From the NCBI GenBank assembly GCA_965223265.1, contig OZ244999.1:2304001-2368000 (forward strand): a DNA stretch of 64,000 nucleotides, in the 5' to 3' direction. Shown in pieces: positions 1-64,000 of this stretch. The translations under genes and the position numbers were made by a program. The notes under the pieces were generated by a model. That model did no database searches and was not told where the DNA came from. It saw nothing but the letters and a program-made list of their open reading frames with translations. The stretch comes from Planctomycetota bacterium. GTDB taxonomy: Bacteria; Planctomycetota; UBA8108; SXIK01. Position 1 is the stretch's first letter. Every line of letters begins with the position of its first letter.

Positions 1-1170
1 AGTCCCTCCGTCGGCGCCGATCCCTCGTTCGACGGCATCATCTGTATGGGGGGCGGTGATTGGTGGTATCACAACCGCGGCCACTATGACATGCGCATGA
101 TGACGGAACTGAGTGCGCGCCTACCGGTTCTCTACGTCAACTCGATCGGTGTGCGAATTCCTCGTTTGACGGAAGGCCGCATGTTTTTCACGCGCGTGCG
201 TCGAAAGCTCAAGAGCCTCCGGCGGGGGTTCCGACAGGTGAACGAGCGATTCGCGGTGTTCACGCCGTTCGCTGTTCCCGGTAGATTGGGCGTCGCTGTG
301 TCTCGGCGTTTGCTCGCGAGTCAGGTCGCACGAGCCGGCCGCAGGATTGGGATTCGGCGACCCCTCGTGTGGGTGACATGTCCGCCAGGAGCCGAAGTCG
401 TCCGGCGGTTGAACCCTCCGGCCGTTGTTTACCAGCGGACCGATCGCTGGGAGGCGTTCCCGAGCGCCGACGCCGAGCAGATCAAGCGCTACGATGCATT
501 CCTGAAATCTAGAGCGGACGTGACGCTTTATTGTTCGACGCTGCTGTTCGAAGAGGAGGCTGATCAGTGCCGACACGGTCTCTACCTCGATCACGGTGTC
601 GATTTCGACCGTTTCGCCGCTGCCGGGCGCGCTGAGAATGGTGCGCCGAGCGACGTCGATGCCCTGCCGCGGCCGCGCGTCGGTTTTATCGGCGGCATTG
701 ACGATCACACGTTTGACCCGCCGCTCTTCGCGAACGTCGCCCAGGAACTCTCTGACGTACAGTTCTTTCTTGTGGGCGCTTGCTCGCTTCCCGAGGGCTG
801 GTGCGAGCTGCCGAATGTGCATCTCCTCGGTCAGAGACCGTATGAGGATGTCCCTCAGTACATGGCTGCCGCTGACGTGCTGATCATGCCATGGAATCAG
901 AGTGAGTGGATCCAGGCCTGTAACCCCGTGAAGCTCAAAGAGTACCTCGCGGTCGCGCGGCCGATCGTCACGACGAGTTTTTACGAACTGCGGAACTACG
1001 ACGGCCTCGTCAGCGTTGCACGAGATGCCGGAGAATTCGCGCAGGCGATCCGCGCTGGGCTAGCGTCGCGCATCGATCCGGAGCTTCAGCGTCGTCGTGT
1101 GGAGAAGGAAACTTGGTCGGCCAAGTGCGATCGTCTGCTGGACTTTTTTACGTCTGCGAACTTGACGTAG
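1..1170 (+). CDS. Glycosyltransferase, GT-B fold (GT4/TuaH-like); probably 5'-truncated by the window edge
   Basis: ORF 46..1170 is open back to base 1. Motifs HGVDFDRF, PRVGFIG, NVHLLGQRPYEDVPQYM..ADVLIMP, NPVKLKEYLA.RPIVTT. Confidence 0.85.
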   Translation, partial: SPSVGADPSFDGIICMGGGDWWYHNRGHYDMRMMTELSARLPVLYVNSIGVRIPRLTEGRMFFTRVRRKLKSLRRGFRQVNERFAVFTPFAVPGRLGVAVSRRLLASQVARAGRRIGIRRPLVWVTCPPGAEVVRRLNPPAVVYQRTDRWEAFPSADAEQIKRYDAFLKSRADVTLYCSTLLFEEEADQCRHGLYLDHGVDFDRFAAAGRAENGAPSDVDALPRPRVGFIGGIDDHTFDPPLFANVAQELSDVQFFLVGACSLPEGWCELPNVHLLGQRPYEDVPQYMAAADVLIMPWNQSEWIQACNPVKLKEYLAVARPIVTTSFYELRNYDGLVSVARDAGEFAQAIRAGLASRIDPELQRRRVEKETWSAKCDRLLDFFTSANLT

Positions 1171-1422
1171 TTTTCTTGGCTGTAGGCCCAGATATTGCGC
1201 CGGTCGACAGTGCTGCGTCCAAACACCAACAAAGACCAGCAATCGATGGGCGAGTTCGCTGCGGAGACGGGGTATGGACGCAGCGCGTCCGTGTGAAGAG
1301 GAGGAGTTTTGGGGCCGAGGCGACTTCTGAGAAGGTGCGATTCCGCGTGCACGAGTCGCGACCATGCCTTACGATTGGCGTGGATTCGTGGTTCACTGGG
1401 AGTAAACCGGGACTATTTCACC

Positions 1423-4400
1423 ATGTTTTTTAGAAGTTCGCGTCGACAGCGACTCGCCGTGGCAATTCTGCTTACGGCGGTGTTCTCGTTTTTGGCTCAG
1501 CCTCCGGCGTGTCTTGCGCAGGGGCTTGTGATCTCAGAATTCATGGCTGCCAACGACATCGCCCTCTTCGACTCCGACGGCGACTCGTCGGACTGGGTCG
1601 AGGTCACCAACACGACGAATGCGCCGCTTGACCTTGATGGCTGGTCGCTTTCCGACAATCCTCAGCAGCTCAGGAAGTGGGTGTTTCCGCCGCTCGAACT
1701 CGCCGCGCGTGAGTCTCTTGTCGTTTTCGCCTCGTCGAAAGATCGACGCGCTCCGGGCAGTGAGCTGCACACGAATTTTAGGCTGAGCGGCGGCGGTGAG
1801 TTTCTGGCGCTTGTCGAGCCCAACGGCTCGACGATCGCGACTGAGTTTCGCCCGGAGTACCCGCAGCAGTTCGCGCACGCGTCTTACGGTTTTCCGATGC
1901 AGGTGGACGCAGTCGAGGCGCTCGGCAGTGGGCAGCTGTCCTACTTTGTGCCGCCGAACGACGACCTTGGAGCGTCGTGGATCGACGTCGGGTTCGATGA
2001 CACCGGATGGTCGAGCGGTGCGTTTCCTCTCGGGTTTGATTCAAAGGACACGCCGACGTTGGTGGTGAACACGGACGTCGGCGCCGAGATGCTCGAGGCG
2101 TCTGCGACGGCCTACGTTCGAATTCGTTTTGACGTCTCGGATCCAGCAGGACTCGACGCGTTGATTTTGAACATCAAATTCGACGATGGGTTTGTCGCGT
2201 ATCTGAATGGCCAGGAGGTTGCGCGGCGTCACGCGCCGCTCGAGCCCACAGCGGACGGTGCTGCCACGACAGAGGCGGCCGAGAACTCAGCGCTCTTCTT
2301 TGAACCGATCGATATCTCGACGTCGATCGGAAGCCTCCAGGCCAGCGGCAACGTCCTGGCGCTGTATGCGCTCAATCGCAGCCTGGCGAATCCTGACTTT
2401 TTCATCGACGCGGAACTGCATGGGCTGCGACTTCTCGGCGTTGACACGAGTACACCACGGTACTTTGAGCATCCGACACCTGGATGGCCGAACTCGAGTG
2501 GTGCTCCTGGTGTCGTTACAGAGCCACAGTTCTCCCATGTTGGTGCGGCGATTTCTGAACCGTTTTTCTTGGAAATCACAGCCGGCGATGGCGATCTCAT
2601 TCGGTTCACGACGGATCGAACCGAACCCACAGAGCTCTCCCCGCTCTACGAGGGACCGATTCGTATCGATGCGAGTATGGAGGTGAGGGCAAGGGCATTC
2701 GTCGCGGGCATGGTCCCGAGCCGGACAGTCCGAGAGGTGTTCGCCATGCTCGACGCAGACCTCGTCGACTTCAGCTCGGACCTACCGATCGTTGTTTTTA
2801 GCTCGTTCAGTGGACGGATCGAGCCGGTCGAGCCTGGAGACGGCCATCTGTTTATCTTCGAGCGTAGCGGCGATGGGAGGACGCGCTTGACACAACCGAC
2901 GGAGTTCGCGGGCGCTGGATTCATGCGGTCGCGGGGATCGAGTACCGCGCTGCATCCGAAGAAGTCGTGGCGGCTCGAGATCCGTGATGGGCGCGGCAAC
3001 GACCTGAACACTCCTGTTCTCGGCATGCCGGCTGAATCCGATTGGATTCTTTACGGTGCTCATCAGATTGATCCGTCGCTGATGCGCAACGCCTTCATGT
3101 ACGAGCTCAGCAATCAGATGGGACGGTATGCCGTGCGTGGACGTTTCTGCGAGGTGTTTCTGACCACGGTCACCAAAGATGTTGAACGTGCTGACTACGT
3201 CGGCGTTTACTCTTTTTTTGAGAAGGTGAAGCGGGATCCGGAGCGGATCGATATCGAGGCGTTGCGCGTCGATCACAACACCGAACCCGAAGTGAGCGGT
3301 GGGTACATCTTGAAGTTCGATCGCGGCGGCCCAGACGATCGACAGATCGACGCCGGGGGCGCGTCGCCTCTCGTCGTCTACCCGGAATCCGACGTGGTCA
3401 CGGATGCCCAGATTGATTGGATCACCGCATACATCGACTCGTTTGCCGCGTCATTCGATCTCCCTGGTTCGTTGGATCCCAGCTTGCCGGTTTTGCAAAA
3501 GCCCTACGCCGACTTCATCGATGTGGGCTCGTGGATCGATCACCACCTCTTGCAGGAGCTTTCGCGGAATTCCGACGCGCTGTCGCTGAGTACGTTCTTC
3601 TACAAAGACCGAGGCGGCAAGATGGTGAAAGGGCCGATCTGGGACTTTGATCGAGCTGTCGGGGCAGCGAGCACAGGAACATCGGTTCCGGAAGGATGGC
3701 AGTGCAATTTCGCTCACTCGTGGTGGGGGCAGATGTTTCGAGATCCTCTCTTTTGGCAGACCTACAAGGAGCGTTACCTTGAGCTGCGTACGAGTTCGTG
3801 GCGAACGGCGAATTTCGCTGCGATCCTAGACCAGTTCGAAACGGAAGTGGCCGAGGCCCAAGCGCGCAATTTCGACCATTGGGGGCACGAAGTGATCGAC
3901 CACGGATCGTGGGCTGGCGAAATCGAGTACTTGCGTGGGTGGCTTGCTGACCGCACTGCGTGGATGGACGCGCAGTTCATTTCGGCGCCGGTGTTCAGCA
4001 CTCCGCCCGGCCTCGTCGCCGCCGGAACCGAGGTGAACATCACGGTTGATGATAGTCTGCCGGGATTGAACTGCGAAGAGTTTCGCGACATCGTCTTGCC
4101 GCAGCAAGGGGAAGTTTATTACACGACGAACGGAGCCGATCCGCGTGGTGCCGACTTCGCGCCAGACCCGAGCGCTGTGCTTTACACGGGTGAGCCGCTG
4201 CAGGTCAACGACGATACACTTTTCCGCGCCCGGACCCTGGACGGCGGCGGCTGGAGCCGTCTTGCCGAAGCTGGCTACGTCACGTCGCTAGCGCCGCTCG
4301 TCGTCACCGAGGTGATGTACAACCCGGCGGTTAAGCCCGAGGACAATTTTGGTGCCAGCAATTTTGAGTTCGTCGAACTACAGAACGTCGGCGACGTACC

Positions 4401-5082
4401 GGTATCGCTCGTCGGAGTCGAACTCGCCGCGGTGGGTGTGACGTTTGACGGAATGGATGTGTTCGGTGGCGAGTTGTTGACCTTGGCGCCCGGAGGGTAC
4501 GTGGTCGTTGTCCGTAATGTTGAAGCCTTCACCGCGCGCTACGGCAGCGATGGGATCAGGATCGGCAGTACCTTTGCCGCCGGAAAGACGCTGTCGAACT
4601 CCGAGCAAGAGCTGGCGGTGACCGGGGCGTTTGGCGAGGACTTACTTCGCTTTCGCTACTTGGACGATTGGCAACCCACAACGGACGGCGGCGGCTATTC
4701 GTTAGTGATTCTCGATCCCACCGCGCCGCGAGAGAGCTGGGCCGACGGATCCAGTTGGCGAGCGAGCAGCAGTATCGACGGTTCTCCAGGCCGGGCCGAT
4801 CCGGTGCCGGACAGCCTGCAGCTTCCCGCCGACATCAATCAAGACCGCAAGCTTGATCTCTCCGACCCGATTGCGCTTCTCGCGCATCTGTTCCGGGGCA
4901 TCCAGAGCCGGCCATGCGCGACGGATGAGGCCAACGACTTGCTCAACGACTCCAACGGCGACAGCACGGTCGATCTTGCCGATGCGACCTACACGCTGCT
5001 GCATTTGTTTGCGTCCGGACCACCGCCGACGCTCGGCAGTGGGTGCGTGCCAATCGAGGGCTGCCCGTCTCTATGTGAGTGA
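1423..5082 (+). CDS. Secreted CotH-kinase family protein with lamin-tail domains, CHB/Fn3-associated domains and a C-terminal dockerin-like repeat
   Basis: Signal peptide after ATG 1423. Lamin-tail VISEFMAAN..DSSDWVE; CotH motifs RGSST..PKKSWRL, DPSLMRN, YVGVY..EKVKR, GPIWDFD; dockerin DINQDRKLDLSD / DSNGDSTVDLAD. Confidence 0.85.
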   Translation: MFFRSSRRQRLAVAILLTAVFSFLAQPPACLAQGLVISEFMAANDIALFDSDGDSSDWVEVTNTTNAPLDLDGWSLSDNPQQLRKWVFPPLELAARESLVVFASSKDRRAPGSELHTNFRLSGGGEFLALVEPNGSTIATEFRPEYPQQFAHASYGFPMQVDAVEALGSGQLSYFVPPNDDLGASWIDVGFDDTGWSSGAFPLGFDSKDTPTLVVNTDVGAEMLEASATAYVRIRFDVSDPAGLDALILNIKFDDGFVAYLNGQEVARRHAPLEPTADGAATTEAAENSALFFEPIDISTSIGSLQASGNVLALYALNRSLANPDFFIDAELHGLRLLGVDTSTPRYFEHPTPGWPNSSGAPGVVTEPQFSHVGAAISEPFFLEITAGDGDLIRFTTDRTEPTELSPLYEGPIRIDASMEVRARAFVAGMVPSRTVREVFAMLDADLVDFSSDLPIVVFSSFSGRIEPVEPGDGHLFIFERSGDGRTRLTQPTEFAGAGFMRSRGSSTALHPKKSWRLEIRDGRGNDLNTPVLGMPAESDWILYGAHQIDPSLMRNAFMYELSNQMGRYAVRGRFCEVFLTTVTKDVERADYVGVYSFFEKVKRDPERIDIEALRVDHNTEPEVSGGYILKFDRGGPDDRQIDAGGASPLVVYPESDVVTDAQIDWITAYIDSFAASFDLPGSLDPSLPVLQKPYADFIDVGSWIDHHLLQELSRNSDALSLSTFFYKDRGGKMVKGPIWDFDRAVGAASTGTSVPEGWQCNFAHSWWGQMFRDPLFWQTYKERYLELRTSSWRTANFAAILDQFETEVAEAQARNFDHWGHEVIDHGSWAGEIEYLRGWLADRTAWMDAQFISAPVFSTPPGLVAAGTEVNITVDDSLPGLNCEEFRDIVLPQQGEVYYTTNGADPRGADFAPDPSAVLYTGEPLQVNDDTLFRARTLDGGGWSRLAEAGYVTSLAPLVVTEVMYNPAVKPEDNFGASNFEFVELQNVGDVPVSLVGVELAAVGVTFDGMDVFGGELLTLAPGGYVVVVRNVEAFTARYGSDGIRIGSTFAAGKTLSNSEQELAVTGAFGEDLLRFRYLDDWQPTTDGGGYSLVILDPTAPRESWADGSSWRASSSIDGSPGRADPVPDSLQLPADINQDRKLDLSDPIALLAHLFRGIQSRPCATDEANDLLNDSNGDSTVDLADATYTLLHLFASGPPPTLGSGCVPIEGCPSLCE

Positions 5083-5094
5083 AAGACTGTTTAG

Positions 5095-8000
5095 GTGGAC
5101 TCGATGATGCGTAACCAGGTAGCCGCACTTTTTGTCTTGACGTTGTTCGCGTTGAGCGCGTTCCTTCATGAAGAGCTCCGCGCGGCCGACTGTAATGGTA
5201 ACTTCGTCGAAGATGCCAACGACATCGCGTCCGGCGACAGCCTGGACTGTAACGTCAACAGCGTGCCGGATGAGTGCGAAGGAGCGCCTCCTACGTTCGA
5301 TTCGGCGACGTCGTTGATCGCCCCGGGCGTCGGCTCGGATTCGGTGATTGCTGACTTCGACGGCGACGAGCGACCCGATCTTATGCTCGGATTCCGCGGT
5401 GGTTTCTCTGTTCGACTCAGCAGCACGGGTGGCGATTTTGTCGACCGTGAGGACGTCGTCTACGAGGCCGGCGGGCCGACACGCCGCAGTTGGCGAAGCG
5501 GAGACATCGACGGTGACGGTGATTTGGATCTGGTGACGATCGATTTCGCCGGTTTGCTCTTCTACTTCAACGATGGTGGCGGGGCTTTCAACGAATCGCG
5601 ATCGATCGCCAGCGACGGCGTCGGGCGGTTCGTCGTCGTCGACTTGAATGCGGACGCGGTGGCGGACATCGTCGCGGCCTTCCCGCGGCAGAACATCGTC
5701 GGCGTTTTTACGGCGCTCGGCGGCGGTGACTTTTCCGCGCGGGTCGACCATGCCGTCGGTGACAACCCTGTGGCCATCGTCGCTGGCGAGTTCGATGGTG
5801 TGGCTGGTGCCGACGTTGGCGTGCTCAGCACCGATGCGCGTGTGGTGACGATCTTCGCCAACGACGGCGCTGGCCGGTTGGTGGCTTCGGCCTCGGTTCC
5901 GGTCGCAAGGGACCCGACAGATGTCTTCGTGGCGGAGGATTTCAACGGTGATGGGTTCACCGACTTCGTCGTCGGTAGGAATTCGTTCGCACTTCTCTTC
6001 GAGAATGATGGCGCTGGCGGTTTTGTCGTGCCGCCCCAGGAGCTGACCTCCGACGCGGAGACAGTCGTCGCGATGGGCGCCGGCGACACCGACGGTGATG
6101 GTGACATCGACCTCGTCGCGCGCTTCGTCGAGCCGTCTCGGGAAGTGCAGTTTTATCTCAACCAAGGTGACGGCGTATTCAATCGAGGCCTGTCGGTGAA
6201 TCTTGTGGCTTCGACGACCTCGATTCGCGTTCAGGATCTCAGTGGAGACTCCGTGAGCGATGTGGTGATGGTCGGCTCTACGGTCAAAGAAGTGGTGGTC
6301 CTTTGGAACTCGCAGGATGAGACTCGCTTGCCTTTGTTGACTCCCCAAACCTACGAGGTTCTCGGGGAGCCCCACACGGCCGACCTAGGTGACATGGATG
6401 GCGACGGTGACCTCGATATCGTCACCGGAAACAACAACGACAACACGATCTCGGTCCTCTTGAACCAAGGCGACGGTACGTTTGTGCCGCGGCTAGATCG
6501 ACTTTCGCTGCAGTCGTTCTCGCTCGCATTGGCCGACCTAAACGGCGACGGTGCGCTCGATATCGCATCGGTAAACGCTGCACAGGCTGTTCATATCTTC
6601 TTGAACGACGGAACGTCGACAATGGGTGAGCCGGAGAAATATATCGTCGGTAGCAATGCCTTTCACATTCTTGTCGACGATCTGAACGGCGACGGCTCGG
6701 GTGACGTGGTGACGACGAATCGCGGCAGCAGTTCGATCTCTCTTCTCATGAATGCCGGCGATGGCACATTTTCCGATCGGAATGACTATCCTGTTGGTAG
6801 CGATCCGCGCGCTGCGGTTGCGGCGGATCTCGATCGCGACGGTTCCGTGGACATCGCGGTCGCCAGTCATGGCGCCGGCGCCGTCTATCGTCTTCTCAAC
6901 GACGGAAGCGGAGCTTTGGGAGTCGCGGAACAGTTTCCGATCGCCGATCGACCGAACTTCATCGCCGCCGGTGATTTTGACAACGACGGACATGTCGATC
7001 TGCTCACGGGGAGTGAACTCGGGTCCAGCGTCAATCCGCTCTGGAACGTCGGGGATGGAAGTGCCAACTTCGAGGTTGGCGCACGCGTCCGAACGAATAA
7101 CTCACCCTACTCGCTGACCACGGCCGACTACAACGAAGACGGGTTCGTCGACGTTGTCAGTGTTGCCGAGGTCGCCGATCGCGACGGGAACAGCAGTGTG
7201 GCTCTGATGCTGAACCGCGGCGATCGTGGCTTCAAGGCGCCGCTGAGCTTGCGCGCCGGCGTCGGGCCGCGTTACGTGCTCTCGGGAGACATCGACGCTG
7301 ACGGCGACATCGACATCATCAGCGCCAATCGATTGTCGCAGGACGTCACCGTCTTTCTCAGCGGTGTTGCGGAGAGTGCGACCGTCACGCATTTGAGCGA
7401 AGTCTGCACAGAGTCTGACTATTTCAGTATTTCATTGCCGACGAGTCGCAGCACGAACCGTCGTCGCATTGGCAAGTACGTCGCACCGTCACGCGATGGT
7501 GAGGGGTTGCTTGGCCCTCTGTTTCAAAACGCGAACACGTTCGAGTTGCACGAGGAGTTTCTCGGGACGGTATTCCCCGAGGAGTTTGGTTTTGTGCTGG
7601 AGGACCCGGCGGCGTACGACGACCTTGTGGGCCGGCGCGCAACGCGAGACTACTACGTCGGGACGCTGGATCTCCGCCAGCGTCCTGAGGGTTTTCTCTA
7701 CACGTTCAACATTTTCGCGGACACGGGTTTTGACAGCCGCGAGACGCTGAGCCAAGAGGAAGTGGGTTCGGTGTTCGAGCGTTTGAGCGCGTCTTTTTCG
7801 CTGCGTCCACTGGCGTACGCCCCTGAGACGCAGCTGGCAAAGGCAGCTGCAGAGGAGTGGGAGTCGGCACCGTTTCCGATTTTCTTTGACGACTCCCGTC
7901 CAGCGTTCGACTACGAGGCTTACACGCTGTCTGTGGGCTACGGTCGAGTGCGTTTGCTGACGCTGGAGGAGTTTTCGGAGCTGAACTCAGCGGGCCGTTT

Positions 8001-10581
8001 CACGTTTCAGGACATTTTGGTGATCGACGAGTCGCCTGCAGATATCGAAGGTGTGGTGGGCGGTGTGATCACGGGCACGATTCAGGGCGAGCTGAGCCAC
8101 GTGGCGATCCGCACGGCGCGGCGCGGGACCCCGAACGCTTTTGTAGCGAACGCTCGCGAGGAGTTTTCGCAGTACGCCGGTGAGCTGGTGCGCCTGGAGG
8201 TGTTCCCGGGAGAGCACTTTGTGACGGTGGTGGACGCATCGGAAGCGGAGGAGTTTTGGTCTCAGAACCGCCGGGAGCTGTCGAGCGACCCTGAGATCGA
8301 CACGGAGTACCGCGGTTTTGACGATCTTTTTGAGCTGGACGTGGAGGCTTTCGGTGGTCGCCCTGAGTCTCGCTACGGTGGCAAGGCGTCGAACTTCGCG
8401 CGTCTGCAGCGGGTGCTGACAGGCGAGCTGTCGCAGTATGTGGAGTCCGGTTTTGCGATCCCGGCGTCGTACTACACGGAGTTTATGAGCACGAACGAGG
8501 TAGAGCTTGGCGGGCGGAGTCTGACGTACGAAGAGTGGCTGTTTGAGCTTTTGTCGGACCCGTCGATCGAGAGCGACTCTCAGGCTCGCTTTGAAGCCCT
8601 GGAGGAGTTTCGCTCGTTTGTGCGTGCGAACGGCGCAGTGGATAGCGAACTGGTGTCGCTCCTGGCGTCGCGGATCGAGAGCGTTTTCGGCGATGTTCGG
8701 CGTATGGTGCGGTTTCGCTCGTCGTCGAACGTAGAGGACGCCCTGGAGTTCAACGGTGCGGGCCTTTATGAGTCGACGTCTGTGTGCGCTCAGGACACGC
8801 TGGATCCAGCGAGCCCGGACAGCTCTCACTGCGATGCGAGCCGCAGCAATGAGCGGACGATTGAGCGTGCGCTGAAGAAGGTTTGGGCGAGCCTGTGGAC
8901 GTTCCGGGCGCATGAGGAGCGGACGTTTTACCAGATTGACCCGTCGCGCGCGGCGATGGGTATTTTGGTGTCGCGAGCGTTTTTGGACGAGTTGGCGAAC
9001 GGAGTGGCGTTCACAGGGAATCCACGCGACGTGGGCGACAAGCGCTACGTGGTGACGGCGCAGGCGGGTGAGGCGAGCGTAGTGAGCCCTGAGCCTGGTA
9101 CGACGGTAGAGCGCAGCGTTCTGGAGCTTGACGAGAGCGGTGAGGTGGTGCGGGTGATCCGCAGCCGCGCGTCGTCGCTTGTGGAGCCTGGTGAAGTGGT
9201 GCTGAGCGAGGAGAAGCTTCGCGAGCTTGGCTCCCTGATGTGGCATGTGGATCAGAGGCTGCCGCTGGACCTTGAGGGTCACGCGCGCGAGGAGGTGATC
9301 CTGGACTTTGAGTTCAAGGTGGAGCCTGACGGTTCGTTGGCTGTGAAGCAGGTGCGTCCTTTTTTGATCCCGAGCGCGTCGATCCAGACGCCGACGTTTT
9401 CGCTGGAGGTTCCGGCCGGTACGCGGGTGTGCGGAGTGTTTTCGGCTGAGCGTGTGAACCGTGAGCCTCGTGTGGAGTATGAGACGAAGAGCGTTGTGGA
9501 GCTGCGGGCGGGAGTGTACGAGCTGGCGACGTCAGGCGGAGTGATCGAGGCGGACTTGATCGAATCGCTACGCTTTGGCTCGGAGCGCTCGCTAGCGCAG
9601 CCGCTGGGCCCCGGGCGCTTCACTGTGACGCCGATCCCCGAGGAGGGTAGCCGGACGAACTACCGCTTCAGCTACGAGCAGGAGTTCGAGCTGGCAGCGG
9701 ATGGGAGCACGTACGCCGGGGGGCGTCTTTTGGTGCAGATTCTGCAGCTGGACTACCTCGGTCGCGGTGAGGTGGCGCTGGACGGCGCGAAGGTGCTGGA
9801 CGATGAGTTTTTGACGTTCGATCTGGTGATGGGGGCCTCAGTGGACGGTGAGCCTCTGGTGGGCTACTCCTCGTGCAGTTACCGTGAGCTACCTCGCTGG
9901 GAGCTGTCGGTGGATCTTGGCGGTGGTTCGCGGGTGGATCTGGTGGAGCGGTTTTTGCCGTCAGAGAACCTGGCGGCGACAGGCCCCGCGAGCTTGGTGG
10001 AGGCGGTGGTGGAGCTTGGTGGAGTGCGCCAATCGACGCGCGACTACTGGCGCCTGGTGTACACGGCGCGTCGTCACAACCTGGATGCTCGCTACTGGGT
10101 GGAGCTGGATCCGTTGGTGGAGGTTGAGGTGCAGGGCGAGCCGCGGGCGGTTCGGGTGGTGGAGCTTTTGGCGCCGGAGCCGCCGATCGGTGAGGATGTG
10201 GACGTGGGCTCGGCGCGGGTGCGTTACCTCGATGAGAACCTGGAGGTGCTCGTGGACCGGGGAGTGGTTGGCTTCGCGAAGTCGGAGCGGGAGGTGGAGC
10301 CCGGAGAGCGCTTTGTGCGCGGCGACGTGGAGGGCGACGGTCGAGTGGATGTGAGCGACGCGATCGCGCTGCTCAGTTATCTGTTCAAGCGCGGTGCGGT
10401 GCCGAGCTGTCAGAAGGCGGCCGACGCCGACGACAGCGGTCGCCTGAACGTCAGCGACGCGGTGACAGTGCTGCTGTCGCTCTTTGCCGGCACCGGGCCG
10501 CTGCCGCCGCCGGCGAGCGTTTGCGGCGAAGACCCTACCAGCGACGCCCTCTCGTGTGAGACGTTTGCCCTGTGCGAGTAA
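5095..10581 (+). CDS. Secreted FG-GAP/VCBS repeat protein with phospho-His domain, PPDK-type ATP-grasp (PEP/pyruvate-binding N) domain and C-terminal dockerin
   Basis: Signal peptide; DCNGN..DCNVNSVPDECE motif; many DxDGDGxxD repeats; GELSHVAIRTAR; YGGKASN, RFRSSSNVED..GAGLYES, KVWASLW, NGVAFT, DFEFK, KQVRP; RGDVEGDGRVDVSD dockerin. Confidence 0.85.
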   Translation: MDSMMRNQVAALFVLTLFALSAFLHEELRAADCNGNFVEDANDIASGDSLDCNVNSVPDECEGAPPTFDSATSLIAPGVGSDSVIADFDGDERPDLMLGFRGGFSVRLSSTGGDFVDREDVVYEAGGPTRRSWRSGDIDGDGDLDLVTIDFAGLLFYFNDGGGAFNESRSIASDGVGRFVVVDLNADAVADIVAAFPRQNIVGVFTALGGGDFSARVDHAVGDNPVAIVAGEFDGVAGADVGVLSTDARVVTIFANDGAGRLVASASVPVARDPTDVFVAEDFNGDGFTDFVVGRNSFALLFENDGAGGFVVPPQELTSDAETVVAMGAGDTDGDGDIDLVARFVEPSREVQFYLNQGDGVFNRGLSVNLVASTTSIRVQDLSGDSVSDVVMVGSTVKEVVVLWNSQDETRLPLLTPQTYEVLGEPHTADLGDMDGDGDLDIVTGNNNDNTISVLLNQGDGTFVPRLDRLSLQSFSLALADLNGDGALDIASVNAAQAVHIFLNDGTSTMGEPEKYIVGSNAFHILVDDLNGDGSGDVVTTNRGSSSISLLMNAGDGTFSDRNDYPVGSDPRAAVAADLDRDGSVDIAVASHGAGAVYRLLNDGSGALGVAEQFPIADRPNFIAAGDFDNDGHVDLLTGSELGSSVNPLWNVGDGSANFEVGARVRTNNSPYSLTTADYNEDGFVDVVSVAEVADRDGNSSVALMLNRGDRGFKAPLSLRAGVGPRYVLSGDIDADGDIDIISANRLSQDVTVFLSGVAESATVTHLSEVCTESDYFSISLPTSRSTNRRRIGKYVAPSRDGEGLLGPLFQNANTFELHEEFLGTVFPEEFGFVLEDPAAYDDLVGRRATRDYYVGTLDLRQRPEGFLYTFNIFADTGFDSRETLSQEEVGSVFERLSASFSLRPLAYAPETQLAKAAAEEWESAPFPIFFDDSRPAFDYEAYTLSVGYGRVRLLTLEEFSELNSAGRFTFQDILVIDESPADIEGVVGGVITGTIQGELSHVAIRTARRGTPNAFVANAREEFSQYAGELVRLEVFPGEHFVTVVDASEAEEFWSQNRRELSSDPEIDTEYRGFDDLFELDVEAFGGRPESRYGGKASNFARLQRVLTGELSQYVESGFAIPASYYTEFMSTNEVELGGRSLTYEEWLFELLSDPSIESDSQARFEALEEFRSFVRANGAVDSELVSLLASRIESVFGDVRRMVRFRSSSNVEDALEFNGAGLYESTSVCAQDTLDPASPDSSHCDASRSNERTIERALKKVWASLWTFRAHEERTFYQIDPSRAAMGILVSRAFLDELANGVAFTGNPRDVGDKRYVVTAQAGEASVVSPEPGTTVERSVLELDESGEVVRVIRSRASSLVEPGEVVLSEEKLRELGSLMWHVDQRLPLDLEGHAREEVILDFEFKVEPDGSLAVKQVRPFLIPSASIQTPTFSLEVPAGTRVCGVFSAERVNREPRVEYETKSVVELRAGVYELATSGGVIEADLIESLRFGSERSLAQPLGPGRFTVTPIPEEGSRTNYRFSYEQEFELAADGSTYAGGRLLVQILQLDYLGRGEVALDGAKVLDDEFLTFDLVMGASVDGEPLVGYSSCSYRELPRWELSVDLGGGSRVDLVERFLPSENLAATGPASLVEAVVELGGVRQSTRDYWRLVYTARRHNLDARYWVELDPLVEVEVQGEPRAVRVVELLAPEPPIGEDVDVGSARVRYLDENLEVLVDRGVVGFAKSEREVEPGERFVRGDVEGDGRVDVSDAIALLSYLFKRGAVPSCQKAADADDSGRLNVSDAVTVLLSLFAGTGPLPPPASVCGEDPTSDALSCETFALCE
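7405..10581 (+). repeat. Copy 1 of a 3177-bp near-identical coding module (dikinase-like domains plus dockerin)
   Basis: Aligns to 13386..16562 at a constant offset of 5981; about 8 amino-acid differences seen by eye. Confidence 0.95.
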
Positions 10582-10703
10582 TTCCGAGGAACACGGGGGC
10601 GGTGTGAACGAGACTACCGTTCCTGCGACGCACTCCGATTCCCGCACGTCGCCAGATAGCCGGCAGGCGCTCACTCTGCCTGTAGCGCGTGACGCGCAAC
10701 TGT

Positions 10704-11000
10704 CCGAGGCTGTGAAGTTTTTGGAGCCTGCCAGCGTAACTCATGGTCACGCTCCACGGTCCACGGTCAGTTCACGTCCGGAACGGCACACGGCGTGTGC
10801 CTGCTACTATCAAGACGTCGCCACCACGATCTTCAAAGTAGCAGGCACACGCCGTGTGCCGTTCCGGCATTGAGCGCCAAGCGTGACCGTGAATGTGACC
10901 GTGAATTACGTTCGAGCGCCCCAAGAACTTCACAGCCTCGCCGTGTGCCATCCGAGGAGGACCGTGGGTTACGACGGCACGTTCAAAAAACTCACAACCT
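10704..11000. repeat. Nested inverted-repeat element with a central GTAG-type REP doublet (REPIN-like)
   Basis: Perfect 31-bp arms 10778-10808 and 10837-10867 (ccggaacggcacacggcgtgtgcctgctact). Outer IR cgaggctgtgaagtttttgg / ccaagaacttcacagcctcg (10704/10940). Homolog at 42692-42903. Confidence 0.8.
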
Positions 11001-11084
11001 CTCTCGATGTCGCTCTTGCCATGAACGGCGTGTCACCTGAGAATTGTGACGTGAATTTTCTGCATCACCCCAAGAGTTAGTGAG

Positions 11085-14000
11085 ATGACCCGCAAAGGAC
11101 CGATTGTTTGGATTCTCGCCGGCCTGCTTGGTTTGGGCCTTGGTGCGCCTGTGCGCGCAGTCGACTGTAATGGCAACGGGCTCGAGGACGCCGAAGATCT
11201 TTCGGCGCAGACGAGTGAGGACTGTAACGACAACGCGATCCCAGATGAATGCGAAGGCCCGCCGCTCGTTTTTAGTTCGACGCTGCGGCTGGAGGTCGAC
11301 AACGTCGCGCGGCAGATCATGCCGGGCGATTTCGACCTGGACGGACGGCAGGATTTCGCCGTCGGCACGTCGCGGTCGCTTGTTCTCAAGCTCAACGATG
11401 GTAGCGGCACAGCGGAAAACTACCCGGAAACCATCGTCAGCGTCGACAGTCTTGGCCTCAGAGCCTGGGCGCACGGCCATTTCGACGCGGACGACAGCAC
11501 CGATTTCGTCGCCCTGGACACACAAGGACCGTGGGTGCTCCTCGGCGACGGAGTTGGGGGAGTCCAGGCGCCGCTCAGGTTGGAGCAGGCGAGCGGAGGC
11601 AACCAACTGGCCTGCGGCGACCTTTCGGGCGACGGTGTCGACGATCTGGTCATCGTCACCAGTCGCCCGCAGGCACTGGTCACCGTCCTCGTGGCGGCGG
11701 GCGACGGAAGTTTTGGCCCCGCCGCAAGTCTCCTCGATGGACTGGGGCCAACGGCGGTCGGGCTTGGAGACCTCGACGGCGACGGTGCGCTCGATCTCGC
11801 TGTCCTGCACCGATCCCTCGCAGCTGTCTCTGTCGTCATCAACGACGGCGCGGGCACGCTCGTACCGGCCGCGCCGCTGACGATTGGCGGCGACAACCCT
11901 GAGACGCTTGCTGTGGTCGACGTCGACGCCGACGGTCTTGCGGATCTCGCCGTCGGCGATCGCGTCGGTTTCCGCCTCTATCTCAATCAGGGTGGCACCT
12001 TCAGCGATGCCATTGACCTGGTACACGCCGGCGCGGAGACTTCCGCGCTGACAGCTGGCGACTTGAACGGCGACGGCAACGTCGATCTTGTCGGCGCACT
12101 CCGCGTTCCGCGGAGCGTCGCTATCTTCACCGGCACAGGAGATGGTCGCTTCAACAGCGGTTTTGGACCGAGCCTCGATACCTCCAGTGTGGGCCTCGCG
12201 GTCGCAGACGTTGACAGCGACGCGGCGATGGACGTCATCACCATTCCGTTCGGCCTCAAGCGCGTCACAGCATTTCGAAACGACGTTCAGAGCCGCTCAC
12301 TGACGGTCGACCTGGGCTCGCCCATCACGTACGTCGCCGAAGGCAGACCTCACACCGGGGAGGCGCTGGACTTCGACGGTGACGGCGACGTGGACGTCGT
12401 CACCGGCAATAGCTTCGACCAGACGATTTCCGTGTTGAGGAACCAGGGTGACGGTACCTTTGTCGCTACCGCCCTGCGGTTGTCAGTGACCGCCTTTTCG
12501 GTTGCTGCGGGTGATTACGACAGCGACGGCGACGCCGACCTGGGTGTCGTCGGACATGGAAATCGGATTATCCTTTTTGAAAACAACGGCAACGCTGAGT
12601 TCGACATGGCGGGCGGGATCCCGCTGGGACAAACGGCGTTTCACGTTGCCGCCGCCGACGTGACGGGAGATGGCCGCGTCGAGTTCATAGCAGCGCTTCG
12701 CGGCGGTGACGCGGTCGCTATCGCTCAGAACACAGGTGGCGGCTCGTTTGGTCAGACGAAGCGGTTTGTTGTCGGGCGTGCGCCACGTGCTGTCGCAGCT
12801 GGCGATTTCGACGGTGACGGCCTTGTCGACATCGTGACGGCAAACGAGAATTCAGCGGACCTGTCGGTGCTTTTCAACGACGGCGTTGACGGTGAAACGG
12901 TGGAGTTTCTCTCGCCTCTACAGGTCCCGCTGGCGTCAAGCCCCTTCTTCGTCGCTGCTGGAGACGTCGACGACGACGGTCATGTCGACATCATCGCTTC
13001 GAGCGAGGTGGGTCGAACCGTTTCGGTGCTGTGGAGCGATGGCGCTGGTGGGTTCTTACCGCCGGCGACTTGGGATCTCGTGCACCAGCCCTACTCGCAC
13101 ATCGCGGTGGACCTCACCGCTGATGGGCTCCTTGAGATCATCAGCGTCGCCGAGATTTCCGACCGCACCGAGAGCACGACTGTTGTGCTTGAGAACCTCA
13201 GTGGTCGCACATTCGGACCGTCGAAGCGATTCCGCGTCGGCTCGGGGCCTCGATTCGTCGTTGCGGCAGACTTCGACGATGACGAATCTCTCGACCTCAT
13301 GAGCCTCAACCGAGGCTCGAGCGATGTGACGGTGCTCCTCAACGAGTCGCGCCCGTCCTCCGAGCTCGACTTCCTCGAGACAGTTTGCACAGAGTCTGAC
13401 TATTTCAGCATTTCATTGCCAACGAGTCGTAGGACGAGTCGTCGTCGCATTGGCAAGTACGTCGCACCGGCACGCGATGGTGAGGGGTTGCTTGGCCCAC
13501 TGTTTCAAAACGCGAACACGTTCGAGCTGCACGAGGAGTTTCTCGGGACGGTATTCCCGGAGGAGTTTGGTTTTGTTCTGGAGGACCCGGCGGCCTACGA
13601 CGACCTGGTGGGGCGCCGCGCAACGCGTGACTACTACGTCGGGACGCTGGATCTCCGGCAGCGCCCAGAAGGTTTTCTCTACACGTTCAACATTTTCGCG
13701 GACACGGGTTTTGACAGCCGCGAGACGCTGAGCCAAGAGGAAGTGGGTTCGGTGTTCGAGCGTTTGAGCGCGTCTTTTTCGCTGCGTCCACTGGCGTACG
13801 CCCCTGAGACGCAGCTGGCAAAGGCAGCTGCAGAGGAGTGGGAGTCGGCACCGTTTCCGATTTTCTTTGACGACTCCCGTCCAGCGTTCGACTACGAGGC
13901 TTACACGCTGTCTGTGGGCTACGGTCGAGTGCGTTTGCTGACGCTGGAGGAGTTTTCGGAGCTGAACTCAGTGGGCCGTTTCACGTTTCAGGACATTTTG

Positions 14001-16562
14001 GTGATCGACGAGTCGCCTGCAGATATCGAAGGTGTGGTGGGCGGTGTGATCACGGGAACGATTCAGGGCGAGCTGAGCCACGTGGCGATCCGCACGGCGC
14101 GGCGCGGGACCCCGAACGCTTTTGTAGCGAACGCTCGCGAGGAGTTTTCGCAGTACGCCGGTGAGCTGGTGCGCCTGGAGGTGTTCCCGGGAGAGCACTT
14201 TGTGACGGTGGTGGACGCATCGGAAGCGGAGGAGTTTTGGTCTCAGAACCGCCGGGAGCTGTCGAGCGACCCTGAGATCGACACGGAGTACCGCGGTTTT
14301 GACGATCTTTTTGAGCTGGACGTGGAGGCTTTCGGTGGTCGCCCTGAGTCTCGCTACGGTGGCAAGGCGTCGAACTTCGCGCGTCTGCAGCGGGTGCTGA
14401 CAGGCGAGCTGTCGCAGTATGTGGAGTCCGGTTTTGCGATCCCGGCGTCGTACTACACGGAGTTTATGAGCACGAACGAGGTAGAGCTTGGCGGGCGGAG
14501 TCTGACGTACGAAGAGTGGCTGTTTGAGCTTTTGTCGGACCCGGCGATCGAGAGCGACTCTCAGGCTCGCTTTGAAGCCCTGGAGGAGTTTCGCTCGTTT
14601 GTGCGAGCGAACGGGGTAGTGGATAGCGAACTGGTGTCGCTCCTGGCGTCGCGGATCGAGAGCGTGTTCGGAGATGTTCGACGTATGGTGCGTTTTCGCT
14701 CTTCGTCGAACGTAGAGGACGCCCTGGAGTTCAACGGTGCGGGTCTTTATGAGTCGACGTCTGTGTGCGCTCAGGACACGCTGGATCCAGCGAGTCCGGA
14801 GAGCTCTCACTGCGATGCGAGCCGCAGCAATGAGCGGACGATTGAGCGTGCGCTGAAGAAGGTTTGGGCGAGCCTTTGGACGTTCCGGGCGCATGAGGAG
14901 CGGACGTTTTACCAGATTGACCCGTCGCGCGCGGCGATGGGTATTTTGGTGTCGCGTGCGTTTTTGGACGAGTTGGCGAACGGCGTGGCGTTCACTGGGA
15001 ATCCCCGCGATGTGGGGGACAAGCGCTACGTGGTGACGGCGCAGGCGGGTGAGGCGAGCGTAGTGAGCCCTGAGCCTGGTACGACGGTAGAGCGCAGCGT
15101 TCTGGAGCTTGACGAGAGCGGTGAGGTGGTGCGGGTGATCCGCAGCCGCGCGTCGTCGCTTGTGGAGCCTGGTGAAGTGGTGCTGAGCGAGGAGAAGCTT
15201 CGCGAGCTTGGCTCCCTGATGTGGCATGTGGATCAGAGGCTGCCGCTGGACCTTGAGGGTCACGCGCGCGAGGAGGTGATCCTGGACTTTGAGTTCAAGG
15301 TGGAGCCTGACGGTTCGTTGGCTGTGAAGCAGGTGCGTCCTTTTTTGATCCCGAGCGCGTCGATCCAGACGCCGACGTTTTCGCTGGAGGTTCCGGCCGG
15401 TACGCGGGTGTGCGGAGTGTTTTCCGCTGAGCGTGTGAACCGTGAGCCTCGTGTGGAGTATGAGACGAAGAGCGTTGTGGAGCTGCGGGCGGGAGTGTAC
15501 GAGCTGGCGACGTCAGGCGGAGTGATCGAGGCGGACTTGATCGAATCGCTACGCTTTGGCTCGGAGCGCTCGCTAGCGCAGCCGCTGGGCCCTGGGCGCT
15601 TCACTGTGACGCCGATCCCCGAGGAGGGTAGCCGGACGAACTACCGCTTCAGCTACGAGCAGGAGTTCGAGCTGGCAGCGGATGGGAGCACGTACGCCGG
15701 GGGGCGTCTTTTGGTGCAGATTCTGCAGCTGGACTACCTCGGTCGCGGTGAGGTGGCGCTGGACGGCGCGAAGGTGCTGGACGATGAGTTTTTGACGTTC
15801 GATCTGGTGATGGGGGCCTCAGTGGACGGTGAGCCTCTGGTAGGCTACTCCTCGTGCAGTTACCGTGAGCTACCTCGCTGGGAGCTGTCGGTGGATCTTG
15901 GCGGTGGTTCGCGGGTGGATCTGGTGGAGCGGTTTTTGCCGTCAGAGAACCTAGCGGCGACAGGCCCCGCGAGCTTGGTGGAGGCGGTGGTGGAGCTTGG
16001 TGGAGTGCGCCAATCGACGCGCGACTACTGGCGCCTGGTGTACACGGCGCGTCGTCACAACCTGGATGCTCGCTACTGGGTGGAGCTGGATCCGTTGGTG
16101 GAGGTTGAGGTGCAGGGCGAGCCGCGGGCGGTTCGGGTGGTGGAGCTTTTGGCGCCGGAGCCGCCGATCGGTGAGGATGTGGACGTGGGTTCTGCGCGGG
16201 TGCGGTACCTCGATGAGAACCTGGAGGTGCTCGTGGACCGGGGAGTGGTTGGCTTCGCGAAGTCGGAGCGGGAGGTGGAGCCCGGAGAGCGCTTTGTGCG
16301 CGGCGACGTGGAGGGTGACGGTCGAGTGGACGTGAGCGACGCGATCGCGCTGCTCAGTTATCTGTTCAAGCGCGGTGCGGCGCCGAGCTGTCAGAAGGCG
16401 GCCGACGCCGACGACAGCGGTCGCCTGAACGTCAGCGACGCGGTGACAGTGCTGCTGTCGCTCTTTGCCGGCACCGGGCCGCTGCCGCCGCCGGCGAGCG
16501 TTTGCGGCGAAGACCCTACCAGCGACGCCCTCTCGTGTGAGACGTTTGCCCTTTGTGAATAG
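11085..16562 (+). CDS. Paralogous secreted FG-GAP repeat / phospho-His / PPDK-type ATP-grasp / dockerin protein
   Basis: Same architecture as 5095..10581. Divergent FG-GAP N-terminus; near-identical C-terminal ~1058 aa. Confidence 0.85.
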   Translation: MTRKGPIVWILAGLLGLGLGAPVRAVDCNGNGLEDAEDLSAQTSEDCNDNAIPDECEGPPLVFSSTLRLEVDNVARQIMPGDFDLDGRQDFAVGTSRSLVLKLNDGSGTAENYPETIVSVDSLGLRAWAHGHFDADDSTDFVALDTQGPWVLLGDGVGGVQAPLRLEQASGGNQLACGDLSGDGVDDLVIVTSRPQALVTVLVAAGDGSFGPAASLLDGLGPTAVGLGDLDGDGALDLAVLHRSLAAVSVVINDGAGTLVPAAPLTIGGDNPETLAVVDVDADGLADLAVGDRVGFRLYLNQGGTFSDAIDLVHAGAETSALTAGDLNGDGNVDLVGALRVPRSVAIFTGTGDGRFNSGFGPSLDTSSVGLAVADVDSDAAMDVITIPFGLKRVTAFRNDVQSRSLTVDLGSPITYVAEGRPHTGEALDFDGDGDVDVVTGNSFDQTISVLRNQGDGTFVATALRLSVTAFSVAAGDYDSDGDADLGVVGHGNRIILFENNGNAEFDMAGGIPLGQTAFHVAAADVTGDGRVEFIAALRGGDAVAIAQNTGGGSFGQTKRFVVGRAPRAVAAGDFDGDGLVDIVTANENSADLSVLFNDGVDGETVEFLSPLQVPLASSPFFVAAGDVDDDGHVDIIASSEVGRTVSVLWSDGAGGFLPPATWDLVHQPYSHIAVDLTADGLLEIISVAEISDRTESTTVVLENLSGRTFGPSKRFRVGSGPRFVVAADFDDDESLDLMSLNRGSSDVTVLLNESRPSSELDFLETVCTESDYFSISLPTSRRTSRRRIGKYVAPARDGEGLLGPLFQNANTFELHEEFLGTVFPEEFGFVLEDPAAYDDLVGRRATRDYYVGTLDLRQRPEGFLYTFNIFADTGFDSRETLSQEEVGSVFERLSASFSLRPLAYAPETQLAKAAAEEWESAPFPIFFDDSRPAFDYEAYTLSVGYGRVRLLTLEEFSELNSVGRFTFQDILVIDESPADIEGVVGGVITGTIQGELSHVAIRTARRGTPNAFVANAREEFSQYAGELVRLEVFPGEHFVTVVDASEAEEFWSQNRRELSSDPEIDTEYRGFDDLFELDVEAFGGRPESRYGGKASNFARLQRVLTGELSQYVESGFAIPASYYTEFMSTNEVELGGRSLTYEEWLFELLSDPAIESDSQARFEALEEFRSFVRANGVVDSELVSLLASRIESVFGDVRRMVRFRSSSNVEDALEFNGAGLYESTSVCAQDTLDPASPESSHCDASRSNERTIERALKKVWASLWTFRAHEERTFYQIDPSRAAMGILVSRAFLDELANGVAFTGNPRDVGDKRYVVTAQAGEASVVSPEPGTTVERSVLELDESGEVVRVIRSRASSLVEPGEVVLSEEKLRELGSLMWHVDQRLPLDLEGHAREEVILDFEFKVEPDGSLAVKQVRPFLIPSASIQTPTFSLEVPAGTRVCGVFSAERVNREPRVEYETKSVVELRAGVYELATSGGVIEADLIESLRFGSERSLAQPLGPGRFTVTPIPEEGSRTNYRFSYEQEFELAADGSTYAGGRLLVQILQLDYLGRGEVALDGAKVLDDEFLTFDLVMGASVDGEPLVGYSSCSYRELPRWELSVDLGGGSRVDLVERFLPSENLAATGPASLVEAVVELGGVRQSTRDYWRLVYTARRHNLDARYWVELDPLVEVEVQGEPRAVRVVELLAPEPPIGEDVDVGSARVRYLDENLEVLVDRGVVGFAKSEREVEPGERFVRGDVEGDGRVDVSDAIALLSYLFKRGAAPSCQKAADADDSGRLNVSDAVTVLLSLFAGTGPLPPPASVCGEDPTSDALSCETFALCE
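13386..16562 (+). repeat. Copy 2 of the 3177-bp coding module
   Basis: Aligns to 7405..10581. Confidence 0.95.
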
Positions 16563-16849
16563 TGGATGGGGGCCGTCTTCGCTGCTGCTGATGCTGACCG
16601 ATTCCTTCATGTGCTAGGGAAATGGCAGGTAGCGTGGGAACGGTGCGTTCAATCCGTGGGATCTGAGTTGCCTAGGCACGTCTTTCTCGATACGATAAAA
16701 CGTTCATGTCGGGTGCGAGTGGGTTTGTTGGGTCACCTCCTCCTGAATTCTGTTCGCCGCTAGCTCTCTGTCTCAAGCTGGCTTTCGACCTAAGGCAGAC
16801 AGACGGAGGAGTGATAGGTTTTTTTCTCGGTTCTGATGGGAGGGTTGGT

Positions 16850-19465
16850 ATGTCTAAGAGACAACCACTGATGCTCTGCTTGGCTCTTTTAGCCGTCACC
16901 ACGGCGCCGGTTGGCTTTGGTCAGGTCACGAACGTTTTCGACGATTTTTCGACTGATCCGTTTGAAGAGGGTAATCCGCGCTGGGGACGGAACCAGTCGG
17001 ACCCCCACACGGCGGCCTGGATCCCACCGGAGGCGCCTCTTTGCGTCGGGACGCTCCCGGACTTGACTGAGATTTTCTCACCGTACTTCGAGTGCGGCAA
17101 TGATCAGCAGCCGGCACCCAATAACTTTCCGTGCTCGATCTACAGCGAAGCCAACATCGAGGACATCGGCGAGGTCCCCGCGAACTTCGGATTCGTCGCG
17201 CTCAACTCCGGTAAAGATCAGCGTTCGAATATCTACCAGCGCGAGCGCGTCACCATCGCCGACGTCCAGGTCCGCATGATCCTCGAAGCCTCGGGTGGTT
17301 GCCGATTCGACAACCCCGCGGACGGCTTCGGCGTCACGCTCGTTGAGCTGCAAAACGAGCCGCTCCTCGGCGACGGTGGTGGTAGTAACGGCGTCACGGG
17401 CTATGTCTGCCCGGAAGGCCAGGGCTGTCACGAAAACGACGGTAACAACGACGGCGTCCTTGACGGTGGTCAGCAGATTATCTTCGAAGCCGACGTCAAC
17501 GGTGGTAACGCGGGCGACGCCCGAAGTGCCACGCGCGAAGACCACGTCGGTATCTACTACGTCCCGCAGGGTGCCCCCGGTGGGAACGTCCCGCCGCCGC
17601 CAAACGGCCCGACGATCCTCATGCCCGAGGGCGTGCTCCTCCACAGTCGTACGAACATTATCGATGCGCAGGCTGACTACGTGCCGAACCGCTTCGAGAT
17701 CACGGCTTTTCTGAAGGGACAGACCGCGGCGATCGAGCTTGACTTGCTCGACCAGAACATCGACTTCGGCCGCGTCGCCCAGGTGACCTTCGACGGCCTG
17801 TCGTCGTTCGAGGGTTACGTCGTTGCCGCGGGCGCCACCGGTGGCCGTGACGCGGCGAACTACCTGCACGAAATCGAGATCAGCGCCATCGAGGGCGAGT
17901 GCGACGTCATTCCGGCGCCGGCAGCCTTCACGCACCGCTTCACTGGTCTGCAGGACGACGAGTGTGGTGACTTCGTTCCCGGTCAGAACATTGGTGTCAA
18001 CGTCGACATCGCGAATCTGCGCGACATCGGTGCGTGCCCGATCGACACGACGGTTGTGCGCGACACGCTGCCGCTTGGGTTCACCGTCGCCGGATCGCCC
18101 AGCCAGAACGGTGTCATCATTCCTGCCGCGGATCCGGACGTTGACCGCACCGCCGTTGAATGGACACTGACGCCGGCGCAGATCAACGCTGGCGTCGCCC
18201 TCAACTACACCGCAACCGCAAACTTCCCGGATGCGGAAGAGACCGAGTTCGAGTTCAACCTGACCTACTCCGAGCTTGCTGTCAGCGACGCCCGCGCCGA
18301 CGTGGACATCCTGTCGCCGGTTGGCGGTTTCGATCCGTTCTGCGGCGGAATCACTTGCTGGAACATCCTCGGGCCGTTCCGCAATCCGTTCTGCGATCCC
18401 TCTTGCATCGAGGAAGACGGCGCCGTGCCGTCGCGTTTCCTTCAAGCTGATTGGGCGGTCGCGGACCAAGACAATGACGGCACGGCCGAGTCCGGCGTCG
18501 CCGATCTTGTCTGGCGTCCGGGCCTTCCCGTCAACATCGTCTTCAACGACGATCTCGCTCGCACGGGCGATGACCTGCTCAGTGATGCGTTCTCACCGTC
18601 GCCGGGTCTGCACCCGACGCCGCTCGAGACGACCCTCAACGGCGGTGGTAGTGCCCCGGAAGTGTTCGAGCACACCAATGGTGACAGTCTCATCAACTTC
18701 CAGAGCGAAGTCTTTGGTGGCGTGAACCTCGGCAGTTTCGCCTACGCGCAGTGCTACGTCGAGTCCGACGCCACGCGCGAAGTGTTCGTCAAAGCCGGTG
18801 CCTCGAAGAACTTCTTCGTCGAGCTCAACGGTCGCACGATCATTCAGCGCAACAACTGCCTCGGCATCACCAGCTGCCGCGCCCGGACGTCCGCTTGTAG
18901 CGGCGCTCGGAACCCGGAGAAGTCGGTGGTCCCGGCGGACGTCGATGATCCGAACACCGACATTGACGAGCGCGAGCCGATCACGCTGATCCAGGGTATC
19001 AACACGCTGCTGGTCGGCGTCCACAACGAGGACGACGTCTTCAGCGGCAAGTGGGACTTCTGGATTCGATTCCAAGACAGTGCCGACAACGGTGGTGGCG
19101 CCCTGCCGATCACTGAAGGGCTGACGATTCGTTTGACGCCTGGTGGAACCAACGAAGTCGGTCTTGTTCCTGGTGACTACAACAGTGACGGCGGCCGCGA
19201 CATCTCCGACCCGATCGCGCATCTCAACTTCCAGTTCGGTGGTTTTGAGCTCGATCCGTGTTACGTCGTTGCAGGGACCAATCCTCCCGTCCTCCGGGAC
19301 ACGGGAGTGGCGATCCTCGACTACAACGGCGACGGTAGTGTCGACATCTCCGATCCGATCGGCGATCTCAACTTCCAGTTCGGTGGCACGGGTGTGCCGC
19401 ACGTTCTTGGCGACGTCTGCCGCGTCTTCGATGACGAAGGCTGCATCGAGATCTGTACACCGTAA
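16850..19465 (+). CDS. Secreted protein: L-type (legume) lectin-like domain, Ig/DUF11-like domain, beta-sandwich domain, dockerin-like C-terminus
   Basis: ATG 16850 after GGGAGG; signal peptide. Lectin-like PADGFGVTLV, DHVGI, GYVVAAGATGG; VVRDTLPLG; WNILGPF..AYAQCYV..GINTLLV; GDYNSDGGRDISD / DYNGDGSVDISD. Confidence 0.7.
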   Translation: MSKRQPLMLCLALLAVTTAPVGFGQVTNVFDDFSTDPFEEGNPRWGRNQSDPHTAAWIPPEAPLCVGTLPDLTEIFSPYFECGNDQQPAPNNFPCSIYSEANIEDIGEVPANFGFVALNSGKDQRSNIYQRERVTIADVQVRMILEASGGCRFDNPADGFGVTLVELQNEPLLGDGGGSNGVTGYVCPEGQGCHENDGNNDGVLDGGQQIIFEADVNGGNAGDARSATREDHVGIYYVPQGAPGGNVPPPPNGPTILMPEGVLLHSRTNIIDAQADYVPNRFEITAFLKGQTAAIELDLLDQNIDFGRVAQVTFDGLSSFEGYVVAAGATGGRDAANYLHEIEISAIEGECDVIPAPAAFTHRFTGLQDDECGDFVPGQNIGVNVDIANLRDIGACPIDTTVVRDTLPLGFTVAGSPSQNGVIIPAADPDVDRTAVEWTLTPAQINAGVALNYTATANFPDAEETEFEFNLTYSELAVSDARADVDILSPVGGFDPFCGGITCWNILGPFRNPFCDPSCIEEDGAVPSRFLQADWAVADQDNDGTAESGVADLVWRPGLPVNIVFNDDLARTGDDLLSDAFSPSPGLHPTPLETTLNGGGSAPEVFEHTNGDSLINFQSEVFGGVNLGSFAYAQCYVESDATREVFVKAGASKNFFVELNGRTIIQRNNCLGITSCRARTSACSGARNPEKSVVPADVDDPNTDIDEREPITLIQGINTLLVGVHNEDDVFSGKWDFWIRFQDSADNGGGALPITEGLTIRLTPGGTNEVGLVPGDYNSDGGRDISDPIAHLNFQFGGFELDPCYVVAGTNPPVLRDTGVAILDYNGDGSVDISDPIGDLNFQFGGTGVPHVLGDVCRVFDDEGCIEICTP

Positions 19466-19511
19466 GCTCGGGTTGACCTGAGCCACGGCTGAGAATCGAT
19501 TTCGATTCTCG

Positions 19512-19554
19512 AACACCCGAGTGGGTCCTAAGGGCTCACTCGGGTGTTTTCTTT
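19512..19554 (+). terminator. Intrinsic terminator
   Basis: aacacccgagtgggtcc-taa-gggctcactcgggtgtt hairpin followed by ttcttt, about 45 bp after the stop at 19465. Confidence 0.8.
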
Positions 19555-19776
19555 GAGCCTTTGACGTCGTCGCCCCCGACGGCGAGCCCCCACGTCGACA
19601 CCGCTCTCCACGTCGGAGGATTCCCTTGGTACGATGGAGGGGCGAGGTTCTCTTCGATCGTGTTGGACATCGGGGAGTCCCGCTGTCGAGGTGGACGCCA
19701 GATGGCGCCGGTGAGAGAGATGTTTCGAGTTCTTCAGCATTCGTTTCGACGTGTCTTTGGTCCCTCGGGCGCGCCC

Positions 19777-22700
19777 ATGAGTGTGGCGCGTCAGCGGCTT
19801 TCTGAGGCGTTTCTCCTTGCTGCGCTGATGATCGGGCTTTCGACGCCGCTAACGTCGCAGGTCATCATCAACGAAGCTCTCGCGGTCAACGCGGCGACGA
19901 TCCTCGACGAGGAGCTGCAAAGCTCCGACTGGGTCGAGCTGGTGAATCGCGGCAGCACGCCCGTGAACCTGGCCGGATACGGGCTTTCGGACGATGTGCG
20001 TGAGCCGATGAAGTGGGAGTTTCCGCCGCTGGAGCTCTCTCCGCAGGAGTACCTGGTCGTTTGGTGCTCGGGAGAGGATCGCGTCCTCCCGATTTCGCCC
20101 GCCGCCGTTGTCGAGGGCCGCGTTCCCTTTGTGCCGACCCTAGTGACGCGCGAGGCTGAGTGGAGTTACCTGGTGGGGGACGCCGGCGCGGAAAACTTGG
20201 AGCTTCCAGCTGGGTGGACCGATCTCGAATTCGACGACGCAGGCTGGCCGACCGGGCAGCCTGGGTTCGGATTCGGCGATGACGACGACACGACGGTGCT
20301 GCCAGAAAACATCGGGGCGGTTCTCCTCCGCCACCGCTTTCGCCTGAGCGGCGATGATTTAGCGACGGGTACGCTGTTTCTACAGGCCGACTTCGACGAT
20401 GGATTCGTCGCCTATCTCAACGGCGTTGAGATCCTACGCGTCAACGTCGACGAGGGCGCTCTCGATTTCGCCAGCAAGGCCTCGCGCGGTCATGAGGCTG
20501 GCGAGCCAGAGCGTTTTGCTCTCGGCGAATGGTTAAGTCTGCTCCAACAAGGGGACAACATTCTGGCGATGGTTCTCCTCAACTTGAGGGTCGACAACAA
20601 CGATCTTTCGCTCATTCCAGAGCTGGGTGAGTCCGCCTTCGTGGCCCACACGAACTTTCGGCTCTCGAGTAGCGGCGAGACTGTTGTGCTGACCGCCCCG
20701 GACGGCACGCCAGCGAGCTCGTTGACGTTGCCTTCACCGCAGGTGCGTGACCGTTCGTACGGGCGAACGTCTCCGAGCGCCGAGAGCGGCATGTATTTTC
20801 TACAGCCGACACCCGGTGCGCCGAACGACTCGCTCGCTTCCACCACCCCGATCGCCAGCGAGCCGCTGATTGAACCCGCAGGCGGTCGGCAGACGGCAGC
20901 GGTGACCGTGAGCGTCTCGGCTGAAGGTTTTCCCTTCGACCAGGTCGAAGTGCGCTACACCCTCGATGGCTCCGTCCCCACGGCGGAGAGCCCGCTCTAT
21001 ACGGCACCGTTCGTTGTCGATGGCGATGCGAGCGTCCGCGCGGCAGTGTTCCGGGCGGCAGAGCGCATCAGCGAGGTGGCGACGCGCGGCTATTTCTTCA
21101 CGGCGGACCGCTTTGCTCTACCGATCTTTTCCATCGCCATGGCACCCGAGCGTTTCGAAGCGGTTCATGCCAGCGGTGCGGGCGAGACGCCCATCCATCT
21201 AGAGATCCTGGCACCGTCGGGAGAGATCGTCGCCTCGACCGGGGCCGGAATGCGTCTCCACGGCGGCGCGGGCCGCGGTGGCGATTTGAACATCAAGAAG
21301 TCGTATCGTCTGAATTTTCGTTCGCGCCACGGCGATGGTGTGCTGCAAGCACCGGTCGTGCTCGACACTCCTGTCGACGAATTCGATAAGCTCGTCCTCA
21401 GGGCGAACTTCAATGACGCATTCCGCAACGGCCCCCGAGCTTCACTCATCCGCGATCAGGTCATTCGTGATGTGCATGGCGAAATGGGCGGTGTCTATTC
21501 GCATGGCGGGTGGTTCAGCCTCCTCGTCAACATGGAATACCGCGGCATCTACAACGTTGTCGAGCGCATGGATCGGAAGTTCCTAGCGTCGTACTTTCCA
21601 GGCGAGGGCGAGAATTGGTACGTCATGAAGACCGGTGAAACCCCTCTCGACGGTGGCAACGAAGCGGTGGATGCTTGGAGGGAAATGAAGGAGTTTTTCG
21701 AGACTTCAGACTTCACCGATGACGCCTCGCTGGAGGCTGCGGATCGCGTCATCGACCTCCACGACTACACGCGGTATATGATCGTCAACATCTGGGCGCA
21801 GAACCAAGACTGGCCACAGAACAACTGGTACGCGGCGCGGCCGTCGCGTTTTGACGGTCGCTGGATCTTCATGTGCTGGGACGCCGAGTGGGGACTCGGC
21901 TACAACCCGCAAGGTTGGAGCTCCGACACGCTCGAGCATGTGTTCGAGCGCGAAGGCGCGCCGGTTGCCATTCCTTTGGTAGCCCTCATGGACAATTCGT
22001 CGTACCAGCGGTTCTTCTTCGCCGAAGTCGAGCGTTACCTCGAAGGTCCACTGCGAGCCGAGAACGTCCTCGCGCATATCTCCCGGGCAGGAGATTTCGT
22101 CGCGCTCGACATCGCTCACGAGACGACGCTACCGGGGCCGTCCGGCGACTTTGACGTCGCGACCTGGGAAGCGAGCCTTGCCGAGGTGGAAGAGTTCGCC
22201 ATCGAGCGTGGCGCGCGATTTCGTAACATTATGGCTGCCTCCCAGGCGTTTACGTTTGCGCGCGTGACCAACGCGCGTCCTGAGGAGATCAGTCCCGAGG
22301 GGCCAGGATTTGAGGTGTTGCTCGCCGGGCGAAACCTCAGCGTGGAGACGCGCATTCTTTTCAACGAACTGCTATCACCGCGTGTCGAGCTGGATAATTC
22401 CCGTCGCATGCGAGCAGTTTTGCCCTACGACCTGCGCGTCGAGGGCGAGCCTGAGATCACCGTCGAGGATCCCGTCTCGGGGGTTTACGCGGCGCGCGGT
22501 CTCCTGCGGGTGACGTTTCCACGGCCGCAGCCGACGAGCCTCACTCCGGCGCATGGCACGCCTGAGGGCGGCGACCGCATCGTCATCAGCGGCAGCGGCT
22601 TCGTTTCGGGCGCCCGAGTAGAATTTGGCGGCGTCGCAGCAGCGTCCGTCGATGTCATCGACGGTTCGACCTTGAGCGTCGTCACGCCTCCGGGTAGCGG

Positions 22701-23064
22701 TGTGGTCGATGTGCGCGTCGTCAACACTCGCCCTGGGGAACTACCAGGAGAGATGACGCTCGACTACACCTACACGCCGGCGAGCGGCGGGTTTCGGCGT
22801 GGTGATGGCAACGTCGATGGTGCGATCAACATCACGGACGCCATCGCGACGCTGCGGTTCCTTTTCGCCAGCCTCGCGAACCTACCGTGCGAGGACGCGC
22901 TCGATGCCGACGATTCCGGAAGGGTCGAGGTGTCTGACGCGATCCACGTCCTGAACTATCTGTTCCGCGCCGGCAGCCCGCCGCCCGAGCCGCCGATCGA
23001 CAACTGCGGCGACGATCCGACCCCGGACGCGCTGCGCTGCGACTTGGGTGTCAGCTGTTTCTGA
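19777..23064 (+). CDS. Secreted CotH-kinase family protein with lamin-tail, CHB, IPT/TIG and dockerin domains
   Basis: Likely start ATG 19777 with signal peptide. VIINEALAVN..SSDWVE; KKSYRLNFR, LRANFND, YRGIYNVVER, NQDWPQNNW, WDAE; IPT GTPEGGDRIVISGSGF; RRGDGNVDGAINITD dockerin. Confidence 0.85.
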   Translation: MSVARQRLSEAFLLAALMIGLSTPLTSQVIINEALAVNAATILDEELQSSDWVELVNRGSTPVNLAGYGLSDDVREPMKWEFPPLELSPQEYLVVWCSGEDRVLPISPAAVVEGRVPFVPTLVTREAEWSYLVGDAGAENLELPAGWTDLEFDDAGWPTGQPGFGFGDDDDTTVLPENIGAVLLRHRFRLSGDDLATGTLFLQADFDDGFVAYLNGVEILRVNVDEGALDFASKASRGHEAGEPERFALGEWLSLLQQGDNILAMVLLNLRVDNNDLSLIPELGESAFVAHTNFRLSSSGETVVLTAPDGTPASSLTLPSPQVRDRSYGRTSPSAESGMYFLQPTPGAPNDSLASTTPIASEPLIEPAGGRQTAAVTVSVSAEGFPFDQVEVRYTLDGSVPTAESPLYTAPFVVDGDASVRAAVFRAAERISEVATRGYFFTADRFALPIFSIAMAPERFEAVHASGAGETPIHLEILAPSGEIVASTGAGMRLHGGAGRGGDLNIKKSYRLNFRSRHGDGVLQAPVVLDTPVDEFDKLVLRANFNDAFRNGPRASLIRDQVIRDVHGEMGGVYSHGGWFSLLVNMEYRGIYNVVERMDRKFLASYFPGEGENWYVMKTGETPLDGGNEAVDAWREMKEFFETSDFTDDASLEAADRVIDLHDYTRYMIVNIWAQNQDWPQNNWYAARPSRFDGRWIFMCWDAEWGLGYNPQGWSSDTLEHVFEREGAPVAIPLVALMDNSSYQRFFFAEVERYLEGPLRAENVLAHISRAGDFVALDIAHETTLPGPSGDFDVATWEASLAEVEEFAIERGARFRNIMAASQAFTFARVTNARPEEISPEGPGFEVLLAGRNLSVETRILFNELLSPRVELDNSRRMRAVLPYDLRVEGEPEITVEDPVSGVYAARGLLRVTFPRPQPTSLTPAHGTPEGGDRIVISGSGFVSGARVEFGGVAAASVDVIDGSTLSVVTPPGSGVVDVRVVNTRPGELPGEMTLDYTYTPASGGFRRGDGNVDGAINITDAIATLRFLFASLANLPCEDALDADDSGRVEVSDAIHVLNYLFRAGSPPPEPPIDNCGDDPTPDALRCDLGVSCF

Positions 23065-23080
23065 GCGAGCTCGGGGGCAA

Positions 23081-23260
23081 GAGGTGGAGACTGGGGCAGA
23101 GGCGGATACAGATACAGATACAGATACAGATACAGAGTCAGAGTCAAAGACGGAGACGGATACAGAGTCGGAGTCAGAAGCAGAGTTCTGGTACTCCCAC
23201 GCCCACGCAAACGCAAACGCCCACGCAAACGCCCACGCAAACGCCCACGCAAACGCAAAC
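23081..23260 (+). repeat. Bipartite hexamer-periodic tract (GATACA/GAGTCA-type units, then GCCCAC/GCAAAC-type units)
   Basis: gataca x5, gagtca x2, gagacg..., then about 10 gcccac/gcaaac units. Confidence 0.9.
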
Positions 23261-23321
23261 CGGCGCGGCAGCGGCGATCGACCCGAAGGCAGAGAAGAGC
23301 TGTGCTGCTCTGGGCGTGCGT

Positions 23322-23445
23322 GCGGCGGCGGTTTTGTCGATCGTAACCGAAGCCGAGACGGCCTCAAGGGTGCCCTCGCTGCGCTCGGCGCTTCGCGCCC
23401 TTGACCCCGTCTCGGCTTCGGCCAGCGGGAGTGAAACGCCGCCGC
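23322..23445. repeat. Long branched hairpin upstream of the four-helix-bundle gene
   Basis: ccgaagccgagacgg (23347) / ccgtctcggcttcgg (23421) with inner tcaagg / ccttga; outer gcggcggcg / cgccgccgc. Confidence 0.75.
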
Positions 23446-23490
23446 GGCGGGCGTCGGCGACAGGTCACTGGGCCGTTACCGGAGGCACAC

Positions 23491-23814
23491 ATGGGCTTTC
23501 TTGCTCTGGATCACACTTTTGGCATCGTCCGTCAGCTGCGTCCCCTTGTCTCGAGCATCCGTCGTCACGACTCGAAGCTTGCAGCTCAGCTGCGCGATGC
23601 CGGATCGTCGGTGGCACTCAACCTTGGCGAGGGCAATCGGCGTCAGGGTCGTGACCGCGGACATCTTTGGCGCGTTGCTTCGGGCAGCGCCGAAGAGGTG
23701 CGCACGGCGCTCAAGGTTGCTGCAGCGTGGGGCTACATCGATCAAGCTGAGGCTGCCGCAGTGCTCGCGGATATCGATGCGCTGCAGGCGATGCTTTGGA
23801 AGCTCACTCGCTGA
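23491..23814 (+). CDS. Four helix bundle protein (23S rRNA IVP / Avd-like family)
   Basis: GGAGG RBS at 23481. Motifs LAAQLRDAGSSVALNLGEG, ASGSAEEVRTAL, AWGYI, AMLWKLTR; 107 aa. Confidence 0.85.
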   Translation: MGFLALDHTFGIVRQLRPLVSSIRRHDSKLAAQLRDAGSSVALNLGEGNRRQGRDRGHLWRVASGSAEEVRTALKVAAAWGYIDQAEAAAVLADIDALQAMLWKLTR

Positions 23815-23828
23815 CGCGGGAACCCTGG

Positions 23829-23858
23829 CCCGCCGTGCCGTTTGGCGCGGCGGGTTTT
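23829..23858 (+). terminator. Probable intrinsic terminator
   Basis: cccgccgtgcc-gttt-ggcgcggcggg then tttt, just after the stop. Confidence 0.6.
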
Positions 23859-23864
23859 GGCGAG

Positions 23865-24005
23865 GAGTCAGAAGCGAATACAGATCCGGAGACCGCCCAC
23901 ATCCACGCTCGCAAGACCGGACGGCACGCGGCGCGTGCCGTCTACTTTGGGAGACGCCCACGCAAACGCAAACGGCGCCGTCACGGATCCTGGCTTCGAC
24001 TCAGC
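23865..24005 (+). repeat. Downstream hexamer-periodic tract with a REP-like hairpin
   Basis: gagtca gaagcg aataca gatccg gagacc gcccac...; ggacggcacgcggcgcgtgccgtctact; block 23911-23958 matches 32753-32799. Confidence 0.75.
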
Positions 24006-24041
24006 CCATCGTCTGCCGCTGATGCCAACAGTCTCAGAGGC

Positions 24042-24983
24042 CTACTCGAACCAGGCCACGAAGAGCGTTGCCGTACCGTCGGCCTGTGTGATCTCGATCT
24101 CTTGTGGAGGCGGCACTTTGAGCCCTGCCACCGGTGGATGCCAGAATTCAAGGGTGTACGTCCCAAGGGGCACGTTCGGAATGTACACTTGGCCCTTCTC
24201 GTTACTGATGCCCCAGGCGGGGTGCTCCATCACGCAGGCGTACGTTCGTTCCCAAGGGTGCTTGCTGCAAGTGATTTCGACACCGATCTGGGGCTCTTGA
24301 AACCATTTCTCCTTGAAGACGCCAAGCCGCTCCATCTTCGGGAGTTCGACGGTCGCCGGGCGGCCATCGACGATGTTGACGATGTGGGAGAACGAGTCGG
24401 CGTTGAGCAGGCGCAAGTCTTGCCCGATGTGGATCCCGAATGTTGGCGGCGAGAAAACGCACTGGTGAACGTCAAGTAGGACGGGGTCGGAAGGCGGCGC
24501 TGGGAAGGCGAAGTCACTGAGGTCTGAGGCGCGAATGTACACGAAGACGTTGCTCAGTGTTTCCCGGACGCCTAGAGTCACCTGACTGTTCGCGAGGGCC
24601 TCTTCGCCACTGTTCGCCTTGACGCACTCAGGGCTCGACGAGATGTCGACCTTCGCCAGTTCGTTGATTCTTTGGATCGCTGCGGGCTTGATCTTGATGA
24701 CGCCCTTGAGCCAACCGGTTTGATCCAAGACGTGATCGCGGCGCGTCAGCGGCCAGCCGCGCTTCTTCGTCGTTGCATCGCCTTCGGTCTCATTTGCGTC
24801 GTCAGAGACCGTCGTGGCGGTTTGTGCCTTTGTCTCGTCCCCGGCGACGGGCTTCGCAGCAGTTGCCGCGCCAGCCGTCGAGTCGCTCGTTTTGGTCGAT
24901 CCGGCGCGGTCACAGCCGATCGGCCAAAGCGCGGCGGCAGCCCAACAAAAACCCACGATCACCCATCGGCGCTGCAAGGTCAT
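24042..24983 (-). CDS. Lipoprotein with cupredoxin-like / carboxypeptidase-regulatory-like domains
   Basis: AGGAG RBS before ATG 24983; lipobox-like PIGC; LDVHQCVFSP..GQDLRLLNAD..HIV, CSKHPW, NVPLGTYTLEFWHP. Confidence 0.7.
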   Translation of the reverse strand: MTLQRRWVIVGFCWAAAALWPIGCDRAGSTKTSDSTAGAATAAKPVAGDETKAQTATTVSDDANETEGDATTKKRGWPLTRRDHVLDQTGWLKGVIKIKPAAIQRINELAKVDISSSPECVKANSGEEALANSQVTLGVRETLSNVFVYIRASDLSDFAFPAPPSDPVLLDVHQCVFSPPTFGIHIGQDLRLLNADSFSHIVNIVDGRPATVELPKMERLGVFKEKWFQEPQIGVEITCSKHPWERTYACVMEHPAWGISNEKGQVYIPNVPLGTYTLEFWHPPVAGLKVPPPQEIEITQADGTATLFVAWFE

Positions 24984-25218
24984 TTCGTCGTCTCCTGTAG
25001 ATTCGTCAAAGGTTTCCATTTTATGGGTCGGGCGGCGCGTTGAAACCGCGATTTGACTGAGAAACGGGCGGCTGGGCTGGCGCGACAGGATTCCCCGGAC
25101 GACCGAATGGTGCGCCCGTTCGATTTGCGACCTGCCGAGGTGCGCAGGAGTGCTTCCGGGCACAGGGATTTCTCTTAGAGGGGCCTTCTGCGCCATGCGC
25201 AGCTCTCTTTGCGTCCAG

Positions 25219-26223
25219 TCACGACGAAGGCGATGACGGCGGAGGTTTCGTGCCGAGCGCGGCGACGAGCTCTGCCGCCGCGTGCGCTAAGATTTTGCTT
25301 TTTCGCGTTTCGTTCGGTTCGCAGTACGCGAAAAGAGCTAACGCGATCGGCCCGTCGTCGGTGTAGACGATTCCAACATCGGCCTTCACGCGCCAAGTGC
25401 CACCGCTCTTATGCGCGACGATGACGTCAGGGGAGAGGTGCCTGGGAATGACGGTTCGGTCGGCGGTTAGTCGCATGAGATCGAGAATCGATCTGGACGC
25501 TTCCGCGCTGACGACCTCGCCGGCATGGAGTTTTGCGAGCAGCTGCCCCATCTCGCGCGGTGTCGCGACATTCCCGTCTGTACTGCGGTCAGCGAAACCG
25601 CGTGGTACGAGGGTGCCGGCACGGGCGCGAGCCGTCAGCTGTGCGTCGAGCTCCGCCGACGCGGTGTCGGCGCCGACATCCATCATGCCGTAGTGCATTG
25701 CCGTGACGTTTGCCGACACAGTTGTCCGCTGGAGGCCTAGGTTTCGGAGAGACTGAGTCACTGACGCCGCGTCGAGCGTCTCCATGAGGGTGTCGGTGGC
25801 GACGTTGTCGCTGAAGATCATCATCAGGCGGCTGAGGTCGCTGACTGACAGTTCCGCATCGGTGCTGAGGTGTTTGAGGACGCCCGTACCGTGGCGCGAC
25901 GCGGCCCGCGACACTCGACGGCGCTCGGCCAGAGTGAGCTCGCCTGCGTGGACGCGCCGGTGTAGCTCGACGAGTACGGCGAGCTTGAAGACGCTCGCAG
26001 TTGGGAAAAGTTCATCAGCATGCCGAGCGAAGGTGGCGCCGGTGCGCAGGTTGCGCGCATAGATGCCGACATCGCCGCGAAAACCATGGAGCAGCACCTC
26101 GATGCGATTCTCGATTGCTGGGGCACGCATCGACGTCGCTGTGCAGCTCGCCGCGCAGAGCATCGTCACGAGGCTGCAGGCCAAAAGGCGCGTTGTCTTC
26201 ACGGCGCGATTCTCTGCTTCCAC
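25219..26223 (-). CDS. Class A beta-lactamase-related serine hydrolase
   Basis: SxxK (ASVFK), SDN and HKSG motifs; signal/lipoprotein-like N-terminus. Confidence 0.85.
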   Translation of the reverse strand: MEAENRAVKTTRLLACSLVTMLCAASCTATSMRAPAIENRIEVLLHGFRGDVGIYARNLRTGATFARHADELFPTASVFKLAVLVELHRRVHAGELTLAERRRVSRAASRHGTGVLKHLSTDAELSVSDLSRLMMIFSDNVATDTLMETLDAASVTQSLRNLGLQRTTVSANVTAMHYGMMDVGADTASAELDAQLTARARAGTLVPRGFADRSTDGNVATPREMGQLLAKLHAGEVVSAEASRSILDLMRLTADRTVIPRHLSPDVIVAHKSGGTWRVKADVGIVYTDDGPIALALFAYCEPNETRKSKILAHAAAELVAALGTKPPPSSPSS

Positions 26224-26307
26224 CGCAGCACGGCTGCTTCGCCGCTCTCCGGTATGACCATCCCTCCCTGTCTCGCCAACCCGCGCGATCTCATCATCTC
26301 GTCATAA

Positions 26308-26466
26308 CAGCCTGTTGAAAAAGTGCTTCGAGCTGAAAACTGGTCGCTTCGCGTCCAGATCGGCCGCGGCGAACGCAGGTAATCTCCGAGATTTTCGAGG
26401 CTCGCCGCGGCTGATCTGGGCGTGAAGAGGCCGGTTTCTCAGCCGAATGACTTTTTCAACGGGCTG
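26308..26466 (+). mobile_element. 159-bp MITE (IS5-like ends), copy 1
   Basis: TIR cagcctgttgaaaaagt / actttttcaacgggctg; flanked on both sides by ATAA. Confidence 0.9.
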
Positions 26467-26478
26467 ATAAGCGACGTT

Positions 26479-27975
26479 TCATTCAACGGACGATTCCGCA
26501 GCCCGTCGGCCGCGGAGGCGCACGACGTCAAAGCGCCCCGTGTCGTCGAAGCTGCCGACGCCGATCTCGCCGTGAAGAAATGTGTAGTCGACTGTGTGCA
26601 TCACCGGGTGAACCATGTCGTCGAAGTAGACGTCGATCGTGCCGTGCTCCACGTCGCGCGCAACGCGCACGCGATGCCAGCCGTCGTCCCAGTCCGTGCC
26701 GTCCGTGCGACGGCGCGCGATGCTGACGCGTGCAGAATCGTTCACGAGGAAGATCGAATTGGCATGGGCGTCCGCTTTCTTTCCGAGATGCACATAGTAG
26801 AACCGCGTCGGACCTTGGTAGCCGAAGAAGAGGCAGAGGTCGCGGTGGCCGTAGTCGGGTGTGGTCGACTGGACGCGTACATCGAAGACGAAATCGCTGA
26901 CGTCGACGCCTTCGAGGCGCGAGTAGTTGAAGGGCGAGCGTACTTTGGTTTCGTAGTCACTGCGCTTTTTGATGAGTGCGTACACGGTGTTAGCGCCTTC
27001 CTTCTCGATCCGCCAGGCGCTGTCGTCGGTTGGCCTCCACCCACCCGCGCCGCTTGAGAAGTCGTCGGCGTAGAGAAGCGGCAGCTCGGAGCCTTTGAGG
27101 TAGGCGTCGAAGAAGCGAAAGGTTTCATGGGTCGTGCGTCGACGCTCCATCCCCCGCCAGCCGTGACCGCGGCCAGCAAGGATGTTCAGCTCGTTCGGGA
27201 CCCGCGCAGCAGCGAACGCTTCGTGCAACACGTAAGCCTGCTCGACCGGTACGATGCCGTCGGTCGTGCCGTGAAACGTCAGCGTTGGGGCATCTCCGGG
27301 GGTTACGAGCGTGAGCGGAGAAGCGGCAGCGTGTTCCGCCTGTTTTGCATCGACAGGGCCGCCGATGAACGTCGTGATGATGCCGCGGGCACGTTCGCCG
27401 TAGTTTGCCGCGGCGAGGTCTGTCGGACCGAAGAAGTTGACCACCGCCTGGACGCGTGCTTCGGCGTGCTCGGCGCCATTCGGGAAGCCGCCGAGCATGA
27501 GTGAAAGGTGGCCGCCTGCCGAGTGACCGGCGGCGCCGATGCGCTCGGGGTCGATCCCGTACGTCGAAGCATTCTCGCGTAGCCAGATGAGTGCGGCGCG
27601 CACGTCCTCCCACTGCGCTGGCCACGTGAACTGCGGTGCTAGGCGATACGTCACCGTTGCCGCGACGTAGCCGCGGCGGGCTGCTGCTCGTACAAGTCGA
27701 GACTGCGCCTGTCGCGTCCCAGCTTGCCAGCCGCCGCCGTGAATGAAGAGAATCGCCGGTCTCCCGCTGCGACCTGAGCGCAAGGTTGGCCAGGCTATGT
27801 CGAGATGCAGATCGGTGTCGCCGACTGTCCTATAGAGCACGTTTTCCTGGATCGTGATGTCGACGCAGTTGTTGACGTCGGACGGGTGAGGATCTTCGGC
27901 GGTGCCTGGGACGGGCAGCAGCAGTGACGTGGCGATGCAGAAGAGGCGTCCGATGGACTGCGCGGTGATTCTCAT
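26479..27975 (-). CDS. Secreted alpha/beta hydrolase (esterase) fused to a C-terminal DUF1080/concanavalin-like domain
   Basis: Likely ATG 27975 with AGGAG RBS. HGGGW, GHSAGG, FHGTTDGIVP, GRGHGW; C-terminal YADDFS..WHRVRV..GEIGVGSFDD. Confidence 0.8.
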   Translation of the reverse strand: MRITAQSIGRLFCIATSLLLPVPGTAEDPHPSDVNNCVDITIQENVLYRTVGDTDLHLDIAWPTLRSGRSGRPAILFIHGGGWQAGTRQAQSRLVRAAARRGYVAATVTYRLAPQFTWPAQWEDVRAALIWLRENASTYGIDPERIGAAGHSAGGHLSLMLGGFPNGAEHAEARVQAVVNFFGPTDLAAANYGERARGIITTFIGGPVDAKQAEHAAASPLTLVTPGDAPTLTFHGTTDGIVPVEQAYVLHEAFAAARVPNELNILAGRGHGWRGMERRRTTHETFRFFDAYLKGSELPLLYADDFSSGAGGWRPTDDSAWRIEKEGANTVYALIKKRSDYETKVRSPFNYSRLEGVDVSDFVFDVRVQSTTPDYGHRDLCLFFGYQGPTRFYYVHLGKKADAHANSIFLVNDSARVSIARRRTDGTDWDDGWHRVRVARDVEHGTIDVYFDDMVHPVMHTVDYTFLHGEIGVGSFDDTGRFDVVRLRGRRAAESSVE

Positions 27976-28149
27976 CCGTGGTAGCTCCTGAGCAGTGTCG
28001 TTGATCGGCGGGTGGATTCGACCGTATGAGCAGCGGGCGGGCATCCTTGCCGGCGTTTCATCGTGCCTTCGCTGCACCTCTGTTGCGAGCGATTTTCGGG
28101 CGACGTGTGCTGGACGCTGGGGCGCCTCGCCCAAGTTCTCCCGCAGCAA

Positions 28150-29172
28150 CTAACGGGGCCACTCGGCACTGTAGCGCAGGCCAAGGTTGACGATGCGCTG
28201 GATGAGAGGTGCGTACTCAATGCCGGCGGCCTCTGCCGCCGAGGCGAACTCGTCGCCGAAGGCGAGGTCAGGGTTAGGGTTGGGCTCGAGAAGATAGATC
28301 TTTCCTTCAGCCGACAAGCGGAAGTCCATTCGCGCGTACCCATTGAGCCCCAGAATGCGATAAATGCGCTTGCAGGTCTTTGCGAGACGCGTCTCCAAAT
28401 CAGCGGGGAGCTTTTCGGCGCGACCGGTCTTGATGCCGCCGCGCTCCTGATACTCTTGATCCCACTTCACTTTAGCTGTAGCGATGGGAAGTGTACCTTC
28501 TGGGAGGTTCTCAAAAGTCATCTCCCACACTGGAAATGTTTCGAGGCGGTGGTTGCCGAGTACCCCAACGTAGAGCTCACGCCCTTCGATGTATTCCTCG
28601 GCGACGGCGCCCGTCTGCACGTGTTCGTGCACGAAGCGGACGCGTTCTTCCAGCTTTTCGTCACTATGGACGATCGACGCTTGTGCGATGGCGACGGATC
28701 CATGGCCGCTGGCCGCCTTGACGATCAGAGGAAACGAGAGGCGTTTGGGACGCTTGACCTTGCGGCCGATCGGAAACGAAGCGAACTCAGGCGACCGAAT
28801 GCGATGGAAGCGGAGGATCTTCTTCATCATGAGCTTGTCGTCAGACAAGAGAAGACTCGAGGGATTGCAGCCGGTGAACGGTTGCCGAGCGAGCTGCAGG
28901 TAGCCAAGGAGGAACGGAACGTAGAGGCCTTCGCCACGAAACTCTTCAAGCAAGTTAAAGACGATGTGAGGCTTCCACTCCCGGGCCACCGCGCGTATTC
29001 CGGCTACCTCCTCGACTCCGCCCATCGTTTGGACTTCGTGCCCGAGCTCCTCAAGAGCACTGATGACATCGTACTCAGTCTTCCAAGGCGCGATTTCCTT
29101 GTCGGACAGAGCGCTGATGTCCGTTGGAATTGCTACGTCCTGATGCGTCAGGACGAGGACCCGAAGTTTCAC
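28150..29172 (-). CDS. D-Ala-D-Ala ligase-like ATP-grasp protein
   Basis: VFNLLE, PFTG, DKLMMK, FPLIVK..GS, EEYIEGRE, GYARMDFRL, LLEPNPNP. Confidence 0.85.
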   Translation of the reverse strand: MKLRVLVLTHQDVAIPTDISALSDKEIAPWKTEYDVISALEELGHEVQTMGGVEEVAGIRAVAREWKPHIVFNLLEEFRGEGLYVPFLLGYLQLARQPFTGCNPSSLLLSDDKLMMKKILRFHRIRSPEFASFPIGRKVKRPKRLSFPLIVKAASGHGSVAIAQASIVHSDEKLEERVRFVHEHVQTGAVAEEYIEGRELYVGVLGNHRLETFPVWEMTFENLPEGTLPIATAKVKWDQEYQERGGIKTGRAEKLPADLETRLAKTCKRIYRILGLNGYARMDFRLSAEGKIYLLEPNPNPDLAFGDEFASAAEAAGIEYAPLIQRIVNLGLRYSAEWPR

Positions 29173-29228
29173 ACTTCCTCCACCGTAGCCACCGCGTCCA
29201 CCAATCTACAAGATTCGAAGCAGCGAGT

Positions 29229-30290
29229 TTACATCGTGACTCGATGATCTTTGCTGTGCAGATAGTTCATCGTCTGCATCGTGAGAAAAATCGCCGCCTC
29301 GAGTTTGAGGTTGTCCTCCTGGCCGGAGACGCGCAGGTCGAGCTCGCGAGAGCGCGCGATCATATCTTTCAGCACCATATTGATGGTGTAGGCGTACTCC
29401 CCAGTCCAGCGTGCGATACGTTTACGAAGTTCCGGCGCGAGTCGTCGCAAAAATGAGGCTGCCGGTCTGCCGCGCGGGTTTTTCGTGCTACCGACGAACA
29501 AACGCCGCAGATGGGCGTCGTAGAAGTCCGGGTAGTCCGAACCGTAGCGCTCTTGTTTCTCCCGATAGTGCTCTCGCAGTGTCGTCGTCAGGCGATCGAT
29601 GGGTTCCACTCTGGCTTTCGAGCGTTTCGGTGGCGTTTTCCCGCCGATCTCCTCCATCAAACGGTCGACGTACTCGAGCTTCTTCACTGCTGGCCAATGA
29701 TGATAGCGCTTGCGCCAGTTGGACCCCGGTCTTAGCCAAACGGCGAAGGTTTCCGCGAAGTCTTCACAGGGGTGGCTCTGAGCGTACCACCAGTCAAGAT
29801 GGAGAACGTAGTCGCGGCTGAATGGCTGTGGTCGATAGTACTCGGGGTAGGGCTGAGACGCTGAGCCGAACTGTTCACGCCAATTCTTGCGGCGGCTGAG
29901 GCGATAGGCGGTCTCGTAGGCATGGCCGGCTTCGTGGCGAAGGAGCTGCATGCACCACTTTTTCGTGCCGCCTTCGATTTCGAACATCTGTCGATCCTCT
30001 AGTCGCATCAGGCGGGGATGCGTCAGATAGAAAGGCATTGCGATGCCCGGGATATCGTCTGGAGCGAACCATTCACTGGAGAGCCAACAGCGTGGTCGGA
30101 ACGACAGACCAGCGCCCGCGAGTTCCGCGTAGAGCTCTTCGACGCGCGACTCAAGCGCGGTCCCTTCGATGCGCACGCCGAGGTCACACAGTCGCAGGTC
30201 GAGGAGCTCCTCGTCCGACAGACGTACCCAAGCCGGCTCGCGGCTTGAGGCGCGGCGCCGTGAACGCGGCTGCGTCGTCAAGTTTTCCAC
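29229..30290 (-). CDS. Putative zinc-binding metallopeptidase
   Basis: LRHEAGHA zincin motif and YAQSHPCEDFAETFAVWL. Confidence 0.8.
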   Translation of the reverse strand: MENLTTQPRSRRRASSREPAWVRLSDEELLDLRLCDLGVRIEGTALESRVEELYAELAGAGLSFRPRCWLSSEWFAPDDIPGIAMPFYLTHPRLMRLEDRQMFEIEGGTKKWCMQLLRHEAGHAYETAYRLSRRKNWREQFGSASQPYPEYYRPQPFSRDYVLHLDWWYAQSHPCEDFAETFAVWLRPGSNWRKRYHHWPAVKKLEYVDRLMEEIGGKTPPKRSKARVEPIDRLTTTLREHYREKQERYGSDYPDFYDAHLRRLFVGSTKNPRGRPAASFLRRLAPELRKRIARWTGEYAYTINMVLKDMIARSRELDLRVSGQEDNLKLEAAIFLTMQTMNYLHSKDHRVTM

Positions 30291-30593
30291 GTGTCGTTCC
30301 TTCGCATTCTCGTCACGGAGTTCACCTGGCGGACGCTAGACGGTGAAGCCGCCGCAGGATGATTTGCGATCACCGACACCCGCGGTCGGGTGAGCAGCGT
30401 GTGCTCGCCATCGGCGTTGCCGCACGATTGTAGCGAAAACAGGGAGCGACGTCACCTGCGTGGGGAATGACACGGGAATCCAAAGTCGCAGTCACCAGGG
30501 AGGTCGCCGAACTTCGTCGTGCATCGCATGAGCACGCGACTTCGCGCCATCGAGGGCTCCGGGCGGAGGCGTTTCGCAGGCCGACCCGTGACT

Positions 30594-32099
30594 TTAGGCG
30601 TCGTTGCCAGAGCTGGTCGATGCGCTGCCGCGTCGCCTGTGGATGGTCAGGGCGGCGAGGATGAGCACGCCCGTGGCGAATACGAAGATCCAGCCAGGGC
30701 CGCTCCAATGTTCGGGCTCGGGACGCCCCCAGAACTCGAAGTTGAGACGAAAGTACACGGCCGCAGAGAGAATCAGTGCCCAGCGCGTGAAGGTGACGCC
30801 CGGTTGTCCTTTCTGTCCGCGGCGCGCGAAGAAGATCGCAGCTGCGAGCATGATCAGCACTGGGAAAACGAAGTAGTATTCCCATGCCTTCGCAGCGAGG
30901 AGGAAGGTGGTCTCAGGGTTGTCGAGGTCGCCGCGGGCCCGCAGCGTTTTGCCGGCAATCGGGATGGCGAGGAGCGGGAGTGCCAGCAGATACGGAAAGT
31001 AGCGGCCACCGAGGATGAAGACGAGCGGCAGCGCACCGACGGCGAGAACGGGATCCGTGAACTGAAGATCCATGCGGACGAGCGCTAGGATGTAGACAAT
31101 CGCCACAAGCCACTCGACTGCCGATGGGATCGAAGGGGCGTCGGGTTCCGTTGGGGCGTCGGTGTCGAGCGGAGCAATCAACCGGCGGTTGAGCCACAGC
31201 CCGACTCCCATGCCAAAGCCCAAGACGAGCCCAAAGGTCGTCTCCATCATGTTCCACCAGTTGCCCACTTTGACGAAGATGCCTTCGTGGAAGGGTTTGA
31301 ATCCCCACTGGCGCGCTGCCTGGACGCTTTGTCCGATCGTGAACCCGAGTCCGCCGGAGATGAAGCCGACGATCGTCATGTTGCGCGCCAGACGATCCTT
31401 CTTAAACCAGCCCAGGTAGACGAAGAGAGTGCTCAGGGCCAGGAGGAGACCGCCCCAGCTCTCGCGGCGCGGTTTCATGTCGACTTTGTCGGGTTCCCAC
31501 TTCCAGTGATCGGAAAAGTAAATCGCTGGCAGTTCACGACTCTCTCCAGCGAACGGACGAAACGGTTCGTTGAGAAGGAAGCGCCCAAGAAAATAACACA
31601 CGACCAGAGCGACCATGACTCCAAGAACCTCGAGCGGCCGGTACTTCTTGCCGCTCAGGCCGATGCCGAGGAAAGCGCCAGCGAATCCGATCCAAATGCC
31701 TCCCTTGATGAAAAGGCCGACCATGCCCCATCGCAGGGCCTTCCAATTACCGTTGAGTTCGTAGTCGTGCGTCAGTCCGACGGTTTGCCCATAGGTCATC
31801 GAGCCGCCAAAACTAAACGCGAGTGCGGTCAGTGCGACGGCGCGCGCTGCATTCAGTGACGTCGCGCGCGGGCAGGAGAGAAACACGAGAACGAGCCCGA
31901 CCAGAACGCCCGGAACCATCGCCCCCGTCTCGTGTCCGTACTGGCCACGAATTCCCCAGCCCAAGCCTCCAGCTAAAGATGCCAGTAGGGCAGTACCAAA
32001 CAGGGCGGGAAAGGAGTCGAAAAAGGAGTCGCGCTCGCTTTCGAATTGAGCTAAGTCGTCGCTCGGAACGTTTGCTGCAGTGTCGCTGGTGGTGTCCAT
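30594..32099 (-). CDS. Multi-pass membrane protein of unknown function
   Basis: Many hydrophobic helices; GGLGWGIRGQYGHETGAM, GGSMTYGQTVG, NWWNMME. Confidence 0.7.
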   Translation of the reverse strand: MDTTSDTAANVPSDDLAQFESERDSFFDSFPALFGTALLASLAGGLGWGIRGQYGHETGAMVPGVLVGLVLVFLSCPRATSLNAARAVALTALAFSFGGSMTYGQTVGLTHDYELNGNWKALRWGMVGLFIKGGIWIGFAGAFLGIGLSGKKYRPLEVLGVMVALVVCYFLGRFLLNEPFRPFAGESRELPAIYFSDHWKWEPDKVDMKPRRESWGGLLLALSTLFVYLGWFKKDRLARNMTIVGFISGGLGFTIGQSVQAARQWGFKPFHEGIFVKVGNWWNMMETTFGLVLGFGMGVGLWLNRRLIAPLDTDAPTEPDAPSIPSAVEWLVAIVYILALVRMDLQFTDPVLAVGALPLVFILGGRYFPYLLALPLLAIPIAGKTLRARGDLDNPETTFLLAAKAWEYYFVFPVLIMLAAAIFFARRGQKGQPGVTFTRWALILSAAVYFRLNFEFWGRPEPEHWSGPGWIFVFATGVLILAALTIHRRRGSASTSSGNDA

Positions 32100-32343
32100 A
32101 GACTCACTATTCTCTCAAACGGCAGCGGCTTTCGGAAGAGGCCGGTGCGTGACGAGAGAAACGCAGATCAGTCGATCTGCAGCGTTGCGACACACCGATG
32201 GTCGTCTGTTAGGTTTGTGTAGGGCGATCGCCGCCTTTCGCCGAAGGCGTATGCACTCGCACGTCGCGTCGTTGGAAGCGCAGGCGGTCGCCCGCGGCGG
32301 ATGCAGCGGATGCAAGAGACCTTTGCTAGCGAGGACGCTTTGA

Positions 32344-32800
32344 TTACAGAGTCGGAGTCAGAAGCGGATCCGGACGGCCAGATGCAGATACAGGATACAG
32401 ATCCGGATACGGGGTCAGATGCAGATACAGATACAGATACAGATCCGACAGTTGCATAAGTTTTCGCAGGAAGGGCTCAGAAACCCTTTCCCTGAGGTTC
32501 GATCGGCAGTTGAAGGACGTCGCGGCGGACCTCACGTTTGGTGAGGTTGACGGTGTGCCGTGTTCCCCCTCGCCCACGCACACCCACACGCAAACGTACA
32601 CGAAAACTCTCACTCAATCGCAATCGCGCACGGTCTTAAGGCGCGTCTCTTTTGCAACGTTGGGGACAGATCCGGATTGGGATTCAGACGCAGAAGCAGA
32701 TCCGGATACGGATTCAGACACGCAGAGCGCCGGCGCGCCCACGCCTTCGCTTGCAAGACCGGACGGCACGCGCCCGTGCCCGCTGCTTTAGGAGACGCCG
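32344..32800 (+). repeat. Gene-less hexamer-periodic composite element
   Basis: gagtcg gagtca gaagcg..gataca x3; 121-bp block 32445-32565 homologous to 52018-52140; gcccac gcacac..gcaaac tract; REP-like block 32753-32799. Confidence 0.8.
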
Positions 32801-32816
32801 GCTCTCTTCTGCCTAG

Positions 32817-32975
32817 CAGCCCGTTGAAAAAGTCATTCGGCCGAGAAACTGGCCTCTTCGCGCCCAGATCGATCGCGTCAATACTCGAAAATCTCGGAGA
32901 TTACCTGCGTTTGCCGCGGCCGATCTGGACGCGAAGAGACCAGTTTTCGGCTCGAAGCACTTTTTCAACGGGCTG
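32817..32975 (-). mobile_element. 159-bp MITE, copy 2
   Basis: Same internal sequence in reverse orientation; CTAG duplicated on both sides, the right copy being the stop of the adjacent gene. Confidence 0.9.
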
Positions 32976-33761
32976 CTAGGCGTCCTTCCCGGGAAACAGA
33001 GGATGCGATCGCAGTACGCGAGGTAAGAGCTTTGGGTTGATTCGCCTCGTCTCGCGCCAGTTCCACTTTGCTCGGGCGCATAAGTCCTTCGTCGCCGGGG
33101 TCCACTCAAGCCATTTTCTCTCGTACCAGTCTGCAGGCAGTTCGTGGGCGTGACTGTACGTGTTGATCTTTTCATACATGCGTTCGTCTGAAAGGACCCA
33201 ACCGAAATGCCAGAAAAAGAGTTCCTTAGGTAACTGCACGTCTGGGATTTCTATCGTGCGTCCTCGTTCGAACGAATCGATCGCATCTGTCCTGTAGCAT
33301 ACGTTGTGCCACAGGTCGTCTGCGATGATTTCGTAGTCCATGCGCCTAAAGAGATTACGGTAGCGACAGCGGAAACGGTTGTGATGCTTCTGGGTCACGA
33401 TTCTGCTCTTGATCTCCTGCAGCATTCCATCTGCATACAACTCGTCGGCGTCGAGGACGTACGTGTAGTCGATGCCCCAGCGCTTGAAGAGGTCCAACGC
33501 TTCCGTGCGCATAGCCTCTTCGGAGTCCCAACGACCTTCAACGACGTGGATGTGAGGATTCTCTTTCGCGTGTCGTAGAACGATCTCGCGAGACCCATCG
33601 TCGCCGCCAAAGTGCCGTCTTGCCTCGACGTTGTACTTGACGAACGGCACATCTGTATGCATGCAAACGATCACATCGAACTGATCGGCTGCAGTCTGAA
33701 GACAGTAGTCGATATAGTCGACCTGGCGGTAAGCCAGGACAATCGCACCGAACGTTGCCAT
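32976..33761 (-). CDS. Glycosyltransferase family 2-like protein
   Basis: Likely ATG 33761, 5 bp after the upstream stop. GDDGSREI, VLDADE (DxD), HFGWV. Confidence 0.7.
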   Translation of the reverse strand: MATFGAIVLAYRQVDYIDYCLQTAADQFDVIVCMHTDVPFVKYNVEARRHFGGDDGSREIVLRHAKENPHIHVVEGRWDSEEAMRTEALDLFKRWGIDYTYVLDADELYADGMLQEIKSRIVTQKHHNRFRCRYRNLFRRMDYEIIADDLWHNVCYRTDAIDSFERGRTIEIPDVQLPKELFFWHFGWVLSDERMYEKINTYSHAHELPADWYERKWLEWTPATKDLCARAKWNWRETRRINPKLLPRVLRSHPLFPGKDA

Positions 33762-33765
33762 GTCG

Positions 33766-34527
33766 TCAGCTGCCTGCCCCCTCGGCGGCGACCTCTTCGA
33801 AGTCGGTGAAGCCCCAAAAGCGAGCTGCCCACTCCGAGTAGGCTTTCCGTTCGTCAGGGTGCATCCTTTTGGCGTATCGCTGCCAAAACGCGAGTAGGCC
33901 ATTGCGGTTGGCCGCGGAGCCGGGTGTTGAGAGTCGAGGGCCATCGTGCGTGCGAAAGATGACTGTGCGAGTCGGAATGCCCAAGTACTTCTCGTCACTG
34001 TCCGCCAGTCGAATCCCAAGATCCAAGTCGTTCATCGCCGGAAACTTCGAGTCGAATCCGCCAACGCGATGAAACGCCGCCGCCGCGATCGTCAGGTTCG
34101 ATCCCCGCAGTCCTGGATTGCGACACAGGAAGCGCTCAAACTCCAGTCTCTCCGGAGCGATCAAGCCTGCATGCATACCCGTCGCGTCGAGGTCCCAGAA
34201 ACTGGTACACACGACAGAGGCGCCGCTACTTTCGATGCCTCGCCTGACGCAGTCGAGATGGGTCTCGAGCCAAGTGTCGTCGTCATCGAGGAAGGAGATG
34301 TATTCTGACGTCGCTGCCTTGGCGCCTATGTTTCGGGCCGTGCAAGGATTCTCTCGACCACCAGTCCAGACGCATCGCACATTCGAGGAGGGGGGAGGCG
34401 GCGCTTCTTGGGTGTCATAGACGACAACCACTTCGTCGGCCGGGGAGATCTGACGTTCGATTGAATCGAGCGCGGCAGCCAGTGTTGGGCGACCGGTTGT
34501 TGTTACGATCACCGAAATCGTCGTCAT
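33766..34527 (-). CDS. Glycosyltransferase family 2
   Basis: ISVIVTT, ARNIGAKAA, ISFLDDDD, VGGFD, NDLDLGIRL. Confidence 0.85.
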   Translation of the reverse strand: MTTISVIVTTTGRPTLAAALDSIERQISPADEVVVVYDTQEAPPPPSSNVRCVWTGGRENPCTARNIGAKAATSEYISFLDDDDTWLETHLDCVRRGIESSGASVVCTSFWDLDATGMHAGLIAPERLEFERFLCRNPGLRGSNLTIAAAAFHRVGGFDSKFPAMNDLDLGIRLADSDEKYLGIPTRTVIFRTHDGPRLSTPGSAANRNGLLAFWQRYAKRMHPDERKAYSEWAARFWGFTDFEEVAAEGAGS

Positions 34528-34638
34528 CTCGCAGACCCAAAGTGTTCACCACGTTGGCTAAGTATAGAACGTTGTCCTGCGACGACAAAGAGGATAGCAT
34601 CTCGTACGCGTTCGCAGTGAGAGAACCTGCTCCCCTAT

Positions 34639-34797
34639 CAGCCCGTTGAAAAAGTCATTCGGCCGAGAAACTGGCCTCTTCACGCCCAGATCGACCGCGG
34701 CGAGCCTCGAAAATCTCGGAGATTACCTACGTTCGCCGCGGTCGATCTGGACGCGAAGCGACCAGTTTTCGACTCGAAGCACTTTTTCAACAGGCTG
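34639..34797 (-). mobile_element. 159-bp MITE, copy 3
   Basis: TIRs intact; CTAT duplicated on both sides. Confidence 0.9.
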
Positions 34798-34975
34798 CTA
34801 TGCGGCGAAGTCGACGGGAAGCTGCAGGTTTCCCATCGCGAGCTTGGAAGCGTGTAAGGTAGGGTCGTGAGAGAGCGGTCCAGATGGGGCCATCAGGGGA
34901 GGTTTGCGTGGCGACCAAACGGAGCTGTCGTACCCGACTGCCGCTACCATTCGGCAAACGTTTGATCTAGTCGCG

Positions 34976-35085
34976 ATGCAAATACGTGCTGTGTTTTTTG
35001 GTACGCTTCCTCCGCACCAGGGGGGAGCCCCTCTCAGTTTGGCGCAGATCCTGTGCGGAATTGCGCGGGCCGGACATGACGTTCG
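34976..35085 (+). pseudogene. Probable truncated GT4 N-terminal fragment
   Basis: MQIRAVFFGTLPPHQGGAPLSLAQILCGIARAGHDV resembles a GT4 N-terminus; similarity is lost where the frame runs into the 3' end of the convergent gene. Confidence 0.45.
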
Positions 35086-35135
35086 ACGCGATGTACTCCA
35101 GGCGGTGATGCGTGTTCAGACGACACGGCGCTCCG

Positions 35136-38100
35136 CTAACGACGACTCGGTGCCGTCGATTCGAGGAAGTCGCAGAGAAGATTCAGGTGGCGCACGAAGG
35201 TCCTTATGTGGAATTGCTCACCGTCCAACCATCGTCCCCTGCGATCGAGGGAGGCGGCGAGTTCCTTCACGCGTGATTCGAGGCGTGCAGCACGGCGGGC
35301 ATGAAAATGCGGCGTTAGATGTTCTTCGCGGGCCTTGAGGATGGATTCGCGACTTCGCGATTGGAGTTCGCGGTAGCGCTTGATCGCTGCGTCGATTCCG
35401 TAGCCTCCCTGCCAGCCGTAGCTTCTGCGTTCGCGATCGCTGATCTCGAAGATGCTGTAAAACGTCTGCCGCGGCGATTCGCGATCGCCGTAGATGGCTC
35501 TATTCGTGCCGACCTCGTAGAGCCGAGCCCAAACGCGCGACGTGTCGCCGCGGCGGCGGCGGATTCGTTCCACCGCGACGTCCGCTAACGCGAGTTTTGA
35601 GCTCTCAAGCCACTCGATCGCTGGTGGAATCGGCGCCAAGAACTTCGAAGAACCGGTCTGCAGGTAGAGCTCGACGAGGGTGCCGATATTTTGCGCCGTC
35701 ACCTGACTGCAAACACCCGCCGGCTCAAACGAGCGGGCCGCCGCTGGACGCCCGTCGTGCGAGTACTGCTGCGCCCAACCTGCCTGAGGCGACGGCAACT
35801 GCGATGCGATGATGAACTCACCTGCCCGCCGGGCTGCCGTCAGGTAGCGACCGGTGCCGTACTGCTTCTCTGCTGCCAGCAGCACAACGATGCAGTCGTT
35901 GATCGCCCGATCGTTGAACGTGTAGTAATCGTGATAGCCACCGCGCAGCGGATACCACTGCGGCCAAGCGCCATTGGGAAACTGAGCCTTGAGGAGAAAA
36001 TCCAGCCCAAGTCGAATCGATTCTTGAAGCCACGGCGCGTCGATCGTCGTGTCGAGGTCCATGAGAAATTGAAGGGCGCCCTGCGTGATGCGGTCGTCGA
36101 GCGTCCCGTGGCCACTTTGACGCGCGACACGGACCGACTGATCGATGCCCTCGGCTTCGACGCTCTCGGGCATGTGCGCGAGATCGGCGCGGTGGTCCCA
36201 GCCACCATGCTCCCTTTGTCCCCAAGCGAGCGCGCGCCCGGCGCCGCGCGCCGCGGCGAGATATCTGCTGTCGTTCGTCGTTCGGTAAAGGCGCAGGAAG
36301 GCCTCTCCGACGCTCGGAGTTCCAGGCGGCTGGACCCAGATTTCGGTGGCCGTGGCCTTCTCGTATGGTCCTTCGCCGAAACGCTCCTTGAGATCGAGCG
36401 AGTACGTGCCGGCGAAGCCACCGCGTGTCGAAATGGAACTCAGAAATCGTGTCGCCCGGGTCGCTGTTTCCATCGCTTCGGCGCGCAGCGTCGCGGCTCG
36501 TTTCTGGCGCTCTCTGTGAATGCGCTCGCCTTCGGGGGCGGCGGACGTGTCCTGCGGCGTGGCGTTGAGAAATGCCGCCATCTCGGTCGCGGCGAGGAGC
36601 GCCATGGCGCCGCCGCGCGGATCAGGTCCGAGTATGGCGCGGCGGTTGAAGTAGGCGGCGAGGCCTTTTTGTTTGCCGGTGCCGGTGCAGACATCGACGA
36701 GACTGCCGTCAGCTGCGACGCGCAGCTTGATCGCCCGCCACGAGCGTTCGATCACTGGGGTGTAGACGGCTCGATCGAGCCAGCCGCGCCGGATGCCGCG
36801 CAGCAGCGCGAACGTGATCATGCATGTCGAGCTGAGTTCACGATAGCTCGCTGGGACATCGATGACCTGATGCCAGGCTCCACTCGCGTCCTGGTGACGA
36901 ACGAGCGCTTGCATGTGGTCACGAAACGCCGCCAGCATCTCTTCACGGCCGCTGAAGCTCAGCGGTAGCGCTTCGAGGGAGAGAGCCAATCCAAGCGCTG
37001 GAAACCCGTTGCCGCGGCCCCACGCGGCCTGATCGAGCGGCGAGTGGCGGTGCAGGCCATCGGCGCGTAGATTGAGCTCGAGCATGAAGCGCATGTGTCG
37101 CAGACACATGTCGAAATACTTTTGATCGCCCGTCAGGCGACCGACTTCTGCCAAGATCGGGCAGCCCATGAAGACGGCATCGCTCATCTCGCTGTGAGCC
37201 GGCATAGCCTTGTGGGGCGTGCCGTCCGCATTGAATCCTAGATCAGCGGCGCGCCGTGCCAGGTCGATATAAGCCGCGTCGCCCGTCAGCCGCGTCAGCT
37301 CGGCGAACACCAAGTGGCCAGAGAGATGGCTCCCCGAGACCCGGTCGGGGAGCGTCGGGGTGCGGTGCGCGCGATAGGGGTCCACGATGCGGACGACGTC
37401 TCTCAGATGGCGCGGATTTCCCGTCAGCTCCCCGAGCCGAAGGCGACCGATGAGGGCGACCGCAGGAATGTAGGCGACCGAATCGAGCGCGTGCCCGTAG
37501 CGTCGCGACAGCTGCTTGGCGATCTCGAGGGGACTGCGGTCGAGACGCCAATCGAGCTCGGTGCGGGCTGCAGAAGGACCGCGGAAGTCGGCGGCCGTGA
37601 GCGACTCGAGGAGACGGGACAGAGCCTCGTGCGGGGCTGCGGCGGAGACCTCAAGCCGGACGCCAGGAATCGTACCCGTGGCGCACGGCGTCGACGTCAC
37701 GAGAGCTGCGATGAGGCCTGTGGACGATTTCAGGTCGGCGCTGAAGGCAGCGCTGTCGCGCAGCCGCTGGAGGCCGCGGTGGCGAGTGGACGGCGGCACG
37801 AGCAAGGTGGGCTCGCCGTTTGAGAGGGTGCTGATCTCGATGACCAGATCGGGCGCATGCATGCCGATCCAGCGCCACAGGTACGCGGCTCCGGGCACCG
37901 TGGCATTCCCATAAGCGACGCCAGTGGGCGGGAAGTCGACGGCGACGGGAGCTTTTCGATCGCCGTCGATCGCAAGCCGTGCGGGCGGGAAGATCGTCGG
38001 CACGGCGGCAATCGAGAACCGTTGCTGCAAGGTCGCCGCACGGTCACTCGTGGCCCACCAGGCGAGACAGGCGACCGTCGCCGCCGTCGAGTCTTCCACC

Positions 38101-38375
38101 CGATCGAGGGCGCCGACCAGGAGAAGACGCGTGCGGTCTGTCTCGAGATCGTCCCCGTCTGCACCGAGGAAGGCGACGATCGGCATGTGCTCAGCGGTCA
38201 GCCCGATCGGCGTGGGGGTCCAGCCGGGGATCGATACCCCGCTGAAATCCTCGGTCGGGACGCCTTCAGCCGCTCGCAGAAGCGGCGGCGTCGGGTCACT
38301 CCACACAAGCGCGAAGAGCGCTGCGCCTATGAGCGCCCTCGTTCGTACTGGTCGCCAGGTTTGGGGGGCTTTCAT
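35136..38375 (-). CDS. Secreted fusion of GH88/GH105 unsaturated glycuronyl hydrolase and PL10 pectate lyase, with an unassigned N-terminal domain
   Basis: GH105-like SDAVFM, WGRGNG, ELSSTCM, DVCTGTG; PL10-like TLDDRITQ, QFPNGAWPQWYP, YTFNDRA, GWAQQY..PAAARSFEP, WARLYEVGTN. Confidence 0.8.
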   Translation of the reverse strand: MKAPQTWRPVRTRALIGAALFALVWSDPTPPLLRAAEGVPTEDFSGVSIPGWTPTPIGLTAEHMPIVAFLGADGDDLETDRTRLLLVGALDRVEDSTAATVACLAWWATSDRAATLQQRFSIAAVPTIFPPARLAIDGDRKAPVAVDFPPTGVAYGNATVPGAAYLWRWIGMHAPDLVIEISTLSNGEPTLLVPPSTRHRGLQRLRDSAAFSADLKSSTGLIAALVTSTPCATGTIPGVRLEVSAAAPHEALSRLLESLTAADFRGPSAARTELDWRLDRSPLEIAKQLSRRYGHALDSVAYIPAVALIGRLRLGELTGNPRHLRDVVRIVDPYRAHRTPTLPDRVSGSHLSGHLVFAELTRLTGDAAYIDLARRAADLGFNADGTPHKAMPAHSEMSDAVFMGCPILAEVGRLTGDQKYFDMCLRHMRFMLELNLRADGLHRHSPLDQAAWGRGNGFPALGLALSLEALPLSFSGREEMLAAFRDHMQALVRHQDASGAWHQVIDVPASYRELSSTCMITFALLRGIRRGWLDRAVYTPVIERSWRAIKLRVAADGSLVDVCTGTGKQKGLAAYFNRRAILGPDPRGGAMALLAATEMAAFLNATPQDTSAAPEGERIHRERQKRAATLRAEAMETATRATRFLSSISTRGGFAGTYSLDLKERFGEGPYEKATATEIWVQPPGTPSVGEAFLRLYRTTNDSRYLAAARGAGRALAWGQREHGGWDHRADLAHMPESVEAEGIDQSVRVARQSGHGTLDDRITQGALQFLMDLDTTIDAPWLQESIRLGLDFLLKAQFPNGAWPQWYPLRGGYHDYYTFNDRAINDCIVVLLAAEKQYGTGRYLTAARRAGEFIIASQLPSPQAGWAQQYSHDGRPAAARSFEPAGVCSQVTAQNIGTLVELYLQTGSSKFLAPIPPAIEWLESSKLALADVAVERIRRRRGDTSRVWARLYEVGTNRAIYGDRESPRQTFYSIFEISDRERRSYGWQGGYGIDAAIKRYRELQSRSRESILKAREEHLTPHFHARRAARLESRVKELAASLDRRGRWLDGEQFHIRTFVRHLNLLCDFLESTAPSRR

Positions 38376-38668
38376 CGTCGGCTCGTCTCCTCGAGAGAGG
38401 TTCAGGGGCTGTTTGGGTGTGACTCTTCAGCCTCCAGCAGCCTGCAGGCGATCCTGCCGCAAGCAACCCAGATCGTCGTCGTACCCCCCGCGATTAGGAG
38501 CGATGTGTGCCCGCGGGTCAACTCCCAGGGCCACGCGGCCGTGCTGGTGGATTCCGCGTGCCCTCGGTTTTTCCGGTCACACGCCGTTTCAGATCCCGTC
38601 CGAATCCATGAGAGCTCGAAACGGCGAGCTCAAGCCAAACGCGAACCCCAAGCACTCGGAGGAATCCC

Positions 38669-40375
38669 ATGAAGCGTTCGACCAACCACTCGATCCTGAT
38701 CGCAATCGCGCTCTTCTCCCTCGCCGCCTCGTCACTGCTTCCGGCGAGCGAGAAGTGTCCGTTGAGCTCATCTGAGTTTCTGATCTGCGACGTCAAGCTG
38801 AGCCAGGTGGAGGGAAAGCTGATGCATCGCAGCCCAGTGACGATTTGGTTCAACTACCTCGTCGGACGATCGTATCCGGTCAAAGTGATCGCGGAGCCGT
38901 ACTCGAACGGTGCGCCAACGCCGAACGGCTATTCGTCAGAGGTCGAACTGCCCGCGGGGAAGGAAGGAGCCGGTGCGCTGACGATCTCCGTCCTCTCGGG
39001 TATCGCCACGGTCGACGAAATCCGGCTTCGCGTCACAGATCCGAAGGGCGGCGTGCTGGCCAAGACATCTCTCGTCGTCAAGCTCCACTACGGTGACGAC
39101 CCACCAGCGATCGTTCAGGTCCGTCTCTTGTCGAAGTCTCCCGACTGTCTCGCCAATGGTGTGGGCGCTTCGCTTGAGGTTGACTATCGAACCAACGAGG
39201 TCGTTGACATCTTCGCCTTGCCGCTAACAAACGGTGAGATCACGCCCTACGCGACGACCGGTAGTCCGGACGGCAGCCTCGAGGTCGATCCAGGAACTGG
39301 CACCGTGCAGCGCGCCTTTAGCGTCAGCCAGGGAGATGCGAAAGTCGACGCCATCCGCGTCGTGATGAGGTCGCAGAAGTCAGGTGATGAGATTGCGACG
39401 AAGGAAATCCCTGTCCAGTTTCGCTTCGGTGACTGTCGGCCGAGGCTCTTCGACGTTCGGTTGCGTGACGAAACAGCAGGCTGCCTCGACAGCGGCGAGT
39501 ACGTCTATGTCGATTTCAGCTATCTGTCTCACGAGCCAGTCATTGTGGTTGCCCAGCCGCACTTCGGATCCGAAAAAGTCCCTGCAGCGGCGTCGATTCA
39601 TGACTACCCTGCTGAGGAGAGTGCTGGCGAGGCCTGGTTCAACGCCTCGTCCACCCAGTTTATCGACCGCGTCGTCGTCAATATGTACTCCCTGGACACG
39701 AGAGAACTTCTTGATAGCGTCACCGTGCGCGTCAACTTGCGCTTTGGCGCCTGCCATGCCTTCAAGGCGGTGTCCGCGGATCCTGCGCCAGGGGGCGACT
39801 GTCTTGAGGCCGGCGACTTGGTGAAGATCAAGCTTCTCTACTGGTCGCCCGAAGCGGTCCGCGTCGTCGCCATTCCCCTGACGGGAAAAGAGCTCACACC
39901 GAACGCCCGCTCGTACACCGAGACTTTCCCAGCTGGGCTCGGCGAGGGCGAGACTGGTTTCACGGTGATGCTGCCGGCGAAAACGAACTACGTGCTGATC
40001 CGGGTCATGGATCACGCCATGGAGAACGTGATCTTGGAGCAGGCATATGTCGCTGACTATGAGTTCGGTTGTGGTTACGAGCATCCTGCCGCGTACTTCG
40101 TCCGGGGTGAAGTCAACGCCGACGGAGATATCGATATGAGCGACGCGCTGTTCACGCTGTCAGCCCTTTTCACCAAGAATGCTGCTCAACCAAAGTGCTA
40201 CAAGGCCGCTGATATCAATGACGACGGCGGCATCGACATTGCGGATCCGGTTGCCCTGCTCAACTACCTCTTCGTGCGCTACTCGCCACCACCGGCCGAC
40301 CCGTTCAAGGAGTGCGGCCAAGATCCCACGCCCGATCAGTTGACCTGCGAGGGTGCAACGGTGTGCGAGAGATAA
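38669..40375 (+). CDS. Secreted protein with four ~105-aa beta-rich repeats and a C-terminal dockerin
   Basis: GGAGG RBS; signal peptide. Repeats end in LHYGD / FRFGDC / LRFGAC / YEFGC; FVRGEVNADGDIDMSD..DINDDGGIDIAD..CGQDPTPDQLTC. Confidence 0.75.
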   Translation: MKRSTNHSILIAIALFSLAASSLLPASEKCPLSSSEFLICDVKLSQVEGKLMHRSPVTIWFNYLVGRSYPVKVIAEPYSNGAPTPNGYSSEVELPAGKEGAGALTISVLSGIATVDEIRLRVTDPKGGVLAKTSLVVKLHYGDDPPAIVQVRLLSKSPDCLANGVGASLEVDYRTNEVVDIFALPLTNGEITPYATTGSPDGSLEVDPGTGTVQRAFSVSQGDAKVDAIRVVMRSQKSGDEIATKEIPVQFRFGDCRPRLFDVRLRDETAGCLDSGEYVYVDFSYLSHEPVIVVAQPHFGSEKVPAAASIHDYPAEESAGEAWFNASSTQFIDRVVVNMYSLDTRELLDSVTVRVNLRFGACHAFKAVSADPAPGGDCLEAGDLVKIKLLYWSPEAVRVVAIPLTGKELTPNARSYTETFPAGLGEGETGFTVMLPAKTNYVLIRVMDHAMENVILEQAYVADYEFGCGYEHPAAYFVRGEVNADGDIDMSDALFTLSALFTKNAAQPKCYKAADINDDGGIDIADPVALLNYLFVRYSPPPADPFKECGQDPTPDQLTCEGATVCER

Positions 40376-40402
40376 ACTTTGCGAACCGACCTGACTGAAC
40401 GG

Positions 40403-40438
40403 GAGCCCCTCGACGACTCGTCGCAGGGGCTCTTTTTT
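40403..40438 (+). terminator. Intrinsic terminator
   Basis: gagcccct...aggggctc followed by tttttt. Confidence 0.85.
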
Positions 40439-40638
40439 ACTTTGCGCTCTTCTGGACGGCGAGTACAGCGGCACGGGCGATCTGCCGGGAGCGGTACGAA
40501 AGACCAATTCTCGACGGCTGTCAGATTGCAACCGCACCGTCAAAGCGCTGACATGGACCCAGTGGAGTCCGGAGACCGAAGCGAGTATAGTTCGTGACAG
40601 TTCTCTCGACACTGAGACTAAGAACCCAGGAGCTCACC

Positions 40639-41247
40639 TTGGAAACTCTCGAAGCGATTCGTGGCCGTCGAGCCGTCAAGCACTTCGATCCCAATCATCA
40701 AATCAGCGAAGCGGACGAACGAAAGCTACTGGAGGCGGCGATCCAGTCACCGACGTCATTCAACATCCAACACTGGCGGTTCGTGATCGTGCGCGACCCG
40801 GAGCTGCGCAAGGAGATCCGCGCCAACGGCAACGACCAGGCCCAGATGACCGACGCGTCGCTTCTGATCGTCATGACCGCGGATATCTCGGCTTGGAAGA
40901 AAGACCCCGCCCGCTACTGGCGTAACGCTCCGAAGGAGGTTGCGGATCTTCTCGTCGGCTGGATGGGGCCGTTTCACGAGGGCAAGGAGCAGCTCCAGCG
41001 CGACGAGGCGCAGCGTTCGATCGGGATGGCGATGCAGACACTGATGCTCGCGGCGAAGTCCATGGGCTACGAGTCGTGCCCGATGATTGGCTTCGATCAT
41101 GAGGCGGTCGCCAAGCTGATCCGTCTGCCTGCGGATCACTGTATTGGCCCGATGGTGGCGATCGGCAAGGGCACGAAGGATCCATGGCCGAAGCCCGGGC
41201 AACTGCCGCTCGGTGAGGTCGTCGTTGAAAATCGGTTTCCTGCATAA
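40639..41247 (+). CDS. Nitroreductase family protein
   Basis: TTG start after AGGAG. RRAVKHF, SPTSFNIQHWRF, LMLAAKSMGYESCPMIGFD. Confidence 0.9.
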   Translation: METLEAIRGRRAVKHFDPNHQISEADERKLLEAAIQSPTSFNIQHWRFVIVRDPELRKEIRANGNDQAQMTDASLLIVMTADISAWKKDPARYWRNAPKEVADLLVGWMGPFHEGKEQLQRDEAQRSIGMAMQTLMLAAKSMGYESCPMIGFDHEAVAKLIRLPADHCIGPMVAIGKGTKDPWPKPGQLPLGEVVVENRFPA

Positions 41248-41355
41248 TCGCGCGGGGTTTTGCTCGAGACGGCGACAACAGGCGCGCGGCAAGCGCGGCT
41301 TGGAGGAAGATCGATACGTTCTACCACGAGAGGGATAGAAGACTAGAGGAGTCCG

Positions 41356-42645
41356 ATGACTGAAGAACGCCAATTCGCCCTTGAAACGCAGGTTCTCCAC
41401 GCCGGGCAGGAGGAAGCCGATTCCGCGACCAATGCTCGCGCTGTGCCGATCTACCAGACGACGTCGTTTGTATTCGACAGCGCGGAGCACGCGGCCAACC
41501 TTTTTCAGCTCAAAGAGTTTGGCAACATTTACTCGCGCATCATGAATCCGACGCAGGCGGTTCTCGAGCAGCGTCTCGCTGCGATCGAGGGAGGCGTCGG
41601 GGCGCTGGCGTTGGCGTCGGGACAGGCGGCAGAGACCCTGACAATGTTCACGCTCATGAGCGCTGGTGACCACCTCGTCTCATCGACCGCGCTCTATGGA
41701 GGAACGTACATCCTCTTCAAAAACGTCCTGCCGAAACATGGCATCGATGTCACATTCGTGGACCAATCGGACCCAGAGAACTTCCGCGCCGCGATCAATG
41801 AGCGCACCCGATGCGTCTACGCTGAAACGATCGGCAACCCCGAAGGAAACGTGCTCGATATCGAGGCGGTTGCAGACATCGCGCACGCGCAGAATCTTCC
41901 TTTTGTGATCGACAATACGTTCGCCACACCGTGCCTCTGTAAGCCGTTCGACTACGGCGCCGACATCGTCGTCCACTCATGCACCAAGTGGATCGGTGGG
42001 CACGGAACGACGATCGGTGGGGCGATTGTCGACTCTGGAAAGTTCGACTGGAAGGCGAGTGGCAAGTTCTCCGAGTTCCACAGCCCAGACCCTGGCTATC
42101 ACGGACTCAATTTCTGGGAGACCTTCGGACCGCTGACCTTCATCCTCCGCGCCCGCGTCAGCTCGCTCAGGCCGATGGGATCATGTATTGCGCCAATGAA
42201 TGCTTTCTTGCTTTTGCAAGGGCTGGAGTCGTTGCCGCTGCGCATGGAGCGTCACATCGAGAACACTTTGGCGCTCGTCAAGCATCTCGAGGCGCACGAG
42301 AAGGTCACGTGGGTGCGTCATGCTTCGACTCCGGGAAACCCGAACTTCGAAGTGGCGAAGAAGTACACGCCGAAGGGAGCTGGCTCGGTGCTGACGTTTG
42401 GGATCAAAGGTGGCCAGGAGGCGGCGCTGCGCTTTACGGAAAACGTCAAACTCTGTTCGCACCTGGCCAACGTCGGGGATGCGAAGACATTGGTGCTCTA
42501 TCCGGCCGCAACGAGCCACCAGCAACTGACCGATGAGGAGCGCCTGGCGGCCGGGATCCCACCCGATCTCATTCGCATCTCGGTTGGCATCGAGCACATC
42601 GACGACATCATCTGGGACATCGATCAAGCACTTGCGCAGGCCTGA
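41356..42645 (+). CDS. metY: O-acetylhomoserine aminocarboxypropyltransferase / cysteine synthase
   Basis: [33 protein letters not shown] (PLP lysine), [11 protein letters not shown]. Confidence 0.9.
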
Positions 42646-42691
42646 CGGGCACGCTCGAGTTCAGCCGTTCGCTGTCATGTGGCAGGCACAC

Positions 42692-42903
42692 GCCGAGGCC
42701 GTGAAGTTTTTGGAACGTTCCAGCTGAACTCACAGCCACGCTTCCGCTTACCTCCGGAACGGCGCAGAGGAGTGTGCCTGCTACTATAGAGACGTCGCCA
42801 ACTCGATCTTCAAAGTAGCAGGCACACTCCGTGTGCCGTTCCGGACGGGATAGTGGACTGTGAGTGTGAGTTTCGACGGCACGTTCTAAACCGATTCAGC
42901 TCG
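42692..42903. repeat. Second REP-doublet (REPIN-like) element
   Basis: Arms 42754-42844 (ccggaacggcgcagaggagtgtgcctgctact / agtagcaggcacactccgtgtgccgttccgg); spacer and outer ends homologous to 10704-11000; lies between convergent genes. Confidence 0.8.
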
Positions 42904-42917
42904 CGATGGCATGTGGC

Positions 42918-45900
42918 TCACTGACTTCCTTCTCGAGCTCGACGAAGTTGCGCCTCTTTTTTCTGCAGGCCGTCGTAGGCCGATTCGTAGGTGCCCTGTG
43001 CGTCGTTGTCATTGGCAAGTACAAAGATGGAAGCATCGTGTAGGTCGCCGACGGTCAGGGTTGCCTTATTCTTCTCCAGTGAGAATTTTGTTGGCGAGAC
43101 GCCGTCACCCCTCATCCGGAGCGCTGCTCTAGGCGTGATCCACGCTGGAAGCTTGACTTCGATCTCGACGTCGCGCTTGTCGGCGAAGGCGTAAGCATCG
43201 TCGCGAATCTGATAGTCGAGATTCGAAACGCAAAGAATGACTTTGTCCCAAGCGAGAAGAGTCGCGACGTCGACCTTCTCTGGCGCTGCAGTTCTCAGGC
43301 GAGCGGGTTCGCTCGACATCAAATCCTCTTTGAGGACGTGCATGATGCGGTTCCAGTCGACCGCGGTTTTCAAGAGGGACGGGTACTCTTCGGCAACTTG
43401 TTTCTTCCAAGTGAACCACAGGATTCCCTTGGCGCCGCGCCCGAGGTTCTGGACAAGCTGCACCGAGAGTTCCTCGCTCGTTGGCGTGCCGCGTTTTGGT
43501 CGCTGCGTCCAGTGATGGATTCCCTGCGACCATACGACGGTCGGTTTGGGTTCGGAAGCATATTTGAGATCACGGGTGTAGTACCCCGTCTCTTCGAGGC
43601 GTCCACCGTACTCGTGTTCCCAAACGGCCGCCGTGGGCGCGGTCACACAGTAGTGATCCATGCAGGGGACGTCGACGATGGGGGCGAACTCCATGAACTT
43701 GACGTTGCGACAAAGCGTGACGAAGATCGGTTTCGTGCTGTCGATGGCCTTCACTGCGTCAGCAAGTGAGAGGATCTCTTGAGAGTGAGATGACCAGTCG
43801 GGCTCGTCGCGTAGCATCCAGGCGAAGACCGCCGGGTGCCCCGACAGGCTTTTGAGACGCTCGACATTCTCTGGCCAGTGTCCCACGTCCACGAGCGAGC
43901 GCAGGCCGTACTGCTGAGATGCCCCACCGAAGAACTCGTCTCCGCGCCGTCCGCCTTTGACGCCGGTGTCAATGTGGCTGTCCGCGAGAAACTCGTAGTT
44001 CTCCTTGTCCATGCCCCACGTGCCGACGGGAAACTTGTCGGCATAGGCCCGTCGGTGAGCGTAGAGGCTTCGAGTCTCACCGTTCTCGCGCAGAGTGACT
44101 TTGAGCAGCAACAGCGTCGACGGTTGGACAGGTTCCGCGAGCCTCACGCGCGCGATCGCATGTCCAGGTCCCGAGACGCTCTGGCCGCGCCATGTTACGT
44201 CTGCGACGCTCGCCCCCTCGAGAGCAATGTCGGTGAACTCCACGGCGCCGTTGCCCTCATGGCGCAAGTGGACTTCGAGCCGATCCATACTCGGCAGGAC
44301 CCGCAGGTAAGACACGTTGACCGAGTCGGCCTGGAGTCTGCCTGAATAGCGCATTGCGGGCTCCCAAGTGCCATCGACGAGAGAGAAACGGAAGTCGGTG
44401 CCAGCTTGGAAGTCGGTTGAAATGCCGTTGATCTCGATGACCGTCATCGCACCGGGCTTGAGATGCGTCGCGAGCGTGCGATCCCAGGCGATGAGATTTC
44501 CCTGCAGCCAGTGCGTGCGGTCTTTGCCTTGGTACTGCCAGTAGCGGATCCTGCGGTCCGCGGCGCTGGTGTTTTTGACGTACAAATAGACAAGGCCGCC
44601 CCGATTCGGGAGTTCACGTTCGATCTCGACGACCTGCTCGGTCTCCCATTTTGCCGGGCGGTAGTGGACGTACTCGACGCGAAATGATTCGGTTGCGAGC
44701 GGCACCGGCTCGGCCGCCGCGACCTTCGCGTCGGGGGAGGCGGCACGTACAGGCTGCGCCAGGCACTCATTGAGCACGTTGCCGTACGGCTGCATGAGAA
44801 CGAAATCGTCCATGGTGTAGCGCGCCACCACCTTGAGAAGACTCTCCAAGGAGTCGCGGTGGATGTTCGGCGTCACCGGCCACTCTTTGGCGTACTGGTA
44901 GAGGCCCCAAATCGTTCCTTCGTTGTCATCGTCGACGTACTTCCATGTCCACGGAGACCAGTGGAATCCGTGTCGGTTGAACATCGTGAGAAACGTTCGC
45001 ATGCCCTCGATGTCGTTGGGATGGTCGCCCATGGTGCTGAACTCGCCGAAGTAGATCGGTACGTCATGGCGGTCCTGCACCAGACGGGCGAGACGGAGCA
45101 CTTCTTGCGAGCGTTTGTCGTGGTCAGCGAGGCCTTTCTCGTCGGAGAAGAGAGGGTCGGCGCCTGAGTAGAAATGGATCGAGTAGATGAGATTCTCCCA
45201 ACCCATCTTGCGTGGGCTCGGGAAGAAGCCCTTCTTCGTCCAGCGCGGGAACTCCAGTTTGTAGCCGTCTTCCATGACGACGATCTTGTCCGGATCCACT
45301 TCGCGTATAGCGTCGTAGAGGAGATCATGTGCTTCGGCCCAGTTGTCCGTGTCTGTGGCGCTGAACGGCTCGTTCAAGAGGTCGTACGCCCACACAACGG
45401 GGTTGTCCTTGTAGCGGCGGGCGATCTCTCGCCAGAGTGCGGCGGTTCGCTTTTGGTACTCTTTATTGCGGAAGAATTCGATTTCGCTGAGAGTACCGGT
45501 GTGGTCCCACGGGCTTTGACCGCCGACAGCGCCGTGAAAGTCGAGCATGACGTAGAGTCCGTGCTTTTCGGCCCAGGCGACCGCCTTCGCCAGATATGAA
45601 AAACCATACTCGTGGTAGCGGTAGGGTGCATCATCGGTTTCGAACCAGCGATACCAGAACGGGATACGGATGAAGTTGAACCCGTGCGCTCGCGCGAGTT
45701 GGAAATCGCGTTCCGTAATCCATGTGTCGTGAAACGCGTCCCAGAGTCTCTGCGCTCCGACGTCGCCGAAACGTTGCCTCAAGATCGCGTCCATCTGCTT
45801 CGCGGCGAAGACTGATGGTTCCCGCTCGAAGAGTTCCATGTAGGCCGCATACTTTTCTGCGGGGGCGTGCTTCTGCAGTTCCGTGTTGAGACGCGCGATG

Positions 45901-46232
45901 TAGCTCTGATGCGTTTCTGCCATGGGCGAAAAGGCGCCGCTGTCGTCCTCATCGGGCATGAACTCGCCGATGATTTTCAGGGACTTCTTGAGCTCCTCCA
46001 AAACGCCGGCTTCCTCTGCAAGTCGAGGCAAGTGGTCGTGCCACTCCATCTCAATGCTGGGAATCCAGGTTTCCATGAGCAGCCAACCGCCGAAGTTCAT
46101 GCCACGCATCGACATGATTTTCCCGCTCCTAGTGACGACGTTCCGCCCCTTCACGGTGAGCGGTTCGAGAGCTGTCGTGGTTGGGACAAGGCAAATGCTG
46201 AGGATTAGCGAGCAAGCAAATCGGTGGAACAT
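42918..46232 (-). CDS. Secreted glycoside hydrolase family 5 with a large additional C-terminal region
   Basis: Likely ATG 46232 with signal peptide. GMNFGGWL, GFNFIRIP, MLDFH, YDLLNEP (acid/base), YSIHFY, IYFGEF (nucleophile), WSPWTWK. Confidence 0.8.
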   Translation of the reverse strand: MFHRFACSLILSICLVPTTTALEPLTVKGRNVVTRSGKIMSMRGMNFGGWLLMETWIPSIEMEWHDHLPRLAEEAGVLEELKKSLKIIGEFMPDEDDSGAFSPMAETHQSYIARLNTELQKHAPAEKYAAYMELFEREPSVFAAKQMDAILRQRFGDVGAQRLWDAFHDTWITERDFQLARAHGFNFIRIPFWYRWFETDDAPYRYHEYGFSYLAKAVAWAEKHGLYVMLDFHGAVGGQSPWDHTGTLSEIEFFRNKEYQKRTAALWREIARRYKDNPVVWAYDLLNEPFSATDTDNWAEAHDLLYDAIREVDPDKIVVMEDGYKLEFPRWTKKGFFPSPRKMGWENLIYSIHFYSGADPLFSDEKGLADHDKRSQEVLRLARLVQDRHDVPIYFGEFSTMGDHPNDIEGMRTFLTMFNRHGFHWSPWTWKYVDDDNEGTIWGLYQYAKEWPVTPNIHRDSLESLLKVVARYTMDDFVLMQPYGNVLNECLAQPVRAASPDAKVAAAEPVPLATESFRVEYVHYRPAKWETEQVVEIERELPNRGGLVYLYVKNTSAADRRIRYWQYQGKDRTHWLQGNLIAWDRTLATHLKPGAMTVIEINGISTDFQAGTDFRFSLVDGTWEPAMRYSGRLQADSVNVSYLRVLPSMDRLEVHLRHEGNGAVEFTDIALEGASVADVTWRGQSVSGPGHAIARVRLAEPVQPSTLLLLKVTLRENGETRSLYAHRRAYADKFPVGTWGMDKENYEFLADSHIDTGVKGGRRGDEFFGGASQQYGLRSLVDVGHWPENVERLKSLSGHPAVFAWMLRDEPDWSSHSQEILSLADAVKAIDSTKPIFVTLCRNVKFMEFAPIVDVPCMDHYCVTAPTAAVWEHEYGGRLEETGYYTRDLKYASEPKPTVVWSQGIHHWTQRPKRGTPTSEELSVQLVQNLGRGAKGILWFTWKKQVAEEYPSLLKTAVDWNRIMHVLKEDLMSSEPARLRTAAPEKVDVATLLAWDKVILCVSNLDYQIRDDAYAFADKRDVEIEVKLPAWITPRAALRMRGDGVSPTKFSLEKNKATLTVGDLHDASIFVLANDNDAQGTYESAYDGLQKKEAQLRRAREGSQ

Positions 46233-46532
46233 AGCGCTTCGAAAACGGGGAATGGCGAGGAAGGTATGGCTTGACGGTATAGGGTGCGGCGAGGCTCGAC
46301 TCGCATTGAGCCTTTCATGAGCCAAGGTCGATGCGCCCTTCGCGCAAGGTCGCGCATGAGCCGACGAAATGCCCGGAGATTGTACCAAAAAGAGCGAAGG
46401 CGGATCGATCGTGTCGTCGAGCGTCCTGGCTCGACGTTAGCCTTGGATCGCACGGAAGAAGGTGGTAGGTTTCTGGACAAGGATGACTCTGCGTCGTCAG
46501 CGGGCGGTCCGTCTGCCGGCTCGAGTCTTAAC

Positions 46533-46707
46533 CAGCCCGCCTGAAAAAGTCATTCGGCCGAGGAAACTGGCCTCTTCGCGCCCAGACGGGCCGCGTCAAT
46601 ACTCGCCATCAGAGTCGAAGAAGAGGGCCCGAAGATTGCCTGGTTTGCCGCGGCCGATCTGGACGCGAAGAGGCCAGTTTTCGGCTCGAAGCACTTCAGG
46701 CGGGCTG
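46533..46707 (-). mobile_element. Variant MITE of the 159-bp family
   Basis: Internal homology; variant TIRs cagcccgcctgaa / ttcaggcgggctg; TTAA near both ends. Confidence 0.75.
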
Positions 46708-46745
46708 TTAACTCCAATTCGCGCAGTGCGCACAACTAGCGGAGA

Positions 46746-47597
46746 ATGAATCATGACGAACTCGGTTCCGAAACAGTACGCATCGAGAGGACTCTAACTC
46801 ACATTCAACGACTTGATCGCAGCCGGCACTACCGCGACGAACGGGGCCTCTTCTTTGTCGAAGGCGTTCGCAACTTTGTCGCCGCCGTCGACAATGCCTG
46901 CCGGTTTGCCACCGTTCTTTATAGCGACAAACTTCTGACCAGCGGCGTGGCTCGCAAGTTGGTACGACGACTACGCCGCCACGGTGTCTCCACTGTCCGC
47001 GTCTCTCCTGAACAGTTCCGTGCCGTGTCTCGGGCACAGCAAGCTTCGGGCGTCGGAGCTGTCCTTCGACAACGCGTCCAGCGACTTTGCGACGTGCGTC
47101 CTGCTTCGGGGCTTGTCTGGGTCGTGCTCCGCCATTTACGCTCGCCAGGCAATTTTGGTTGTCTCATTCGGACCTCTGGAGCCGTGAATGGCGCCGGCTT
47201 CCTCCTGCTCGACAGCGGTCTCGATCCGTTCGATCCCGTCGTGATCCGCAGCTCCATGGGTGTTTTTTTTCGGCAGCGGTTTGTCCGCGCCAGTGCTCTC
47301 GAGTTGCGGCGTTGGGTGCTGTGCCACAGGCTGCAGGTCATCGGCGCGACGCCGGAAGCGAAGAGAGCCTACGACGAAATCTGCTATCGGACTCCGTCGT
47401 TGCTCGTGCTCGGCGACGAGCGTAGCGGTCTTGATCCGACTCAGCGGCAGCTGTGCGACGAGCTGGTCCGCATACCGATGGCGACCGGTCAGGACTCGCT
47501 CAACGTGTCAGTGGCCGGCGCGCTTCTCATGTATGAGGTTTTGCGTGCGTCGAAAGGATCGGAGATGAATGCAGAAACTCCGTTCGATAGCATCTAA
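46746..47597 (+). CDS. TrmH/SpoU family RNA methyltransferase
   Basis: FFVEGVR, LRSPGNFGCLIRT, LVLGDERSGL, VRIPM..DSLNVSVA. Confidence 0.9.
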   Translation: MNHDELGSETVRIERTLTHIQRLDRSRHYRDERGLFFVEGVRNFVAAVDNACRFATVLYSDKLLTSGVARKLVRRLRRHGVSTVRVSPEQFRAVSRAQQASGVGAVLRQRVQRLCDVRPASGLVWVVLRHLRSPGNFGCLIRTSGAVNGAGFLLLDSGLDPFDPVVIRSSMGVFFRQRFVRASALELRRWVLCHRLQVIGATPEAKRAYDEICYRTPSLLVLGDERSGLDPTQRQLCDELVRIPMATGQDSLNVSVAGALLMYEVLRASKGSEMNAETPFDSI

Positions 47598-47761
47598 GGC
47601 ATCGCTAGGCATCGCTAATTCGTCTCTGCGGCGGTTGGCGTGGAAGAGCCGACGCCGATTGCGTGTGCGTGAGCGTCGGAGGGGCGCTTCTTCATTCGGC
47701 GGAACAGCCGTGGGTCCGCGTCGACGGTGCAGACGGCTAGCGGATCGCCGGAAGGCAACGC

Positions 47762-48514
47762 TCATGACCGGCCGCGTTCCTGCGACGGTCCGTGAGCCTC
47801 CGCACGTGACGACTCTACACCCGAAGTGATATGAAGCCCGACGAGCCGCGCCACCAGAATCGTGAGGTACGCTTGGCCTACGATCGCCTCCCACATCGTG
47901 AGCGTCCGCGCCGCTGGGGTCAGAGGCGTGACGTCACCAAATCCCAGTGTCGTGAGTGTCACGAAGCTGTAGTAGAACAACACCGAAGAGCGGCTGTATT
48001 GATAGTTCTCGTCTGCGACTGCAGGCAAAAGCCCGTCTGCGAAGCGAAACGACTCTGGTATCTGCGTCTCGATCGCCGCGTACGTGAAACCCCAGACGAG
48101 ACCAAGGAGCAAAAAGACGCACAGCGCGCCGCACAGTCGGTCCGTTGTCACCTGCCTGCCGCGGAACACGCTCTGCAGCACAAAGACGACGACGACAACG
48201 AGAAACGCGCCCATGATGTAGTACCGAAAAGCGCCGAAGTCGGCAGACCCGAGAAAGCCGACGTGAGGGAGCGCGAGGACGACCCAGAACGAGAGAAACG
48301 CGGGGATTCCGAGAACGATTCCGAAGGTGAGGCCTACTTTCGAGCGACGAACGGCGAAGAGGCTCGCAAGAAGAACCACGCCGAATGCAATGTGGAATGC
48401 GAGCCGGGCGTCCGCCCACCGCTCCGCAACCGGGTGAGCTAGAATCAGCAGAGACAGGGCCACTAGCAGGAGAGAGAAACGGTGGTTGCTGAGTCGATCC
48501 AGTGGGCTCGGCAC
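47762..48514 (-). CDS. Potassium channel family (Ion_trans_2) membrane protein
   Basis: YYSFVTLTTLGFGDVTP selectivity-filter motif; several TM helices. Confidence 0.85.
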   Translation of the reverse strand: MPSPLDRLSNHRFSLLLVALSLLILAHPVAERWADARLAFHIAFGVVLLASLFAVRRSKVGLTFGIVLGIPAFLSFWVVLALPHVGFLGSADFGAFRYYIMGAFLVVVVVFVLQSVFRGRQVTTDRLCGALCVFLLLGLVWGFTYAAIETQIPESFRFADGLLPAVADENYQYSRSSVLFYYSFVTLTTLGFGDVTPLTPAARTLTMWEAIVGQAYLTILVARLVGLHITSGVESSRAEAHGPSQERGRS

Positions 48515-48633
48515 AATTCACCTCGTGTTGTCGGGGTGCCGTGGTTTCTATTGTCCGAAGATCTACCGGACGTCGATGCCGACGCCGACGGTCTCGACCG
48601 ACTCGGCTGCGGAGTTGACGCCCTCACAGCTTC

Positions 48634-49563
48634 TTAGTTCTCATCTGGCGACTGGCGATCGGCGCCGCGGTCGGCTGCTTTCGCTGCAATCAAGTCTCTA
48701 AGCAGGGGGGTGTCGCCACCCCTGGGGACGAGCGTCAATTCAGCGTCCGACTCGAGTAGTTTGTTGACTTCGAGGACGCGGAGGAGCGCTTGGACAGTTC
48801 CCGGTTCTTCCGAAATCTCTCGAAATGCTTCGCCGACAATCTGCGGACGAATCGCCGCGGCGCGGGCGAGTTCCACCGCTGCCTCTTTCTCGGCCTTGCT
48901 ATCGATGATGTTCACCTGGTTGTCGCCTGCTTGGCGAATAGCTGACGTCACCTGCCGCAAACGGTTGACGACCTTCTGCTCGATCTGCGCGATCATTTCG
49001 TCGTCTCGAAAGTGAACTTTGCGAATGTAAACCGATCCGAGGCGATAGCCCCAAGCCTCCGCTGCTGGAGATACTTCAGCTCGGACCGCTCGACTCATAC
49101 TATGGCGATCTTCGAGCATTTTGCCGAGGGGAAGGTTACTGAGTTCGCGCACAGCTGCATTGGCGACGTTCGCCCGCAGAGATCCAGCGGGATCTGTGTT
49201 TTCGAACAGAAACGAGACGGGATCGCCTACGCGCATTTCGTACCAGACACCGATGCCCATCGGCGTACCCTCTTCGGTGTTCACGGGCTGGCTGCGAAGA
49301 TACGTCTGGTCGAGGCGTAGATCGACGTCGTAGACGTTGCCGAAAAAGCGCACCAGAAGAGCTTTCGGTCCGAATGCACCGATCGGAAAGCAAATTCCAG
49401 GTTGATCAAGAACGCCGACAACCTTTCCAAACAGCAGATAGACTCGGCCGCGGCACTCATCGATCGTCGTGTAGATGCAGAAAAAGCGAGCGATCGCCGA
49501 GAGAATAGGGACACCGACGAGGAGGGCAACGAACACCCAAAATGCTGTCTGAGTGACGCTCAT
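48634..49563 (-). CDS. SPFH/Band 7 domain protein
   Basis: N-terminal TM; VDLRLDQ, QPVNTEEG, WGYRLGSVYIRKV; Ala/Glu-rich coiled C-terminus. Confidence 0.8.
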   Translation of the reverse strand: MSVTQTAFWVFVALLVGVPILSAIARFFCIYTTIDECRGRVYLLFGKVVGVLDQPGICFPIGAFGPKALLVRFFGNVYDVDLRLDQTYLRSQPVNTEEGTPMGIGVWYEMRVGDPVSFLFENTDPAGSLRANVANAAVRELSNLPLGKMLEDRHSMSRAVRAEVSPAAEAWGYRLGSVYIRKVHFRDDEMIAQIEQKVVNRLRQVTSAIRQAGDNQVNIIDSKAEKEAAVELARAAAIRPQIVGEAFREISEEPGTVQALLRVLEVNKLLESDAELTLVPRGGDTPLLRDLIAAKAADRGADRQSPDEN

Positions 49564-50560
49564 GACTGCACCTCTCCGATTATGCGCTGCGCTCGCGGCA
49601 GTAGGTCGATCTCGACCTTGCGAAGATACGCGTCGAGTGCCACGTCGCCGTTTTTCTTGAGGAGAGCGAGCTGTTCCGCCATTCTGAGCAGTGGCTGAAC
49701 TTCCGCCTCGGCGCGCATTGTCTCAATTTCGACTGCACGCTTTGACTGCTCGATTTTTTGATCTGCGACGGCACGGGCGGCGCTGATTTCTGCAGAAACT
49801 TCGTTGTGCGCGGTGGTGATCGCCGCCAACGCGGACTCGATTTCGTCCGGTGGATCCATTCCAGTGATCAACGATGCATCGAGAACGATGCCGTAGCGTG
49901 CCGCTGAGGATGAGCACTCTCGATCCATGTCAATATTGAGCTGGTTGAGATTCTTGCGCAGATCATTGATCGAGATGCCTTCGATCTCGAGGGAGTCGGA
50001 AACGACGTCAGGCAACTCTTGCTCCGCCTTCTCACCCTGCGGGCTGCGAAAAATGGCGATGCGCTCCCGCAAGATCGAAACAAAGTAGCCCATGACGTGA
50101 GCGATCGGTCGGTGGACCCCAAAAAGGTATGCGTAGAGGTTGTCCTCACTCACCTTGAATCGCAGTTGCCCGCGAACGCCAATGTTCAGCTGATCCTTCG
50201 TGACGGCGTCCAAGATCGTGTTGTTGTGATTAGCCTCTGGCGCCTCCGGTCGAATGCTGCATTGACGGTCTGAATCGCCACGTTCACTCGGTGAACTTTC
50301 TGCCAAGGCCATTTCAGATAAGGACCGCCGGGGCCGATGGTACGCAGCTGTGGATAGGAGTAACGTTCCCGCTGATCGTCGTTCAGGTTGTGAGCTATGG
50401 GTAGATCCAGCGTCGTTTTACTGCCGACTCTCTGGGCGCGCCCGAAGCTCGTGAGGACGACTCGTTCGTTCTGCTGCACGGTGAAAAACCCTGTCAGCAC
50501 GACGCGAACGAAGAAGTAGGCGGACAGCCCGATGACGGCGCCGAAAACGAGTTCTTGCAT
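49560..50560 (-). pseudogene. SPFH domain protein with a single frameshift near 50248 (pseudogene or sequencing error)
   Basis: ORFs 50186..50560 and 49560..50312 join as NAAFD-PEAPEAN if one G is added to gg at 50248-50249. Confidence 0.75.
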
Positions 50561-50891
50561 GTTTGATCCTTGAGAAGATTACGGACTTCGATAGGGCATG
50601 CTGACGAAAGCGTGAGCTACCGTCTACAGTCAGAACAGTCGGGCACGGCACGCGGCAGCATGGTCTCTCCTCAGCCTGTATTCTTCAACAAGTTTGCCTC
50701 CGTTAATCGACTCTGTTCAGATGCACTACGCGTCGCGATGAGCTTCAAGGTGAGTCTACGTGAAGAGCTCATGGAATCCACACAAGCGCGCGAGTCTTCA
50801 TGCAATCTTTACGTTGCTCTGCGACCAGATGGTCAATTGGACGTCGCGCAAAGAGATTCGCCACTGCCGCGTGAAATCTACTGGACACCGA

Positions 50892-51141
50892 CCGTATTGT
50901 TGCGAAAGAGACGCGGTTCAGGCGCTATGGGCGATTGCTTGTGCGTGCGTGATCGCGATCGCGATTGCGTGGGCGCACCGGGCACTTTGCATCTGACTCC
51001 GCATCTGTATGTGACTCTGCATCTGACTCTCCGGTGCGTCGTCCAGTCTTGAGAGCGTGAGCGCATGCGTGCAAAGCAGCAGTCACGCGTGCCGTCGTTC
51101 GGAGTCAATAGCGGAGTGCGGTTGCGTGCGTGCAGGACGCG
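50892..51141 (-). repeat. Hexamer-periodic element, inverted copy
   Basis: Reverse strand reads gagtca gatgca gagtca cataca..., gcaatc gcgatc..., gcgtctctttcgcaa; 51086-51119 is the exact reverse complement of 52205-52238. Confidence 0.7.
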
Positions 51142-51454
51142 CCTCACGATCCACGGTTCGGTGGATTGAACAGCCGCTCCTGTTTCGTTTCTATGTTGAT
51201 CGCGTGCGATCGTTCCCGTCGTGTTGCTGGCAGGTCTAGCTTTTCTATGACAAGTGAGCTGCGAGCTTGCTCTGCCATTGCCGCGAGGCCTCTAGTTTTT
51301 GGCAGCGGTGGGACTCGTTGACGTCCGGAAGTCGAACGAACCGACGCGAGCAACGTGTACATTATCGCGTGCAGGGGTAGGGGCTGGCGGTGCGTCCGGT
51401 CGATAGGCTGAGAAAGTGTCTTACGTTCTCAGTCCAATTTTACTGGAGGCACCC

Positions 51455-51805
51455 ATGCGTACGTTTTCAGTGATCTGTTTAGCGTTGTTCGTTGGTTCGA
51501 TCGCGTTTGCTGGCGTTGAAGTGCCGAAGATTGCCAAGCGCGGCGATGCAAACGGTGACGACACGGTTGATATTTCAGATCCGATCTTCATTTCGAACTA
51601 TCTGTTCTCAGCCGGTCCGGAGCCCGCATGTCTGAGCCAGGCAGATTCCAACCACGACGGAGACGTCGACAACTCCGATGTCGTCTTTCTGTTGAACTGG
51701 CTTGGTAGCTCCGGGTCTCCACCACCGCCATATCCCGGACCGTACAACGACGAGTGCGTGGATGATCCAGCGCCAAGTCCTGGCTGCGCAAATTCTTGCG
51801 AGTAG
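51455..51805 (+). CDS. Small secreted stand-alone dockerin-domain protein
   Basis: GGAGG RBS; signal peptide; KRGDANGDDTVDISD..C..ADSNHDGDVDNSD..C..C..C; 116 aa with no other domain. Confidence 0.8.
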   Translation: MRTFSVICLALFVGSIAFAGVEVPKIAKRGDANGDDTVDISDPIFISNYLFSAGPEPACLSQADSNHDGDVDNSDVVFLLNWLGSSGSPPPPYPGPYNDECVDDPAPSPGCANSCE

Positions 51806-52017
51806 TCGCGTTTCCGAGGTCGGCCGTCTGGTAGCCTCTGTGCCTCGGTGGCAGAGACGGTCCTGCGTCGTCCGCTCTCGGCCTGACCTGAATCGGTGTC
51901 GTCGGTACCTTTCGTTCGTTGGGGGCTTGGCGAACCTGCCGTGAGTTTCTTTTCCTCACGCAAGGTCGCCAAGCGCGCAACGAAAGACGCCAGAGGCGCG
52001 ACCGATCGCACGCGGAC

Positions 52018-52370
52018 CCGACAGTTGCATAGGTTTTTCGCAGGAAGGGCTCAGAAACCCTTGTCCAAAGGTCGGATCGGCAGTTGCGGCGCGTCGCGGC
52101 GGAATTCACGTTCGGTGAGGTTTGCCGCTGTGCCGTGTTCGACCAACTCGCACCATCGCTCGAACTGCAACCGCATCGTGACGCGTATCCCCACGCGCGC
52201 AACGGCACTCCGCTATTGACTCCGAACGACGGCACGCGGCAAGCGCACGCGCACGCAGACGGGAAAGGGAACGCAGGGCAGAGATGGGGGGAAAAGACCG
52301 ACGCACACCCACGCGCACGCACTCGCGATCCCGCATGGCTTAGAAGCGCTTCTCTTTTGCGGCAATGGGG
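52018..52370 (+). repeat. Hexamer-periodic element copy carrying the conserved 121-bp block
   Basis: 52018-52140 is about 80% identical by eye to 32445-32565; gcgcac/gcacac tracts; cttctcttttgcg end motif. Confidence 0.75.
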
Positions 52371-52393
52371 GCGGAGGCTATGAATGCACGCGG

Positions 52394-53149
52394 TTAAATG
52401 GACAACATGAGCTGAGCCCTTTCGCTCAGGCTCAGCACCAGATCGCTCCGCCTCTTGAGAGCCTCTTGGGTCGAAGTAGGAATCGGCAGAACCGATATGA
52501 ATTGCTCCCAACGCTCCGCCTCCAAGCAGAGATCCAGGTATTGGTAGCAAGAGACGAGCGTAGATGCGGCAACGCCTTGGCCGTACGGTGTCCTCCCTGC
52601 TGACGCGAAAATTCCTGCGTGCTCTAACAGGATGCGCGGCTCTCGTTTGTCAACTTGGAGCTGGCAGCACGCAAGCCCGCTGAGATAGAGCGACGCTTGC
52701 TCGGGAAGAGGATCGGTCTCAAGCAGCGCACGAAAGGCCCGGCGGGCCAAGTCGATCTCGCCGAGACGTAGCAAGACTTTAGCCTGCACCGCCGACAGCA
52801 GCCGCAGCTCGGAAAAGTGCTCGTCGCTGGCTCCATCCAGCGTCCATCGGGTCGCAGTGAGGATCTTGCGCAGTCGACTCTCTGAGCGCTCGAACAGAAG
52901 TATATTCTCAATCGAGTAGCACAGGAGCAGAATCGCGTGCTCTGGCGACAGAGTGGCCGAGCGTTCAACTGCCTTGCGCTTTGCCGCCGCAAACCAGCTC
53001 TCTGCTGAAAGAACTCGAAGAGACAGCGACGCGATGCGACCGCGGAAAATATCCGCGATCCAGTGGTCAGTATCGCCGAGGAAGCTCTCCCACTTTTCAA
53101 GCTCGCCTCGCCAAAGAAACTCCAATCCCCAACTGTCACCTATCTCCAT
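52394..53149 (-). CDS. Hypothetical helical (TPR-like) protein
   Basis: GGGAGGAG RBS before ATG 53149; AKVLLRLGEIDLARRAF TPR-like helix. Confidence 0.5.
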   Translation of the reverse strand: MEIGDSWGLEFLWRGELEKWESFLGDTDHWIADIFRGRIASLSLRVLSAESWFAAAKRKAVERSATLSPEHAILLLCYSIENILLFERSESRLRKILTATRWTLDGASDEHFSELRLLSAVQAKVLLRLGEIDLARRAFRALLETDPLPEQASLYLSGLACCQLQVDKREPRILLEHAGIFASAGRTPYGQGVAASTLVSCYQYLDLCLEAERWEQFISVLPIPTSTQEALKRRSDLVLSLSERAQLMLSI

Positions 53150-53426
53150 GCTCCTCCCTTCGTGAACCTCTACGTGAGACGTTTCTGCGATCGAGGCCAT
53201 CCGTTTCGCGTCTGCTCTTGTGGTGGCGAATCAATTTGCTCACCAATCGATTGCGGGTCACGTTCGGATCGTCTGTTGCTTTGATCGCCGCAAGCCACTG
53301 GTCAAGTAACGCCCACTCAGGTTCGGACGTTTGTGTTGACTCCGCGTGCCTCCGCTGGCGAGCGTCGACGAGCTCTTCCGCGAGAAGTCGGTCTTCTCTT
53401 CCTGAGGTGTTCTTCTTTTCCGACAT
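53136..53426 (-). CDS. Hypothetical protein
   Basis: ATG 53426; stop overlaps the next start region, suggesting translational coupling. Confidence 0.4.
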   Translation of the reverse strand: MSEKKNTSGREDRLLAEELVDARQRRHAESTQTSEPEWALLDQWLAAIKATDDPNVTRNRLVSKLIRHHKSRRETDGLDRRNVSRRGSRREEHGDR

Positions 53427-53805
53427 TTGACTTGAATTCCCTTCTCTGGTTTCGGCCCGCATTTCAGCGGCCGATCCGTTGACTGTCAAGTGCATGTCCA
53501 AGACTTTCAAGGAGCAGCGCGAACGTAGTCGATGAAGACTACGCGAACAACACCCAACGCTTCGCCATTCCACTTCACTCGGAACTTATCGCTCAAGCTC
53601 GCAGAGCGAGAGGCTATACACCCTCTTTCTTGGCCAGGTCAATTCAGTTGGGGCTTGGTGTGAAGGATCACGCTATGGGCGAGGCACCGATTGAGATTCG
53701 GCCGGTAGACTTTCAGCAAACCGCGGCGACGTTTCGGCGCCGACTCCGCTTCCAGTGGACGATTGAAAACAGCAACTCGGCGCCGACTCCGCTGAGGTCG
53801 ATCAA

Positions 53806-53909
53806 CAGCCTGCCTGAAAACATGCATAGTCTGTTTTGGTGAAGCTCATCGCGCTGATCTGGGGGTAGAGAGGTCGGTTTCTCAGCCGAATGACTTTTTT
53901 AATGGGCTG
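53806..53909 (+). mobile_element. Internally deleted/degenerate MITE of the 159-bp family
   Basis: cagcctgcctgaaaa ... ctgatctggg..gagaggtcggtttctcagccgaatgacttttttaatgggctg; flanks tcaa / tcag. Confidence 0.7.
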
Positions 53910-54351
53910 TCAGATGGCTACGAAGCATCCACGCGTTCTTTTCGTGAACGTCGATTCTGCGTACGCCAAGATCTGCGCTGGCGTCGTCGTGCCCTACTTG
54001 GGCGGTTTGCACGAGGCGCCTGGCCGACACCAGGACCTTTCCCGAGTCAGAGACAAGATTTCCGATCATCTCGTCGGCCGTGGGGACTCCTGTATCCTCT
54101 TCGACGGCAGACAGTGCCATGAACTGAGAGTAGCTTCCCGGTGCCGGTGCACCGAGCGATCTAACCCGCTCGGCGATCGTGTCGACAGCGATGGCCAGTT
54201 CGCTGTACTGCGTCTCGAAAAGTGTGTGGAGCGTTGTGAACATCGGGCCGGTGACGTTCCAGTGGTAGCTGTGAGTTTTCAAGTAGAGCGTGTAGGTATC
54301 GGCGAGAAGCCGCTCGAGGGTTTCGATCACTGCTCGTTGTTCGTTCGTCAT
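53899..54351 (-). CDS. dps: DNA starvation/stationary phase protection protein Dps
   Basis: LYLKTHSYHWNVTGPMF..LHTLFE..Y, DTIAERVR, HEKNAWMLRS. Confidence 0.92.
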   Translation of the reverse strand: MTNEQRAVIETLERLLADTYTLYLKTHSYHWNVTGPMFTTLHTLFETQYSELAIAVDTIAERVRSLGAPAPGSYSQFMALSAVEEDTGVPTADEMIGNLVSDSGKVLVSARRLVQTAQVGHDDASADLGVRRIDVHEKNAWMLRSHLTAH

Positions 54352-54459
54352 GGCTGACTCCCTATGATTCAGTTCGTTTCCCGTTGCGCTCCCGGGCCGT
54401 TGGGCGGCGCACTTTCTAAAGTCTACGTCGCCTGCAATGATTCGTAAAAGATCTTGATC

Positions 54460-54485
54460 CTATTGATTCAATAGGATACACCTAT
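54460..54485. promoter_or_regulatory. OxyR-type operator between the divergent dps and LysR genes
   Basis: CTAT-N7-ATAG-N7-CTAT (ctat tgattca atag gatacac ctat): three of the four tetrads of the E. coli OxyR consensus. Confidence 0.7.
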
Positions 54486-54531
54486 CATTTGGCTGGGCTG
54501 AATTCAGACGTTTCGGCTGCCTCGAACACCT

Positions 54532-55413
54532 ATGGAACTCCACCAGCTCCGTTACTTCGTCGCTGTCGCCGACGCTCGCAATTTCACTCGGGCTGCGGAG
54601 AGGTGCTCTGTCTCGCAACCGTCCTTGAGCCAACAAATCATCAAGCTGGAGGCCGAAATCGGCAAACCGCTGTTGGACCGGACGGTTCGGCGCGTCCGTC
54701 TCACCGACGCTGGAAGAGTCTTGTACGATCGAGCGGTCGAGATTCTTGCTTCGGTGGAGGCTGCTAGTCGAGAGGTCCTGGAATCCGTCGACGAGGGGCA
54801 AGTGACGGTCGGGGCGATTCCAACAGTGGCGCCGTACTTCTTGCCTCGGCTTCTTTCGCGCTTCGCCAGGAAGTGCCCGAAGGCGGAAGTGAAGGTCGTC
54901 GAAACCTTGACGGAGTTTACGCTGAGATCGTGCCTTGAGGGTGACATAGACATCACTGTCGTGGCGACGCCGATCGACGACGAGCATTTAACGGTGGAGC
55001 CTCTATTCACCGAGGAGCTACTCGTGGTGATGGCTGCGGGGCACCGATTTGCAAAGAAGAGCCGAGTCACCATGAAGGACATCGCCGGTGAACGATTCGT
55101 TCTTCTCAGTGAAACTCACTGTCTTGGAGATCAGATCGTGAGCTTCTGCAGGCAGAAGTCTTACCTGCCTGTTGTCAGCTGCGACAGCGCTCAGCTTCTC
55201 ACCGTCCAGGAACTCGTCGGGCTAGGCCAGGGTATATCGCTGATTCCGAAGATGGCTGCCGACGCGGATCGTTCAAGCCGCCGCGTCTACCGACCGCTGG
55301 CTGGGGAGAAGCCGAAGCGTACGCTCAGTATGGTCTGGCGAAAGGGGCGCTTTCAGAGCCACCTGGTGAAACGGTTCATCGACGTCATACGGGCAGAGGC
55401 GAAGCGCCATTGA
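54532..55413 (+). CDS. oxyR: LysR-family regulator, OxyR-like
   Basis: LysR HTH QLRYFVAVA..NFTRAAERC.VSQPSLSQQI; GAIPTVAPY; HCLGDQIVSFC carries the C-x8-C redox pair; divergent from dps. Confidence 0.75.
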   Translation: MELHQLRYFVAVADARNFTRAAERCSVSQPSLSQQIIKLEAEIGKPLLDRTVRRVRLTDAGRVLYDRAVEILASVEAASREVLESVDEGQVTVGAIPTVAPYFLPRLLSRFARKCPKAEVKVVETLTEFTLRSCLEGDIDITVVATPIDDEHLTVEPLFTEELLVVMAAGHRFAKKSRVTMKDIAGERFVLLSETHCLGDQIVSFCRQKSYLPVVSCDSAQLLTVQELVGLGQGISLIPKMAADADRSSRRVYRPLAGEKPKRTLSMVWRKGRFQSHLVKRFIDVIRAEAKRH

Positions 55414-55953
55414 CGTGCGAGCAGATCGGCACCAAGTGTGCCGCCTCGAACTTTGTCGCTAGATCCCGATCATCTTCGTTACGACGAAGACGCGGCGCGT
55501 CGGGATCTCGACGCCTGTTCGGTGTTCGAATCGACCTTCGATGGTCACGACCTTGCCCTCAGCGAAGCGCCGCTTGATCTCTTGCGGTAGGTCCAACTCA
55601 ATTAGCTTCCCCGCCGTTGTCATCAGCCCGAGCCCCGTGGATTCGCCGCCAATAGCCGCGTGTTCGGTCAGCCGACCTCTGTATGTGTGGGTGAATGCAT
55701 CATAGCTGTAGCGCGTCACGATCTCTCCTGTCGACCGGGTCTCTTCGACGATCAGACGCGCAAGCACACGGTCCCTGCACAGCCGCGTGCGGTGATCCGT
55801 GATCTCGATTTTCGTGAACGGTGTCGAAGTCTCATCCTCTGGCGGAGATCCCTCGCCTTCGTAGTTGATCTCGACGCTCGCGTAACGCCGCGAACCGCAG
55901 TCGTCCTCGAGGCGAGTCAGTCGATAGGTTCGCTTCTGCCGGAAGACTGCTAG

Positions 55954-56112
55954 CAGCCTGTTGAAAAAGTGCTTCGAGCCGAAAACTGGTCTCTTCGCGT
56001 CCAGATCGGCCGCGGCAAACGCAGGTAATCTCCGAGATTTTCGAGTATTGACGCGGTCGAGCTGGGCGTGAAGAGGCCGGTTTCTCGGCCGAATGACTTT
56101 TTCAACGGGCTG
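55954..56112 (+). mobile_element. 159-bp MITE, copy 4
   Basis: Intact TIRs; CTAG on both sides. Confidence 0.9.
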
Positions 56113-56116
56113 CTAG

Positions 56117-57565
56117 CTCGAGTTTGGCCATGGATTCTGGTCATGCAACGAGCCCCAATGCTGCGAACGCAGCCTGAAGGGTCTTTTGTCGCCCCCGAAC
56201 AGAAGCCGGGGTGCGTCGAAAGTGCTCGTGGAGTGATTCGGCTCGTAGCGTATCGACCATATCTTTAAACGAAGCAAAGCACTTACGTTCATACCAAGGG
56301 CGATTTGGGAATCGACATTTCTTATGACCGTGGGCGTTGAACCAAAGAATCACCATGCTGTACAACAACGCACCGAAAGGCGCCGTGCGTTGCACGGCTT
56401 CGACGGTTCGATTCTGTGGATCTTCAAAGCCGAAGTGCCCCTTGGCGTTTTCGAATGCGACCTCGATGCTCCATCGTCGCGAGTAGGTCTGAAGAATGGT
56501 CGTTGCGGACGCCTTGGTGTCGGTGGAATAGAACGCTTCGTCTTTGTTCACACCACGAGGGTCGCGCACCACGACGACCTTGATGGGGCGGTAGTCGCTC
56601 TTGAGCCAGAGGCCTTCGGTCTCTTTGACGAGAACGCGACGCTTCGCCCCGTAGAGTCGAAGATTCAGCTTTTTCCATGGCCTTCTCGAAGACGCGATCT
56701 GTTTAGGACTCGGCAGACGCTTTCCTCTTCGCCGTGGACGCCCCGTACCCGCATAGCGCCGTGGCGGCGGAGCAAAGAGCGCGGCATCCATGACGATGCG
56801 GCTGGTGAGGTGAAACCGCTCGGGAAGATTTCTCAACACCGAACCACCGCCATACGCCGAATCGCCAACCAGCAGGAAACGCCTATTTGGGTGCCATTTG
56901 GCGATCATCTCGAGCATCTCCACTGCGAGCTCGGGACGTGTGCGATAGACGGTCTCTTCACGCCACCGCTGGCTCTTCGGTCTCGTCTTGGTGACGTAGA
57001 GTCGAAACGCGATCGGAAGACACCACGAGATTCCACGCGCGAACGGGAACTCGACGATCACGCCGACGACCACCCAGTTGTGGCCCCAGCTCAGTCTCGC
57101 GAGCTTACGAGTCGACGCCAAAGCATCACGGTGCATACCACTGCCGAAGATGTGCTGCCCGCCTTTTTTGCAAAGCGTGTCGTCGACGACGAGGCGGACA
57201 ACTCCACCCGGTGGAATCAGACGCAGCGCGAGCGACAGTACCAAGCGGCCAACTTCGTCGATCGACCACTGTGCGCGATTGAAAAATCGATGGAACGTCG
57301 AGTAGCTTTTCAGTTCTACCACACCTACACGCTGAATGAGCTCGGTAACCGTCCTTCGTCGCGTGCTCAGGACCCAGCCACCGGCGAGCAACTGGAAGTT
57401 CTCAAAACTCGACGGCGTCATCAGTGGAGCAAAGCTGGCCAAGAGGGACAGAAACGACGATACTGGAGACACTCTTCACCTCCGTCCGATAATAGTGTTT
57501 TGCAACTTCGTTATCGGTAGCGGAGGTGTCTTTCTTTACCGGCCTATTCCATGGCCAAACTCGAG
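56117..57565 (-). mobile_element. Insertion sequence, IS701-like (1449 bp)
   Basis: Perfect 18-bp TIR ctcgagtttggccatgga / tccatggccaaactcgag; GCTAG duplication at 56112-56116 and 57566-57570. Confidence 0.88.
56141..57472 (-). CDS. DDE transposase (IS701-like/DDE_5)
   Basis: LVVDDTLCKK, LVGDSAYG, YSRRWSIEVAFENAK. Confidence 0.9.
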   Translation of the reverse strand: MSPVSSFLSLLASFAPLMTPSSFENFQLLAGGWVLSTRRRTVTELIQRVGVVELKSYSTFHRFFNRAQWSIDEVGRLVLSLALRLIPPGGVVRLVVDDTLCKKGGQHIFGSGMHRDALASTRKLARLSWGHNWVVVGVIVEFPFARGISWCLPIAFRLYVTKTRPKSQRWREETVYRTRPELAVEMLEMIAKWHPNRRFLLVGDSAYGGGSVLRNLPERFHLTSRIVMDAALFAPPPRRYAGTGRPRRRGKRLPSPKQIASSRRPWKKLNLRLYGAKRRVLVKETEGLWLKSDYRPIKVVVVRDPRGVNKDEAFYSTDTKASATTILQTYSRRWSIEVAFENAKGHFGFEDPQNRTVEAVQRTAPFGALLYSMVILWFNAHGHKKCRFPNRPWYERKCFASFKDMVDTLRAESLHEHFRRTPASVRGRQKTLQAAFAALGLVA

Positions 57566-58007
57566 GCTAGCGTACAGATGCCGTCGAGGCGATTCTCAAT
57601 GGTCGCCGTCGCGCCTTCTTCGGTCACCTCGGTCAGCGTCAGTTGGGCGTAGGAGTCGCAACCGATCGACGGCTCGGCACCAGGTGTTGTATAGAGCTTG
57701 AAGATCTCCTGCGGACTTCCGTCTTCCCGATCCGCGGCCGGTGTCGTTGAGTCACCCGGGTTTGCCTCACGCGCTCTCCTGTCTTCAGTGCAGCCGGAGG
57801 CGACGAGTGCGAGGATCGCTGCGGCGAGGATCCAACGAGACGTCGCTCGAGGTTGCGATGGAAAACGAAGGGACGAACTGGCTGAATTACGGTTGAACAT
57901 GATCAGCACTTTGCCAGTCTCTGGCGAGAATCTCAAACAGAGCCCGACCGTCCCGCCCGTAGCTTTGTTGACGGATGCGTGACGGTGACTCGACTGGAGC
58001 TGGCACG

Positions 58008-58472
58008 TCACGGATCGAGAGCTGTGACGCTGCCGGTGGAGAGGTTGAGCACGAACATCTCCCCGGCGGCGTTGATCGCGAAGGAGCGGTACTGCGTGTC
58101 GAGCTGAAACGCGGCTACGAACCAGTTCCCGCCCAGGGACGTGTCTCCTGGATGGTATTCGTAGGTGTACTCGCCCTTGCGGAGAAACAAGGGCAGCCCG
58201 GTGGGCTCGAATCCGGCGACGTAACCGACCGCTGCAATCTCCGGAAAGTCGGCCGGCCATCCGCTGAAGCGCCCGCGGTACTGGTGGATATCGGAGCAGA
58301 TTGACCTCAGCCCGCCCACAGCTGACGACTCCGCCGCGGAGATGCGAGCGTTGCGTAGACTGGGAATCGCAATGGCGAGAACGATCGCGATGATGGCGAC
58401 CACGATCATGAGCTCGATCAGAGTGAATCCGGCGTTTCGTCGGCGCATTCGGGGGGCTCGGTGAAAGGACAT
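58008..58472 (-). CDS. Prepilin-type N-terminal cleavage/methylation domain protein (pilin/pseudopilin-like)
   Basis: RRNAG-FTLIELMIVVAIIAIVLAIAIP class III signal. Confidence 0.85.
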   Translation of the reverse strand: MSFHRAPRMRRRNAGFTLIELMIVVAIIAIVLAIAIPSLRNARISAAESSAVGGLRSICSDIHQYRGRFSGWPADFPEIAAVGYVAGFEPTGLPLFLRKGEYTYEYHPGDTSLGGNWFVAAFQLDTQYRSFAINAAGEMFVLNLSTGSVTALDP

Positions 58473-58701
58473 TTGGCGTCTATGACGTCGGACGACGGCG
58501 GCACGGCCCTTGATTTGGGGCGCTTATCGGCAAGTGGGCGACGAGAACGAACGTTGGAATTCGAAGATTCGCGGGGCCGCAGTGCACGATGAACCCATCC
58601 CTCAGCGCCGTTATCTGATACCCTGGTACTTGGGCTCGAAAGCGTGCCCAACGGACGTCTGCTTCCGTGATCTTGACGACAGGTTAGGTCTACGTTGTGA
58701 A

Positions 58702-61140
58702 ATGAGCTCGATCAAGAAGTCGCCGCGGCGTTGGGGGGCGGTCGTGTGGGTCGCGGCAGTGGCCGTTTGTGGCGCCGCGAACACGCTGGCGCAGGAGGTC
58801 TCGTTCAACCGTGACGTGCGCCCGATCCTCTCCGATCGCTGTTTCGCCTGCCATGGTCCGGACGCGCGCGAACGCAAAGCGCAGCTGCGTTTGGATCGTT
58901 CGGGGGGCGACGACGGCGCCTACCGAACCGAAGGCGGTTCGACCGCCATCAAACCCGGCGCGCTCCAAGAGTCCGAGTTGTGGCGGCGGATCACTGCCAG
59001 CGATCCTGATGACAGGATGCCGCCGCCTGAGGCCGGAAAGAAGCCCCTGACGTCTGAAGAGCAGCGCATCATCCAGCTGTGGATCGAGGCTGGAGCGCCG
59101 TACGACGAGTTTTGGGCGTTTGTACCGGCAAGAAGGCCGAGCATGCCCGCCGTGATCCAGCGCGAGTGGAGCGACCAGCCGATCGACTTGTTCGTTCTGC
59201 GGCGGCTCGAAGCAGCGGGGCTCGCACCTTCCGAGGAGGCGGACAAACGCACCCTCATTCGCCGCGTGACGTTCGACCTCACCGGGCTACCGCCCACCCG
59301 AGGAGAAGTGCGCACCTTCCTAGCAAATGAGAGCCCGACGGCTTATGAGACGCTCGTCGATGGCCTGCTTGCGAGACCGGAATACGGCGAGCACATGGCG
59401 CGCTACTGGCTTGACCTGGTTCGCTTCGCCGACACCAACGGCATGCACAAGGATTTTTACCGCAACTTCGTCGCCTACCGAGATTGGGTGATTCGAGCGT
59501 TCAATGACGGCCTCGGCTACGATGATTTTGTCCGCTTCCAGCTGGCCGGAGACGTGTTTCCTGATGCCACGAACGATCAGTTGATCGCGTCGGGATTCAA
59601 CCGCCTCCACCTCATCATCGACCGTGGTACCGCGCTCCCGGAGGAGAGCTTTTTCAAGAACGTAACGGATCGGGTCACCGCGGTGGGCACCACCTTCATG
59701 GGAATGACCGTCCACTGCGCCTCCTGCCACGATCACAAGTACGATCCGCTCACGCAGAAGGACTTTTACTCGCTGTTTGCCTTCTTCAACAATATTGACG
59801 CCGAACCGGAAACTCGAGGGGCTCCTAAAGACGGTCTCCAGCCGCCGTTTCTGTGGCTCGGGACGCCCGAGCAAACGAAGAAACTAAGCGCTATCGACGA
59901 GCAGCTGGCGGCGCTTGAACCGAAGGTGCAGCAGTCGGAGAAGGACACTTCGGGCGAGAAGGATCCCCAGAACAAAAAGCTTCTCAAGGCGGCGCTTGAG
60001 CAGCTTGTAGACGAAAAGAACTCACTCATTGCGAAGCGCGGAGAGCTGACTCGGACGATGCAGGTGGCGATGGTGATGAGGGAACGCACCGAGGTGCGTC
60101 CAACGCACATCATGGTTCGCGGGCGATACGACCAGCCCGGGGAACCAGTCGTCCGTGATACACCGGAGTTTCTCCCACCGATGCGAAAGACGGGCGAGAT
60201 CGCCTCGCGACTCGACCTGGCGGAGTGGTTCGTCGACCGTCAGAATCCGCTCACGGCGCGCGTCGCGGTCAACCGGTTTTGGCAGCAGCTCTTTGGTGTC
60301 GGTCTGGTGAAAACCTCCGAGGACTTAGGAGCTCAGGGCGAAGTGCCGAGCCACCCAGAACTGCTCGACTACCTCACCGTCTCCTTCGTCGAATCTAACT
60401 GGAACATCAAAGCTCTGATGAAGCAGATGGTGATGACGAAGACCTACCGCCAATCGTCCGTGGCGACGCCGGAGGAGTTTAACAAAGACCCCGAGAACCG
60501 CTTGCTAGCGCGAGGGTCGCGCTATCGCATGGATGCCGAAGTGATTCGCGACCAGATGCTCGCTACCAGTGGGCTGTTGTCGAAAAAGATGTACGGGAAG
60601 AGCGTCAAACCACCGCAGCCCGACGGTCTCTGGAAGGCTGTCACCATGATTGGTGAGCGCTACAAAGCTGATACAGGCGAAGCGATCTATCGCCGCGGCG
60701 TCTATACGTACTGGAAGCGAGCGATGCCACCGCCACAGATGACCATCTTGAACGCCCCCGCCCGGGACGCCTGCATCGCCCGCCGTGAAAGGACCAACAC
60801 GCCCTCACAAGCCCTGCTGCTCCTGAACGAAGGTGAGTACCTGAAGGCCGCTCGAAACCTGGCGCGACGCGTGCTGACACACGGTGATCTCACGACGGCC
60901 GAGTTGCTGGACATGGTGTATGAAATCGTCACGTCGAACGTGCCGCACGGAAGGGAACGAGCCATACTCTCGAGGCTCGCCCAGGATTTAGAGCAGCGCT
61001 ATCGTGATAGCCCTGCCTTGGCGGAAGAGATCTGCAGTGGAATCGCGCTAGAGAACGTTGAGGAAAGGGCGAAGCTCGCCGCTTGGACCGTTCTCGTCAG
61101 TACTCTCTACAATTTGGATGTCACGAAGACGCGCCAGTAG
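58702..61140 (+). CDS. Planctomycete cytochrome c / PSD1 (DUF1549-DUF1553) protein
   Basis: [68 protein letters not shown]. Confidence 0.92.
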
Positions 61141-61177
61141 CATGGACGGTAGTAGAAGTCAGACAGATGGCAATACG

Positions 61178-62638
61178 ATGAGCACACAGCAGACAGACGA
61201 GCTTGCCGAATTGAACCTCCAGTCCCGCCGGTCGTTTCTACTCAACACCGGCATGGGGTTGGGCGCGACGGCGTTGACGTCCCTGGTGACGGGAGCTGAC
61301 ACGGCGCCACCAGTACCCAAGTTCCAGCATGGACTGCATAGCGAGGCTCGCGCCAAGCGGATCATTTTTCTCTTCATGGCGGGGGCACCGAGCCAGGTCG
61401 ATCTCTTCGACTACAAGCCGGGCCTCCAGAAGCTCTTCAGGACCGAGCTGCCTAAGTCGGTGAGTCGCGGACAGCGCGTCACGACGATGACTCGCGGCAA
61501 GCAGCAGCTGATCGCGCCGTCGAGGTTCGACTTTCTGCGCCGTGGTCGGAGCGGGGTGTGGATGTGCGAGCTGCTCCCTCACCTCGCTTCAGTGGCGGAC
61601 GACCTCTGTCTCATCCACTCCTTCAACACCAATGCGATCAACCATGATCCTGGAAAGACGTCCTTCTGTACCGGATCGGAGATTCCCGGCAAACCGAGCA
61701 TGGGCGCGTGGCTGAGCTATGGCCTGGGATCGCTGAACCGGGACCTGCCGGATTTTGTCGTCATTCCCTCGGCCTTCTGGAGCGGCAAGGTGAATGTTCA
61801 AGCGCTCTACGCGCGACTTTGGGGCAGCGGGTTCCTTCCCTCCATGCATCAGGGCACGTCCTTTCAGACCACCGGCGATCCCGTGCTCTTTTTGTCCAAT
61901 CCACAGGGAATCGACGCCGGGATCCGGCGACGCATGCTGGACTCCCTTCGAGAGCTGAACAGAGAGCACTTCGCGGCGATCGGCGATCCGGAAATCCAAA
62001 CGACCATCGCCCAGCAGGAGATGGCGTTTCGCATGCAAGCTTCCGTGCCGGAGTTGACGGACATTTCCAATGAACCTCAGTCGATTCTGGAGACGTATGG
62101 CCCGGAGGTCCACACCCCAGGTTCCTACGCTCGCAACTGTTTGCTCGCGCGCCGCATGGCGGAGCGCGGCGTGCGTTTCGTCCAGCTCTTCCATCGCGGC
62201 TGGGATCATCACTCCCGCCTTCCGGACAATATGCGCGGTCAATGCCGTGACGTCGATCAGCCGACCGCGGCTTTGCTCAAGGACCTGAAGTTCCGCGGCC
62301 TACTAGACGAAACCCTGGTGGTGTTCGCCGGCGAATTCGGTCGCACCGTGTTCGGCCAAGGCAACATCACCCGCGATGTTTACGGGCGTGACCATCATCC
62401 GCGTTGCTTTTCCGGTTGGATCGCGGGTGGGGGAATCAAGGGTGGCCTGCACTACGGGAGGACCGACGACTTCAGTTACAATGTCGTTGAGAATCCGGTC
62501 CACGTGCGTGACCTCCATGCCACCATGCTCCATCTTCTCGGCATCGATCACCGCCAACTGAGCTTCCAGTACCAAGGGCTCGATCAGAGACTGACCGGCG
62601 TTGAGGAAGCCCGCGTGTTGAGGGAGATTCTTAGCTGA
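61178..62638 (+). CDS. DUF1501 domain protein
   Basis: SRRSFL Tat-like motif, AKRIIFLFMAGAPSQVDLFDYKP, GEFGRT, GRDHHP. Confidence 0.92.
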   Translation: MSTQQTDELAELNLQSRRSFLLNTGMGLGATALTSLVTGADTAPPVPKFQHGLHSEARAKRIIFLFMAGAPSQVDLFDYKPGLQKLFRTELPKSVSRGQRVTTMTRGKQQLIAPSRFDFLRRGRSGVWMCELLPHLASVADDLCLIHSFNTNAINHDPGKTSFCTGSEIPGKPSMGAWLSYGLGSLNRDLPDFVVIPSAFWSGKVNVQALYARLWGSGFLPSMHQGTSFQTTGDPVLFLSNPQGIDAGIRRRMLDSLRELNREHFAAIGDPEIQTTIAQQEMAFRMQASVPELTDISNEPQSILETYGPEVHTPGSYARNCLLARRMAERGVRFVQLFHRGWDHHSRLPDNMRGQCRDVDQPTAALLKDLKFRGLLDETLVVFAGEFGRTVFGQGNITRDVYGRDHHPRCFSGWIAGGGIKGGLHYGRTDDFSYNVVENPVHVRDLHATMLHLLGIDHRQLSFQYQGLDQRLTGVEEARVLREILS

Positions 62639-62869
62639 GCTCCAGAGACGAACGTCGTGCCGCTCTTTTGGAAACTTCGGGTGCCTCGACGCCGCGAGGC
62701 TCCTAGGGCTCTGACCTTCAAGTTAAGCTAAGCAACGCCCGAGACGGACCTCGTTTTTCGTGAGCTTGGCCGGATCCAGCGAAGGGGTATTGTTCACGCC
62801 ATGTAATGGGTCGTCGTCGACTGGCAAGATCATTCGGCCGACAAACGGAATCCGCCTTGTCGTCGGTGA

Positions 62870-63997
62870 TCAGCGTGCCTCGAGAGTCCACTTCGCCTGC
62901 CTTAGGACCGCCATCGGAGTGTCGGCCATCTTCTCATACCAGACGGTGACCAGCGATCCGTCGTCGAGCTGTACTGTGCTTGGGTAGCCGATGTCGCCGA
63001 CACCATCGCCGGAGAGAATGATGGGCTCCGACCAGGTGCGACCCTCGTCGTCGCTGATGCGGGCCTGGTTTCCCCTTGGCGGGCGGCGGTGGCCGTAACT
63101 CATCAGCAGACGACCGTCTTGTAGTTTCATCAAGTGAGAGGGGTACCCCCAAACGCCGATCGACCTCGGCGGCGACCAGGTGGCGCCACCGTCGTTCGAT
63201 TCCGATTGCAGCGTCTCGCCTTTGCGTTTTTCGTTGTGGTTGCGGATCTGAACGATGATGCGTCCTTCGGCGGCCTCGACGGCGTGCAGTTCGTGATAAT
63301 CCTTATAGCGGTCACCGTCGTGCTCCGGGATTTCCGCAAGCCAATTCCAACTCTTGCCGTCGTCGGTCGACTGACACACACCGATTCTTCCCCCACGCCA
63401 CAGGTCCTTTCCCGCGTAGAGTAGACGACCGTCGGAGAGCTGTACTGGACCGTGCGGACTGTTCACGAGTGAGTCGTAAGGCTCGGACCAGCTGATGCCG
63501 CCGTCTGTCGAACGAATCATCCACACCCCCAGCGCGTCCTTACGTTCCTTGGCTCCGACGCGAATGTGCGCGGCACGCCAGCGAGCGAGGCGCTCGGGAT
63601 CGTCCTGCGGCATGCGGTCTGTGTACGCAAGCGACGTGAACGTAGTCACGAGCAGAGCTCCCTGCGCAGTCTCTAAGACGCCCGCGTCGCGGTCGTCGAT
63701 CGGGCCATCGAGGACCGTGCGCGGCCAACTCCAGGTCTCGCCGCCATCCTTCGAACGCATCAGATCGACGCGGCCGAAGGGGCACACGTGCCCGTCACGG
63801 CCGCCGGAGCAAACGAGCAGCAGCTCACCGTCGTTTCGCCGCGCCAGCGTTGGCCAGCCGTGAAAGCGATGGGGGAGATGACTGATGACGTTTGTTTGTA
63901 TCTGTTTCGCCCGGGGTCCTGCTTTGGCACGACCGGTGCCGAACGCAACTCCAATTGCCGCGGCTCCGGTGCCGATCAACCAGTTGCGTCGATTCAC
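62870..63997 (-). CDS. Tat-exported sialidase-like (BNR/Asp-box) protein; start may be at the window edge
   Basis: NRRNWL Tat signal; Asp boxes SKDGGETW, STDGGISW, STDDGKSW, SNDGGATW, SDDEGRTW; DIGYPS. Confidence 0.8.
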   Translation of the reverse strand: MNRRNWLIGTGAAAIGVAFGTGRAKAGPRAKQIQTNVISHLPHRFHGWPTLARRNDGELLLVCSGGRDGHVCPFGRVDLMRSKDGGETWSWPRTVLDGPIDDRDAGVLETAQGALLVTTFTSLAYTDRMPQDDPERLARWRAAHIRVGAKERKDALGVWMIRSTDGGISWSEPYDSLVNSPHGPVQLSDGRLLYAGKDLWRGGRIGVCQSTDDGKSWNWLAEIPEHDGDRYKDYHELHAVEAAEGRIIVQIRNHNEKRKGETLQSESNDGGATWSPPRSIGVWGYPSHLMKLQDGRLLMSYGHRRPPRGNQARISDDEGRTWSEPIILSGDGVGDIGYPSTVQLDDGSLVTVWYEKMADTPMAVLRQAKWTLEAR

Positions 63998-64000
63998 TCG

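Follow-up and report, generated by a model that had tools for sequence, protein, structure and literature searches.

Two large proteins with a probable histidine-swivel dikinase engine and marks of export in a Planctomycetota bacterium

The window, the whole 64,000-nucleotide stretch of a Planctomycetota genome that was analysed, holds two large genes, A and B, which are both full-length open frames (5095–10581 and 11085–16562) and encode the same order of parts: a signal-like N-terminus, FG-GAP propellers, a domain named X, a His domain, a PPDK_N ATP-grasp, a domain named Y and a dockerin (Table 1). For gene A, an ATG at 5104 or 5107 (MMRNQ...) is a likelier start codon than the GTG at 5095. 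Its signal-like N-terminus is directly followed by a Cys-rich DCNxN...PDEC motif, and its dockerin by a Cys-rich C-terminal tail. The propellers of gene A were recognised by Pfam as 11 stretches of PF13517 (FG-GAP_3; E 5.3e-60) and by PF01839 (E 1e-18). CotH-type genes flank the pair on either side, at 1309–5082 and 19561–23064.

Table 1 Features of genes A and B, with positions in the window.
Feature	Position	Strand	Residues and basis
Gene A	5095..10581	+	1828 aa counted from GTG at 5095; ORF list, translation, Pfam
Gene A signal-like N-terminus MMRNQVAALFVLTLFALSAFLHEELRA	5104..5184	+	Read from translation; Kyte-Doolittle heuristic
Gene A FG-GAP / VCBS-type propeller region	5281..7359	+	About residues 63-755
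Gene A domain X	7387..7908	+	Residues 765-938; alpha/beta
Gene A phospho-His swivel domain	7909..8274	+	Residues 939-1060
Gene A putative phospho-acceptor His1002 codon	8098..8100	+	
Gene A linker, His domain to ATP-grasp	8275..8370	+	Residues 1061-1092
Gene A PPDK-type ATP-grasp with Cys-pair insertion	8371..9363	+	Residues 1093-1423
Gene A domain Y	9382..10299	+	Residues 1430-1735
Gene A dockerin-type module	10321..10470	+	Residues 1743-1792; PF00404 24.9 bits
Near-identical block A/B	7401..10571 = 13382-16552	+	FG-GAP/X boundary onward: X, His, ATP-grasp, Y, dockerin
Gene B	11085..16562	+	1825 aa; architecture as in gene A
Gene B signal-like N-terminus MTRKGPIVWILAGLLGLGLGAPVRA	11085..11159	+	Translation; heuristic
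Gene B FG-GAP propeller region	11262..13340	+	PF13517 E 2e-60
Gene B domain X	13368..13889	+	Residues 762-935; within 98.4% identical block
Gene B His swivel domain	13890..14255	+	His999 codon 14079-14081
Gene B PPDK-type ATP-grasp	14352..15344	+	Residues 1090-1420
Gene B domain Y	15363..16280	+	Residues 1427-1732; within 98.4% identical block
Gene B dockerin-type module	16302..16451	+	Residues 1740-1789; PF00404 E 1.1e-10, 42 bits

The two genes share a block of 98.36% identity that runs ungapped over 3171 nt (blastn), and their FG-GAP propeller regions are only 36.5% identical (BLASTP on the N-terminal parts). The 52 differences within the shared block are unevenly spread, and comprise 43 that are synonymous and 9 in non-synonymous codons. 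The resulting pN/pS of 0.07 across the block indicates that both genes are under selection.

An earlier note on this DNA had read a motif-complete ATP-grasp downstream of a His segment in each protein, and this was upheld by the placement of PPDK_N and by alignment with PEPS. PF01326 (PPDK_N; cut-off 27 bits) matched gene A with 62.0 bits (E 7.8e-17) and gene B with 61.6 bits (E 1e-16), as well as 49/49 short and minimal relatives and 24/24 distant representatives. Aligned with the genome's own PEPS, the proteins show the motifs GGK, RSS..ED, FAG/GAG, WASLW/FASLF, GV.F, D.E and Q.RP. Residues G10, K12, D319, E321 and R336 are invariant in a six-sequence alignment that includes the PEPS and PPDK of the genome, and across alignments of 119 and 16 sequences conservation of the nucleotide and Mg motifs is complete or no lower than 90%; the roles of individual residues within these motifs we take to be those of the PPDK literature. 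The whole ATP-grasp aligned with PEPS by profile comparison (hhalign, Prob 96.3%, E 1.7e-9), and a PDB profile search returned PEPS 8a8e (E 4.5e-14) and the RPH ATP-grasp (E ~7e-8). The ATP-grasp also carries an insertion with an invariant Cys pair, which is missing from PEPS and from GWD-like proteins.

The peptide proposed to hold the phospho-acceptor, GGVITGTIQGELSHVAIRTARRGTP, starts at residue 989 in A and 986 in B, which puts the His at 1002 and 999, and arithmetic from the ORF starts gave the same codons for both as had been stated earlier. In an AlphaFold2 model that includes X and the His domain (pLDDT 90.7), the putative acceptor His is the first residue of a helix (243–251). Model pLDDT drops to 60–73 across the last four 10-residue blocks, in the linker towards the ATP-grasp, which is probably flexible. 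By VIA-align, the His domain matched RPH (5hv1; Z 11.1, rmsd 2.6, 103 aligned), the C-terminal domain of pyruvate kinase (2e28; Z 10.3), Enzyme I (5woy, Z 10.1; another, 9.9) and PPDK (1vbg, Z 7.8; another, 7.2), and Foldseek agreed on RPH (5hv2; E 1.1e-4, prob 1.00). Model and searches together bear out the swivel fold that had been predicted for this segment. Its His motif lines up with those of the genome's own PEPS, PPDK and Enzyme I, and the His itself is kept in 117/119 relatives (absent in two), in 33/33 long paralogues and in 16/16 rows of the minimal-form alignment. PF00391 (PEP-utilizers) gave no match at E<=10 on residues 760–1092 or 940–1060, none at E<=0.1 in the 49 short and minimal relatives, and one match only, at E 1.3, across the 35 paralogues of the genome.

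Downstream of the ATP-grasp, in domain Y, no Pfam family matched at E<=10. The AlphaFold model of residues 1425–1740 (pLDDT 94.1, pTM 0.90) is nearly all beta strand with two short helices, seemingly arranged as two barrel-like halves, and this all-beta composition rules out a PEP/pyruvate TIM barrel. Fold searches with Y gave at best E 0.011 with prob <=0.15 (Foldseek) and Z 6.9 (VIA), and no TIM-barrel enzyme was among the matches listed; the earlier statement that no such barrel follows the ATP-grasp is thus confirmed. Y has a further invariant Cys pair of its own. Domain X likewise had no Pfam match at E<=10; it was confidently modelled as part of the pLDDT 90.7 model, is conserved in minimal forms of ~700 aa, and is the one extra domain common to all core forms, whether or not Y is present.

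With PPDK and PEPS, these proteins share the ATP-grasp motifs and a phospho-His carrier of swivel fold, but those enzymes are cytoplasmic, place the ATP-grasp first and end in a TIM barrel. RPH resembles A and B in its three-part logic with a non-TIM acceptor domain and is the best structural match for the His domain, but it is a cytoplasmic small-molecule enzyme with the order ATP-grasp, acceptor domain, His domain, and is without X, Y, FG-GAP and dockerin. On RPH chains the ATP-grasp aligned at 150–329 and the His-domain match had a chain range up to residue 867; an RPH-type domain order was rejected for genes A and B, as here the His domain precedes the ATP-grasp. RPH also unites an ATP-grasp and a swivel His with an acceptor domain other than a TIM barrel, its Z of 11.1 is the highest, and Y weakly matches beta barrels that bind ligands (avidin, AttH and Fsa2 types; Z 6.1–6.9). 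This could nevertheless point to a small-molecule phosphotransferase of the RPH kind, located in the envelope, whose X and/or Y would hold an antibiotic or a signal molecule while phospho-His transfer inactivates or modifies it. We regard this as very unlikely: the domain order is different, the matches of Y do not rise above noise, the His domain scores within about 1 Z unit for RPH, Enzyme I and pyruvate kinase alike, and macromolecular targets are a better fit for large propellers, a dockerin and 35 copies whose binding parts have diverged.

Alpha-glucan,water dikinase and phosphoglucan,water dikinase (GWD/PWD; EC 2.7.9.4 / 2.7.9.5) have, as do genes A and B, a phospho-His domain N-terminal to a PPDK-type ATP-grasp and no PEP/pyruvate TIM barrel; as a working idea, a polymer acceptor gripped by separate binding modules would be a further likeness. 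Bacterial GWD-like proteins occur in other Planctomycetota (loci L106–L110), with the order Ig_N_CWD1, GWD1_pHisD, PPDK_N (Pfam, two L106 ORFs). In a profile alignment of the family with 9 such bacterial proteins (hhalign, Prob 98.5%, E 1.5e-15, 318 columns), family positions 211–611 were collinear with GWD-like positions 737–1063, His domain then ATP-grasp, and the His motifs are similar (ELSHVAIRTARRG in the family versus LVSHLSVRARNLG in the GWD-like consensus). According to one review (PMC12892837), GWD and PWD offer no high-resolution structure with which folds could be compared.

The GWD-like order proposed in the earlier note therefore holds for the collinear arrangement of His domain and ATP-grasp, but 'GWD-like' needs qualifying, because the GWD1_pHisD cut-off was missed, a starch-binding module is absent and the tree separates the family. 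PF22973 (GWD1_pHisD; cut-off 27 bits) never reached its cut-off, with 13.7 bits here, 24.4 at best in the genome and 19.8 at best among the 49 relatives, versus 110–116 bits on genuine GWD-like proteins. Its sub-cut-off matches fell in 27 places in the genome, all within family-sized open frames (1074–1917 aa), and were found at E<=0.1 in 15 of the 49 short and minimal members; below its cut-off, the model also matched in 5 of 14 control genomes. Pfam on genes A and B returned FG-GAP, PPDK_N and dockerin only, with no Ig_N_CWD1, CBM45 or CBM20 module, and the ATP-grasp on its own scored at least as high against PEPS as against one GWD-like sequence. The ATP-grasp phylogeny that had been proposed as a check was run on 48 rows and gave the family a clade of its own, together with three related exported proteins (SH-aLRT 94), and not grouped with GWD; the GWD-like proteins formed a separate clade (98) that was weakly joined to PEPS (SH-aLRT 88). 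A single clade of all His-first proteins, a group named post hoc, was not rejected by an AU test (p 0.294). The family further differs from GWD-like proteins in its signal- or lipoprotein-like N-termini, Cys-pair insertion, X, Y, FG-GAP and dockerin.

Dikinases of the PPDK, PEPS and GWD kind are, to our knowledge, known only as cytoplasmic or plastidial enzymes, and a literature search found no paper on an exported dikinase, in line with what the earlier note had said. Of the 35 paralogues, 34 have a signal-like N-terminus, judged as a hydrophobic N-terminal segment by a Kyte-Doolittle heuristic, and 32 of the 33 long ones have a cleavage-site-like A-x-A followed by the Cys-rich DCNxN motif. 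In the minimal-form alignment, where 14/16 rows are full-length, almost every full-length row has a Cys at the lipobox position after a hydrophobic leader, and separate Y genes of the Myxococcota type have a lipobox-like Cys likewise. The dockerin lies above the PF00404 cut-off (22.9 bits) near the C-terminus in both genes, in a genome with at least 109 dockerin and 3 cohesin matches over cut-off, and the partner domains of relatives include LTD, CHB_HEX_C, Lcl_C, BNR, beta-helix and TSP3. These N-termini, together with the Cys pairs and the dockerin, favour the export that had been claimed, as indirect and heuristic support read from the sequences. A hydrophobic segment could also be a membrane anchor or reflect a mis-called start, leaving a cytoplasmic dikinase that acts on an internal polymer, in the manner that might be expected of the GWD-like proteins of the same phylum, which have no signal-like N-terminus and adjoin a GT4/starch-synthase-like gene. 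The A-x-A and Cys-rich arrangement, the lipobox-like Cys of minimal forms and separate Y genes, invariant Cys pairs that are missing from cytoplasmic relatives, and the dockerin, FG-GAP, LTD, Lcl_C and BNR partners all argue against this, and we consider it highly improbable.

Searching with residues 940–1440, which span the His domain and the ATP-grasp, recovered 771 cluster representatives at E<=1e-30 and 2311 at E<=1e-3, and the former number places this arrangement far beyond chance. The genome (9.18 Mb) encodes 35 full-length paralogues that occupy about 190 kb, or 2% of it. Of 201 genomes sampled from the phylum, only 10 contain the family, which is thus not a core function. Among the 33 long paralogues, mean pairwise identity rises from 31% in FG-GAP, 40% in Y and 46% in X to 53% in the dockerin, 58% in the His domain and 62% in the ATP-grasp. 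These values bear on whether the module could be catalytically dead, serving as a scaffold or a nucleotide/phosphate sensor in a surface adhesin, as could be argued from the loss of the His in 2/119 relatives and from ATP not being expected outside the cell. We give this very little credence, since the His domain and ATP-grasp are the most conserved parts among paralogues, sequences from two phyla and with identities as low as about 40% still have the catalytic His and all nucleotide and Mg motifs, and pN/pS is 0.07.

In loci of MAGs labelled as Myxococcota, separate neighbouring genes encode the X-His-ATP-grasp core, Y and an FG-GAP protein. Y is homologous to a separate gene of ~375 aa in these loci (Prob 99.2%, E 1.2e-19), which lies on the same strand and no more than 1.5 kb downstream in 29/68 loci with sufficient flank; in one locus (L074), the stop codon of the core overlaps the likeliest Y start. 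A protein with a MopE motif and FG-GAP was found in 23/80 loci, 21 of which also have Y. The fusion of these parts in genes A and B versus their occurrence as neighbouring genes elsewhere suggests a functional link between FG-GAP protein, core and Y.

The above analyses suggest that A and B belong to a real, intact and uncharacterised exported dikinase-type family, and that each is an exported, surface- or scaffold-tethered enzyme with a histidine-swivel dikinase engine, a reading to which we assign a probability of roughly 0.6. The ATP-grasp would bind a nucleoside triphosphate and pass its beta-phosphate to His1002/His999, and the phospho-His domain would then swing to an acceptor site formed by X, which is our guess, made because X is the only extra domain in every core form. 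The phosphate would thereby reach an acceptor outside the cytoplasm that the variable FG-GAP and Y parts hold in place. That the FG-GAP propellers recognise the substrate, as had been proposed earlier, we also infer, and the proposal is strengthened only by the fusion versus neighbourhood of the parts in two phyla. By analogy with GWD, which opens starch crystallites, the acceptor would most likely be extracellular and either insoluble or polymeric (polysaccharide or glycoprotein). With the engine conserved and the recognition parts varied, the 35 paralogues resemble a repertoire directed at many targets.

Each transfer by a dikinase costs two phosphoanhydride bonds, which would be of use where nucleotide is in short supply. 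Neither the periplasm nor the extracellular space is known to offer ATP. The engine could be real while free extracellular ATP is not its donor: another NTP, nucleotide from lysed prey or hosts, or a PEP-like or polyphosphate-derived donor could be used; the reaction could run in reverse, with phosphate from a phosphorylated polymer moving onto AMP plus Pi, as PPDK-type chemistry is reversible; or the enzyme could act once, its His charged before export. The apparent export of the proteins to where ATP supply is problematic favours a scheme of this kind, as do the 55 CotH kinase-domain matches in the genome, many of them in frames that also have a dockerin, which extend the donor question to the whole set of exported phosphotransferases here. 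However, the ATP-grasp has every nucleotide and Mg motif found in PEPS, which uses ATP, and no recurrent donor-supplying partner gene was found beside family genes, so that we think these schemes unlikely. CotH proteins have a protein-kinase-like fold and transfer the gamma-phosphate directly. They are thus unrelated to the dikinase family in fold and chemistry, but resemble it as large, signal-bearing, phosphotransferase-like proteins that are expanded in this genome, pose the same puzzle of nucleotide supply, and share LTD, CHB_HEX_C and Fn3_assoc partners with dikinase relatives. Paralogues lie near CotH genes more often than expected (13/35 within 20 kb versus 7.2; p about 0.05), which is a weak association.

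Building on the exported-dikinase reading, we tentatively raise the possibility that this is the first extracytoplasmic dikinase family, a conserved three-part machine of FG-GAP recogniser, engine and Y as a beta-barrel module that loosens insoluble extracellular polymers by phosphorylation. In Myxococcota its parts would form an operon of separate genes, in Planctomycetota a single fused protein, and it would serve degradation or remodelling in the manner of GWD on starch, with nucleotide scavenged or supplied outside the cytoplasm. If so, the 35 paralogues with diverged recognition parts would be a target repertoire and, together with about 55 exported CotH kinases, would amount to an extensive and unrecognised extracellular phosphorylation economy.

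The family is large and combines a complete dikinase engine with every sequence mark of export. It also brings two uncharacterised but confidently modelled domains, X and Y, and a natural pair of split and fused systems, through which the functional connection between the parts can be tested. Were the enzymes active outside the cytoplasm, it would have to be asked where Planctomycetota and Myxococcota obtain nucleotide in their envelope or surroundings, and His-swivel phosphorylation of a polymer or protein would be added to the ways in which bacteria treat extracellular substrates. The presence of 35 copies, across about 2% of the genome, argues for an important role in this organism.

Genes A and B lie on the same strand (table below), and their products share the domain order of the dikinase family: FG-GAP propellers, a domain X, a His swivel domain, a PPDK_N ATP-grasp, a domain Y and a dockerin, of which X, the His domain and the ATP-grasp form the core. 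Pfam identified eleven FG-GAP_3 stretches in each (E 5e-60 and 2e-60), PPDK_N at residues 1093–1423 (A) and 1090–1420 (B) (E 8e-17 and 1e-16; 62 bits, cut-off 27) and Dockerin_1 at both C-termini, while NCBIfam gave only partial PEP-synthase-like matches for the ATP-grasp. Residues 760–1092 and 1430–1740 matched no Pfam family at E ≤ 10 except that PF22973 (GWD1_pHisD) weakly matches the His segment (E 0.048, 13.7 bits). We located the His-containing peptide quoted in the earlier note in both proteins (His codons 8098–8100 and 14079–14081), and this catalytic-candidate His stands ~90 residues ahead of the ATP-grasp in each.

The N-terminal propeller parts of A and B are only 36.5% identical, and from nt 7401 (A) and 13382 (B), where the FG-GAP region gives way to domain X, the genes share a block of 3171 ungapped bases at 98.4% identity that runs to 10 bases ahead of the stop. 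Its 52 differences (43 synonymous; pN/pS 0.07) are spread unevenly in clusters. The block seems to reflect a recent event, either partial duplication or gene conversion, that took in the entire catalytic module, and both copies are, as judged from the sequences, under purifying selection. No RNA sequencing run is listed as containing the sequence; the four listed DNA runs belong to a single study, which may be the source itself. A nested palindromic element lies between the two genes; it belongs to a dispersed repeat that matches the genome at 124 places (both strands counted), and several copies adjoin other paralogues, such as those near 8282322, 8245952 and 4118026.

Coordinates of features in the window
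Feature	Position	Strand	Description
Gene A	5095–10581	same strand as gene B	ORF, 1828 aa
Gene B	11085–16562	same strand as gene A	ORF, 1825 aa
Nested palindromic element	10700–10945		between genes A and B
Inner arms	10778–10815 / 10830–10867		38 nt, 95% complementary
Outer arms	10705–10750 / 10895–10940		46 nt, 80%
CotH-kinase protein	1309–5082		LTD, CHB_HEX_C and Fn3_assoc domains
CotH-kinase protein	19561–23064		LTD, CHB_HEX_C and Fn3_assoc domains; also TIG
ORF directly downstream of gene B	16706–19465		919 aa
GH88 + pectate-lyase fusion	35136–38375
Dockerin protein	38669–40375		568 aa, no other Pfam family
GH5 cellulase-family protein	42918–46388

The His segment was modelled with AlphaFold over residues 760–1092 of the gene A product (alignment input of 51 rows), giving a mean pLDDT of 90.7. 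Foldseek searches of the PDB with this model returned pyruvate phosphate dikinase (PPDK; 5jvl, E 8.6e-5) and rifampin phosphotransferase (RPH; 5hv2, E 1.1e-4, prob 1.00), along with the PPDK phosphoryl-carrier domain alone (2fm4), the Enzyme I N-terminal domain and other swivelling beta/beta/alpha domains. In a structural search against representatives, phospho-His carriers ranked top for model residues 180–295 (protein 939–1054): RPH 5hv1 (Z 11.1, rmsd 2.6, 103 aligned), pyruvate kinase 2e28 with its PEP-utilizer-like C-terminal domain (Z 10.3), Enzyme I (Z 10.1, 9.9 and 9.1) and PPDK (Z 7.8 and 7.2). Matches to the His domain took up the hit lists, and we do not present the fold of X as new. 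The model and these matches agree with the earlier proposal that the segment folds as a swivel domain. The putative phospho-acceptor His opens helix 243–251 (model numbering), and the sequence around it aligns with the TSH/TCH motifs of PEP synthase (PEPS), PPDK and Enzyme I-type proteins of the same genome. This His is kept in 117 of 119 aligned relatives (the exceptions being P0007, with Pro, and P0035, with Asn), in all 33 long paralogues and in 16/16 rows of the alignment with ~700-aa relatives. The final 30–40 residues of the model, towards the ATP-grasp, have pLDDT 60–73, as would be the case for a flexible linker.

The ATP-grasp motifs GGK, RSS..ED, GAG, WASLW, GV.F, D.E and Q.RP align in register with those of the genome's own PEPS and PPDK. 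The family profile (A6) matched the genome's PEPS over the entire domain (hhalign Prob 96.3%, E 1.7e-9), and a profile search of the PDB gave PEPS 8a8e at E 4.5e-14; the sole matches in PDB searches with one sequence and with the profile were to the ATP-grasps of PEPS and RPH. The ATP-grasp of the dikinase family contains an insertion, marked by two invariant Cys, that is absent in PEPS and the GWD-like proteins. Downstream, domain Y (residues 1425–1740) was modelled as near-wholly beta strand (pLDDT 94.1, pTM 0.90), which bears out the reading that no PEP-binding TIM barrel follows the ATP-grasp. Foldseek found no fold for Y at E ≤ 0.001; the best VIA-align scores (Z 6.9, to assorted up-and-down barrels) fall within the tool's stated noise range, and rows for neurotoxin binding domains (Foldseek prob ≤ 0.15) are meaningless.

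Comparison with the plant starch dikinases GWD and PWD was made through sequence, as no structure of either has been solved (review PMC12892837). A scan of 201 same-phylum genomes with PF22973 gave genuine matches in 6 (110–116 bits). These include tandem GWD-type genes in other Planctomycetota (loci L106 to L110), with a signal-like N-terminus in none of nine ORFs. At L106 (G135:C1:3042500-3053500, as genome:contig), Pfam gives Ig_N_CWD1, the GWD1 Ig-like N-terminal domain, with GWD1_pHisD and PPDK_N in one ORF (1184 aa), and a xylose-isomerase-like TIM barrel (AP_endonuc_2) before GWD1_pHisD and PPDK_N in the other (1169 aa); the tandem ORFs adjoin a GT4/starch-synthase-like gene. Such bacterial GWD homologues may merit interest in themselves. 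The alignment of A6 with these nine proteins spans 318 columns (Prob 98.5%, E 1.5e-15) and is collinear, beginning where the His domain begins and covering two thirds of the ATP-grasp; against a single GWD-like sequence, A6 gave Prob 93.4% and E 2.4e-7. ESM Atlas queries provide leads only: with X, rank 2 was a Chlorophyta cluster with GWD1_pHisD in 65% of members (score 0.76), and with the His domain plus ATP-grasp, the top matches were bacterial PPDK_N clusters (0.93–0.96), one with GWD1_pHisD in 15% of members.

PF22973 signals in the genome of the window occur at 27 places in open frames of family sizes, none reaching the cut-off (the highest at 24.4 bits). In the same genome, PF00391 picks up six canonical proteins and a single member of the dikinase family (E 1.3). 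For 49 relatives of short or minimal form, PF22973 gives 15 matches at E ≤ 0.1 and PF00391 none, with no PF22973 score attaining 27 bits; sub-cut-off PF22973 signals also appear in 5/14 control genomes. In a 48-row ATP-grasp tree, the dikinase family and three related exported proteins form their own clade (SH-aLRT 94), while the GWD-like clade (98*) joins PEPS at 88. By AU test, a single clade comprising every His-first protein is not rejected (p 0.294); that grouping was chosen after the tree was seen. Deep nodes are unstarred and PPDK sits on a 3.4 branch, and we make no claim on the donor or the order of events. We therefore read the family as sharing the domain order and His-domain type of GWD, yet as a separate lineage and no member of GWD/PWD. 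A third group of 664–776 aa, with the motif TPLSHVNLRA ahead of a C-terminal ATP-grasp, adjoins the dikinase family in this tree (loci L122, G200:C4:6441883-6445770; L123, G128:C72; L124, G128:C19); signal-like N-termini occur in two of the three (L123 and L124), and one scores 26.4 bits on GWD1_pHisD, just below the cut-off.

The core module has 36 matches at 28 places, some in tandem, in the 9.18 Mb genome of the window; 35 are full-length, comprising 33 frames of 1794–1917 aa and two that lack propellers (1074 and 1098 aa). Averaged over all pairs of the 33 long paralogues, identity rises from 31% (FG-GAP) through 40% (Y), 46% (X), 53% (dockerin) and 58% (His domain) to 62% (ATP-grasp); by this alignment, the engine of His domain and ATP-grasp is the conserved part. 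Within its length band, a word-indexed search yielded 332 relatives, whose listed source names are all Planctomycetes or Planctomycetota MAGs. An exhaustive search with the His domain and ATP-grasp yielded representatives of about 700 to 6419 aa: 2311 at E ≤ 1e-3, 1763 at 1e-10 and 771 at 1e-30. In the phylum sample, 10/201 genomes match at E ≤ 1e-20, with the full-length form within the window's own order. A pattern scan of species-representative genomes confirmed 407 relatives. Titles of the best 80 loci almost all name MAGs of Myxococcota, Polyangiaceae, Nannocystis, Sandaracinaceae or Deltaproteobacteria; some loci carry other, evidently automatic labels.

In these best 80 loci, the core is a ~700-aa lipoprotein-like protein of X, His domain and ATP-grasp. 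Of the 68 loci whose flank measures 1200 nt or more, 29 have a ~375-aa gene immediately after the core on the same strand; counted anywhere in the locus, this gene occurs in 37/80. Its profile matches Planctomycete domain Y (Prob 99.2%, E 1.2e-19, 264 columns), and at L074 the most probable Y start overlaps the stop codon of the core. In 23/80 loci, 21 of them also with Y, there is a protein of ~735 aa that combines MopE-type Cys motifs with FG-GAP repeats. By sequence, the three parts fused in genes A and B are thus neighbouring genes elsewhere, and this layout is the main support for the parts working together. Complex prediction of a Myxococcota-type core with its adjoining Y protein gave ipSAE of 0.01, 0.46 and 0.00 against a mark of 0.32, returned no verdict and was not used for or against binding. 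No conserved operon partner was found near the paralogues in the genome of the window, where recurrent neighbours are the PSCyt2/PSD1, DUF1501, sulfatase and PQQ_2 families, which are generally abundant in Planctomycetota.

Export was assessed by a hydrophobicity heuristic over 35 paralogues, 34 of which have a short N-terminal segment that is basic and hydrophobic. This segment ends, for 32 of the 33 long paralogues, at an A-x-A-like site directly ahead of a Cys-rich DCNxN...PDEC motif; in the remaining one, the chosen start codon is downstream of the DCNxN motif. The ~700-aa relatives, like the Myxococcota-type Y proteins, have a Cys at the lipobox position after a hydrophobic leader. Cys pairs are invariant in both the ATP-grasp insertion and Y (C22, C170; 51 rows), and the accessory domains of relatives are all of extracytoplasmic kinds (LTD, CHB_HEX_C, Fn3_assoc, beta-helix, Lcl_C, BNR, TSP3 and dockerin; CHAT once). 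Genome-wide, at least 109 dockerin and three cohesin matches exceed the cut-off. These marks point to an exported family.

CotH-kinase proteins flank both dikinase genes. The genome has 55 CotH matches, many in frames also ending in dockerin, and by these sequences the CotH proteins are seemingly a second large set of exported phosphotransferases. Proximity, calculated with 53 of the 55 matches (in two cases a second fragment of a frame already counted was left out), is weakly enriched: 13/35 paralogues lie within 20 kb versus 7.2 expected (p about 0.05, uncorrected for tandem copies). The ORF directly downstream of gene B lacks any Pfam match at E ≤ 0.001. Within it, a signal-like segment, MSKRQPLMLCLALLAVTTAPVGFGQ, comes after an internal Met, and two dockerin-like DxNxDGxxDISD repeats stand at the C-terminal end; the product looks like a further exported protein with no function assigned. 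Other products of the window, among them GH5, GH88, pectate-lyase and further dockerin proteins, serve purely as context for the question of the acceptor.

In the mechanism we propose, the ATP-grasp would bind a nucleoside triphosphate and pass its beta-phosphate to His1002 (A) or His999 (B). The His domain would then swing over to an acceptor site. X, the one additional domain that every core form has, would provide this site, perhaps jointly with Y, and the substrate phosphorylated there would be bound by the variable FG-GAP and Y parts. The established role of GWD is to phosphorylate crystalline starch, which lets hydrolases reach it (preprint 10.64898/2026.09.25.754361; review PMC12892837). 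By analogy, a polymeric extracellular substrate is our leading, though rather doubtful, guess for the acceptor here. The exported reading calls for a phosphoryl donor outside the cytoplasm, a demand that it shares with the 55 CotH kinase-domain matches.

Searches on the themes of water dikinase and Planctomycetes, secreted PPDK_N and extracellular dikinase, mostly without subscription journals, returned no literature on an exported dikinase. The finding is a real feature, a dikinase-type engine in an apparently exported setting. The engine itself is known; the setting, the partner domains and the scale are what is new.
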